The notes under the pieces: model-generated
Database searches by the model: none
What the model saw: only the letters and a program-made list of their open reading frames with translations
What the model was told of the DNA's origin: nothing
NCBI GenBank assembly: GCA_964016885.1
Contig: OZ024743.1
Coordinates: 183,892,001-183,956,000, forward strand
Length of the DNA: 64,000 nucleotides
Source of the DNA: Eledone cirrhosa
Taxonomy: Eukaryota
Direction: 5' to 3'
Part shown: piece by piece, positions 1 to 64,000 of the stretch
Numbering within the stretch: the first letter of the stretch is position 1
How the letters are laid out: each line of letters starts with the position of its first letter
Made by a program: the position numbers and the translations under genes

Positions 1-1131
1 TTTCAATGTTTGTATTTCTGTATGTAAGATGGCTATGAGTGTTGATTTCAGAAGTACGTTCCATATGTTGACGGCCAACTTCGTAATGAGTAACTTTTGG
101 CAAGTAGTGTAGAATTAAAGTGTGTGCGTGTTTTATGCACAGCGACAAATAGTCTCCATTTCATTTTATAACGCTGTTTATACAAGAACAAAAAAAAAAC
201 TTTTGCTTTAAATCATAGTGTATACTGGATTACATTATGCATTGTATCTGTTTCCTAAAATAGTACGATGTAGTTTGAAGGATATTTAGCTGCTGTGTTT
301 AGAAGATCAAGCGTCCGTTTAAAGGCTCTATAGCTGCTCTGTCTATAAAGTCTTTATCAGATTGTAGGAGACTATTGGTAGGTGAGACTAATCTGTCAAG
401 TAGTGACTGTTCTTCTAAAGGGAATATTTACTATAGTATACCATTTCTTGTTACTGATAGTTGCAATACTGGGGTCTAAGTACTTCCTCATTCTACCGGT
501 TTCAGTCGAGACCTCTGGTGTCCTGGCTTCCCGCACTGCTGATTTCCTCCGTAAAAATCGGAAATATAGTAGTCCGTTTGAGGACAGAGCCCCGTGGGGT
601 GGTGTGGTTGTTGCAACCTTTGCCATTTTGTCGGCGGGGCGTCACTGAGGCACCACTCAGACTGGGGTGTAGCATCTGCCGCTCCCTCCCACTACATTTC
701 TTTTGTTGCTTGATTATTTTATCTTTTTCTTATTTTCATTTCCATTTTGGCATACGTCAAAGCGGCCGGTCTCAAAAGTGAAACTAATTTTTGACAGTTA
801 CGTACACGTTATAAGAGTTATTTAAATTTATATATATAAAATAAAGGAGCAAATAAGAGCATGATATGAAGTCAGTCATGTGTGTGTGTATATATGTGTG
901 TAAACGAATGTAAAAGTACACACACATATACACTTATATATGCACACATACACACTATAATATATACACGTGTGTGTGTGTAAAATTCTAGGAAACCTTA
1001 TCTATGCCCTACATATATTCTTTTACATTCGTTTACACACACAGACACATGACTGACTTCATATCATGCTCTTATTTGCGCCTTTATTTTATATATATAA
1101 ATTTAAATAACTCTTATAACGTGTACGTAAC

Positions 1132-2927
1132 TGTAGCAGTAGCCTCCCTTGTTGTGACTCACAACCCCAATAGATTAACATCTAGACGGGAAGTAGAACC
1201 CTTTCTGTAACTTCCGGCAGAGCCCTATAAAACGAATAGCTTTCGGCTCTCTCCCTCTCATTTGCCCTTCCGGCGCCTGGCCTTCGCCAGGCGTCTTCTG
1301 CCAGCCGCGTTTGCCTGGCAATCAAAACGGTAACTACTAACTTTGCCTCATTCTTTCGTTTATTCATTGACATGTCAACTATACTGTTAAATTGTTGATT
1401 AAATATTATACACACCAACCATGTCTCCTTGTTACATTCATACAACCCAGTATCTTCGCTATATTGGTAACCCTGACGTGATACGAACACGCAGCCGTTC
1501 ATCGCTATAAGTGGTCACCCCCCCAAAAAGAAAAAAAATAGCAGAATCTGGTGTTGTGTGAGTAACATTACGAATACACAGCAAATTTATTGACAAACTA
1601 TGAAAATACTCAGTCAAAGAAACGAACACACCACTCACATGTGAAATTTTCGCACAGACAGACTTTTTCTCTCACGCATCAACTAACTGTCGCATTTCAC
1701 GATATATATATATGTTTCTCGTTTCTTACAACGAACACTTTCAAAACAAAAAAAGAGAAAAAAAAAAGAAATTTGATATTTTTAAACCTAACTTAACCTT
1801 GTATTGGCACGTGTAGGCAGCACATATTCTCGACTCACAGAGATATCTCTACTCACAGAGATAGCCGCACGCCAGAGATAACGTTTCTCGCCAAGGATTC
1901 TTCAGTCTTAAGCTATATTCTCCTATTTACCGGTTTAAAAATTTACCACGTAAATTTGCCGTTGAAAACTGCGCATTTATTCAGAATGCTTATTTCTTTG
2001 GTCGCTGGCCTCTTGACCCTTCCAGGTCAACGCATTCTCAACATCGACCATCAACTTCGGCTGTTATTTCTAGTACTTTGCGCAACTCATTTTTTGTGAA
2101 AAAATTTTTTTTACTGTGAATTTAAACACCGAATACGCTCACTCAGCGAGACAACAACATCAACAGCAACACAGCTTCACCAACAACCAAAACCAGCAGA
2201 ACAAGCCAGAGAATTAATTTTTGCAGCACTCTTCCTGTGAGAAAATCCATTCGGAGGTTGGAAATTTCACGATACACCACAGAACAGAAACCACCTGCAT
2301 TCATTCTCTGGAACACACTTTCTTTCCTGCTGTCATGTGATTGCACACCTGTGAACTATATTTTGTACATTTGAACTTTGAGCTCTTCTCTTACTTTATT
2401 ACATTGTATCTTTGGGTGATGGATAGATAGATGTCCAGTCGTTCTCTGGCCAAGAGCGGTTGGCTACCTTGATATCTATCATTGATTTTTGCAAACATTC
2501 TTTTGTCGTAATTTTCATGCCTGTTACAACATTCTCGCCAACTTGCTACATATTTCATTCGATTTTTATATTCTAAAATTCTGGCGGGAGGTTATGTAGC
2601 AGTAGCCTCCCTTGTTGTGACTCACAACCCCAATAGATTAACATCTAGACGGGAAGTAGAACCCTTTCTGTAACTTTCGGCAGAGCCCTATAAAACGAAT
2701 AGCTTTCGGCTCTCTCCCTCTCATTTGCCCTTCCGGCGCCTGGCCTTCGCCAGGCGTCTTCTGCCAGCCGCGTTTGCCTGGCAATCAAAACGGTAACTAC
2801 TAACTTTGCTTCATTCTTTCGTTTATTCATTGACATGTCAACTATACTGTTAAATTGTTGATTAAATATTATACACACCAACCATGTCTCCTTGTTACAT
2901 TCATACACTGCCAGTATCTACGCTATA
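1132..2927 (+). mobile_element. Non-autonomous LTR retroelement (TRIM/LARD-like), copy A
   Basis: Near-identical direct repeats 1132-1463 and 2595-2927 (TGTAGC...CGCTATA); 4-bp TSD TAAC at 1128-1131 and 2928-2931; PBS after the 5' LTR; purine tract GGCGGGAGG before the 3' LTR; no gag/pol ORF inside. Confidence 0.9.
1465..1482 (+). promoter_or_regulatory. Primer binding site, tRNA-Trp type
   Basis: TGGTAACCCTGACGTGAT starts 1 nt after the LTR; 2 mismatches to the canonical tRNA-Trp PBS TGGTGACCCCGACGTGAT. Confidence 0.8.
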
Positions 2928-3722
2928 TAACTGTCAAAAATTAGTTTCACTTTTGAGACAGGCCGTTTTGACGTATGCCTCCATTTTTTTTGTTCCCTTT
3001 AATAGTGTGTTTGCTTTTGTATAAACAACTTTGTAAAATAAAATATTCCTTCTAGTATACACTTGTATGCACACATGCTCAAACACACGCATACGATACT
3101 ATAACAGCTATTTTGACAAACAATGTAGTTGCTTGTTAGGTCCTTTCTCAGTCTGGCCTTGAACTTTCTTTTTGCTTGACTATCTACATCTGCCAAATTG
3201 TTGTCGTGTTTAACACAATATTTCGTTTACTTACTAGATTATATTATACAGCAACATCTGATCAATAAAAACACAACAAATATGGCACTTATATAAAGAA
3301 GCATTTCTATATTTTATCAAAAGCATTTAACTGGAGATGTGATGTTTAATATTATAAAGATATGTGTGGACTCATATGCAATAAGTTTACGCATAATAGT
3401 TTCGAGTGAGTTCAGTCGGCCAGGCGCACCGAAAACGATAAGTTGTAATAAAATGAAAACGAAATTTCATTTCTCACTCTTAGTACGGCACTTACTTAAA
3501 TGTAAGTATGTATGTATACGTACATACATATATGTATACAGACGTACAGTAGCATGCATATATATATATATATATATACACATATATATACATACAGGTA
3601 CACATACATATATGTACGTATCAGTTTAGCGGGCGCTTATTATAACGCCCGCTTTGTCCGTTTGTAAGCAAAGCGCCCGCTAAACTGATACGTACATATA
3701 TGTATGTGTACCTGTATGTATA

Positions 3723-3790
<68 letters not shown>

Positions 3791-4026
3791 TGCTACTGTA
3801 CGTCTGTATACATATATGTATATACGTATACATACATACTTACATTTAAGTAAGTGCCGTACTAAGAGTGAGAAATGAAATTTCGTTTTCATTTTATTAC
3901 AACTTATCGTTTTCGGTGCGCCTGGCCGACTGAACTCACTCGATATGCAAATTAGGCTGCTCAGCCGTTAATTTTCATAAGGAAAGTATATACTTTCGAA
4001 CGTTCAACCATCTGGCAGAAGTGTAT

Positions 4027-4069
4027 ACGGTGCTGATGATAGCTAACAAGCTTGAAACTAGTACATCGT
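4027..4069 (+). ncRNA. Type I minimal hammerhead ribozyme
   Basis: acggtg-CTGATGA-t-agct-aaca-agct-t-GAAA-ctag-TA-catcgt: intact core, stems I and II, palindromic stem III. Confidence 0.85.
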
Positions 4070-4227
4070 TCCTGTGTCAGTGTTGCACAAAAAGGTGACG
4101 TGGTTGCCTTAACACCGTACGGCATAAATTCAGGCTGTCAGTTTGTTTACAAACGGACAAAGCGGGCGTTATAATAAGCGCCCGCTAAACTGATACCTAC
4201 ATATATGTATGTGTACCTGTATGTATA

Positions 4228-4334
<107 letters not shown>

Positions 4335-4498
4335 ATGCATGCTACTGTACGTCTGTATACATATATGTATGTACGTATACATACATACTTACATTTAAGT
4401 AAGTGCCGTACTAAGAGTGAGAAATGAAATTTCGTTTTCATTTTATTACAACTTATATATATACTGATATCCATAAACACTCATATATATATATATAC

Positions 4499-4551
<53 letters not shown>

Positions 4552-4568
4552 CAGATATATATATATAT

Positions 4569-4737
<169 letters not shown>

Positions 4738-4810
4738 CTATGGAATACTGTTGGCTTTTTGCTACAATGTTTTCTATACCTTTCATTTATATATATATAT
4801 ACATATATAT

Positions 4811-4886
<76 letters not shown>

Positions 4887-5095
4887 TATATATACATATA
4901 TATATATATATATAGAATAGAATGAAACGAAATTTCATTTCTCACTCTTAGTACGGCACTTACTTAAATGTAAGTATGTATGTATACGTACATACACATA
5001 TGTATACAGACGTACAGTATTATGGCTGCTCAGCCGTTAATATGCATAAGGAAAGTATATACTTTCAGACGTTCAACCATCTGGCAGGAAGGTAT

Positions 5096-5138
5096 ACGAT
5101 GCTGACGATAGCTAATAAGCTTGAAACTAGTACATTGT
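5096..5138 (+). ncRNA. Type I minimal hammerhead ribozyme (paralog of 4027-4069)
   Basis: acgatg-CTGACGA-tagctaataagctt-GAAA-ctag-TA-cattgt; stem I pairing retained despite substitutions. Confidence 0.85.
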
Positions 5139-5242
5139 TCCTGTGTCAGTGTTGAACAAAAACGTGACGTGGTTGCCTAAACACTGTACGGCGTAATTCA
5201 GGCTGTTTGTTTGTTTACAAACAGCCCGAATTACGCCGTACT

Positions 5243-5318
<76 letters not shown>

Positions 5319-5408
5319 GGTTATATTTAATTTGTTGGGATACAACAAGCAAAATATTTTTATAACTGATATAAAGCACTCAACAAATTATTGGAGTAAA
5401 TATACAAT

Positions 5409-5755
5409 ATATTAACAAATGGAAACTATATTTATAAAACCATATTTATTTCATTATACATATTTCAAGGGCCACCAAGGCAGATTATGGTGCGCTTTCA
5501 TCAGATAAAATATAATATAGATTAGTTTTATAAATAAATATTGACATACCCTGAAAAAATGCTACCTTCACGGTTGGAGTCTCCTGGATACCGTGAAGGT
5601 AGCATTTTTTCAGGGTATGTCAATATTTATTTATAAAACTAATCTATATTATATTTTATCTGATGAAAGCGCACCATAATCTTCCTTGGTGGCCCTTGAA
5701 ATATGTATAATGAAATAAATATGGTTTTATAAATATAGTTTCCATTTGTTAATAT
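5409..5755. repeat. Near-perfect 166-bp-arm inverted repeat (Penelope LTR fold-back)
   Basis: 5409-5574 pairs with 5590-5755 with a 15-nt spacer and about one mismatch; flanked by (TA)n. Confidence 0.9.
5653..5716 (+). ncRNA. Type I hammerhead ribozyme (mirror copy on - strand at 5448-5511)
   Basis: attttat-CTGATGA-aag...ctt-GAAA-tatgta-TA-atgaaat. Confidence 0.75.
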
Positions 5756-5761
5756 TAATAT

Positions 5762-5799
<38 letters not shown>

Positions 5800-6761
5800 T
5801 TGGTTATATGTCCAAACAACCTTCTCTCTCTTTCCTTCTATCCGAATAAGAATCATTTTTATTTCGCATGCATATATAAATGTGGATGTGTATATCCGGT
5901 TGCTTGTTTATAGGTATGTATAGATATGGCCGAGGTCCATATTTAACGAAAGGTATAAATACAAATTTAGAATGTTTATATGGTAATATGTATAGAATAG
6001 ATATGTTGGTTATTTAGTTGTTATGATAATAACAATGTTGTTAGAAGAGATAACATGAATATAATAAAGGATATAAGAATATATGATTTGGTCATATATA
6101 GTTTACTTCACGTGAATCATTAAAGGTACAATAAACAAGTTACAAAGATTGACAATATTACTTTGTTGTTGATGTGTAGGCTGTTGAAGTCTGTTGTTGT
6201 TGGTGTTAAAACAGCGAGTTACAGATAATTGTTGTTGTTGGAATTCGTGATAATAGTTGTTAGACCGTGTTAATTAGAGAGTATGGTATGTATAGCTCTG
6301 AAAGGTCTGAGAACTGAGAAATACCGTGAACTGCATACAGCGGTGTGGTCTGTAGTAACAGAGGTTCCAATCTCTGTGTGTATCTGTAGACTTCATGGGG
6401 TCTGTTGGTAGACAGTAATCCTTACATAGTTGTATATCCTATCGCTTCGATGTCCCTGTACATGGAATGGCTTGTACATGGTCTGTATATAGCTGTCACT
6501 TCCTGTCCCCCAACCTGAACTTGTTAACACAATAAATGTGGTGACCTAAAATTTAACCTTTAGGTATCACCCAAAGTTCAAGGCGCGGACAGATTTCGAT
6601 ACACATATACTTAAGTCGAGTACTATTCTACTGGCTAGCTTCTTCAGTTAACGTATTTTATCATAGTCTTGTGTTGACTCAAACTTTATAAGTGAAATTG
6701 TGCTGACGGTAACTGTGCAGAAGCCCATCAGATGATGTCTCTAAATTCACCGTGCCAACAT

Positions 6762-6956
6762 CAGACCTGTCAAATATTCCCGTCGGACAGAGAGATCTCC
6801 CACCCACTTTGGAGTGGGTGAGAGATGTCTTCTCTTGTGAAAATGGGTATAGCTTTCATCATGTAAAAACTCCCCATTTTACATCATTTCTCCCCGTTTT
6901 GGGGCCCTTTTTTTCATGGTACTCCCCGTTTGGGTTTTTAGAGGTTGGCAGGTCTG
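6762..6956. mobile_element. Possible MITE with short TIRs
   Basis: CAGACCTGTCAA at the left end and TTGGCAGGTCTG at the right end; no clean TSD. Confidence 0.4.
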
Positions 6957-8212
6957 CAATTTTATCGGGCATGTGTCTGTTTAACACTCAGCCTCTTACC
7001 CTATAAATCAATGATCTAACAATTTAAATACACATCATTGCCACATGTAATTACTTAACATACATGTATATATGGACCCTAACTCCTGATGGAGTCGTAG
7101 GTTCACCGTAGCGATATACAACGTGTCTGAGGCCTTTTAAACCTCCATAATTGAAGCTGAATACATCCGATTTCTTTCAAAGAAGGACACAGAGAGATAG
7201 AGAAGATGATATATAGAAGAAGAAACGACATTAGTATTCATCGCCGAAAGTTGATCTCGTCGGCATTTGAACTGAGAGAGTGCTGAGAGACGAAATGAAT
7301 ACCACAAAACGTTCTATATGACGTTCTGACGACTCTGCCATTTCACCGCATTTTTACATACATACATACGTGGTGGCTGCCAACTCGTTTTCGAGTATGG
7401 ACACTACTTTATATCCATGTAGGAGAACTCTTACCGATGCGCTGAACGAGTGTGACTTTTTAGTCCCGCCAGCGACTTGAAAACTCTGGTACAAACACTA
7501 CACTTGTGACAATTATTGACACATAGTGCTGGGCCCATGGTACCATGTGACGACAAGTGCAGAGAGATCTCCAGATATAAAGCAATGTCTGTGTTGTGAA
7601 GCTTTTATAGTGAGCCAAGGCACTGCACAAAGCCAGTCCCACTCTCTTAACCAAGATGATATTTACCAAAAAGAAGAACAAGTCAACATCATTGGATACT
7701 ATCAGGGTTGCAGGTGTTATATCAGAGTTTCCCTTCTCCTAGAATTGTGCCTTGACAAAGGCTAAGGGGTCATCTCTCCCGGTGATTTTGGATGGCCATT
7801 GACTCTTAAGAGCTCCTTTGCCCTTTGACAGGTTTTGTTTTTAGTCCTGCAGGATGTCCAAAGTCACCCTCCTCACCAAGAAACCTTGGTGGGGTTGCCA
7901 GTTTAGTCGCCAACGACCCGACCATGAGACAGGTTGTACTGGGATACATGTTACCAGTAGCACCAACTGGTGACCTGACACATACATACGTACGTACGTA
8001 CGTGCGTGCATGCACGCACGCACATACGTACATTCGTACATACGTGTACATACGTATGTACGTATGTCGGAAGTAAATCTCCGTGATTACACACATACTA
8101 CCATGTACAGAGATGTACATAGAGATAGCCGAGTCGTCAAATATATCTATGATCGTACACCACGTCGGATTAACTAGAATTTACAGATACAGATAAAGTA
8201 GTTCAGTCATAT

Positions 8213-8338
<126 letters not shown>

Positions 8339-8766
8339 ATGTTTGTATGTATGTATGTATATGTTATATACTGTAATAACCCGCTCGACGCTTTAGATAC
8401 GATCCTAAAAATGCAGTGATAAGCTAAACATCGCTCCGTAGAGTCATTAAAACACATGAATAGAGATGAGAGTTTGATATGGTATTTTTAACGCTGATAC
8501 GAAAATAAATAAAAGTGGCAGTTTAGACATTGCCAAACGACTGAAATATCCAAAGACTCACTCTCGCGCCCTCCACACTTAAAATAACTTTATATACACT
8601 AATGTGATAATCCTTATTCTGATTTAAACTGAAGGTTCTCGTAAAAGTTTGATAAATAGAGAAGAATCGACTCCAGTACTTAACTGGAACTTTTTTATAG
8701 ACTTCAAAAGGATATATATATATATATTCCGTTTCTGAATTTGGCAACATGACCCTCCCAACGTAT

Positions 8767-8818
<52 letters not shown>

Positions 8819-8850
8819 AGATCAAAAGATGGTTAAAGGAGTTCCATGTA

Positions 8851-8917
8851 TTTTATTATGCGCATTTCAAAAACAAACATCATCATGCAATAATATTTGT
8901 GTTTTCATCAGATAAAA
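8851..8917 (-). ncRNA. Type I hammerhead ribozyme inside a 40-bp inverted repeat (8811-8850/8950-8989)
   Basis: Minus strand: ttttat-CTGATGA-aaacac...gtttt-GAAA-tgcgca-TA-ataaaa. Confidence 0.8.
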
Positions 8918-9072
8918 CAGGAGAACATGATATGAAGGCTAAAAAACACTACATGGAACTCCTTTAACCATCTTTTGATCTTATATTATGCATACTCCAG
9001 TCCTACAAACTGTAGAGTGCTTCTTATCCGATATCTGCATTGCTTTATTGTACTACAATAAAACTCACCTCC

Positions 9073-9134
<62 letters not shown>

Positions 9135-9410
9135 AAAACCATGGGGAGAAGAATACTGCATGGTTGCACATGGATTACATATGATAAAATTAGTCCCTCA
9201 TCAGTGATTTGCCAACGATCATTAGTATTTCATCGCATTAAAAATCATATTGTTATACTTTGGGAGGGTCATGTTGCCAATAAGAAACACACGCACCAGA
9301 TGCTTTCACTTCAATTTATTATAATAAATTTATAAATAAATTTAGGAATTTATAAATTTCCAGTTGGTTGGTTGGTTCCACAACCAGATGATTGTTTATA
9401 TATTGTCAAA

Positions 9411-10415
9411 AACACCATGGAAAGCATCCAGCAAATAGCTACCTCCATCCACCAGAATATTAGAGTTACTATAGACTCCCCAAGAAAACACCCCAACCAT
9501 CGATTACCTGTACTAGACACAGAGCTCTGGTTAGATACCATTAATAACAAAAAACAAATCCTCCATTCCCATTATGCCAAACCCATGACTTCCAAATATC
9601 TGATCCACCGGAACTCAGCTGTTTCGGACTATACCAAAATCAACATACTGATTGCGGATTTGGTACGGGTGATGAGAAACGTGTCCCGCATTTGCAACCC
9701 CAAAGAACTAGAGAGACACATACAACACTTCATCCACCGTATGCAGTTCTCTGGTTACAACCAGAGAGATAAAATCAGAATATATAGAGGAGCCAGAACC
9801 AAATGGGAAAAAATGGTAAATAATGACACAAATGGGACCTGCCCCTTGTATAGGAGCAAATTTTGGAATAGAATAGAAAGAACTAGGAATAAGGTTAATA
9901 GAATAAACTCACGTTATGATAGCAATAAATACCAGAGTGTAATGTTCATCGATACAACCCCTAGAGGTGAATTAGCTTACAAATTTAGAAGGGCCCTAGA
10001 TAAACATAAACTCAATATTAAGATAGTAGAAAGACCAGGTACCTCCATAAAAACACTTATTAGCAATACATACCCTTTTCAAAGACCTCCATGTATAGAT
10101 AAGAAATGTATAATCTGTAAATTAAGCCCCCATATTAACTGTAAAACTAGAAATGTAGTATATAGCATAAGATGTACTGAAGGACAATGTAGAGATAAGA
10201 ATATAGTGTACATAGGTGAGACAGCTCGTAGTATAGGGGAACGGATAAATGAACACTGGCGAGATCTTCAAGATAGTAAAGAATCACCTGTACTCTACCA
10301 ACATGCTAAAATAGAACATAAGGGTAAATTAGAGAACATAAAAATAAAAATAGAATCTACACACAGAAAAGACGCAATGTTTAGACAAATCACAGAGGCA
10401 ACCAAAATTAAATAG
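9411..10415 (+). pseudogene. Penelope RT C-terminus plus GIY-YIG endonuclease (truncated, frameshifted at the 3' end)
   Basis: LPVLD motif, Cys-rich linker, NVVYSIRC...VYIGETARSIGERINEH. Confidence 0.9.
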
Positions 10416-10654
10416 AAAACATGAATGGAACAGCAACATCACAACTTACAATTAAGGACAAAATGAAAACACACACGCACATAGAACAAACAACCAACCA
10501 GTAACATGTAAATAAACAAATAAATAAACAAATATAAACACACACAGACACCCGGATGTAACACATGCGCAAACTAAGCACACAACACACACAAAAACAA
10601 GATGGCGTAGGACAGAACAAAGGAGAGGCACAAAAACAAAGAAAAGAATCCCCA

Positions 10655-10697
10655 GTCACTGAAGAGGTCACAGAATGTGTGACGAAAGAACTTTGAC
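10655..10697 (+). ncRNA. Type I minimal hammerhead ribozyme in Penelope LTR
   Basis: gtca-CTGAAGA-g-gtcaca-gaatg-tgtgac-GAAA-g-aa-c-TT-tgac. Confidence 0.8.
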
Positions 10698-10974
10698 AAT
10701 ATATAAACAATCATCTGGTTGTGGAACCAACCAACCAACCGGAAATTTATAAATTCCTAAATTTATAAATTTATTATAATAAATTGAAGTGAAAGCAACT
10801 GGTGCATGTGTTTCTTATTGGCAACATGACCCTCCCAAAGTATAACAATATCGGTTTCAACACACGTTTTCAGATAAAGAATCTTGCTAAACAAATTCAG
10901 AAACGAAATATATATATATATATATATAATTATGTAATAAACAACATAAGACAATTATTCCATTTACCATCATC

Positions 10975-13420
10975 GTGATGACTGTCTTCTGCTTTCCACT
11001 AACCTTAGCCTATCAGAAATTGAAAAAAATAAAAAAACTTATTAGAACTTTCCTCAAAGACTATTATAGTCTCACTATTACATTTGAAAACACCAGTAAA
11101 GTAGTTAATTTCCTTGATATAACTTTAGACTTATCTACGGGTATCTACCAACCTTACCATAAACCTAACCAAAACTTACATTACATACACTCACAATCTA
11201 ATCACCCTAAATCTATCCTTAAAAACCTGGCATATAATATTTCACTCAGAATTTCTAACCTTTCGTCTAACCAGGATATATTCGATAAAAATGCGACCTT
11301 TTATAACGAAGCTTTAGCTAGAAGCGGCCACAAAAACAAATTAGTCTATATACCTTGTACCAATAATACTACAAACATACAACCCAATATTACCAACAAA
11401 CACCAAATGAAAAATACACACCTAAATGTCACTCACACTATATCCAAAAATACCAACTTAAAACTTAATTTCTCTACCTATTCTCAGATACAATATAATA
11501 ACTTTCAAAAAAACCATTCATCCTAATACTCCAATATATGTTAATAACATTACTAACAAAATTCCTAATAATCAGACTAAAACACCTAAATCAGTGAATC
11601 TAACTAAACATATGTATAATAAATTCACTAATACTAACTCTCTTAGTAAACATCAGGATACATCGTATAAAAATAAAAATCAGCATCGAAACCGTAATAG
11701 ACGAGTTACTTGGTATAATGCTCCATTTAATCTACAAATTAAAGATAATATCCCTAAACATTTTTTTACTATCCTAGAGAAAAACTTCCCGCCAAACCAT
11801 AAATACCATCAAATTTTAAATAGATCAACGGTCAAATTTTCCTACTCCACTACCAAAAATATACAACAAAATATAAGTGCCTACAATGCATATTGTAAAA
11901 AAATGTAAAAAAAAAACATGAATACATCAAACTAACCATAATACTAAAATAAACCGCAGCAAACCACCAACACATCAAACTAACCATAATACTAAAATAA
12001 ACCGCAGCAAACCACCATCTCCTTCACATACAACAAGTCGAGTAAATTCCACACCTAATTTGACTAACTCCCCTGATATAATATTCACGAATGATTGTAA
12101 CTGTAGAAACAAAGCAAATTGCCCATTAAAAGGAAATTGCCTTATTAATAATATAGTATATAAATGTAAAATTAGCACTAAGGACTCAACTTATTCATAT
12201 ATAGGAGCTACTTCTAAGTAAGATTTAATACCCACAAACACAGTTTGCATTTGCTAATACAACATCCTTGGCTGAAATAATTAATAATTATAGAAAAGAG
12301 AATATCGATTATAACCTGACCTGGAGTGTGCTCAAAAGAGCCACCCCTTATCAAAATAACAGATATGAGTGTAGATTATGTTCCCAGGAACTTTTTGAAA
12401 TAATGAAATCTAAGGATATCCTATTAAATAAGCGACAAGAATTAATTATATCGTGCAATCATAGAATTAGAAGAACTTTCAAATATTATAAACCTAATTA
12501 ATATACACTTTTATTTTACAAATTATTATAATTGTTTTTTTTAAGTTTAGTTAACCTATAATTAGTATTTTACTACTGAGAACTTCATAATTTTATTTTC
12601 CTTTTACAGCTATCTTTTCCTAAAATTAATACCTATAAGTATACATATAAACTATTTTAATTTCCTGTTATGAATCTAAATTCCTTGTAGTCTATATAAG
12701 TTTATTATTTCTCACTAATACATTTATCCCCCCCCCCCAAAAAAAAAATAATTTTTCCTTCGTTTTTAACAACATTCTTTAATAACATCTAACTCTTATT
12801 TATTACATCTATATGAATTAATATAAATTTATCCCTATAAGTATACCTATCAATTAAATTAATTTAATTTCTTTTATAGATCTAAATTCCTTATGTTTTT
12901 AATAAGATTGGTATTTCTCACTAACACATTTATCCTAAAATTTTATTATCCTTCAATTTTAACATTAGCATTATTCTTTAATAACATCAAATTTTCGTGT
13001 ACCTTTCACCGGCTTGACCTCTTTTCATCCCCAAAGTAATCTTTTCATTCAAAGTATTATTTCCATTCAAAACTGAAGTCTGCATTCCTCTACCCCTAAA
13101 TTAAATTTCTACTACTACTATTCTATCAACTTGACCACTTACTACTCTTCTATTGGTCAATTCAAAACCTGTTCCCAAACAGACCTATTATATTAAATCT
13201 TTGTTTTTTCAATAAACAAATATCATTATTTCTGAAGACAGCATATATATGTGTAGGTATGTATATTCCCTCTGATAGTTTGTAAAATTTTTACATAGAT
13301 CTATATGAAATACATACCAACACACACACATATATATCCTAGAAACGATCGTAAAATGATGAATTTTTTAATATAAGGAACTGTTTCTTTGTTTTTATTC
13401 ATTGCTTTTATTAATTTATA
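10975..13420 (+). mobile_element. Second Penelope-like family: degenerate RT-GIY-YIG ORF (10975-12501) plus 3' LTR
   Basis: VNFLDITLDL..YQPYHKPN, RVTWYNAPF, CNC..CPLKGNC, CRLCSQE motifs split by stops and frameshifts; ends in (TA)n. Confidence 0.85.
13222..13360 (+). ncRNA. Type I hammerhead with extended stem II in Penelope LTR
   Basis: atcattattt-CTGAAGA-(~100 nt)-GAAA-cgatcg-TA-aaatgat. Confidence 0.65.
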
Positions 13421-13446
13421 TATATATATATATACCCATGTTTTAT

Positions 13447-13524
13447 ATTGCCTCGTCCGACGAACGAATGAAGACGTTTCTTTCGTATTCGCCTCATTCG
13501 GGAAACCTCTGGTAATGAGGTAAT
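13447..13524 (+). ncRNA. Type I hammerhead, core variant CCGACGA
   Basis: attgcctcgt-CCGACGA-a-cgaatga...tcattcg-g-GAAA-cc-tct-gg-TA-atgaggtaat; 10-bp stem I. Confidence 0.7.
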
Positions 13525-13624
13525 TATATTGTATTGATTTTTATACATTAAATTTTGCTCTGGTACTTACATAGAGCACTCTTCACTTCTATGACCTTTT
13601 CTGTTTTCAACGGAAATTTCAATA

Positions 13625-13680
<56 letters not shown>

Positions 13681-13728
13681 TGAAAAATGGCGTGCTGCGT
13701 TGTTGCGAATATGAATATATGAATAAAA

Positions 13729-14199
13729 ATAGACCGAGAAACAGGAATGTCCATCATCAGTTGTCTGCTGATTATCATTGGTATTTCTTCGCATTAAAGA
13801 CTAAATACCTAAAATCAGTGCGAGCGATAACTAAATTAAGTTATCGGGACAGAGGAAAATAGAGGAAAGGAAACAAACAGCATGGTAGTAATGCAACGTA
13901 AAGAGAGGAAAAGAGAGACAAGTCATCCTCTCTCACTTTTCTCGTGGCTCGGATGTGTCTGTTTCTTCTCGTCATTTGATTTGTCGGACTTAAGCCCACA
14001 AGATTCATTGACTTGTCTCTCTTTTCCTCTCTTTACGTTGCATTACTACCATGTTGTTTGTTTCCTTTCCTCTGTTTTCCTCTGTCCCGATAAATTAATT
14101 TAGTTATCGCTCGCACTGATTTTAGGTATTTAGTCTTTAATGCGAAGAAATACCAATGATAATCAGCAGACAACTGATGATGGACATTCTTGTTTCTCG

Positions 14200-14205
<6 letters not shown>
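13729..14205. repeat. ~195-bp-arm inverted repeat between (TA)n tracts (Penelope-type fold-back)
   Basis: 13729-13925 is the reverse complement of 14009-14205 with few mismatches. Confidence 0.9.
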
Positions 14206-14263
<58 letters not shown>

Positions 14264-15599
14264 ATGTATTATGTGTGTGTATCTTCATGTTTTTGTCTGT
14301 GTTTATGTCCCGTAACTTAGCGGTTTCGCAAAAAAAAAGAGACAAAATATAAGTTCCAAACTTGAAAAAATACGTATTGGGGTCCATGTAACCGACTAAA
14401 TCAAGGTGGTGTTCAAGCTTGACCGCAACCGACTGACTGAAGCAAGTAAAAATTAAAAGAATAACGAAACCAGGAAATTCGAAGAACAAATCAGAGTTGG
14501 ATCAGAAGGTTTGTGTTACGTCTCCACGAAAAGGTACTGCTTATCAATGTGTACAAGAACACCCACTGCACAAAAAATGGTAATTAAAAACCAAATATTT
14601 ACCCTTTCATTGCCATATTTCTTGTGAAAGACACTGCCTTTGATTTTCGAATCATTCGGAAAATAATTAAGAATTTGGAGATATTTTGTGATATAGTTAA
14701 CTTTCCCATTATATTAAGTTAGTGTCTGGAACATAACTTAACAGAGGTTCTAACATAAAATTAGAGTGGAAGGTTTTTATATGAAGTTATATGAAGTTAA
14801 CATGGCGACAAGGAAGGTCGCTTGACCACGTCTTGACCGAACAAAATATAATATTTTCACCAAAAACTGCCCTTTAAACACATGTCAGATGGATTACAAT
14901 ATTCATTATCACAATTACTTTCACTGTTCCCTGACAACTAGTACCAGTTTCAAGATAGAATTATTTTAACGAAGTATATATAATTTGACTTGATTTTCGC
15001 CAACAAACCACGTGTGGACATGGACGGGGGAAAAAAGGAAAAAAAACCAAAACAAATCACTACGTCCCTTAAGAATCGCAGTAAGTACTCCACAAAACAT
15101 ATAAACAACAATATACACACAGATTTATATACAGATACATACCATATGCATATACACACACGTGAAAAGAAACCACACTATTTCGTGTGAGACACTATAC
15201 CGGCCAATTTTACCAATTTACATTGGTAAAATATTTCTTAACATTGACCTCGCTTCTAACCCACATACACCTTTTAATTATATATATATATATACTAGCA
15301 GCTGAAAGTTAATAATTTGAAAAAAAAATATTATTGAAAGTTTACTATAAAGAAGCAGTATCAGGGGAAAAAAAAAAAAAAAACCTTATTTCGCTGTTAA
15401 TAAACAACTGCCTTCTACAGTACGTTTCATTTAACTTACGCAGCATATTTATTTGTTTACATGTAATGTAATTCAGACTCTTCTGTACACACACAACATT
15501 TAGGAAAACGGAAACAAAATACACAAAAAAACAGACATTTTATTTCTATCGTAATCAAGTGCGCTAAACCTATATTGTTTACATTCTGTGTTTTTCTAC

Positions 15600-16965
15600 G
15601 GATGGGTAGAAATAACAAAATTGCCATGGTGATATCCATCGATGAAATATGCGACAAAACCGGCCGATGTCCCAAGATAGAACATTGCTCAGAAAATCAC
15701 ATCTGCCATATCTGTGCGGAACCCGAAAACTCGTTCCGTAATCGCTGGGTCGAATGTGGAACCTGTCGCATCTCTGTCTGCCTTCAATGCGCCACAGGCT
15801 TCCGGAGGATCCCAGGCCAAAAAAAGAGACATCATAATGCTATGATGGATGGAATATGGGAGATGGTCCAGCTAAAATCCTGGTCCTTTCAGTGTCTGGC
15901 CTGTGTGCCTGCCTCCACGAATGTTATTAATGTTATTGAAAAACAACAACAAAAACCAATGACTGTGTCTTCCTCTACCATTGTTACTGAACAACGGCAA
16001 AAACCTATGACACTGGCTTCTACTGTTATTCCTGTGGGAGAACATCAGAAACAACAACAACCCATGTCTTCCACTCCCAGTACATCTCGACACCAACAAC
16101 TGGTGACTGTGTCTTCCCCTACCATTCCCGTGGAGGAACATCATCATCACCAACAACAACAACAGCAACAACCTGCGACTGTGTCCTCCCCTGCCATTCC
16201 CGTGGAGGAACATCATCATCACCAACAACAACAACAACAGCAACAACCTGCGACTGTGTCCTCCCCTGCCATTCCCGTGGAGGAACATCATCATCACCAA
16301 CAACGACAGCAGCAGCAGCAGCAACAACAACAACCGACCAGTACAGATTTTGCGGAACTGCAACTAATGATTTCTGCTCTGAGAAGGGAAGTTGCAGGAA
16401 TAGAGGCAAGCATTCGGGTAGGACCCCACAATGAGGGGTCTTATCGGAATGCCTTGCTAAAGAATCTCCCTGTACCTCTTGCTGGAAAGACTGAAAAGAC
16501 TGCGGAATCTGCTACCCATGAAGTGATTGCCATTGGGGTACCAGAGGACAAGGCTGATCTTCAGGCATTTGCTGCCAGCTCAGCCAAAGACCTAGGCTGT
16601 GTTCCCCCAAAGGGTGCCCTCCGCCTTGGTCGACCTGGTCCAAAACCCAGACTCATCAGGCTGTCTTTCTCGGACCCCGCAGAGGCAACCTCATATCATC
16701 TGGCCTCTGCTAAAGCTGGGCGTGAAAATCGGATTACCTTCCGAACACGCCCAGGCCTACCTCCCCATGTACGTCCAAAACTACGGCTGCAGCTTCCTTG
16801 AATCGGAACTCAGCACAAGATGAAAGTTTCAGTCTGCGTGATGATGGGCAGATCTGGAGGTTTGTCAAGGCTGGTGAAACGTGGAAGAGAGATACCAGCT
16901 GGTCTGAGTGTGATCTACCCACAATAACTGGCAATGTAAAAACTGCTACAACTCTGGGAAACTAA
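15600..16965 (+). pseudogene. LINE ORF1: PHD finger plus His/Gln repeats, with a 1-nt frameshift near 16785
   Basis: CHIC..WVECGTC..C..C..FQCLAC PHD pattern; the frame resumes at ~16786 and runs to ...TTLGN* (TAA 16963-16965). Confidence 0.75.
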
Positions 16966-17021
16966 ACCAGAACAACCTGCCACCCTCTACACACCATCAT
17001 AAACTGCGAGCAGGGTACAAA

Positions 17022-19787
17022 TTGTTGTCCTTAAATGCTCGCAGTTTATGCAACAAGATACATCTGTTCGAATCCTACGTCAGAAGCATCGACCCTGACT
17101 TCATCACAATCACGGAAACATGGGCACATTCCTTACTCTGTGATGGGGTTTTCACCATTACTGGGTACAACCTTTTCCGCAAGGACCGCATTAACCGCCG
17201 TGGTGGTGGTGTGATGGTCTACGTTCGTTCAAACTTTTCGGTAATTCCTTGCGTTGATTTGAACGAATCACAGGAAGAAGTTTTTTTCTGTGACATACGT
17301 ATGACCATGTCAACACTTCTGCTTGGTGTTGTTTATCGCCCCCCAAACTACCATCAGGACACACAGCTTTGCGATATCCTCAGAGTTGCTGCCAAGAAAA
17401 CAGCCACTTATGTGTTTATTGCAGGTGACTTCAATCATCCTGAGATCGATTGGGAAACCTTTCGTTGGCCACAGGGTGCAAACGATTTCCTTGAACTAGT
17501 GCTGGACTCAAACTGGTCACAAGTAGTCACCTCTCCAACAAGAGGTGACAACACTTTGGACCTGATCTTCACCACTACTCCTGAAGTGGTTATCAGTTGT
17601 ACTACTGAGGAACCTCTAGGCGACTCTGATCATGCTATGATCATTGCCAATCTGGCACTTGAGGGCAGCAACAAAAACCAGGGCCATCTCCAATCTGCTT
17701 GCTTTGATTGGAAGAGGGCGGATTGGAACTTGTACTGCACTGAGCTACAGCGCCCAAACTGGCATGAGATGTATAACTCTGGAGATGTGAACTCTATACT
17801 CCAGAGCATCCTGGACTCAATATGGATAGCGTGTGCAGCATCAGTGCCACGGAAGCGGAAAAATAACCACCCCAAAAGTGCAATCTGGGAAACTTCAGCG
17901 GTCCGACTTGCCAGGAAAGAACGTCGGAACGCTGAACGGGAATATAAACTGCATAGATCAGATGCCAACAGAAAAAAGCGGAATAAATCTTCTAACCATC
18001 TCAAGCAAGTGACAAAGAAGGCAGTGCTTGAATTTGAACAGTGCATCGCAACCAATCCTGACAGTAAGGTGTTCTGGAAATATGTTCATTCAAAGCAGAG
18101 ACCTCACTCTCCAGTTGGTCCTCTTCGCAATCCCCACACAAGCCAGGTCAATGACGATCCCAAGGAATGCGCAGAACTCATTGCTGAATGCTATGCAAGT
18201 ATTTTTACTGTTGAAAACCAGAATGTACCATCTCCACCATCTCTAACATCAAATTCCATAACAACTATGGAATTTACACCTGCAATGTTGCGACGTCACC
18301 TTAAGAATAAGCGCAACTATGCCTCCTCTGGTCTTGATGGTGTGACATACCTGCTTCTCAAACGTGGCGGGGATTTCCTTTTGCGCCAGCTTTCTTTTTT
18401 CTTTCAATACTGTCTCAGCAATGGTGCTACTCCGGAGCAGTGGAAAACTGCCAGTGTCATTCCCCTGTTCAAAAAGGGCAACCGCATGTCACCTGTCAAC
18501 TATCGTCCAGTCAGTCTTACTAGCTGTATGGCCAAACTGATGAAATCCTGTGTCAGAGAAACACTTTGGAACTTCTGGAGCTCTCACAGCCTCATCCGGC
18601 CCTCACAGTTTGGATTTATCCCTAACTCCAGCTGCTGTGATCAGCTTATCGAGTTCCTTGAGGACATCACCCGGATCACTGACAGCGGCTCATGGGTGGA
18701 TGTTGTTTACCTTGACTTTGCTAAGGCTTTTAATTCTGTGCCACACAAAAGACTTATGGCAAAACTCTCTGCAATGGGTGTGAGGGATGATCTTTTCGAC
18801 TGGCTGAAATCCTTCATTCTCAGCCGAAAGGAAGTAGTCACGGTTCTAGGACAGCATTCTTCACCATATGAGATGTCATCTGGTGTACCACAGGGATCTG
18901 TTCTTGGTCCTCTTTTGTTTGTGGCATATATTAATGACATAGATGCCAACTTACAGAATGCCACGGTACTAAAATATGCAGATGACATCAAGCTGTACCT
19001 TGAAATCAAAAGGACTGATCCTGAAATTTACAACTCTTTCCTACAATCAGACTTGGACACAATGCAGCAATGGATCACAGACTGGCAACTGAAGCTGGCT
19101 GTGGACAAGTGTACCACCATGCATTTTGGAAGGAAAAATCCAGCGTCCACATACTCCCTCCACAACACTGACATCAAAAAGTCCTCTTGTGAACGTGACC
19201 TGGGCATTACTGTCAGCAACGATTTGCGTTGGACAAAGCATGTCTCTAAGATTGTCAAGAAGGCCGAGGGTGTCTTGGCATCACTCAGCAAGACCTTTGT
19301 TAGCCGCTCTCCAGCCATCTATTTAAAACTGTATACAGCTATGGTGCGACCACACTTGGAATTCGCATCATCAGTCTGGAACCCCTATCTTGCTCGGAAC
19401 ATTGACCTCCTGGAAACTGTTCAGAGACGTGCAACCAAGCGCATACCCTCCATCAGACACCTACCATACTCTGAACGCCTTGCTTCCCTGGGCATGGATT
19501 CATTGAAGCTCCGACGTCTGGCAATGGACTTGGTGAATACCCACAAAGTTTTTAACCATCTCGCCAACTGCAACCCTGAGCGCTTCTTTGATCTCCATGT
19601 GTCTAACACACATGGACATGCCTACAAGATAAGAAAACAGCACAGCTCCCACGACTTTCGCAGACATTTTTTCACGCTCAGAGTTGCTGAAGCATGGAAC
19701 AAACTGCCTGCGTCAATTGTTAGCTGCCGAGACACTGCATCCTTTAAGACACTCATGCTTCCCGAAATACGCCAAAACTACACCTGA
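17022..19787 (+). CDS. CR1-like ORF2: APE endonuclease plus reverse transcriptase
   Basis: LNARS, ITETW, GDFN, SDH; NYRPVSL, DFAKAF, GVPQGSVLGP, YADD; 921 uninterrupted codons. Confidence 0.95.
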   Translation: MLSLNARSLCNKIHLFESYVRSIDPDFITITETWAHSLLCDGVFTITGYNLFRKDRINRRGGGVMVYVRSNFSVIPCVDLNESQEEVFFCDIRMTMSTLLLGVVYRPPNYHQDTQLCDILRVAAKKTATYVFIAGDFNHPEIDWETFRWPQGANDFLELVLDSNWSQVVTSPTRGDNTLDLIFTTTPEVVISCTTEEPLGDSDHAMIIANLALEGSNKNQGHLQSACFDWKRADWNLYCTELQRPNWHEMYNSGDVNSILQSILDSIWIACAASVPRKRKNNHPKSAIWETSAVRLARKERRNAEREYKLHRSDANRKKRNKSSNHLKQVTKKAVLEFEQCIATNPDSKVFWKYVHSKQRPHSPVGPLRNPHTSQVNDDPKECAELIAECYASIFTVENQNVPSPPSLTSNSITTMEFTPAMLRRHLKNKRNYASSGLDGVTYLLLKRGGDFLLRQLSFFFQYCLSNGATPEQWKTASVIPLFKKGNRMSPVNYRPVSLTSCMAKLMKSCVRETLWNFWSSHSLIRPSQFGFIPNSSCCDQLIEFLEDITRITDSGSWVDVVYLDFAKAFNSVPHKRLMAKLSAMGVRDDLFDWLKSFILSRKEVVTVLGQHSSPYEMSSGVPQGSVLGPLLFVAYINDIDANLQNATVLKYADDIKLYLEIKRTDPEIYNSFLQSDLDTMQQWITDWQLKLAVDKCTTMHFGRKNPASTYSLHNTDIKKSSCERDLGITVSNDLRWTKHVSKIVKKAEGVLASLSKTFVSRSPAIYLKLYTAMVRPHLEFASSVWNPYLARNIDLLETVQRRATKRIPSIRHLPYSERLASLGMDSLKLRRLAMDLVNTHKVFNHLANCNPERFFDLHVSNTHGHAYKIRKQHSSHDFRRHFFTLRVAEAWNKLPASIVSCRDTASFKTLMLPEIRQNYT

Positions 19788-20639
19788 TGTACCCCTTCCA
19801 TACACATGCACACATGTGTGTATCATGACTCGTGCACTGTTCATTTTACTGATGTTTGTGCATTGCCCTATGTACTGTACATGCACTTTTTTGATGAGTT
19901 GTGGTGCACCTGGGCACTGTACACAATATTTCATTATTGTTATTGTTATTATATCATGACTCATACACTGTTTATTTTCCTGACATTTGTACATTATTCT
20001 ATGTACTATACATGCACCTTTGATGAGTTGTAGTGCACCTGAGCACTGTACACAATAATTTCATTATTATTATTATTTAAATAATTATAAGCACTTTAAA
20101 CAAACAGCTTTGTATCATGAAACCGAGGGCAGTTTCAGGCGGTTTTGTATCGAACAAGTTAAGTAAAAATTATTTATATAAATTTGTAATAACCGCACAA
20201 AAAGAAACTGCTTTGAACCTGCCCAAACATGAAACATATATAACGGAATACTCCTATGTTTTACCGGCGAAGATTCGAAACCGAATCTGAGGTTTCTCGC
20301 TTCTGGGACTAACCATTATTGGAAAGTTCCCACCTTTGTCTTGTCAAAGACAACGAGGATAAACGTACATTACGCTTGACCTGTGACCCCAGCTTCTTGG
20401 GAGACGATATCCACATGGCTGATCATAAAGCAACCTCATCCTTCTAACTTTAGCACTATTATAAATACAAGAAGTTAAGGAATCTAAGAAGTTAAGACTC
20501 GAAGCAGCAGTCAGCGAGTGATAATGATGTAGGCATCAGTAGACCTTTTACCCTTTCTCTCTCCTAGCCCTTACTGGTTGTCACCTTCTCGGCCACAGAC
20601 ACAGCCAGACAGCCAGCCATGCCTGCCTGGCAGATTGTC

Positions 20640-20738
20640 CATTATTCTATGTACTATACATGCACCTTTGATGAGTTGTAGTGCACCTGAGCACTGTACA
20701 CAATAATTTCATTATTATTATTATTATTATTATTATTA
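20640..20738 (+). mobile_element. Isolated 3' tail of the same CR1 family
   Basis: Matches 19992-20076 and ends in (ATT)n. Confidence 0.85.
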
Positions 20739-21574
20739 CTACTACGACAATAATGTATTCTAAGAATACACACACACACACACAGTAAGTTCATATTATT
20801 TACATTCTGCGCTCACCCTATTCTTCCTCTCATATTGTATCTGTAAGATACAACACAACTTTTACTATGTCGTTTTCTGTGATACATGCATTTACGCTAA
20901 CTCGTAGAAGTTCGCCAGTAATCATGTAGGGATAATTCATGTCATAAATATTATTACTCGATGTTCTAAGTAAATATTGTTTTTATAAAATAAATGTTAA
21001 CATCTTAATCATGGCATTATTTTTTTCATCAAACCCATCAAAAGAATACCGCTTATCCACTACACATATATGGCGTTCCAATGATATTCACAATGTAAAT
21101 GTCAAAGGCATTAAAACAGATGTAAACATCAGCGAGTTTTAAAGAGACACACAGGCTCTGGCCTGTTGTGCTGATGATATAAAGCTGTCACTTCTTTAAT
21201 TGTTTAAAAAGAAAATCTCAGCCTAATACGAAAATACCGCATGGTGTTGTATTTCTTCATCCAAAAGCCCGTATAGATTAAAGTTCAAATGGAATAATGC
21301 TTTCAAGAAATATGAGAAAAGCACCTTGGTGGACCTTTAAGGAAATGTTCACTTTTCGCCAAGGCTCGGTTTAGGGCACATAGAAATGAAGTCATTAAAA
21401 ATAAAGTGGGAGAACTGGAAACCCGCGTAGATGTCCTTCCTTGAGATCTGACGAGCAGAATGCAGCCTTTTGATGACACAAACCATTTTTAAATACCACG
21501 CGAGAACACTGGAGCAAACAGATGGGAGATTTAGACGGCGACCTCACAACAATACACACACAATTCCACAGGTG

Positions 21575-23030
21575 TGTAGAGGTAGAATAAATCGCAGTAC
21601 TGAACTGATACTTTATTTATGGTCCTCAAAAGAATGAAAGGCAAAGTTGATGTGGACAGGATTTCAACCCAGCTCACAGAGAACCGGAATGAATACCACA
21701 AAACATTCTATCCGACGTTCTAACGACTGATATTTCACTGCCACTTAGGAAAATATAAGAACAGAAATTATAGTGAAGGCTTTTAAAACGTATAGAATTA
21801 GTAATGTTTTTAAGACGGTGCTTTATTTAAAAACAGCTATACAATCATTGTGATTTCCCTGCCGCCTAGTTACATTTTTCATTTGTTTCTGCTATACTGT
21901 AGCTACATGTTTTAGTAACATTAACTGCTTACCTATATATTACACAAACATTTTCTTAATATTCCCTGCTGAAATGAGGGGTGGGGCTTTTATATACCCT
22001 CGATTTTTATGTGCTATCAAATACAATATAACGTCACCTGTGCTAACCAGCTTTATATGAGACGTTTAACATTACTAGCATTCATATATATATTACTTTA
22101 TTGCAAGCTAAATACCACCCACACATGCAACAATGAACGTCTTCCAACACAGTTTATGTACTTTTTGTTTTATGAAGCCAGCATTTTATTTTCTGAATAA
22201 TGCTTTTTGATTTAGACACAAGGCCAACAATTTTGGGGGAGAGGAAAGTCAATTAAATCGACCCCAGTGTGTACTTTATTTTATCGACCCTCGTAAGGAT
22301 GAAAGGCAAAGCTAACCTCGGCAGGATTTGAACTCGGAACGTAAAGGGCGGTAACTCTATGTCATGAAGCAGAGTGTCCGACGCTCTACCGATACTGCCA
22401 ATCCACCGCCCTAACAGTCCTTAATAATTGTTTCTACTTTAGGCACAAGGCCAGCAATCATCCAGTACATTACTGGTACTTTATTTTATCGACCCCGTAA
22501 GGATGAAAGGCAAAGTTAACCTCGGCGGGATTTGAACTCAGACTGTAAAGGGACGTAACTATGGTGGAAAGCATGGCGTCCAACCCTCTACCGATACTGC
22601 CAATTCACCGCACAGTCCTTAATAATGATTTCTAATTTAGGCACAAAACCAGCAAATTTTAGGGTAGGAAAAGCTAATTATGTCGACCCCAGTACTTCAC
22701 TTTATTTTATCGAGCCGGGGGGGGGGGAGTGAAATGTAAGGTTAATCTGGGCGGGATTTGAACTCAGTCCGTAAAGAACCAGAATAAATACTGTTAAATA
22801 TTTACACGACACTCTAACAACGCAACCAATCTTTTTAATGATTTCTAATTTTGGTACAATTTGTGGGGAAGAAGAAGTCGATTAAATCGACCCCAGTACA
22901 TAACTGGTACTTTATTTTATCAAGCTTGGAAGAATTAAAGGCAAATTTGACTTGGCGGAATTTGAACTTAATAAATTCTGTTAAGTATTTATCCGAAGCT
23001 CTACCGACTCGGTTAGTCTCTGTTAATTAA
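21575..23030 (-). mobile_element. Tandem cluster of tRNA-derived octopus-type SINE copies
   Basis: Repeated motif ACTTTATTTTATCGACCCC..GGATGAAAGGCAAAGTTAACCTCGGCGGGATTTGAACTC, with the B-box GAGTTCAAATCC on the - strand. Confidence 0.75.
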
Positions 23031-23089
23031 TAAAACTATTAAGTGTGATATTGGGTTTAGTAATTATATATTTTATTCACTGAACCTGA

Positions 23090-23232
23090 TTGTCACCAGC
23101 TGAGTGAACTGGAGCAATGTGAAATAAAGTGTCTTGCTCAAGGACCCCACACACCGCTTGATCCGGGAATCAAACTCACAACCTCACGATTGCCAATCCA
23201 AACGCTCACACCACTAAGCCACGAGCGTTCAC
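23090..23232 (-). mobile_element. Second tRNA-derived SINE family fragment
   Basis: B-box-like head and TTGAGCAAGACACTTTA motif; related copies at ~30170-30240 and ~31790-32030. Confidence 0.6.
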
Positions 23233-23532
23233 ACACACATACATACATATGTATATGTATTTTTAATGGTACCTTCGAATTCTTCCAAGTGCCTGATGAC
23301 TAGGTCACAAATATGGGGAGATGGTCATATTTGAACCTTAAAACCTTAGGTAGCACTCTTCTTCCAACATAATTGTTTCTACTTTTGGCACAAGGCCAGC
23401 AATTATCCAGTGTATTACTGGTACTTTATTTTATCGAATGCATTTAAGCTGTGCATGTGTGTTTGTGTAAATGTTTCGCATTATTCATATCTATGCTTGC
23501 ATGCATCTGCTTTCATATATCCTCCTCCTCTT

Positions 23533-23995
23533 CATTATCATCATCATCACCATCATCATCTCATCATTACCATCATCATCATCATCCTCATCAACATCAT
23601 CTTTATCATCATCATCATCATCATCTTTATCGTCACCACCACCATCACCATCATCCTCATCAACCTTATCATCATCACCATCATCATCATTTTTATCATT
23701 ATCATCCTCCTCCTCATCATCATCAACATCATCCTCATCATCACCATCATCATCACTACCACCATCATCTTTATCACTACTATTATCATCATCATCATCA
23801 ACATCATCTTTATCGTCACCACCACCACCACCATCATCATCCTCACCATCACCATCATCATCATCACTACCCCCATCATCTTTATCACTACCATTATCAT
23901 CATCATCAACATCATCAACAACATCATCATCATCATCATCTTTATCACCACTACCACCACCCTCATCCTCACCATCGCCATCATCATCACCACCA
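23533..23995. repeat. Degenerate (CAT/CAC)n trinucleotide array
   Basis: Direct observation; source of spurious poly-H/I/S/D/M ORFs. Confidence 0.95.
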
Positions 23996-24584
23996 GTCCG
24001 TGCAGTGTAATATATCAACAACAGTACAAAAGTTCTATGAGAGGCGATGATGTTCAAATGTGAAACACGTAATATCTACAATTACAACAAATTCTACTTA
24101 ACATTTACCTCTTTCTCTTTATACCTATCCCTCTCCCCTCTCTTAATCTGTCTGTCTCTCTCTCAATCTTCCTCTCCTTCCCTCTCTATCTTTCTTATTT
24201 TCTCGCCGTCTCTGTTTCTTCTCTCCTATATTTTATTATGTCAGATTCTTGATATTTTTCAGATATTCCCTTCTTCTAACCTGCGCAACATTCACTGAAT
24301 GCTATTAAACAAAACAGTAAAAAAAAAACAAAAAAAAAAACAAACAATACAGCCCAGAAAAAATATGTACAAAATGCTTCTTTTTCATACTTTAAAGCAT
24401 GCTCACTTACGTTCAAACACAAGTGTTTCCTCTTATATACTATGTTTTAAGTTTCAATACAATGCTGTAAGTTATTGTTGTTTAGCCCCAGGTCGGCCCT
24501 AATGAAGAAACCTATGACCAAAGTGTTCAAATCATAATTATTCCATATTTTTGTATAGTTAGTTATACAAATAGGTGACGAATT

Positions 24585-24728
24585 TAACAGTCATTAGAAC
24601 GTTTGAGAGAATGCTTTGCAGCATTTTTTCCGGCTCTCTGCACACTGAGTCCGGTACCTACCGAGGTCAGCTTTGCCTTTCATTCTTTCGAGGTCGATAA
24701 ATAAAGTACCAGTCTAGTACTGGGGTGG
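24585..24728 (+). mobile_element. Octopus-type SINE copy
   Basis: CTTTGCCTTTCAT..GGTCGATAAATAAAGTACCAG motif. Confidence 0.65.
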
Positions 24729-25089
24729 AGTTTGCCTCTATAACGCTTTCTCAACCCCTCTCTCTCTTTCTCTCTCTTTCTCTGTAGAGGGGATGGCTCC
24801 CACCAGGTATAAAATGCCCAAGGCACGCTGTATCTCACGATGACACTCATACAACTCTAACAGGAGTTACAGGAGGTCAGAGAGAGAGAGAGAGAAAGAG
24901 AGAGAGTGAGAGTGTGTGAGTGTACGAGGTGGAGAGAAAGAGAAAGAGAGAGACAGTCTCTAACCCGGAAACAAAGCTTTTTCATTGGAATTTATACATC
25001 AACTTGGTACTTATGTATGTTTGTGTGTGTGTGTATGTGTGATGTATGAACGTTATTGACTGCGTGTATTGAGTTATATGTCCACATAC

Positions 25090-25570
25090 ATATGTTTCTA
25101 TGTGTGTGAGTAGATGCAGTTGTTACATGCTAAATTTCTGGAATGTTTTACATAATTTTTACAGTTCCATTAATGGATTGTACTTCCAACTTCTTAACTA
25201 GCTGTGCCCTTTCATGTTCTGGGAAGTCCAGCTTCTTAAGATTTGTACACAGGCAGTAACGTATCTCAGACCCCAATAATCACAGGTACAAATCTAAAGG
25301 TATAGTCAGTGTGGAGTGTCTGCAGGTTCCTCATTAGTTCGGCATAGGTGTTCTCTTTACTAAGCTTTAACACTATGTTAACATCGTGCATGCTTTCTCT
25401 TCGCTGTCCCATATCAATATGTCTTGTGTTTATATTTTACTGCCGTCTTGACAGAAACATTCCACCGGTACTCTTTCACATAGTTTTTACCTCCAGGAAT
25501 ATGCTTTATACTGATTGTATTATACATTGTTTGGTCACTGCATCATGCCTCAGGTATATAGTACCATGAT
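25090..25570 (-). mobile_element. R4/Dong-like LINE 3' fragment (restriction-like endonuclease region)
   Basis: Minus strand reads KENTYAELMRNLQTLHTDYTFRFVPVIIG, typical of the RLE C-terminus; degenerate. Confidence 0.55.
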
Positions 25571-26066
25571 GTTAATGATAACGAACAGAAAGAAAGAGTA
25601 CTCAATACAATGAATATAATACAAATAATTTATTTAATTCAGAATGGAACTGGCTGTAGTTCTATATTTTAATAAGGCAAATGTTTTAACCTAGAATCTT
25701 CTGATCGCCATTCTGGTTAGAGATGTTTTATTATAAACAAAATGGCTGGCGAAATATGACGTCATGAACGCTTATGTTTGATAAAGCCAAGGGACTCAGC
25801 ATATGTATAGGCATAGAAGAGGTAAAAATGGCATGGAAGAATGGACATTTAAGATATAAAGATAAAGAGACAGATACTCTTGTTGGCAAATAAACAGATA
25901 CAGACCAGATATATTTTAGATAAATACCAACGGAAAAAAAATGTTCTGCTTTTATTTATACATTTTATTCCCATTCCATAACTTCTCCCGTATATTATTT
26001 TGTTATAACTATCATGCTTGAATATTTGAAAAACTCTGCGAACTAACAGATAGTAATCTCAGTACT

Positions 26067-26097
<31 letters not shown>

Positions 26098-26242
26098 CAA
26101 GTAAGAATATTTTCGAAACAGCGAGTGGGTTTGAAATTATTAGAAATGTAAGCTATCGCCGTATTTTGACTAAGGAAATTAAAGAAATTATTTAGCCTGA
26201 TAGTGGGGTTAAGAACCCTCGGAGAAATGAAAAAAGATGAGT

Positions 26243-26305
26243 ATTGACGTACATGGGAGTCGAACCCACATCTTTGGCTATCCGGACCACTGTGCTACCA
26301 TTTGG
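26243..26305 (-). other. tRNA-like (Pol III A/B box) fragment
   Basis: Minus strand TGGTAGCACAGTGG...GGGTTCGACTCCC; cloverleaf incomplete. Confidence 0.4.
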
Positions 26306-26884
26306 GGCGGGGGGTGGGTATATATGTATATATATATATATTATCAGCTTAAATATTCAGGTAAATGAAGAGTTATGCCGATAATGTTTCAAACTCAATG
26401 TAATTCCACAATCAACAAGATAAGATAAATCTTTTCATCACTTGCATAATCCGTGTAAATATTTAAGAATCAAACTTCGCGAAAGTAAATCCGATGGGCA
26501 TTATGAATGTGATGCTGCAGTGCACATATATAAATAATTGTTTCTACATTAGGCACAAGGCCAGCAATTACCCAGTGTATTACTGGCACATATATAAATA
26601 ATGCAGGAAAAAAAAGAACGCAAAGTCATCATATTCTTCTGACAGACGTTTCTAGAAAAGAAGTAAAACAAACTGGCTCAATTCCATTATTCATATATAA
26701 TATGAATGTATCCCAATCTGAGCGTTGACTAATGACATTCTTCTAAATACAAAAACAGCATTATATTTTTTGCATTATATATATATATATAGGTTAACTT
26801 TGCCTTTCATCCTTACGGGGTCGATAAAATAAAGTACCAGTAATGTACTGATTAATTGCTGGCCTTGTGCCAAAAAGTAGAAAC

Positions 26885-26926
<42 letters not shown>

Positions 26927-27117
26927 GCTTACTACGTGTCCAGGAGATATAGTTATAAAAAGAATGGTCTGTACATGTTAATTTATCCTTTTAATTTTTA
27001 TGTATTTTCCATTCCGTTCGTAGATAATATGATTTTCACACTGTTGCTATTGTATCCCATACAATTAAACACATGCCTCTTTCTGTATTTTTCTCTATAT
27101 ATTGTCTTATATATATG

Positions 27118-27390
<273 letters not shown>

Positions 27391-27437
27391 TATTTTAATA
27401 TAGAAAAGCTTATACATTCGTGAGAAATCATCATGGC

Positions 27438-27482
27438 TTCCTGATGATTTCTCACGAATGAAACAGTTCTAGTCCTGTAGAA
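27438..27482 (+). ncRNA. Type I hammerhead motif in a small fold-back remnant
   Basis: ttc-CTGATGA-t-ttc-tcac-gaa-t-GAAA-cag-ttctagtc-ctg-TA-gaa; 27415-27433 is the inverse of 27442-27460. Confidence 0.6.
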
Positions 27483-27566
27483 ACTTTTCTATATTAAAAC
27501 ATTTATATTCTGTTATGTATTGAGTACCTTACTTACTGTGGTCACCCCCGATTCAACCCGGAATTA

Positions 27567-27601
<35 letters not shown>

Positions 27602-27713
27602 ATAATAATAAAATTGAAGACTAAAATCCAAAGAGGGCTCGATAAGGAAAATATATATCAAATATATAAGAACCGTAGAGCAAATATTTATTAAAATAAC
27701 AGATTAAAGTTTA

Positions 27714-29033
27714 TATTGTTATACTTTGGGAGGGTCATGTTACCAATAAGAAACACACGCACCAGTTGCTTTCACTTCAATTTATTATAATAAATTTATA
27801 AATTTAGGAATTTATAAATCTATAAATTTCTGGTTGGTTGGTTGGTTCCACAACCAGATAGTTGTTTATATATTGTCAAAGTTCTTTCGTCACACATTCT
27901 GTGACCTCTTCAGTGACTGGGGATTCTTTTCTTTGTTTCTCTCCTTTGTTCTCTCCTACGCCATTTTGTTTCTGTGTGTGTGTTGTGTGCTCAGTCTGCG
28001 CATGCGCCAAATCCGGGTGTCTGTGTGTGTTTATATTCGTTTATTTATTTGTTTATTTACATGTTACCGGTTGGTTGTTTGTTCTATGTGTGTGTGTTTT
28101 CATTTTGTCCTTAATTGTAAGTTGTGATGTTGCTGTTCCACTCATGTTTTCTATTTAATTTTGGTTGTAATTCTTTTATGTTTATTGCCTCTGTGATTTG
28201 TCTAAACATTGCGTCTTTTCTGTGTGTAGATTCTATTTTTATTTCTATGTTCTCTAATTTACCCTTATGTTCTATTTTAGCATGTTGGTAGAGTACAGAT
28301 GATTCTTTACTATCTTGAAGGTCTCGCCAGTGTTCATTTATCTGTTCCCCTACACTACGAGCTGTCTCACCTATGTACACTATATTTTTGTCTCTACATT
28401 GTCCTTCAGTACATCTTATGCTATACACTACATTATGCCAAACCCATGACTTCCAAACATCTGATCCACCGAAACTCGGCTGTTTCGGACCATACCAAAA
28501 TCAACATACTGATTGCGGATTTGGTACGGGTCATGAGAAACGTGTCCCGCATGTGCAACCCCGAAGAACTAGAGAGACACATACAACACTTCATCCACCG
28601 TATGCAGTTCTCTGGTTACAATCAGAGAGATAAAATCAGAGTGTATAGAGGAGCCAGAACCAAATGGGAAAAAATGGTAAATAATGACACAAATGGGACC
28701 TGCCCCTTGTATAGGAGCAAATTTTGGAATAGAATAGAAAGAACTAGGAATAAGGCTAATAGAATAAACTCATGGTATGATAGCAATAAATACCAGAGTG
28801 TAATGTTCATCGATACAACCCCTAGAGGTGAATTAGCTTACAAATTTAGAAGGGCCCTAGATAAACATAAACTCAATATTAAGATAGTAGAAAGACCAGG
28901 TACCTCTGTAAAAACACTTATTAGCAATACATACCCTTTTCAAAGACCCCCCTGTATAGATAAGAAATGTATAACCTGTAAAATAAGCCCCCATATTAAC
29001 TGTAAAACTAGAAATGTAGTGTATAGTATAAGA
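27714..29033 (-). mobile_element. Penelope-like element (same family as 9248-10850) with 5' inversion
   Basis: 27714-28434 (-) corresponds to 10152-10850; 28430-29033 (+) corresponds to 9570-10172. Confidence 0.9.
27875..27917 (-). ncRNA. Hammerhead ribozyme matching 10655-10697
   Basis: Reverse complement of the same motif. Confidence 0.8.
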
Positions 29034-29074
29034 GAGTATTAAAGTTTGCTTGAAGCATTGTGGAATAATAAGAT

Positions 29075-29878
29075 ATATTTCTTTAGGTCGTTTTGGAAGC
29101 CTCAACAATGCAGATGGGTAATTCTCCGGGTAACAAGATCCGGTGGTGAAGAGAGAGATGTAAGTGAATGTAGAATGAGATGTATAGTGTGTAGAAGAAC
29201 GTAGGAAAGAGCGTAAAAAATAAAAATAATAATACGAGATAGAGTTACCTTGGGAGATATTTAATTGTCCCTTTTTTATATTTCGGATTCACATCCATCA
29301 ACTGGGTTTTTTTTTCCGGGGGTTTTTTTCCGAGGGTTGTCTGACGGAAAGGTGCGAAACGTGTCCTCCGCTGTTCGTTGTTTTGAATATCTGAGGTATT
29401 CAGCAGAGCGCGCATGCGCGTGAAATGGGGACGGTCAAGTATAGGTCGACGGCCGAAATAGTTCTTTTAATTGTGGGAGTGGAGTGGCGTTAGCTGTCAA
29501 TCCATTGTATTATCTGCCCGTGCTGGTTTCTGTATTAGCAATGTTGAATAGTGCGTGGTGGTGGTAGTGTTCTCTGCCTGTTTGGTGAATGTTACTGTGT
29601 GTGCGTGTGTTGTTGTCTCGCTTGTGTGTGTGTGCGTGTGTTGTTGCCTCGTTCGTCTGTATTAGCAGTGTAGTATGTTCGGGACAATTAAATCTCTCCC
29701 AAGTTAACTCTATCTCGTGTTATTATTTTTATTTTTTACGCTCTTTCCTACGTTCTTCTACACACTATACATCTCAATCTACATTCACTTACATCTCTCT
29801 CTCTACCACCGGATCTTGTTACCAGGAGAATTACCCATCTGCATTGTTGAGGCTTCCAAAACGCCCTAAAGAAATCTC
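29075..29878. repeat. ~195-bp-arm inverted repeat (fold-back remnant)
   Basis: 29075-29270 pairs with 29680-29878; abuts (TA)n. Confidence 0.85.
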
Positions 29879-30316
29879 TATATATATATATAAGGGATAA
29901 CAAAATATCGTTATAGGTAATCCAGTTAGAGGTTATGAATACTTCGTATTAGGGATAGTTTTAGCGCACGGCGTTGTTTGACTCAACAAGAGGTTTACGT
30001 AGGTGGCGAGTTTATGATTTCACTTATATTCCTATGTAAGTTTATCTTTGAGTAATAAAATTGAAAAAGTGAAGAATAACATGGTCAATAGTACAAAAAA
30101 GGGGTTTTATTTACAGTTTGACAATTGTTTCACTGATTAAGATGTCTAATAATTGCTGAACACTTGAAGCAGTGTCACTCAATTATATATGTCCTTGAGC
30201 AAGACACTTTATTTCACGTAGCTCCTTCTACCTGGAGTTGCGATCGATAGACAGTATTAGCAATTGGAAAGACCAATTGAAACAGTGTTTCCTCGATTTG
30301 ACGAAAGTCGATGGTT

Positions 30317-30439
<123 letters not shown>

Positions 30440-30549
30440 TATGTATAGAAATTTCCTATTTCTAAAGAAACACGGTTTTAGGAAGCCGTAGCTAGGCAAA
30501 CACCGAGGCTAACGCCCTCTGGTGGTGTCCAACAGAAGCAAGAGGGACA

Positions 30550-30593
30550 ACCGTCTATGCATTTCAGGCTTAACTGGCCTTCATCAGGACGGT
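30550..30593 (-). ncRNA. Type I minimal hammerhead ribozyme
   Basis: Minus strand: accgtc-CTGATGA-aggc-cagttaa-gcct-GAAA-tgca-TA-gacggt; lies in a ~260-bp island between two (TA)n tracts. Confidence 0.88.
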
Positions 30594-30687
30594 CCCTTCC
30601 ACCGCCTGCAACTGCTGGACTTGAAGACAGTCGAGAATATATAGTTTTCTCGTCTGTGTAAATGAGGTGATTAATCTCATTTGCATA

Positions 30688-30804
<117 letters not shown>

Positions 30805-31251
30805 GTTTTCAAACTCTATGTTACGATGTTTGATTAATAATAATAACACTTTAACCTACATTTGATTTTTATTTTGCTGACTACACTCATCTGACATTAT
30901 TACCTTTGAAAAATAATAGTTTATCTTTATGACTGAATGACGCAGTCAAACTTTTTATTAAAATATATTAAAATATATTTAGGAGATGTATTTTTATATT
31001 ATTATATTCTTAAATTAATATTTGAACTGCACACCTGCTCTTATTAACTTTATAAACTTTGGTAATGCTTATTATATATGTTTATTTACTAATTATGATA
31101 TATGACTTGCACTATACTTAACTTCTTTATAGCAGCATGTTTTTAAAATTTGTTAATGCTTTTAGCTGCTCCTAATTTTTTTTTTTTGCATATATATGCT
31201 CATATTTTTCATATGCTTCTTCTACCTTAGCTATCTTTTCTTTATTATATA

Positions 31252-31293
31252 CTCCGATGAAGTAGCCTTGTGCTAGGATGAAACGATCGTAAG
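31252..31293 (+). ncRNA. Degenerate hammerhead (CCGATGA core)
   Basis: CCGATGA..tagc-cttgt-gcta..GAAA-cgatcg-TA; stem I weak. Confidence 0.45.
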
Positions 31294-31513
31294 CGATTAC
31301 ATGTTCTAAACACTCTTTGATTGTTGTTTATAAAGTATTTCGACTCTGTAATATACTAGTTATTTTACATTAAGCTATTCTCATACTTGTAATTGGATAA
31401 TCACTGGCTTTTTTTATTCTTAAGGATATCTCATCATCAAGTGTGCATGAATTGTTCAATGTACTACCAAGGTAAACAAACTTGCCAGCTCTTTTTAGCC
31501 TCTTTCCGTACAC

Positions 31514-31638
<125 letters not shown>

Positions 31639-32499
31639 CATATATATCATTATCATTGATAGTGTGTGCTGGATGCTTTTTGCGGTGTCTTTTACACGTC
31701 CACTTTACAGTGTGGGCTTGTGTGTGTCTGTGCGTATCTGCGACCAGCGTATATAGGTCACAGACACACACATAGCCTACTTTTGAAATTAACGAGCAAG
31801 TGACTTAGTATTCTACAGACACGCGTATCCTTTACGTAGTTCTCAGGGAGATTGATTCAGCGTGACACAGTGTGTGACAACTCTGTTCCTTCGAATTACA
31901 GGTACAACTCATATTTGCCAGCAGAGTGGACTAGAGCAACGTAAAATAAAGTGTCTTGATCAAGGACACAACGCGCCGCCGGGAATCGAACTCACGACCT
32001 TACGGTTGTCAGCCGAACACGCTAACCACGCATTTCACACACATAAATACATATATAAACACACACACACACACATATATATATATGTATATATATATAC
32101 AAACACACACACCTAAATGTATATATATAAACACACACACAGACACACATACATATACACACGCATACATATATACAAGCACACAAACACATACACACAT
32201 ATAAACACACACACACATATAAATAAACACACACATATAAACACATACATACATATATATAAACACATATATATATATACACATAGATATATATACACAC
32301 ACACAAATATATACACACACATATATATAAATACACATAATACATACATATATACAAACACACACACATATATATATAGAAACATACAAACACACACCTG
32401 TATATAAACACACACACACACACACATATACATATAAATACACACACTCATATACACAGCCACTTTACTGCGAAACCCAATATTAAAACATTTTTCTTC

Positions 32500-33830
32500 T
32501 CTCCTACAATTAATTTGTCACTCTCACTATAACATACCTTTCTCACCCTCTCTATATACCACTACATGCCTTACTCTTCCACTAGACCAACATTCTCCCT
32601 CTTTCACTAAACCACCGAACTCTTTCCCCCTCTCTATATCCGACTACATAATTCACTCTCTCACTCTCACAATTCCCCTCTCTCACTAAACCACAAAACT
32701 CTCTCCCTCTCTCCATATCCTACTACATACCTCACTTTCTCTCACTGTCACAATCCCCCCTCTCTCATTAAGCCCCCAAAAATTCTCATCCTCTTTATAT
32801 ACCACAACAAACCTCACTCTCTCTCAATCTCCTCTCTCACAATAACCCCTCTCTCACTAAACCATCAAATTCAATCCCACTTTCTATATCTCATTACATG
32901 CCTCACTCTCTCACAATTCCCCCTTTCTCACTAAACCAACAAACTCTCACCCCTCACTCTATACCACTACATACACCACTCTATCACAATTCCCCCTCTC
33001 TCACTAAACCCCCAATCAATCCCCCACTATCTATATCCTACTACATACCTCACAATTGCCTCTCTCTCACAGCTACTAAATTATCTCCTTCTCTCTTTAT
33101 ACAACTACATATTCTCACTCTCTCTCACTCTCTTAATTTCCACTCACTCATTAAACAAACAGACTCTATCTCTCTGTCTTTATCCTACTACATATCTCAC
33201 TCTCTCTTAAAATTCACCCCCTCTCACTAGACCACCAAATTCACTCCCCTTTCTATATATCACCACATACTCTCTTAACAATTTCACCTCTCTCACTAGA
33301 CCACTAATCGATTTCCTCCTCCATATATCCTATTACATACCTCACTCTCTCTCACAATCATTCCTCTCTCATTAGACCACCAAATTCTCTCTCCCTCTCT
33401 ATAATCCACTACATTCTTCATTCTCTCTCACTCTCACAAAACCAATGAATTATCTTTCGCTCTATATATCCCACCACGTTCATAACCCACTCTCATAATT
33501 CCCCCTCTCTCACAAGACAACGAAATTCTCTTCCCCTCTCTATATATCACTACATGGCTCACAATCTCTCTCACAATTAACCCTCTCTCACGGAACTAAC
33601 AAACTCTCTCCCACTCACTCTATACCATTACATAACGCACTCTCTCACAATTCCCCCTCTCTCACTAGAGCACCAATCAATCTCCCCGTCTTTACATCTT
33701 ACTACATACCTCACTCTCTAACAATTCCCTCTCTCTCACTCAGCCACCAAATTGTCTCTCCCTCTCTCTCACGCTCTTAATTTCCCCTCTCTCTTTAAAC
33801 AAACAAACTCTATCCCTCTCTATATCAGAT
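32500..33830. repeat. Degenerate pyrimidine-rich tandem repeat (~70-80-bp unit)
   Basis: Recurrent CTCTCACAATTCCCCCTCTCTCACTAAACCACCAAA..TATATCCTACTACATACCTCA. Confidence 0.75.
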
Positions 33831-35560
33831 CCTATGTGATATATACGCTTAAATCTGCTTCTTTCACCTTACCTGCCATTGATGGGGGTTTGGCTGGCTG
33901 TAGATCATACACGAATTATACACCTACAACTACTTCTTTCACCCTCTATCCATCAAGGACCAGGGTTTAGCTGGTGGTATGTGATCCTAAAGGAAGTAGA
34001 AATCCTCAAACTGTTTCTTTCGCCCTCTAACTTTGCATTGACAAGGGTTTAGCTGGCCATAGGAGGACATATGGGATGTAGACGCCCTAAAACTCCTTCT
34101 ATAACCCTCTAACTTCATTTTGATCAGGGATTAGGTGATACTATGGGAAGTATACACCTTAAAACACCTCCTTTTACCCTCTAATCTATCATTGAGAAGG
34201 GTTCAGCTGGCCGTTGGAGATCCTAAGTGAAGTATACGCCTAAAACTGCTTCTTTCACCCTCTAACCTGGCATTGACAAGGGTTCAGCTGACGTAGAAGA
34301 TCCTAAGGGTCGCATACGACCTAAAACCATTAATTTCGCACTCTGTCCTGGGTTTAGCTGGCCGTAGTTGATCGTATGGGAATTATACTGTCTAAAACTG
34401 CTTCTTTCACCATACTAACACAGTGACCAGGGTTTAGTGGGCCATATTAGATGCTATGGCATTTATACACCTAAAACTGCTTCTTTCGTCCTCTAACAAG
34501 TCATTTACCAGGGTTGAGCTGGCCATATTGGATCCTATGCAATATATACTCATAAATCTTCTTCTTTCGCTTTCTAACTTGGCATTGACAGGGATTTAGC
34601 TGGCCTTAGGAAATCCTACATGGTGTATACTATTTAAAGCCATGACTTTTGCACTCTGACCTGGGTTTAACTGGCCATAGGAGATCCTATGTGAAGTTTA
34701 CGGCCTAGAAATTCTTCTTTCACCGTACTAACTGCGCAGTGGCCAGGGTTTAGATGGCCGTAGGAGGTCCTATACGACTAGAACTGTTTATTTCGCGCTC
34801 TAACATGGTTTAGCTGGCCATATGAGATATTATGTGAAGTATACGGCCTGAAACGGCTTCTTACACACACCTTACATTTACAAGGGTTTAGAAGTCCTAC
34901 GGGAAGTATACACTTTACAATTATTTCCTTTACCCACCAACCTGGCATTGACAAGGGTTTACTTGTCCATAGGGGATCCGATGTGACGTATATGCCCTAA
35001 AGGCCTTAATTTCTAACCATCACCATGGCTTAACTTACTGTAGAATAATCTGTGTGAAGTATACTGCCTAAAACAGCTTCTTTTATCTTCTGACCAGGCA
35101 TTGACCAAGGTTTAGTGCATCTAACCTTACACCTAAAACTGCTTCTTTCACCCTCTATCAAGTCATGGGCCAGTGTTTAGCTGATGTTACGTGATCCGAA
35201 AGGAAGTATACGTCCTCACACTGCTTCTTTCACCTTCTATCCTAGCATTGACAAGGGTTTAACTGATGGTAGGAGATCCTATGGGGCGTATACGGCATAA
35301 AGCCATCACTTTCGCCATCTAACCAGGCATTTACCATATGAGATTCTATACGATGTATACGCTTAAATCTGCTTCTTTCACCTTCTGACCTGCTAGTGAT
35401 AGTGGTTTAGCTGGCCGTAGTTGACCCTACGACCTAAAGCCATTACTTTAGCACTCTGACCTGGGTTTAGTTGGCTATAGGAGATCCGATACGAAGTATA
35501 AGGCCTGAAACTGTTTTTTTCACCCTCTAACCTCACATTAACAAGAGTTTAGAAGATCCT
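33830..35560. repeat. ~81-bp degenerate satellite, left block
   Basis: Consensus AAAACTGCTTCTTTCACCCTCTAACCTGGCATTGACAAGGGTTTAGCTGGCCGTAGGAGATCCTATGGGAAGTATACGCCT. Confidence 0.85.
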
Positions 35561-36239
35561 TTAGCAGCATAGTATATAAATGTTATTGGGACTCGAGTAA
35601 CATAATAATGATGTCAACAGCAGAAATTAGAGATGAAATGTATGTTTATTTTTGTTGTAGCACAAATAATTGTTTCTACTTTTGACACAAGGCCAGCAAT
35701 TATCAGTGTATTACTGGTACTTTATTTTATCGACCCCGTCAGGATGAAAGGCAAAGTTAACCTCGACGGGATTTGAACTCAGAATGTTGTAGCACAAATA
35801 ATGTTTGTTAATTTGTATGGTTGAAGTTACACATAAAATGAGGTTACAAAAGGAAATGTGCCATTGTGCCAGGCCCAAGGAAGGCCGACAGGCCAAAGTG
35901 CAAAATCTCATCGTTATATGTTGTACGTGTTGCTCCTTCGAAGTTCAGGATGCGAGAGGGCGATTCTTCAAATCCCCGCGGGGAATTTCTCCCTCAGGGC
36001 GCGTAGGGATACATTCTCTTCTACTGGCGCTGATTGGCTGAGCTGAGCCAAATCACGCAAAGAGAATGTATGTGAGCCCGCGGAATGTAGGTCACTACAA
36101 TCCTATGGGGAGTATTGGCTTTAAAACTGCTTCTTTTACTCTCTAAGCAGACATTTACCAGGATTTAGTTAGTCAAAGGAGATCCTAGTGCAAAGAAACT
36201 CGTGTGCACAAGCTAAGCACAAACTCGTGTGCACAATCT

Positions 36240-36688
36240 GTAGTGAGAGTGGAGAAAGAGCTCACAGAATGGTTCACTGTATACAGAGGAATTCAAGAGG
36301 GAGGTTGGTGTAGCCATTGGCATTCAATCTTTACTCTGAGGAGGTGATGAGAAAATCAGTAAATATTCTCTCCTGGATCGAGGTTACTGTTGGTGGGAAA
36401 GAGATTAACAACCTGGGGTATGTTGACAACATAATACTCATAGCAAACTCACCAGCAAATCTACAAACAATGCTGCATAAAGTTTACAGAATTTCAAGAG
36501 AATATATTTTGGAGATCAACACCAAAATGACCAAAGTAATGGCAGCAATTAGACAGAAGGTAGAAATGAAAATTGGGTCCCAAGGTGCGACGCTGGAACA
36601 AGTCGAGAAGTTCAAATACCTTGGTTCAGTACTTGAGCAGACGGCAGAGAGAAGTTGGGAAATAAAGGTGAGATTAGCAACTACATAA
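36240..36688 (+). mobile_element. RTE-like LINE RT fragment
   Basis: GGKEINNLGYVDNIILIA..LEINTKMTKVM..LEQVEKFKYLGS (degenerate YADD region). Confidence 0.75.
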
Positions 36689-36990
36689 AATAAAATAAAA
36701 TTTAATTAATACACTTTGGGATTCTCAGTAACATTTTTCAATTTTTGTCAAAGAGGTGTAAAAAGAAAATTGAAAAAGATGATTTGGAAACTCTACATGT
36801 ATCTCTTGTCCAGGATTGAACCCCAGAGAAAGATCTACACTGCCTCTAAGATTTCCCAATAGGCCACTAAGACAGCTACAGAAATCTATTGAAAATAAAT
36901 AATTATAAACCTACTTTCAAAATTAAATTAAATCAAATTAATCAAATTAAATCGAAAATTGGAAATACCAATAACTTTAAAAAATTAGGT

Positions 36991-37033
<43 letters not shown>

Positions 37034-37469
37034 TTATACACGACACAACACATACATATATCCACACACACATTTGAAATCAAAGAGAAATTATTATTTC
37101 AAGGGAGACAATTCAGTTTAATTTACAATATTTCTCTCCCTTCTCTCTGTGCTGACTGCGAAGCAAACGTATTTAATAATTAGGATATACACACGGATAT
37201 ACGTTTGTATATATAATATATGTTTCTTTTATTTGCCACCAGGGCATCAAAAGTGGGACAAGTACAATGGGGGGAGTTTACAAAACAAGGCGTCCTCAAT
37301 AGGGAGGAGGCAATAACAATATATAAAAATAAAATAAAATATAACAAAAAATAAAATTATAACAAAATCCTCAATAGAGAGGAGGCGCCTTGGGGGGGGG
37401 GGGGGGGTCGCACGCACCCCCCCAAAAAAGTGTGCAACCCTTTTACTCGGGAGCACAGAGAAGGCGTGC

Positions 37470-38020
37470 TCCCTTGGTCTTTCATCTTCCTCACCTATAG
37501 TCTGATGTAGAGTGAAGGCTCATTCACACGGGCCATTCTCGCCACTTTCACCTATCTTTCATAAAAACGGCTGGGGTGCAGCACCTCTCTCTCCATCCTG
37601 ATCCTTCTTCCGAAATGATATCGGAAGAAACGGACCAGTTGTTGGCCAGAGAGAAAGGTGTCTGACCTCAGTCCTTTCAGACGCGTCCACCATACAACCT
37701 CTTTCGCCATGGCTATTACGCACAGAAACACCGCCTCTTCTTCGTTTTTGAAGAGGGGAGGCGGCTTGATCGTTACAATAGACTCGGTGGTCAACCGGAT
37801 CGGTCCCACCCTTGACAGCAGTTGTTCGACATAGCCCCACAGATCGGCAATGCCCGAGCAGTGTACCAATGCGTGTGCAACGGTTTCCTCGTCACACACG
37901 CATCTGGGACAGATCTTTTTCGAGGGGTCCCTACCCGGGCGCCCGTGTCTGTAGAGCCTTTCTCGAACGGGCAGAGCCCTTCTGTAGCATTGCCAGGCCA
38001 GGGACCTCTGGAAGTTATCC
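37470..38020 (-). pseudogene. Tx1 ORF2 C-terminal segment (zf-RVT-like)
   Basis: DNFQRSLAWQCYRRALPV..CPRCVCDEETVAHALVHC. Confidence 0.8.
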
Positions 38021-40127
38021 TGTAGCGGTTGTCTCCCTTGTTTTGATTGGGATCTAGACGGGAGGTGGAACCCTTTCTGCAACTTCCGGTCAGAGCCCTA
38101 TAAAACTAACAACGTTAAGCTTCCTTTCTCTCTCTTTGCCTTTTCGGCACCAGGTCGAAGAGCCTCTCATTTGGCTCTGCCATTAATTTGGCCAACAGGC
38201 GCCTGGCCTTAGCCAGGCGCCCTCTGCCAGCCGCGTTTGCCTGGCAATCAAAACGGTAACTACTAACTTTGTTTCATTCTAACATCTATCTTTGACATGT
38301 CAAGTATTCTATCTACCGTTAATTAAATATTATATACACAAACATTGTCTCGTTTTGTTACATTCATACAGCCAGTAATCTCGCTATATTGGTAACCCTG
38401 ACGTGATACGAACACCCAGCCGTTCATCGCTATAAGTGGTCACCCCCAAAAAAAGAAAAAAATAGCACATCTGGTTTTGTGAGTAACATTACGAATACAC
38501 AGCAAATTTAGCGACAAACTATGAAAATACTCAAGGACACGCACACACGCACATGTGGAATTCGCACAGACATACTTTTTCTCTCACGCATCAATTAACT
38601 GTCGCATTTCACCAATATATATATATATGTTTCTCGTTTCTTACAACGAACACTTTCAAAACAAAAAAAAAAAAAAAACATTTCACGATATATATATATG
38701 TTTCTCGTTTCTTACAACGAACTCTTTCAAAACACACACAAAAAAAAAAGAAATTTGATATTCTTTAAAAAACATTTCAACAGGAACATTTATTTTCGAT
38801 GAACCATTGCCTTTTGTTCTTCGTTTTCTTCATCGTTCAAGTTTTTTGTTTTTTTCCAAAGTTCACACCTATAATTATGCTGATTGAAGCCTTTCTTTTT
38901 CATCATTGTCACTTTCAAAATTGCACTATCATTTTCTCGCGCGTTAGAAATATTTTTTTTTTCAACCTTGTATTGGCACGTGTAGGCAGCATAAATTCTC
39001 AATTCACTGAGATGTCTCTACTCACAGACAGCCGCACGCCATTTATCACCAGGGATTCTTCAGCCTTAAGCTATATTCTTCTATTTGCCGGTTTATAAAT
39101 TTACAATGTAAATTTACCGTTGATAACCGCGCATTTATTAAGAATGCTTATTTCTCTGGTCGCTGGCCTCTTGACCCTTCCAGGTCAACGCATTCTCAAC
39201 ATCGACCATCAACTTCGGCTGCTATTTCTAGCACTTTGCGCAACTCATTTTTTTCTAAAAAAAAATTTTTTTACTGTGAATTTAAACACCGAATACGCTC
39301 ACTCAGCGAGACAACAGCAGCAGCAACAGCAATATAACAGCAACAGCAATACATCAACACAGCTTCACCAAAGCCAGAGAATTTATTTTTGCAGCACTCT
39401 TCCTGTGAGAAAATCCATTCGGAGGTTGGAAATTTCACGATATACCACAGAACAGAAACCACCTGCATTCATTCTCTGGAACACACTTTCTTTCCTGCTG
39501 TCATGTGATTGCACACCTGTGAGCTATATTTTGAACTTTGAGCTCTTCTATTACTTTTACTTTATTACATTGTATCTTTGGGTGATGGATAGATGGATGT
39601 CCAGTCGTTCTCTGGCCAAGAGCGGTTGGCTACCTTGATATCTATCATTGATTTTTCCAAACATTCTTTCGTAATTTTCATGCCTGTTACAACATTCTCG
39701 CCAACTTGCTACATATTTTCATTTCGATTTTTATACACTAAAATTCTGGCGGGAGGTTATGTAGCGGTTGTCTCCCTTGTTTTGATTGGGATCTAGACGG
39801 GAGGTGGAACCCTTTCTGCAACTTCCGGTCAGAGCCCTATAAAACTAACAACGTTAAGCTTCCTTTCTCTCTCTTTGCCTTTTCGGCACCAGGTCGAAGA
39901 GCCTCTCATTTGGCTCTGCCATTAATTTGGCCAACAGGCGCCTGGCCTTAGCCAGGCGCCCTCTGCCAGCCGCGTTTGCCTGGCAATCAAAACGGTAACT
40001 ACTAACTTTGTTTCATTCTAACATCTATCTTTGACATGTCAAGTATTCTATCTACCGTTAATTAAATATTATATACACAAACATTGTCTCGTTTTGTTAC
40101 ATTCATACAGCCAGTAATCTCGCTATA
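38021..40127 (+). mobile_element. Non-autonomous LTR retroelement, copy B
   Basis: 368-bp LTRs 38021-38388 and 39760-40127 with no differences seen; TSD ATCC; PBS-Trp 38390-38407; PPT ~39748-39756; internal region homologous to copy A. Confidence 0.92.
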
Positions 40128-41391
40128 ATCCATGGGTCCCGGGCTGAATGTCCTACCGAACAGGTTGGCCAGTTCGTCTTCCTCCATGCCTAGGGCTTCT
40201 CCGAGGGCGTCGTCGCACCTGCTAACCACTAGCCCTCTATAGAATGACGAGGTGGATTCTCCACTGACAGCCGGGTCCGCCTGCCAGAGAGCCGTGAGCG
40301 CCTGGGCACACTCTGTGTGCCAGGTGCCCAGTTTTCTCGGTCTTTGCTTGACCCAGGATTGCAGCTCGGTGAGTGAGACGAGTCTGGGAAAGGCTCGCCT
40401 CACAAACGGGGCCCACACCGGTATACCGGAGAGGAATACCTGAAGGTGCCGTAGCCTTAATGCGTGTTTACGTATCATTAGCCACGGCATCCCCAGCCTT
40501 CCTTTCGAAGGGTGTTGACAGCAGATGGATCTCCTCACCATAGGAGCCCGCTTCTTCCAAAGGAATTGGAAGAGTGTGCGCTCCATTTTGGCGAGCGTTT
40601 CCCTTGGGCAAGACACAACGGTCAGGCGGTAGTAGATGACGGACGCTATATAAGTGGTCGCCACCTCCGCCCGACCTTTCAGGGACAGTTTGCACTCGGC
40701 CCACTTCTGGGTCAGTGCAAACACCCTGTTCGTTACCTCACCCCAGTTCTTCTCCACCTGGAGGTCTGGTCCGAACCAGACCCCGAGCAACTTCACCGGG
40801 CCCTCCGTCCAGCGCCCGACGATGCCATCGGAGGGCATCAATCTGCCCCTCCACGTGCCGAGTTGCAGACCGATCGACTTGTCCCGGTTCAGCTTAGCCC
40901 CTGTAAACATTTCGTACTCCTCCAGTAAGGTGCCGATCGCCCCGATTTCCGAGGCCGTCAACACCATTACTGTTACGTTATCGGCGTAGGCTGACACCGC
41001 TTTCCGCAATCCCGGTTCCAACGGGATGCCCTGCAACAACTCCAACTTCCGCAGCAGTGGCTCTAGAGTCATTACATACAGAAGGGAGGAGAGAGGGCAC
41101 CCCTGTCGGATGGACCGCGCGATTTCGAACGGCTCCGAGAGGTAGCCGTTCACCTTGACCCTAGAGCAGATGCGGCTGCTGTGCATGGCATTGATCCAGC
41201 CCCTGAAAACGGGTCCGAAGCCTGCCGCCGCTAGCACCGCATCCAGGTAACCATGGTCGACCCTATCGAATGCCTTAGATTGATCCAAGTTGATCAGGGC
41301 CCCACCAAAGCCGGGTTCGTTCCCAACCCTCTATGATGTATCACATGAGGTGGAGGTTGTCGTGGATGGACCTGGACGCGATAGCACATGT
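40128..41391 (-). pseudogene. Tx1 ORF2 middle segment (RT), inactivated
   Basis: DQSKAFDRVDH, IRQGCPLS, YADN instead of YADD; stop and frameshift near 41340. Confidence 0.85.
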
Positions 41392-42712
41392 GTATAAAAA
41401 AAAAATAATGATGAAATTATTGTGTAAAGTGCTCAGGTGCACTACAACTCGTCAATATAGTACATAGAATAATACACAAATGTCAGGGAAGTACATGTGT
41501 GTATGTGTTAGCTGTTCTGTTGGCGGATCTCGGGAAGCATGGAGGCCTTAAAGGATGCAGTGTCTCGACAGCTAACAACTGATGCAGGTAGTTTGTTCCA
41601 TGCTTCAGCAACTCTGAGCGTGAAAAAATGTTTCAGAAAGTCATGGGAACTGTGCTGTTTTCTTACTTTGTGGGCATGTCCACGTGTGTTAGACACATGG
41701 AAATCGAAAAGGTACTCAGGGTTGTTGTTGGCAACATGGTTAACAATTTTGTGGGTGTTTACCAAGTCAGTTGCCAGGCGTCGGAGCTTCAATGAATCCA
41801 TGCCCAGGGAAGCAAGGCGTTCAGAGTATGGTAGATGCCTGATGGAGGGTATTCGCTTGGTTGCATGTCTCTGAACAGTTTCCAGGCGGTCAATGTCCTG
41901 AGCAAGATAGGGGTTCCAGACTGGTGATGCAAATTCTAAGTGTGGTTGCACCATAGCTGTATACAGCCTTAAATAGATATCTGGAGAGCGGCTGACAAAG
42001 GTCTTGCTGAGTGATGCTAAGACACCCTCGGCCCTCTTGACAATTTTAGAGACGTGCCTCGTCCAACGCAAATCGCTGCTGACCGTAATGCCCAGGTCAC
42101 GTTCACAGGAAGACTTCTTGATATTAGTGCTGTGGAGGGAGTATGTGGACGCTGGGTTTTTACTCCCAAAATGCATGGTGGTGCACTTGTCCACAGCTAG
42201 CTTGAGTTGCCAGTCTGAGATCCACTGTTGCATTGTGTCCAGGTCAGACTGCAAGCAAGATCTATAGTGTTCAGGATCTGTCCTTTTTATCTCAAGGTAC
42301 AGCTTGATGTCGTCTGCGTACTTTAGTACTGTGGCATTCCTTAAGTTGGCATCTATGTCATTAATATATGCCACAAACAAAAGGGGGCCAAGAACAGATC
42401 CCTGAGGTACACCAGATGACATCTCATATGGTGAGGAATGCTGTCCCAGAACCGTGACTACCTCTCTTCGACTGAGAATGAAGGACTTCAACCAGTTAAA
42501 AAGATCATCCTTCACACCCATTGCAGAGAGTTTTGCCATAAGCCTTTTGTGTGGCACAGAATTGAAGGCCTTCGCAAAGTCAAGGTAAACAACATCCACC
42601 CATGAGCCGCCATCAGTGATCCGGGTGATGTCCTCAAGAAACTCTATAAGTTGATCACAGCAGCTGGAGTTGGGGATAAATCCAAATTGCGAGGGCCGGA
42701 TAAGACTGTGAT
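41392..42712 (-). mobile_element. 5'-truncated CR1 (same family as 15.6-20 kb) inserted in Tx1 ORF2
   Basis: Protein nearly identical to ORF2 from HSLIRPSQFG onward; CR1 3' tail present; ACAT duplicated at both junctions. Confidence 0.92.
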
Positions 42713-44366
42713 ATGTCTGCGCATCTCCCACCAGGTTACCCACGACAAGCGCCAACCTCTTTGCTAGCACCTTGGCCAAAATCTGTAACTCTGTATTTAG
42801 CAGAGTTATGGGCCTGAAATTATTTATATCGTCCCCCTTGTTCTCGTCCTTCCTCACTAGCGTGACTACGCCCTTGGTCACAACACAGGGAATTCTCCCG
42901 TTCTGTTGCCAGTTGCAGTAGACCGCCTCAAGGAGATCGGGGAACAAGTCTGGCATAGCTAGATATAGTTCGTATGGAAGACCATCGAGACCCGGGGATT
43001 TGCGTTTGCCGCATTGGCTCAGCCCGTCCTCTATCTCAGCGGCTGAAATCGACTCCTCGCAGGACTTCGCCTCCCTGTCCGAGAGACGTGGCAGGCCGTC
43101 GAGGTATGGACCGAAGTCCACATCACCAACCGGTCCCCCGCCCCTTCCGAACAATCCGGCAAAGTGCTTTTGAAAAGCCTCGCACATCTGCTTAGGTTCA
43201 AGGATCACCCGTCCATCCTGGTCTCGCAAAGACCGGATAGTGGATCTGCTCCCTCTTTTGGCTTCTGTCACGTGGGCCCAGCTAACAGCTTTGGTCCCCT
43301 CGTTTCCCAGAGCACGTATTTTGCTTCGGACGATGCAGCCTTCGTGTTTCGCGTCGAAGAACTGGCCCAGGGCCGTTCTCGACGCTAGCACTCTGGCCAC
43401 GTCGCCGCTTCTAATTGCCTCTTCTACACTATCTACCAACTCCCTTTCCTTCCTATTTCTATTTGAGGCTAACTCCTTACTAAATTCTATAGAGACTACT
43501 CTAATCTCTCTTTTGAGAGATCCCCACCACCTGCTGTTGACGATGGCGCCCGTCAACCGCTCCTTAACTAAAGTGCTAATCCGGTCCCTGTAAGCCTTAC
43601 TTGCCGGTAAGGACAAGTTAAGCTTCCAGTAACCGGGTCCCTGTCTATGAGTTCTGTCAAGGTTGACCATGCAGGTCACTAACTTGTGGTCTGAATAGCC
43701 AACCATGCGCATTTTTGGACAACTTAAAAAGTCCTTATCCTTAATTCTAACTAAGAAGCTATCTAGGTACGACCTAGATGATCCGCTACGATTCGCCCAA
43801 GTCCAGGTTGGCGCAGTCGGAAAATCTAGTCGATATCTATCGGCCAGGTCAAATCGACCGATTAACCCTTTGAGGCTATTACACCCCTCTCTATCGGGAC
43901 AGGCCCCTACGTAGTCCCAGCGTGCATCTAGGATACCATTCCAGTCCCCCACTAATAGCAAGGAGCGGGACGTCCCTAGAAAAGTCTCCAGACGATGGAA
44001 GAAGTCCGGCCGCATTGACCCGAAAGGGCCGTAGGCGGCTACCAACCTAAACGCTCCGCCTTTACCACTGCCAAGGTCCAGAACCACTAGTCGACCCTCC
44101 GGTTCCAAATGTACCATCTGTGTTGTGAGACCCAGATGTTTTTGCAGCAGAACGACAACCCCACCCCTACCTCCGGGCTGACAGAGAGATGCGTGCATCT
44201 CAAAGTCATCAAAGGTGGGGGCCAGCTGTCGCACGTTGCTGATCCGGGCCTCGCAAATAACCATCACATCTATACGTTGTGACCTGAGGTCATTTAGAAG
44301 CATTGCTTGCTTCCAAGTTGAGCCCAGGCCACGCGCATTTAAACAGCCTACTCTTAGCATGGCCAT
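41508..44366 (-). CDS. Chimeric Tx1(EN + RT N-term)/CR1(RT core + C-term) open reading frame
   Basis: Uninterrupted ~950-960 codons: LNARG, GDWN, SDH, NFRPITLLN (Tx1) fused at ...VGDAQT|YHSLIRPSQFG to CR1 GVPQGS, YADD. Confidence 0.8.
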   Translation of the reverse strand: MAMLRVGCLNARGLGSTWKQAMLLNDLRSQRIDVMVICEARISNVRQLAPTFDDFEMHASLCQPGGRGGVVVLLQKHLGLTTQMVHLEPEGRLVVLDLGSGKGGAFRLVAAYGPFGSMRPDFFHRLETFLGTSRSLLLVGDWNGILDARWDYVGACPDREGCNSLKGLIGRFDLADRYRLDFPTAPTWTWANRSGSSRSYLDSFLVRIKDKDFLSCPKMRMVGYSDHKLVTCMVNLDRTHRQGPGYWKLNLSLPASKAYRDRISTLVKERLTGAIVNSRWWGSLKREIRVVSIEFSKELASNRNRKERELVDSVEEAIRSGDVARVLASRTALGQFFDAKHEGCIVRSKIRALGNEGTKAVSWAHVTEAKRGSRSTIRSLRDQDGRVILEPKQMCEAFQKHFAGLFGRGGGPVGDVDFGPYLDGLPRLSDREAKSCEESISAAEIEDGLSQCGKRKSPGLDGLPYELYLAMPDLFPDLLEAVYCNWQQNGRIPCVVTKGVVTLVRKDENKGDDINNFRPITLLNTELQILAKVLAKRLALVVGNLVGDAQTYHSLIRPSQFGFIPNSSCCDQLIEFLEDITRITDGGSWVDVVYLDFAKAFNSVPHKRLMAKLSAMGVKDDLFNWLKSFILSRREVVTVLGQHSSPYEMSSGVPQGSVLGPLLFVAYINDIDANLRNATVLKYADDIKLYLEIKRTDPEHYRSCLQSDLDTMQQWISDWQLKLAVDKCTTMHFGSKNPASTYSLHSTNIKKSSCERDLGITVSSDLRWTRHVSKIVKRAEGVLASLSKTFVSRSPDIYLRLYTAMVQPHLEFASPVWNPYLAQDIDRLETVQRHATKRIPSIRHLPYSERLASLGMDSLKLRRLATDLVNTHKIVNHVANNNPEYLFDFHVSNTRGHAHKVRKQHSSHDFLKHFFTLRVAEAWNKLPASVVSCRDTASFKASMLPEIRQQNS

Positions 44367-44417
44367 GTTGGTGGTGAAGAGAAAAGGCACTTACCTCTCT
44401 GCGTCCCGGGCATCGGG

Positions 44418-45430
44418 CTACACAATTTCCATTAGGGTGGGGGATGGGTTGTTGGGTGGGGTGGTGGTTTGTGGAGGTGTAGGGGCATCAGTGTGTTGTG
44501 TGGTTGGGATGTTTGGAGTTGTGTGGGTGTTTGGGGAGGGGGTGGGGTAGTTTTTTAGGAGGACGCGGTTAATGGGCCCGACGCAGGGGGGACCCACGTC
44601 CTCTTTAAAGTTGTTTTTTAAAGTTTTATAGGTGTCCTGTGGGGCCTTAATCATTTTGAGGTGGGGGAAATCCCCTGCCTGGGTGATGTTAGGCCCTTGG
44701 GTTTTTATTAGATTGTTGTTGTACACAATGTTTAACAGTTTTTTGTTTCTTGTGTTTATGTATGTGTATGCATGTTTTTGTTTTTGTGTGGAGTTTTTTG
44801 TTTGCTGTTGTTGTGAGCTCTTTTGTGTTGGTGTCAGTGTTATGTTTTGGGGAGGGGTTGTTTTCATTTGTGTGTCTGAGGTGTTTTATTTTTTTTCATT
44901 TGATTGTGTGGAAGTGCTCCTCCTCGTCTGACGACGAACTAGGGTCATCTTCCGCGTTGGAGGGGAGGGGTATATTTTCGGGTTGTGTTTGCGGTGCGGG
45001 TGTTTTGGAAATTGTTTTTGTTTTTTGAGTGGGGGGGATGGGTTGGACATTGTTTTGTTTTGGTTTGCGCTGTGGTGGTTGTTTTTGTAGTGGTAGTTGT
45101 GGTGATTGTGTTGGTTGTGCAGTTGTTGGTGGTGTAGGCAGGATTGGGGTTTTCTTATTAAGTTGGGGACAGACAGCCCTCAGGTGACCTCTGGTTCCGC
45201 AGAGGTAACACGAGGGCCATCTACCCTCAACGGTAATGTTGATGAAAGTTTGATCATCCAGTATGACGCGTTCAGGGATCTGGGCGATCCTTTCGGGCCT
45301 CATTTGAACTACAAGTTCGAGGCTCGTTCCACTGAACGCGTCACCTGATGCCTTTCCCATGGACACCAGCGTGTCATCATCCAGGTCCAGGAAACCTGTC
45401 AAAACCCACCATATGTCCATAATCGGCAGA
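44418..45430 (-). pseudogene. Tx1 ORF1 C-terminal part with CCHC zinc knuckle, frameshifted
   Basis: CYLCGTRGHLRAVC followed by a P/T/Q/K-rich tail. Confidence 0.75.
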
Positions 45431-45569
45431 ATATATATATATAATATATATATATATATACACATATCAGTGTGTGTGTATATATATTTATATGTATATA
45501 TATACATAATCTTTAAAGACATTTGCTTAACATTCAAGGGAGAGAAACAAACAGAATCTCCTATTGGAT

Positions 45570-47630
45570 GTATTTGACCTAAAGCCATTATTTTGCACTC
45601 TGGCCTGGGTTTAACTGGCCGTATAAGATCGTATGTGAAGTGTACGGACTAAAAATGCTTCTTTCACACTCTATCCTCGCATTGACAATGGTTTAAGTGA
45701 TCCTATGGGAAGTATACACTTTAAAACGCCTTCTTTTACCCTCTAATCTGTCATTGGCAAGGGTTGAGCTGACGGTAGGAGATCCTATAACACAAATATG
45801 ACCTAAAGCCATTACTTTCGCACTCGGACATGGGTTTAGCTGGCCATATGAGATCTTATAGGAAGTATACATCGTCAAACTGCTTCTTTCACCTTCTATC
45901 CTAGCATTGACAATGGTTTAGTTGATGGTAGGAGATCCTATGGGATGTATACGCCCTGAAGCCATTACTTTCACGTCTGGCCATACATTTGTCAGGGTTT
46001 AGCTCCTATGTGATGTTTACGCTTAAATCTGCTTCTTTCACCTTCTGACCTGCCATTGATGCGTGTTTGGCTGGCCGTAGAAGAACATACACGAATTATA
46101 CACCTACAACTGCTTCTTTCACCCTCTATCCATCAAGGACCAGGTTTTAACTGGCGGTATGCGATCCTAAAGGAAGTAGACGTCTTCAAACTGCTTCTTT
46201 TGCCCTCTAATCTTGCATTGACAAGGGTTTAGCTGGCCATAGGAAGACACATGGGACGCAGACGCCCTAAAACTCCTTCTATGACCCTCTAACTTCACTT
46301 TGATCAGAGGTTAGATGATGCTATGGGAAGTATACACCTTAAAACACCTTTTTTTACCCACTAATCTATCATTGACAAAGGTTCAGCTGGACGTTGGAGA
46401 TCCTAAGTGAAGTATACGCCTAAAACTACTTCTTTCCCCCTCTAACCAGGCCGTAGGAAGTCCTATACAACTACAACTACTTATTTCGCGCTCTAAAAAT
46501 GCATTTGCCATGGTTTAGCTGGCCATATGAGATATTATGGGAAGTATACAACCTGAAATGGCTTCTTACACACACAACCTTACATTTACAAGTCTAGGTT
46601 TAGAAGTCCTATGGGAAGTATACGCTTTAAAATTGTTTCTTTTACCCACCAACCTGGCATCGACAAGGGTTTACCTGGCACTTGGAGATCCGATGTGACG
46701 TATATGCACTAAAGCCCTTACTTTCTAACCCTCACCATGGCTTAACTGACTGTAGAATAATCTGTGTGAAGTATACTGCCTAAAACAACTTCTTTCATCC
46801 TCTAACCAGGCATTGACCAGGGTTTAGTGCACCGTAGGAGATCCTATAGGCAGTATACTGCCTAAACTGCTTCTTTCACCTTTTAACCTGGCATTGACAA
46901 GGGTTTAGCTGGTTGAAGGTGATTCTACTGGACATATACACCAAAAAGATCTTATAGGAAGTATATTCTTTCAAACTGCTTCTTTTACCCTCTAATCAGG
47001 CATTTAGCAAGGTTTAAATAGCCAAATAATATCCTAAAATATATGTCGTCAAACTGCTTCTTTCACCCTTTAACCTGGCATTGACCAGCATTTAGCTGGC
47101 CATATGAGATCTCATAGGAAGTATAGGCCTAAAACTGCGCCTTTCACCATTTAAACTGGCATTGACAAAGGTTTAGCAGGCCGTAGGAGATCCTATGGGA
47201 GGTATACGGTCTAAAACTGCTTTTAGAAAGTATACACCTTAAAGCCATAACTTTCACTATCTAACCAGGTATTTACCAGGGTTTAGATAGCCATCTGAGA
47301 TCCTATGCAATTTTAACTCTGATTCTTTTACCCTCTAACTTGGCAGAGGTTTAGCTTGCCGTACGAAATCCTACAGGACTTATACACCTAAAACTGCTTC
47401 TTTCACCCTCTATTCAGTCATGGACGAGGGTTTAGCTGGTGGTGTGTGATCCTAAAGGAAGTATACCATCCTCAAACTGCTTCTTTCACCTTCTATCCTA
47501 GCATTGTCAAGGCATTTAGCAGGGTTTGGCTGGCCATATGAGATCTCATGGGAAGTATAGGCCTAAAACTGCGTCTTTCACCATCTAACCTGGCATTGAC
47601 AAAGGTTTAGCAGGCTGTAGGAGATTGGAA
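45570..47630. repeat. ~81-bp degenerate satellite, right block
   Basis: Same consensus as 33830-35560. Confidence 0.85.
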
Positions 47631-48470
47631 GGAATGGCGACCCCGATCTAAATATGAATGGAGAGGCCTTGCTAGACTTCTGTTCTAGCAAAGGACTCTC
47701 TGTTATGAACACCTTCTTCCAGCAAAGGGACATCCATAAATATACATGGTATAAAGGGAATCAGGGACAGAAATTAATAATTGATTTTGTAATTGTCTCT
47801 GATCTCTGATTCTGTGCAGCTTGAGACTTCCTAAAGCCAAAGAAGCCCACAAAACTTGCAGGTCCAAAGCGACCCACAGGATAAGGTAGGAAGCATTGGT
47901 GGATAAGGAAGTCATGACCAGATATGCAGATACTATTGCATCCAAATTCAGAGAACTCCCTAAGCAAACTGAAGACGTGAAGGAGCAGTTTCTGCTTCAG
48001 CTGTTCAATGCTGTGGGTGAAAGAGGCTTGATGTGGCGCCAAATGGCAGTAAGACTCCTTGGTTCAATCAAGAGGTCAAGGATGCCATCCGAGCAAAGAA
48101 GGAGGCCTGCAAAGTTTGGCTTGGAAATAAGTCCGCCTTCTTGCACTTGCGGTAGAAGCAGGCATGAAAAATCGCTGCAGAGACAGTTAAAGCATCCAAA
48201 GTTAAAGTATGGGAGGACTTTGGGGTTAAGCTGGAATCCAACTTCAAATCAGCAAATAAAGTGTTCTGACAGACCATCCGCCAACTTCATAAGAAGCCCT
48301 CCTCCACACCTGTTATCAAGAACGCGTCTGGGGTTCTTCTCTCTTCTGAAAGGTGCATCATCGCGAGGTGGAGAAAATACTTTGCTGACCTCCTAAACCC
48401 GATCACAACAGCATCTTCTGATGTACACCAGGTGCATCTGGGAGCGGTGACTAATCTTTCGGGGGCTGAG
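47630..48470 (+). mobile_element. RTE-like LINE endonuclease/linker fragment
   Basis: NMNGEALLDFCSSKGLSVMNTFFQQRDIHKYTW; degenerate downstream. Confidence 0.65.
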
Positions 48471-48542
48471 GTTGCATACATATACATACATACATTTAAA
48501 CATACATACCTATATACGTATACATATATATATATATAAAGA

Positions 48543-48580
<38 letters not shown>

Positions 48581-48813
48581 CACATATTATAGCTATGTGT
48601 ACAATCCAATCCAAGAAGAGAATGTAAAGATTAGTTTGTGAAAATTAAATGCCGGTAACTAGAAGGGCAGTGTGCTCACTGTGTATAGGATGCAAGACAA
48701 GTGTTTGGAGAAGGTAAAACAAAACTTAAGCCAAGCATTAAAAACCTAGGCAGAGAGTAAATATCAAAGTTATAATAAGAGAAATTCAACCAAAATTCAC
48801 GAAGTGTTTATTA

Positions 48814-48936
48814 GTTAACAATTGTTTCGAAGGAGGAGGTTCAAATTCAATCAATAACGTACATACTATCAATATTTTAATTAATAGATGTACGTGTTTT
48901 TAAGAGCTATCACGACCAGATCCTTGTCTTCAGAAC
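48814..48936 (-). ncRNA. Type I hammerhead with long stem II
   Basis: Minus strand: gtt-CTGAAGA-c-aagga...tcctt-c-GAAA-caattg-TT-aac. Confidence 0.65.
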
Positions 48937-49387
48937 ATATAGACAAATTTCAAAATATGTCACTTAAGGACGATTACATCAAATATGATAACATGTCAGT
49001 AATTTTACCAAAAAGAAACCATAGTGGGAATCAACCAGAAAGTTCCCAACATATTTTTTGTTCACAAATACATCGGCAGCCATTATTATAAAATAAAGTA
49101 CCAGTAATGTACTGAGTAATTGCTAGCCAAAAGTAGAATTAATTATTATTATAGAACACTTTACATATATATATATACATTTATTTGTTTATTTGTGTTC
49201 CAGCTGAGGGGCTGAGGCCATGCTGGAGTACTACTGATGCTAGACTTTCTATAGCCAGCCTTCCCTGGTTGGCCATTGATGTAAAAAGGGAGTTTGTTGC
49301 TGCTGCTTTTGTTTGTGCTTTGCCTCATGCTGTGGATTCATCCGGGGTCTTGGTCAGTAGTTTGTAGAGATGTCTCTTGAAAACATC

Positions 49388-49935
49388 TGTAGCGGTTGTC
49401 TCCCTTGTTTGGATTAACATCTAGACGGGAAGTAGAACCCTTTCTGTAACTTCCGGCAGAGCCCTATAAAACGAATAGCTCTCGGTTCTCTGCCTCTCAT
49501 TTGGCCTTCCAGCGCCTGGCTGGCCTTAGCCAGGCGTCCTCTGCCAGCCGCGTTTGCCTGGCAATCAAAACGGTAACGACTAACTTTGTTTCATTCTTTC
49601 ATCTATTTCTTTGACATGTCAACTATACTATCTACCATTGTTAATTTCTATTTCTTTGACATGTCAACTATACTATCTACCATTGTTAATTTCTATTTCT
49701 TTGACATGTCAACTATACTATCTACCATTGTTAATTTCTATTTCTTTGACATGTCAACTATACTATCTACCATTGTTAATTTCTATTTCTTTGACATGTC
49801 AACTATACTATCTACCATTGTTAATTTCTATTTCTTTGACATGTCAACTATACTATCTACCATTGTTAATTAAATATTATACACACAAACAATGTATTCC
49901 TTGTTACATTCATACAACCCAGTATCCTCGCTATA
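49388..49935 (+). mobile_element. Solo LTR of the same LTR family with internal 45-bp x6 tandem expansion
   Basis: TGTAGCG...CGCTATA; TSD CATC at 49384-49387 and 49936-49939; repeat 49602-49871. Confidence 0.9.
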
Positions 49936-50789
49936 CATCTATTGCACACCATGTAGATCTTTCACATTTTTTGGCAGCTTATTAAAAAGCTGGGGTCCCT
50001 TGACATATTTTCTCTTGCCTTATGAGTAATTGTTACATGTAAGAGGATAATACAGTAAAAAAAAAAAAACAAAAAAAAAAACAGCAAATAAATATTAATT
50101 GTGAAAAAGAAAATAAGTTATATATTTAATAATGTATACTTTCGGTTCTTGAATAATGCCACCCGCCCTCACGCACACACTTATTATATTTTGCAAATTT
50201 ATCTCCAGCAAAATGTTATTTCAAGTGGTAGCATTTCTGTGAGAATTAATTTTCTTTATACTTTTAAAAACATTATGACAAATAAGTACATTAGTAGGAA
50301 TCCCATATATTATAAAATAAATAGGATGTGTTGGGATCCGAATACATAAACTAAACGACTAATTCTGGTTTTAAAAATGTCAACATCATTTGGGACCCGA
50401 GAGTAGCTCTTCTATAACTAAAATGACTATTAACAATGCTTTAACTTTTTAATATAAGAACAAATTTATTTGGGCTTTGAAAATAGAATAAATATTTCCT
50501 TAGGTTTGAAGTCTATTTATATCATAATCATCATCATCATCTTCGTTTAACAAACATCTTTCCTTAGGTTTGAAGTCTGTTTATATCATAATCATCATCA
50601 TCATCATCTTCGTTTAACGTCCATCTTCCACATTAGCATGGGTTAGACGGGAGTTGTCCCACTTGAGGCAAGGTTGGTCGGGTGACCGTGTCTCGCTCAT
50701 ATATGACTATTTGGCAGGTTTTCTACGGCTGGATGCCCTTCCTAACACCAACCACATTTACAGTGTGGAATTGGGAACTTGTTCCTTTT

Positions 50790-52860
50790 TTTAGTTGAGA
50801 ATAGAAAAAAATTGTAGAAATGGAGTAGTAACAAAAATGATACAAAATCAAAGGGGTCTAACACATCTGCTATAAGTAGTTAGAATTGGCCGAATACGTT
50901 TTACTATCTTAAAATTACAGGAGTGGGGAAACTGATGCTACAGAGGCCCTATGGGCTGCATCGGGGTAGGTAAAAGGGGAAAAGCAGACGAGGAAGAAAA
51001 TAGGGGGTGGAAGGAAGTGATAGGATGAGACAGGGGGAAGAAGAAGACATAGAGGAAAGGAAAAGAGATACATCTACCTCTGTAAGCTGGGGTTTCCCCT
51101 AACTTATTCGGAAAGTGTGTGTGTGTGTGGGGGGGGGGGTATCAGCTCTTGTCTACCCACCCGAGTCATTATTGGGTTTGAGGTCGAGGTAAGTCCTACG
51201 CAATCTGTGTTTGTATGCGGTTACCAGTTCGTCTTTCTTGTTTAGGAGTTGGTCCTTCGAAAACATCTAACCATCCTAGAAACATCACCAATAACCTGGT
51301 TAAAAACATCTCCCTCCGCATATCTCGTTTGTCCGCTAATGAGCAGATATTCGATGAACATGCGCCTCATTACAAGCAAGCCCTCAAGCGGAGTGGCTTC
51401 CGGGAGGAAATATCCTTTTATCCAGCTTCCCTTAGCGGAACCAGCAGGCGACACCGCCGCTCACGCAACGTAACGTGGTTCAATCCTCCCCATAATGCCG
51501 AGGTGGCAACACCTATCAGGAAAATCTTCTTTAGGCCCCTCGAAAAACACTTCCCACTACAACACCGTTACCACAACATAATCAACAAAAACACCATCAA
51601 ACTCTCCTACAGCACCACACCTAACTTCGCACAAAACATCGTCTCCTCAAACAACAAAAAACTCAACCCCTATGGAAGAAACAACCTAGACATCAGTGGA
51701 GAGCCGACCAGGAGGTGTAACTGCCCTGATAGATCTACGTGCTCCCTCAACAACAAATGCCGAGAACGTAACGTGTTTTACTAGTGCAACGTGAGGACGG
51801 ACACCTCCAACAAAGCTTATATAGGATTAACCGCTTGTGACTTCAAGACCCGGCTCTACCAACAGCGACATACTTTCCGAAACCCGGTCCGGCGACATGC
51901 CACTACACTTTCGGGCCACATCTGGGACCTCCAAGATAATAATATAACCTACAATCTCACTTGGAGCTTACTGTCCAGAGCTAACTCTTACACGGGAGGA
52001 CGCCGTCCGTGTAACTTATGCTCGGAGGAAACATTACAAATGCTGTTTTCGAAGGACCAACTCCTAAACAAGAAAGACGAACTGGTAACCGCATGCAAAC
52101 ACAGATTGCGTAGGACTTACCTCGCCCTCAAACCCCAAAACGACTCGGGTGGGTAGACAAGGGTTGATACCCCCCAATTGCCGAATAAGTTAGGGGAAAC
52201 CCCAGCTTACATAGGTAGATGTATCTCTTTTCTTTTCCTCTATGTCTTCTTCCCTCTGTCTCATCCTATCACTTCCTTCCACCCCCTATTTTCTTCTCGT
52301 CTGCTTTTCCCCTTTCGCCTACTCCGATGCAGCCCATCAGGCCTCTGTAGCATCAGTTCCCCCACCCCTGTAATTTTAAGATAGAATTGGCCGAATACGT
52401 TTTACTAACTACTTGTATCATTTTTGTTACTACTCCATTTCTACAATTTTTTTCTATTCTCAACTTATTAACCTGTAATTGTAAGATAATTTTCTTTTTA
52501 TTTGCCACCAGGGCATCAAAAAGTGGGACAAGTACAATGGGGAGAGTTTACATAACAAGGCGTCCTCAATAAGGAGGAGGCAATAACAAAATATAAAAAT
52601 AAAATAAAAATTGTAAGATAGCATTGTGATTATTTTTATTCATTTCTCACTATCTAATTTTATATATTTTTTTATTTATTTCTATTACCTTTTATTGTCT
52701 CCTACTCTCATTCGATTTACCTATTTTATAACCTCCCTCCTCCATTTCCTACACTATCCTTAGAATCTGCTGTATACATCACTTTCAATGCTTGAACGGC
52801 TCCACTCACTCCCCTATTGTTCTACAGGCAAGTTCAGCCACCCCTACCTCCCACCAAATG
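50790..52860 (+). mobile_element. Third Penelope-like family copy, with inverted 5' segment
   Basis: SNHP..RNVTWFNPP..CNC and KAYIGLT..CNLCSEE (51266-52156); 50790-51265 is the inverse of 52045-52465. Confidence 0.85.
52489..52608 (-). mobile_element. 120-bp 3'-end insertion of the Tx1 family
   Basis: Matches 37223-37340; 12-bp TSD AATTGTAAGATA at 52477-52488 and 52609-52620. Confidence 0.85.
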
Positions 52861-53163
52861 CCATGATAGACTTATTTGTGTTTACAACAAATTTTAACCA
52901 ATCCTCTTGACAACTACAATCTTCCCATACCCCTTGACAAGTTTGGCTATTTATTCACCAGGCTAAAAATTCTCCACCAAAAGGCCATAAGGGAAAGAAA
53001 AGAAAAAATAGTGAAGAGAGAGGAAGAAAGAGGAAAAAGGAAAGAGGAAAGAGGAAAAACGAAGTAAACAAACCGAATAGAGGGCGGGGGACACAGGGCA
53101 ATGTCACATGCAAGTGAGTAACCGAGAAGAAAATAGAATAACCACACAGCCCGCTGCGTTTCT

Positions 53164-53210
<47 letters not shown>

Positions 53211-53569
53211 TGTGTGCATGTGTGAGAGAGAGAGAGAGAGAATATCTTATACAAAATCACTGAAGTAAAGTACTCTAAAAAAGAACACTTCACAAGCATC
53301 TTTCCCTAGGGATATACTCAGTCAAGCATCCTAAATATAGGAAGCTTGACTAAAAATCCCTGACTACAATTTGATTGCAGTTTCTGAACTGAAGAATTAA
53401 ATCTGACCATTCCAATAGATTGATATGGCCATCATTACCAGAACAGTTTTTCATTGGAGGGAATTCTGCAAGGTATAAGAAAAATATAAATACGCGTTGG
53501 AAGAAATTGTGTCCATCTCTTATTGAACCAGCATGGTTCAAGAAAATTATGTATAATAATGGTTTCTTA

Positions 53570-53760
53570 TATAGACACAAGGACAGCAATTTTGGGGGAG
53601 GAGAAAGTCGATTAAATCAACCCCAGTGCGTGACTGGTATTTTATCGACCCCGTAAGAATGAAAGGCAAAGTTAACCTCGGTGGGATTTGAACTCAGAAT
53701 GTAAAGGGCCATAACTCCATGCTGAAAAGCATAGTGTTTGATGCTCTACCAATACTGCCA
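53570..53760 (-). mobile_element. Octopus-type SINE copy
   Basis: Same motif as the 21.6-23 kb cluster. Confidence 0.7.
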
Positions 53761-55338
53761 AAGTATATCTTCTTCATCATTATCATCATCATTTTACGTC
53801 CACTTTTCCCTGCTTACAAAGGTGGAACAGGTCCTCGTCAGCACATCATATCTGTATTTGTCATGGTCCTTTATATCATCTCCTCTGTGAGCTTCAGTGA
53901 TCTGAGGTCAGCTCTCACCAACTCCGCCCATATTTTTCATGTTCTTTCTTCCACGGGGATTTCTTGGCACTTCTTCACCTAGCGGTCATCATCCATGAGC
54001 ATCACATGGCCATACCAACGTAGTGTTCTCTCCAGAACACTACAGTTTATTCACCTTATACACAGTTTTACTCTCAACTCGTCTATGCTTGGTCGTTCAT
54101 GCACATTGACATTGCACATCGATTGGAGTATGCTTGCTTTATTTCTCTTCAGCCTTCTCATATCTACTACATACAAAGTTTTCCTTTCCTGTTAGTTTGC
54201 CTGCTATGTACCCAAAATTTGCATTGTGTACATTTTATAGAGTTTATGCCAACTCCTTTTCTACATATTAAGCATAGCCATTTCCCTGATGGAATCAGAG
54301 TTGTATCCTCTTTCCTACTTCATCATCATCATCATCATATGTCCATCTTCCACGCTAGCATGGGTTAGACGGTCATCAATACTTAAGTCTTTGTTAGGTT
54401 TACTCTCACTCCTTTTGATTCTAACTGCTGTTTCCACAGCATAAGAGGGAACGGATGTAGTTTACTAGAGAGGAGATTGCATTGGTATGGTCATGAGATG
54501 TATATGAAGGATGACAGCTGTATAAAAAAAATACACACACACACACAATATTTTCAAATCGTATTACAAAGTAAAGATTACTCAATAAAGAAAGAAGTAT
54601 TGGAAAGGTCTATAAATATTAGAGTAAATTTTATTATATAATATTACAGTCAAATTTGTGCTTTCTTTTCAATTTCTTCAAGTTATGAAACTTGTTTTAT
54701 TTTTTTCAAGTTTCTAATGCTAGTAATACCTAGGATAAAATTACCTAAAAATAATAAAGAATTTAATACTTTGTTAAACATATAGAAAAAGAAAGTAGTA
54801 TTGGAAAGGTCTATAAATACTATAAAAGGAGGGAAAGAACAAGAATTATTAGGCAACAAAAGAAAGAAAGGGGAGAGAATCACAGACTCTATACCTAAGT
54901 CAGAAAGATGTTTTAGCTGCAGCCTGTGGAAAAAGTGGCAATGGCATTTTATTGTATCTTGATGTCACGGAAAAGTTAAGTTAACTATTATAATGTAATA
55001 TAATATAATGATATATTACAATATAACACACATGCACACCTATATTCATATAATCAGATGATGGCAACAACTGTAGCCTGATGAAGCCTGTTGCCTCCGT
55101 ACCAGGATGACTGGTTATTTTAACTTTTAATTTTCAATTTTCAATTTTTTTATCAGTAAAATGTGAGATGGTTTATAACATATGCTTGTGTTGTGGCTAA
55201 GTTTTCTATGTGGGTGTTGTGTTTTGAAACTTGTTGTTTTGTTTGATATATGAGGTATATATTTCTTTGTATTGTAACAGTAGATTTAAGTTCTTCAATG
55301 TTTGAATATTACAATACAACATCCTCTATAAGACATAC

Positions 55339-55559
55339 CTTTTTTGTGTTATAACCAGTCAGACCTGTTGGATTTTTAACAAAATACATCAATGGCTTAT
55401 ATAGATTGGAAGGTATTCATCTTCTTTCTGCCTCTACTTGCAAATAAAGAATGTCAAGTCGCTTAAAGAAGTTTTGAATCTTCAAGTCAATGTTGTCTGC
55501 CTCATGTGTAAATTCTATTGACTCATTAGAGCTGGTCGTCTGATCTGTATGCTTGTCGC
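55339..55559 (-). other. Candidate host exon (221 nt)
   Basis: Acceptor ttaatctttcttgtttacAG and donor AAG|GTATGT; phase-1 frame of 73 codons with one internal TGA. Confidence 0.4.
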
Positions 55560-55669
55560 CTGTAAACAAGAAAGATTAAACGTTAGAGTGGGAATCATTT
55601 AAGTATGTGTCACAATGCAATCTGATTCTATAGAGAGATTTTTCTCATTATTATTTTTATTAGGAAATT

Positions 55670-56245
55670 ATGGTGGAATGGTAGTATCAAGTAAAGCGTC
55701 AGGCACAATGCTTTCAGCATAGATTTACGGTCCTTTACGGTCTGAGTTCAAATCCCATCAAGGTTAGCTTTACCTTTCATCGTTATGAGGTTGATAAAAT
55801 AAAGTACCAGTAATGCAGTGGTGTTATTTTAATCGACTTTCCCCTCTCCTCCCCTCAAATTGTTGGGCTGGTGCCTAAATAAGAAAGTATTATTAGGGTG
55901 ATGGATTGACAGTATCAGTACAGCATTGGACAACATGCTTTACGGCATAAAGTTACGGTCCTTTATGTTCTGAGTCCAAATCCCACAGAGATTAGTTTTA
56001 CTTTTCTTCCTTATGGGGTCGATAAAATAAAGTATCAGTAATGCACTGGGGTCGATTTATTTGACTTTCTCCACTCCCTTCAAGCTGCTGGCCTTGTGCC
56101 TAAATCAAAAACTATTATTATTCGGGATCTGAGTTCAAATCCCGCCGAGGTTGACTTTGCCTTTCATCCTGACGGGGTCGATAAAATAAAGTACCAGTAA
56201 TGCACTGGGTAATTGCTGACCTTGTGCCTAAAGTAGAAACAATTA
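55670..56245 (+). mobile_element. Three tandem octopus-type SINE copies
   Basis: GAGTTCAAATCCC B-box plus GGGGTCGATAAAATAAAGTACCAG, repeated three times. Confidence 0.75.
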
Positions 56246-56419
56246 CAATTATTATTATAAATTCACAAAAAGGTTATTAAACCTAAAAAAAAGAAGTAAC
56301 AAATGTATGAATTAGACAAAAATTCATGGCAATACATTTTCAAAGAACTCAAGTTAAAAGCCGCCATGTAAAACAAGTATGATTTTGTACAGAAAGTAGA
56401 GTGAATAACTTGTAGTAGA

Positions 56420-59400
56420 ATGGAATACTGGGATAATGGAATATAGTTAAACATTGTTGGGACCAGAATAACAGGATGGTAGGATAAAGTCAAACAATAT
56501 TGAGACTGGGATGGTGGGATATAGTCACATATTGTTGGTACTGGAATACAGGGATGGTGGGATATAGTCACATATTGTTGGGACTAGAATACTGGGATGG
56601 TGGGATATAGTCACATATTGTTGGTACTGGAATACTGGGATGGTGGGATATAGTCACATATTGTTGGTACTGGAATACAGGGATGGTGGGATATAGTCAA
56701 ATATTGTTGGTAGTGGAATACTGGGATGGTGGGATATAGTCACATATTGTTGGTACTGGAATACTGGGATGGTGGGATATAGTCACATATGGTTGGTAGT
56801 GGAATACTAGGATGGTGGGATATAGTCACATATTGTTGGTACTGGAATACAGGGATGGTGGGATATAGTCACATATTGTTGGTACTGGAATACTGGGATG
56901 GTGGGATATAGTCACATATTGTTGGTACTGGAATACAGGGATGGTGGGATATAGTCAAATATTGTTGGTACTGGAATACAGGGATGGTGGGATATAGTCA
57001 CATATTGTTGGTAGTGGAATACTGGGATGGTGGGATATAGTCACATATTGTTGGTAGTGGAATACTGGGATGGTGGGATATAGTCACATATTGTTGGTAC
57101 TGGAATACTGGGATGGTGGGATATAGTCACATATTGTTGGTAGTGGAATACTAGGATGGTGGGATATAGTCACATATTGTTGGTACTGGAATACAGGGAT
57201 GGTGGGATATAGTCACATATTGTTGGTACTGGAATACTGGGATGGTGGGATATAGTCACATATTGTTGGTAGTGGAATACTGGGATGGTGGGATATAGTC
57301 ACATATTGTTGGTACTGGAATACAGGGATGGTGGGATATAGTCACATATTGTTGGTACTGGAATACTGGGATGGTGGGATATAGTCACATATTGTTGGTA
57401 CTGGAATACTGGGATGGTGGGATATAGTCACAAATTGTTGGTACTGGAATACTGGGATGGTGGGATATAGTCACAAATTGTTGGTACTGGTATACTGGGA
57501 TGGTGGGATATAGTCACATATTGTTGGTACTGGAATACTGGGATGGTGGGATATAGTCACATATTGTTGGTAGTGGAATACTGGGATGGTGGGATATAGT
57601 CACATATTGTTGGTAGTGGAATACTGGGATGGTGGGATATAGTCACATATTGTTGGTAGTGGAATACTGGGATGGTGGGATATAGTCACATATTGTTGGT
57701 ACTGGAATACTGGGATGGTGGGATATAGTCACATATTGTTGGTAGTGGAATACTGGGATGGTGGGATATAGTCACATATTGTTGGTACTGGAATACTAGG
57801 ATGGTGGGATATAGTCACATATTGTTGGTACTGGATTATTGGGATGGTGGGATATAGTCACATATTGTTGGTAGTGGAATACTGGGATGGTGGGATATAG
57901 TCACATATTGTTGGTAGTGGAATACTGGGATGGTGGGATATAGTCACATATTGTTGGTACTGGAATACTGGGATGGTGCGATATAGTCACATATTGTTGG
58001 TACTGGAATACTGGGATGGTGGGATATAGTCACATATTGTTGGTACTGGATTATTGGGATGGTGGGATATAGTCACATATTGTTGGTGGTGGGATGGTGG
58101 GATATAGTCTCATATTGTTGGTACTGAAATACTGGGATGGTGGGATATAGTCACATATTGTTGGTAGTGGAATACTGGGATGGTGGGATATAGTCACATA
58201 TTGTTGGTACTGGAGTACTGGGATGGTGGGATATAGTCACATATTGTTGGTAGTGGAATACTGGGATGGTGGGATATAGTCACATATTGTTGGTACTGGA
58301 ATACTGGGATGGTGGGATATAGTCACATATTGTTGGTAGTGGAATACTGGGATGGTGGGATATAGTCACATATTGTTGGTACTGGAATGCTGGGATGGTG
58401 GGATATAGTCACACATTGTTGGTAGTGGAATACTGGGATGGTGGGATATAGTCACATATTGTTGGTACTGGAATACTGGGATGGTGGGATATAGTCACAT
58501 TTTGTTGGTAGTGGAATACTGGGATGGTGGGATATAGTCACATATTGTTGGTACTGGGATGGTGGGATGGTGGGATATAGTCACATATTGTTGGTACTGG
58601 AATACTGGGATGGTGGGATATAGTCACATATTGTTGGTACTGGAATAGTGAGATGGTGGGATATAGTCACACATTGTTGGTAGTGGAATACTGGGATGGT
58701 GGGATATAGTCACATATTGTTGGTACTGGAATAGTGAGATGGTGGGATATAGTCACACATTGTTGGTACTGGAGTACTGGGATGGTGGGATATAGTCACA
58801 TATTGTTGGTAGTGGAATACTGGGATGGTGGGATATAGTCACATATTGTTGGTAGTGGAATACTGGGATGGTGGGATATAGTCACATATTGTTAGTAGTG
58901 GAAGACTGGGATGGTGGGATATAGTCACATATTGTTGGTAGTGGAATACTGGGATGGTGGGATATAGTCACATATTGTTGGTACTGGAATACTGGGATGG
59001 TGGGATATAGTCACATATTGTTGGTAGTGGAATACTGGGATGGTGGGATATAGTCACATATTGTTGGTACTGGAATATTGGGATGGTGGGATATAGTCAC
59101 ATATTGTTGGTACTGGAATACTGGGATGGTGGGATATAGTCACATATTGTTGGTACTGGAATACAGGGATGGTGGGATATAGTCACATATTGTTGGTACT
59201 GGAATACTGGGATGGTGGGATATAGTCACATATTGTTGGTACTGGAATACTGGGATGGTGGGATGTAGTCACATATTGTTGGTACTGGAATACAGGGATG
59301 GTTGGATATAGTCACATATTGTTGGTAGTGGAATACTGGGATGGTGGGATATAGTCACATATTGTTGGTACTGGATTACTGGGATGGTGGGATATAGTCA

Positions 59401-62400
59401 CATATTGTTGGTACTGGAATACAGGGATGGTGGGATATAGTCACATATTGTTGGTACTGGAATACTGGGATGGTGGGATGTAGTCACATATTGTTGGTAC
59501 TGGATTACTGGGATGGTGGGATATAGTCACATATTGTTGGTACTGGAATACTGGGATGGTGGGATATAGTCACATATTGTTGGTACTGGAATACTGGGAT
59601 GGTGCGATATAGTCACATATTGTTGGTAGTGGAATACTGGGATGGTGGGATATAGTCACATATTGTTGGTACTGGAATACTGGGATGGTGGGATATAGTC
59701 ACATATTGTTGGTAGTGGAATACTGGGATGGTGGGATATAGTCACATATTGTTGGTACTGGAATACTGGGATGGTGGGATATAGTCACATATTGTTGGTA
59801 CTGGAATACAGGGATGGTTGGATATAGTCACATATTGTTGGTACTGGAATACTGGGATGGTGGGATATAGTCACATATTGTTGGTACTGGAATACTGGGA
59901 TGGTGGGATGTAGTCACATATTGTTGGTACTGGAATACTGGGATGGTGCGATATAGTCACATATTGTTGGTACTGGAATACTGGGATGGTGGGATATAGT
60001 CACATATTGTTGGTACTGGAATACTGGGATGGTGGGATGTAGTCACATATTGTTGGTACGGGAATACTGGGATGGTGGGATATAGTCACATATTGTTGGT
60101 AGTGGAATACTGGGATAGTTGGATATAGTCACATATTGTTGGTAGTGTAATACTGGGATGGTGGGATATAGTCACATATTGTTGGTTCTGGAATACTGGG
60201 ATGGTGGGATATAGTCACATATTGTTGGTACTGTGATGGTGGGATGGTGGGATATAGTCACATATTGTTAGGACTGGAATACTGGGATGGTGGGATATAG
60301 TCACATATTTTTTTGTACTGGAATACTGGGATGGTGGGATATAATCACATATTGTTGGTGCTGGAATACTGGGATGGTGGGATATAGTCACATATTGTTG
60401 GTAGTGGAATACTGGGATGGTGGGATATAGTCACATATTGTTGGTACTGGGATGGTGGGATATAGTCACATATTGTTGGTACTGGAATACTGGGATGGTG
60501 GAATATAGTCACATATTGTTGGTAGTGGAATGCTGGGATGGTGGTATATAGTCACATTTTGTTGGTACTGGATTATTGGGATGGTGGGATATAGTCACAT
60601 ATTGTTGGTAGTGGAATACTGGGATGGTGGGATATAGTCACATATTGTTGGTACTGGAATACTGGGATGGTGGGATATAGTCACATATTGTTGGTACTGG
60701 AATACTGGGATAGTTGGATATAGTCACATATTGTTGGTAGTGTAATACTGGGATGGTGGGATATAGTCACATATTGTTGGTTCTGGAATACTGGGATGGT
60801 GGGATATAGTCACATATTGTTGGTACTGTGATGGTGGGATGGTGGGATATAGTCACATATTGTTAGGACTGGAATACTGGGATGGTGGGATATAGTCACA
60901 TATTTTTTTGTACTGGAATACTGGGATGGTGGGATATAATCACATATTGTTGGTGCTGGAATACTGGGATGGTGGGATATAGTCACATATTGTTGGTAGT
61001 GGAATACTGGGATGGTGGGATATAGTCACATATTGTTGGTACTGGGATGGTGGGATATAGTCACATATTGTTGGTACTGGAATACTGGGATGGTGGAATA
61101 TAGTCACATATTGTTGGTAGTGGAATGCTGGGATGGTGGTATATAGTCACATTTTGTTGGTACTGGATTATTGGGATGGTGGGATATAGTCACATATTGT
61201 TGGTAGTGGAATACTGGGATGGTGGGATATAGTCACATATTGTTGGTACTGGAATACTGGGATGGTGGGATATAGTCACATATTGTTGGTACTGGAATAC
61301 TGGGATGGTGGGATATGGTCACATATTGTTGGTACTGGAATACTGGGATGGTGGGATATAGTCACATATTGTTGGTACTGGAATACTGGGATGGTGGGAT
61401 ATAGTCACATATTGTTGGTACTGGAATACAGGGATGGTGGGATATAGTCACATATTGTTGGTACTGCGATACTGGGATGGTGGGATATAGTCACATATTG
61501 TTGGTAGTGGAATACTGGGATGGTGGGATATAGTCACATATTGTTGGTAGTGGAATACTGGGATGGTGGGATATAGTCACATATTGTTGGTAGTGGAATA
61601 CTGGGATGGTGGGATATAGTCACATATTGTTTGTACTGGAATACTGGGATGGTGGGATATAGTCACATATTGTTGGTAGTGGAATACTGGGATGGTGGGA
61701 TATAGTCACATATTGTTGGTACTGGAATACTGGGATGGTGGGATATAGTCACATATTGTTGGTAGTGGAATACTGGGATGGTGGGATATAGTCACATATT
61801 GTTTGTACTGGAATACTGGGATGGTGGGATATAGTCACATATTGTTGGTAGTGGAATACTGGGATGGTGGGATATAGTCACATATTGTTTGTACTGGAAT
61901 ACTGGGATGGTGGGATATAGTCACATATTGTTGGTACTGGAGTACTGGGATGGTGGGATATAGTCACATATTGTTGGTACTGGAGTACTGGGATGGTGGG
62001 ATATAGTCACATATTATTGGTACTGGAATACTGGGATGGTGGGATATAATCACATATTGTTGGTACTGGAATATTAGGATGGTGGGATATAGTCACATAT
62101 TGTTGGTAGTGGAATACTGGGATGGTGGGATATAGTCACATATTGTTGGTACTGGAATACTGGGATGGTGGGATATAATCACATATTGTTGGTACTGGAA
62201 TATTAGGATGGTGGGATATAGTCACATATTGTTGGTACTGGAATACTGGGATGGTGGGATATAGTCACATATTGTTGGTACTGGAATACTGGGATAGTTG
62301 GATATAGTCACATATTGTTGGTACTGGATTATTGGGATGGTGGGATATAGTCACATATTGTTGGTACTGGATTATTGGGATGGTGGGATATAGTCACATA

Positions 62401-64000
62401 TTGTTGGTACTGGAATACTGGGATGGTGGGATATAGTCACATATTGTTTGTAGTGGAATACTGGGATGGTGGGATATAGTCACATATTGTTGGTAGTGGA
62501 ATACTGGGATGGTGGGATATAGTCACATATTGTTGGTACTGGAATACTGGGATGGTGGGATATAGTCACATATTGTTGGTAGTGGAATACTGGGATGGTG
62601 GGATATAGTCACATATTGTTGGTAGTGGAATACTGGGATGGTGGGATATAGTCACATATTGTTGGTACTGGAATACTGGGATGGTGGGATATAGTCACAT
62701 ATTGTTGGTACTGGAATACTGGGATGGTGCGATATAGTCACATATTGTTGGTACTGGAATACTGGGATGGTGGGATATAGTCACATATTGTTGGTAGTGG
62801 AATACTGGGATGGTGGGATATAGTCACATATTGTTGGTACTGGAATACTGAGATGGTGGGATATAGTCACATATTGTTGGTAGTGGAATACTAGGATGGT
62901 GGGATATAGTCACATATTGTTGGTAGTGGAATACTGGGATGGTGGGATATAGTCACATATTGTTGGTACTGGATTACTGGGATGGTGGGATATAGTCACA
63001 TATTGTTGGTACTGGATTACTGGGATGGTGGGATATAGTCACATATTGTTGGTAGTGGAATACTGGGATGGTGGGATATAGTCACATATTGTTGGTAGTG
63101 GAATACTGGGATGGTGGGATATAGTCACATATTGTTGGTACTGGAATACTGGGATGGTGGGATATAGTCACATATTGTTGGTAGTGGAATACTGGGATGG
63201 TGGGATATAGTCACATATTGTTGGTACTGGATTATTGGGATGGTGGGATATAGTCACATATTGTTGGTACTGGAATACAGGGATGGTGGGATATAGTCAC
63301 ATATTGTTGGTACTGGAATACTGAGATGGTGGGATATAGTCACACATTGTTGGTAGTGGAATACTGGGATGGTGGGATATAGTCACATATTGTTGGTAGT
63401 GGAATACTGGGATGGTGGGATATAGTCACATATTGTTGGTACTGGATTATTGGGATGGTGGGATATAGTCACATATTGTTGGTACTGGAATACTGGGATG
63501 GTGGGATATAGTCACATATTGTTGGTAGTGGAATACTGGGATGGTGGGATATAGTCACATATTGTTGGTACTGGAATACTGGGATGGTAGGATATAGTCA
63601 CATATTGTTGGTAGTGGAATACTGGGATGGTGGGATATAGTCACATATTGTTGGTACTGGAATACTGGGATGGTGGGATATAGTCACATATTGTTGGTAC
63701 TGGAATACTGGGATGGTGCGATATAGTCACATATTGTTGGTACTGGAATACTGGGATGGTGGGATATAGTCACATATTGTTGGTAGTGGAATACTGGGAT
63801 GGTGGGATATAGTCACATATTGTTGGTACTGGATTACTGGGATGGTGGGATATAGTCACATATTGTTGGTGGTGGGATGGTGGGATATAGTCACATATTG
63901 TTGGTACTGGATTACTGGGATGGTGGGATATAGTCACATATTGTTGGTGGTGGGATGGTGGGATATAGTCACATATTGTTGGTACTGGAATACTGGGATG
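56420..64000. repeat. 43-bp satellite array (~175 copies, continues beyond the window)
   Basis: Unit GGGATGGTGGGATATAGTCACATATTGTTGGTA(C/G)TGGAATACT; degenerate at its left edge. Confidence 0.98.

Follow-up and report, generated by a model that had tools for sequence, protein, structure and literature searches.

A CR1-group LINE nested in frame within a Tx1-type ORF2 of Eledone cirrhosa: a probable chance fusion in decay

We describe a chimeric open reading frame (ORF) of 952 codons (41508..44366, minus strand) in which the APE endonuclease, linker and RT start of a Tx1-type LINE are continued by the RT core, thumb and C-terminus of a CR1-group LINE. It lies in a window of 64,000 nt of the Eledone cirrhosa assembly GCA_964016885.1 (OZ024743.1:183,892,001-183,956,000, forward strand; genome of 3.0 Gb), the window being the whole stretch of DNA that was analysed, to which all positions refer unless another contig is named. 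The best explanation, to which we give a probability of roughly 0.87, is that a 5′-truncated CR1 landed in the ORF2 of a Tx1-type copy that lacks its front part, most likely through ordinary target-primed reverse transcription (TPRT) with frame and position matching by chance, and that the resulting hybrid is decaying without selection. The initial annotation of this locus had hesitated between a chance snapshot of a domain swap and a chimera under some constraint; the single-copy junctions and neutral-like divergence reported here favour the former and speak against the latter.

Structure of the hybrid ORF and its junctions

The stop-free frame extends over 41508..44390 on the minus strand, and an ATG at 44366, surrounded by a purine-rich context, opens the 952 codons. 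When a 951-aa query was searched for domains, Exo_endo_phos was found at residues 22-206 and RVT_1 at residues 511-744. The endonuclease motifs LNARG, ICEAR, AAYGP, GDWN, YLD and SDH are all present, as is YADD at residue 683, and no catalytic motif has been lost. The hybrid is open and has the APE and RT catalytic motifs of an autonomous LINE, in agreement with the single ORF of about 950 aa, with Tx1 APE, RT motifs, YADD and a CR1 tail, that had been read from the sequence.

Codons 553-952, together with a 3′ UTR and a degenerate (ATT)n/T tail, belong to a CR1-group LINE of 1.32 kb (41392..42711, minus strand) that lies co-oriented within the Tx1 ORF2, as the initial annotation had described for a 1.3-kb truncated CR1. 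The insert is about 99% identical to a CR1-group family whose copies run further 5′ (...GGAGCTC|TCACAGTC) and terminate 3′ in (ATT)n; it is therefore 5′-truncated. A target-site duplication, ACAT, flanks it, with the upstream copy at 42713..42716 and the downstream copy at 41388..41391 (both on the minus strand, read as ATGT on the plus strand at 42713 and 41388). A single ACAT occurs in the sister Tx1 copies, where the empty site reads GCG CAG ACA TGT GCT ATC (A-Q-T-C-A-I); both the repeated ACAT and this empty site had been correctly recognised. Target-site duplication, intact 3′ end with a tail and truncated 5′ end, the hallmarks of a LINE insertion by TPRT, are all observed.

A single base at 42712 (minus strand), compared with the sisters of the host and of the insert, belongs to neither parent and sets the reading frame, so that the in-frame join is owed to one extra base. 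The seam falls inside the RT, a region over which the parents are 24% identical. There, Tx1 GNLVGDAQ aligns opposite CR1 HSLIRPSQ and 8 homologous residues are duplicated, as expected from the proposed join of 'LVGDAQT' to 'HSLIRPSQFG' with about 8 residues repeated; in all, the hybrid RT has 10 surplus residues when compared either with the uninterrupted host or with human L1 ORF2p.

The Tx1-type host copy

The Tx1-derived codons 1-551 (42713..44366, minus strand) lie about 1% from the family majority and carry R203S and R365H at conserved arginines. The former adjoins the endonuclease aspartate, at a position where arginine is kept in 42/45, and the arginine at the latter is kept in 40/43. 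Upstream, a remnant of ORF1 (44394..45432, minus strand), consisting of its 3′ half with a CCHC knuckle, is frameshifted, bears in-frame stops and is cut at 45432 against a (TA)n run; a tblastn search with a natural ORF1 recovered it in two frames plus stops. Four full-length Tx1 sisters reach about 1.0 kb further 5′ than this position, and the missing part of about 1 kb (5′ UTR and half of ORF1) was not found anywhere in the 64-kb window. The host copy thus has neither the 5′ UTR nor the intact ORF1 of an autonomous LINE. The statement that ORF1 and the promoter are damaged holds for ORF1 and has to be corrected for the rest, since the copy stops at 45432 and that kilobase is absent.

Downstream of the insert, the displaced Tx1 RT and thumb (40128..41391, minus strand) have a CGA>TGA stop at 41343, a 2-bp deletion near 41328 and a GAC>AAC change at 40979 that turns the catalytic motif into YADN, each lesion being found in at most 1/46 sisters; the decay of this half by stop, frameshift and YADN is confirmed. 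A second nested insertion follows, a 2.1-kb LTR element (38021..40127, plus strand, antisense to the surrounding Tx1), so that the copy has been interrupted twice. This element has identical 368-bp LTRs, a 4-bp duplication (ATCC), a primer-binding-like site after the first LTR and a purine tract before the second, holds no ORF of at least 200 aa, and is very recent. The Tx1 copy then resumes with its C-terminal zf-RVT domain, 3′ UTR and 3′ end (37218..38020, minus strand), the last lying against a TA-rich run; 3′ ends of this family abut simple repeats in all six copies looked at.

Other repeats were noted in the window. A near full-length CR1 at 15467-19950 (plus strand), from a sister subfamily 85-88% identical to the young family, keeps both of its frames open, ORF1 over 444 aa and ORF2 over 957 aa. 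A degenerate 81-bp satellite flanks the Tx1 region (34137-34605 and about 45600-47500), and a 43-bp satellite (56505-64000; 175 copies, 94% match) runs off the window end. A short RT fragment (RVT_1) was seen at 36314-36688 (plus strand), and three ORFs on the same strand (9336-10415, 28281-29042 and 51182-51784) resemble what we take to be Penelope-type RT/GIY-YIG tails.

Phylogenetic placement of the two halves

Separate RT trees, which the initial annotation had called for, place the halves in different deep clades. Residues 431-551 cluster with the uninterrupted host family of this genome and with zf-RVT-bearing proteins, in a tree from which 4 of 27 reference rows, including the genome's own CR1, were dropped for weak alignment. 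Residues 553-770 (28/28 rows kept) group with the genome's full-length insert family and the bird protein P0006 with a support of 100/100, apart from the zf-RVT group. The matches listed by protein searches were CR1-type for the back part and zf-RVT-type for the front part; P0029 was, among these matches, the only protein that headed one list and was present in the other.

Judged from sequence relationships, the L1-group label of the front and the CR1-group label of the back are well supported. The name Tx1 proper would fit the CCHC ORF1, the zf-RVT domain and the simple-repeat flanks, on which it rests rather than on a named Tx1 reference; none of the 120 protein matches listed carried that name. 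The CR1 label of the back half rests on motifs and on P0006, bird LINEs being, we assume, CR1. As used here, with comparison sequences that bear no such names, CR1-group would cover either CR1 or L2 within the group.

Age, open frames and selection

The fused Tx1 half differs from the column majorities by 0.99% and the displaced half by 1.27%, and the insert departs from its own sub-lineage at 5 positions out of 1307 (0.38%), R807Q, R834H and R911L being among the changes. Since about 1% is set against 0.4%, about two thirds of the host changes would pre-date the fusion, which is likely to be later than most host-half changes, few as the mutations behind this estimate are.

The sister baseline was drawn from the first 100 empty-site matches on contig C1; 99 were used, every one an exact match, and 36 of these belong to the host's subfamily. 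Among these position-ordered sisters, codons 1-551 are open in 7/26 whole same-subfamily copies and the displaced segment in 10/32. When sisters were instead selected by similarity, the stretch of codons 1-551 was open in 1/18 same-subfamily copies, four of which form one cluster; the scoring itself gave 0/17, to which L082, placed in another bin owing to a 49-bp gap, was added. Of 29 CR1 sisters selected likewise, 26 have this part open. Open frames are ordinary at this age, and the openness of the hybrid is not beyond chance; its frame would still be open because both parts are young.

The fused Tx1 half carries 8 synonymous and 8 non-synonymous changes, compared with a synonymous share of 0.29 in the sisters (P 0.06). 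Two of its synonymous sites are common within the subfamily, and without subfamily-shared sites the synonymous changes become 7/15 or 6/14 (P 0.11 and 0.19, respectively). In the displaced half they amount to 3/17, and the Fisher comparison of the two halves gave P 0.07 with the subfamily-shared sites and 0.13-0.23 without them. We regard the excess in the fused half as a weak hint that may point to constraint. A comparison of disabling mutations in the fused and displaced parts had been proposed as a check: the contrast is not significant, and 4 of the 23 sisters with both halves whole have an open front and a broken back without any CR1.

In the CR1 half we counted 3 non-synonymous changes and 1 synonymous change. 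The arginine replaced by R807Q is kept in 115/116 homologues, that replaced by R834H in 106/114 and that replaced by R911L in 80/108, the new residue occurring in 0, 1 and 0 homologues, respectively; R911L is common to one of the nine closest CR1 sisters. Two of these three sites are CpG transitions, and only 27% of columns are conserved as strongly at the 70% level. Changes in the CR1 half should post-date the fusion, so that three non-synonymous changes at conserved arginines fit neutral decay, and the substitution pattern appears to be that of neutral decay. Purifying selection on the ORF, by which a domesticated gene would be recognised, was not found in these comparisons.

These data bear directly on an alternative in which a host or read-through promoter would drive the fused ORF and weak purifying selection would maintain it, either in an early domestication or as a trans-acting enzyme for CR1-tailed RNAs. 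The synonymous excess of the fused Tx1 half with the lower share in the displaced half, the intact catalytic motifs, the single open copy among the 18 picked by similarity and the ATG in its purine-rich context are what such a gene might show. However, the excess is not significant and sits where most of the changes probably preceded the fusion; the part with post-fusion changes has three non-synonymous ones, each at a conserved arginine, and the 5′ UTR is absent. We therefore consider a domesticated or trans-acting hybrid improbable.

Chance of the landing and integrity of the assembly

For this family pair, a near-homologous landing (within at most 10 codons), in frame and co-oriented, is expected 0.006-0.018 times per genome, given some 2,800 host copies in which the ORF2 start is retained (79/99 loci) and a density of roughly one CR1 5′ end for each base of this region; the expectation is lower still after requiring open frames. 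Uniform insertion would place this CR1 in the Tx1 family about 78 times in all, and none was found in 99 Tx1 loci of 5 kb, where about 2 would be expected. When all young LINE families are considered, the expectation is 0.09-1, the totals being assumed. The landing would thus be rare for one pair, though not in a survey that spans many families and genomes. Joining guided by homology was also considered and rejected, as the 11/40 matches upstream of the seam are at background.

Assemblies tend to err in repeats of very high copy number, as both families are, and the nesting could in principle be a misjoin between the two. Against this, the Tx1 halves are contiguous around the 4-bp duplication and show similar copy-specific divergence (the 0.99% and 1.27% given above), and the insert ends in a normal tail and is joined through a single extra base. 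A misjoin would presumably need two precise errors, and we hold it to be very improbable. Contigs of four sequencing runs were compared with 191 bp around the junction, and contigs of two runs and two RAD read sets with 58 bp; no sequence spanned the junction, which does not show its absence, as contigs in these repeats are filtered and only 30-80 bp long and the RAD reads gave no match. No RNA run was among those listed as containing the stretch, which speaks neither for nor against expression.

Copy number and search for daughter copies

Both junction 20-mers are single-copy in the 3.0 Gb when up to one mismatch is allowed, whereas their components abound, with counts of 3,622 for the empty Tx1 site, 12,953 for the CR1 tail, 1,085 for the CR1 break-point 20-mer and 476 for a probe that lies 600 bp further 5′. 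The genome search for other copies of the junction that the initial annotation had recommended therefore returned none. A single-copy junction combined with near-neutral divergence, which it had named as the mark of a coincidence, is largely what we observed.

A 56-mer with two alleles of the hybrid copy matched 27 other places. None of the 25 that were inspected is a daughter copy: all belong to an older subfamily, at 80-95% identity, and wherever a copy is long enough it runs on into native CR1. Dispersed copies sharing the structure, by which an autonomous family is defined, were not found in these searches. As a snapshot of how a domain swap originates, the locus is so far a dead end, with no detectable progeny.

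Predicted structure

Modelling of the hybrid with a 77-row alignment, also suggested beforehand, gave a confident prediction (pLDDT 89.4, pTM 0.73; a single-sequence prediction with pLDDT 34.9 was disregarded). Over residues 541-560, the stretch in which the surplus residues are looped out, confidence drops to 59 and 78; the best structural matches are human L1 ORF2p structures. The predicted fold is plausible, which says nothing of a protein being made or working. This confident model, the 1/18 open copies, the P of 0.06 for synonymous changes, the rare landing, the lack of this CR1 in the 99 Tx1 loci and the intact motifs argue against the neutral reading.

The boldest reading would be that of a natural, still-foldable inter-superfamily ORF2, transcribed by read-through and mobilising CR1-tailed RNA to Tx1-type microsatellite targets, which would reveal a way for ORF2 itself to be shuffled within the RT; we attach very little probability to it. 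Still more doubtful is a hybrid that is or was an active source and founded a new family by Tx1 endonuclease targeting with CR1 RT and 3′-tail recognition: in its favour are the full APE-RT arrangement, in which RT and 3′ tail are cognate, the confident model with its looped-out surplus residues, and human-mouse L1 domain swaps, most of which function (PMC3091869), but the junction is single-copy with no daughter among the 25 of 27 candidates inspected, the 5′ UTR and an intact ORF1 are absent, and the seam lies within the RT of parents only 24% identical there.

Proposed origin of the hybrid

Under the preferred reading, that of a chance nested insertion in neutral decay, the Tx1-type copy would first have entered a (TA)n run. 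The 5′ UTR is gone along with half of ORF1, a loss that probably took place at insertion and would have removed the promoter. The copy would then have drifted, acquiring about two thirds of its changes before the CR1 landed. The CR1 cDNA stops 1.32 kb from its tail, and its junctions show one extra base and a duplication of 4 bp, an anatomy that TPRT would produce. The LTR element, whose LTRs are identical, would have landed later in the displaced half. The fused frame would be open only because its parts are young, and conserved residues are already being lost; we predict that the hybrid yields neither a functional protein nor daughter copies.

A recombinant Tx1 subfamily

A separate observation concerns a Tx1 subfamily that is very young and has amplified; it comprises L134, L119, L150 and most of L117-L152 (for example G000:C2:25025417-25033416). 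L134 matches L119 and L150 at 99.2-99.8% identity, and most copies are open over codons 1-551. This subfamily is recombinant: its ORF1 and endonuclease come from the window's subfamily and its linker, RT and C-terminus from another (L093, L206). When 3 recombinant and 4 + 4 parental copies were scored, 54/54 diagnostic sites up to codon 237 followed one parent and 45/45 from codon 243 the other. Elsewhere, four Tx1 copies with similar flanking matches (L114, L115, L116 and L118) lie within 1 Mb (G000:C1:211.9-212.9 Mb) and likely represent a segmental duplication rather than separate insertions. To return to the recombinant subfamily: Here close relatives exchanged parts exactly at the endonuclease border, and the product did amplify; the contrast with the hybrid suggests which swaps succeed. 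This recombinant subfamily may be a better lead than the hybrid.

Significance and comparison with known systems

The truncation-and-nesting route proposed for ORF1 can also give an in-frame seam within the RT, between LINE superfamilies, and in genomes rich in young LINEs a hybrid ORF of 950 codons needs no selection. The locus offers a ready construct to ask if an RT split between L1-type and CR1-type can work. As a likely dead accident the hybrid is of little weight; if active, it would challenge the view of ORF2 as evolving in a tree-like manner. In the literature searched, outside subscription papers and supplements, no natural intra-RT fusion of Tx1 and CR1 was listed.

The front of the hybrid resembles the Tx1 clade, which includes the microsatellite-targeting Kibi and Koshi (PMC4494074), in having an APE-RT ORF2 with zf-RVT, a CCHC ORF1, simple-repeat 3′ ends and L1 ORF2p as its closest solved relative; unlike those elements, only codons 1-551 remain in the ORF. 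The back resembles CR1-group LINEs by its RT grouping (100/100) and (ATT)n tail, and differs from them in that the CR1 endonuclease, linker and RT start are absent.

Like engineered ORF2 chimeras, the hybrid combines the endonuclease of one element with the RT of another. Takahashi and Fujiwara, in 2002, reportedly obtained a functional SART1/TRAS1 endonuclease swap, a domain-border exchange between related elements, and the L1 swaps mentioned above joined human and mouse ORF2. In contrast with such chimeras, the seam described here is within the RT, its parents are 24% identical and any activity of the hybrid is putative.

A close parallel is the mechanism that Metcalfe and Casane (2014; PMC4120745) proposed for ORF1 shuffling, in which a hybrid would arise when a 5′-truncated LINE inserts into another element between ORF1 and ORF2; they describe ORF2 as evolving in a tree-like manner. 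Our locus agrees with this route in that a co-oriented, 5′-truncated LINE lies in an element of another type and a hybrid results. It differs from their proposal in that the seam is inside the RT of ORF2 and between two superfamilies, and in that the host has neither a 5′ end nor an ORF1 to lend.
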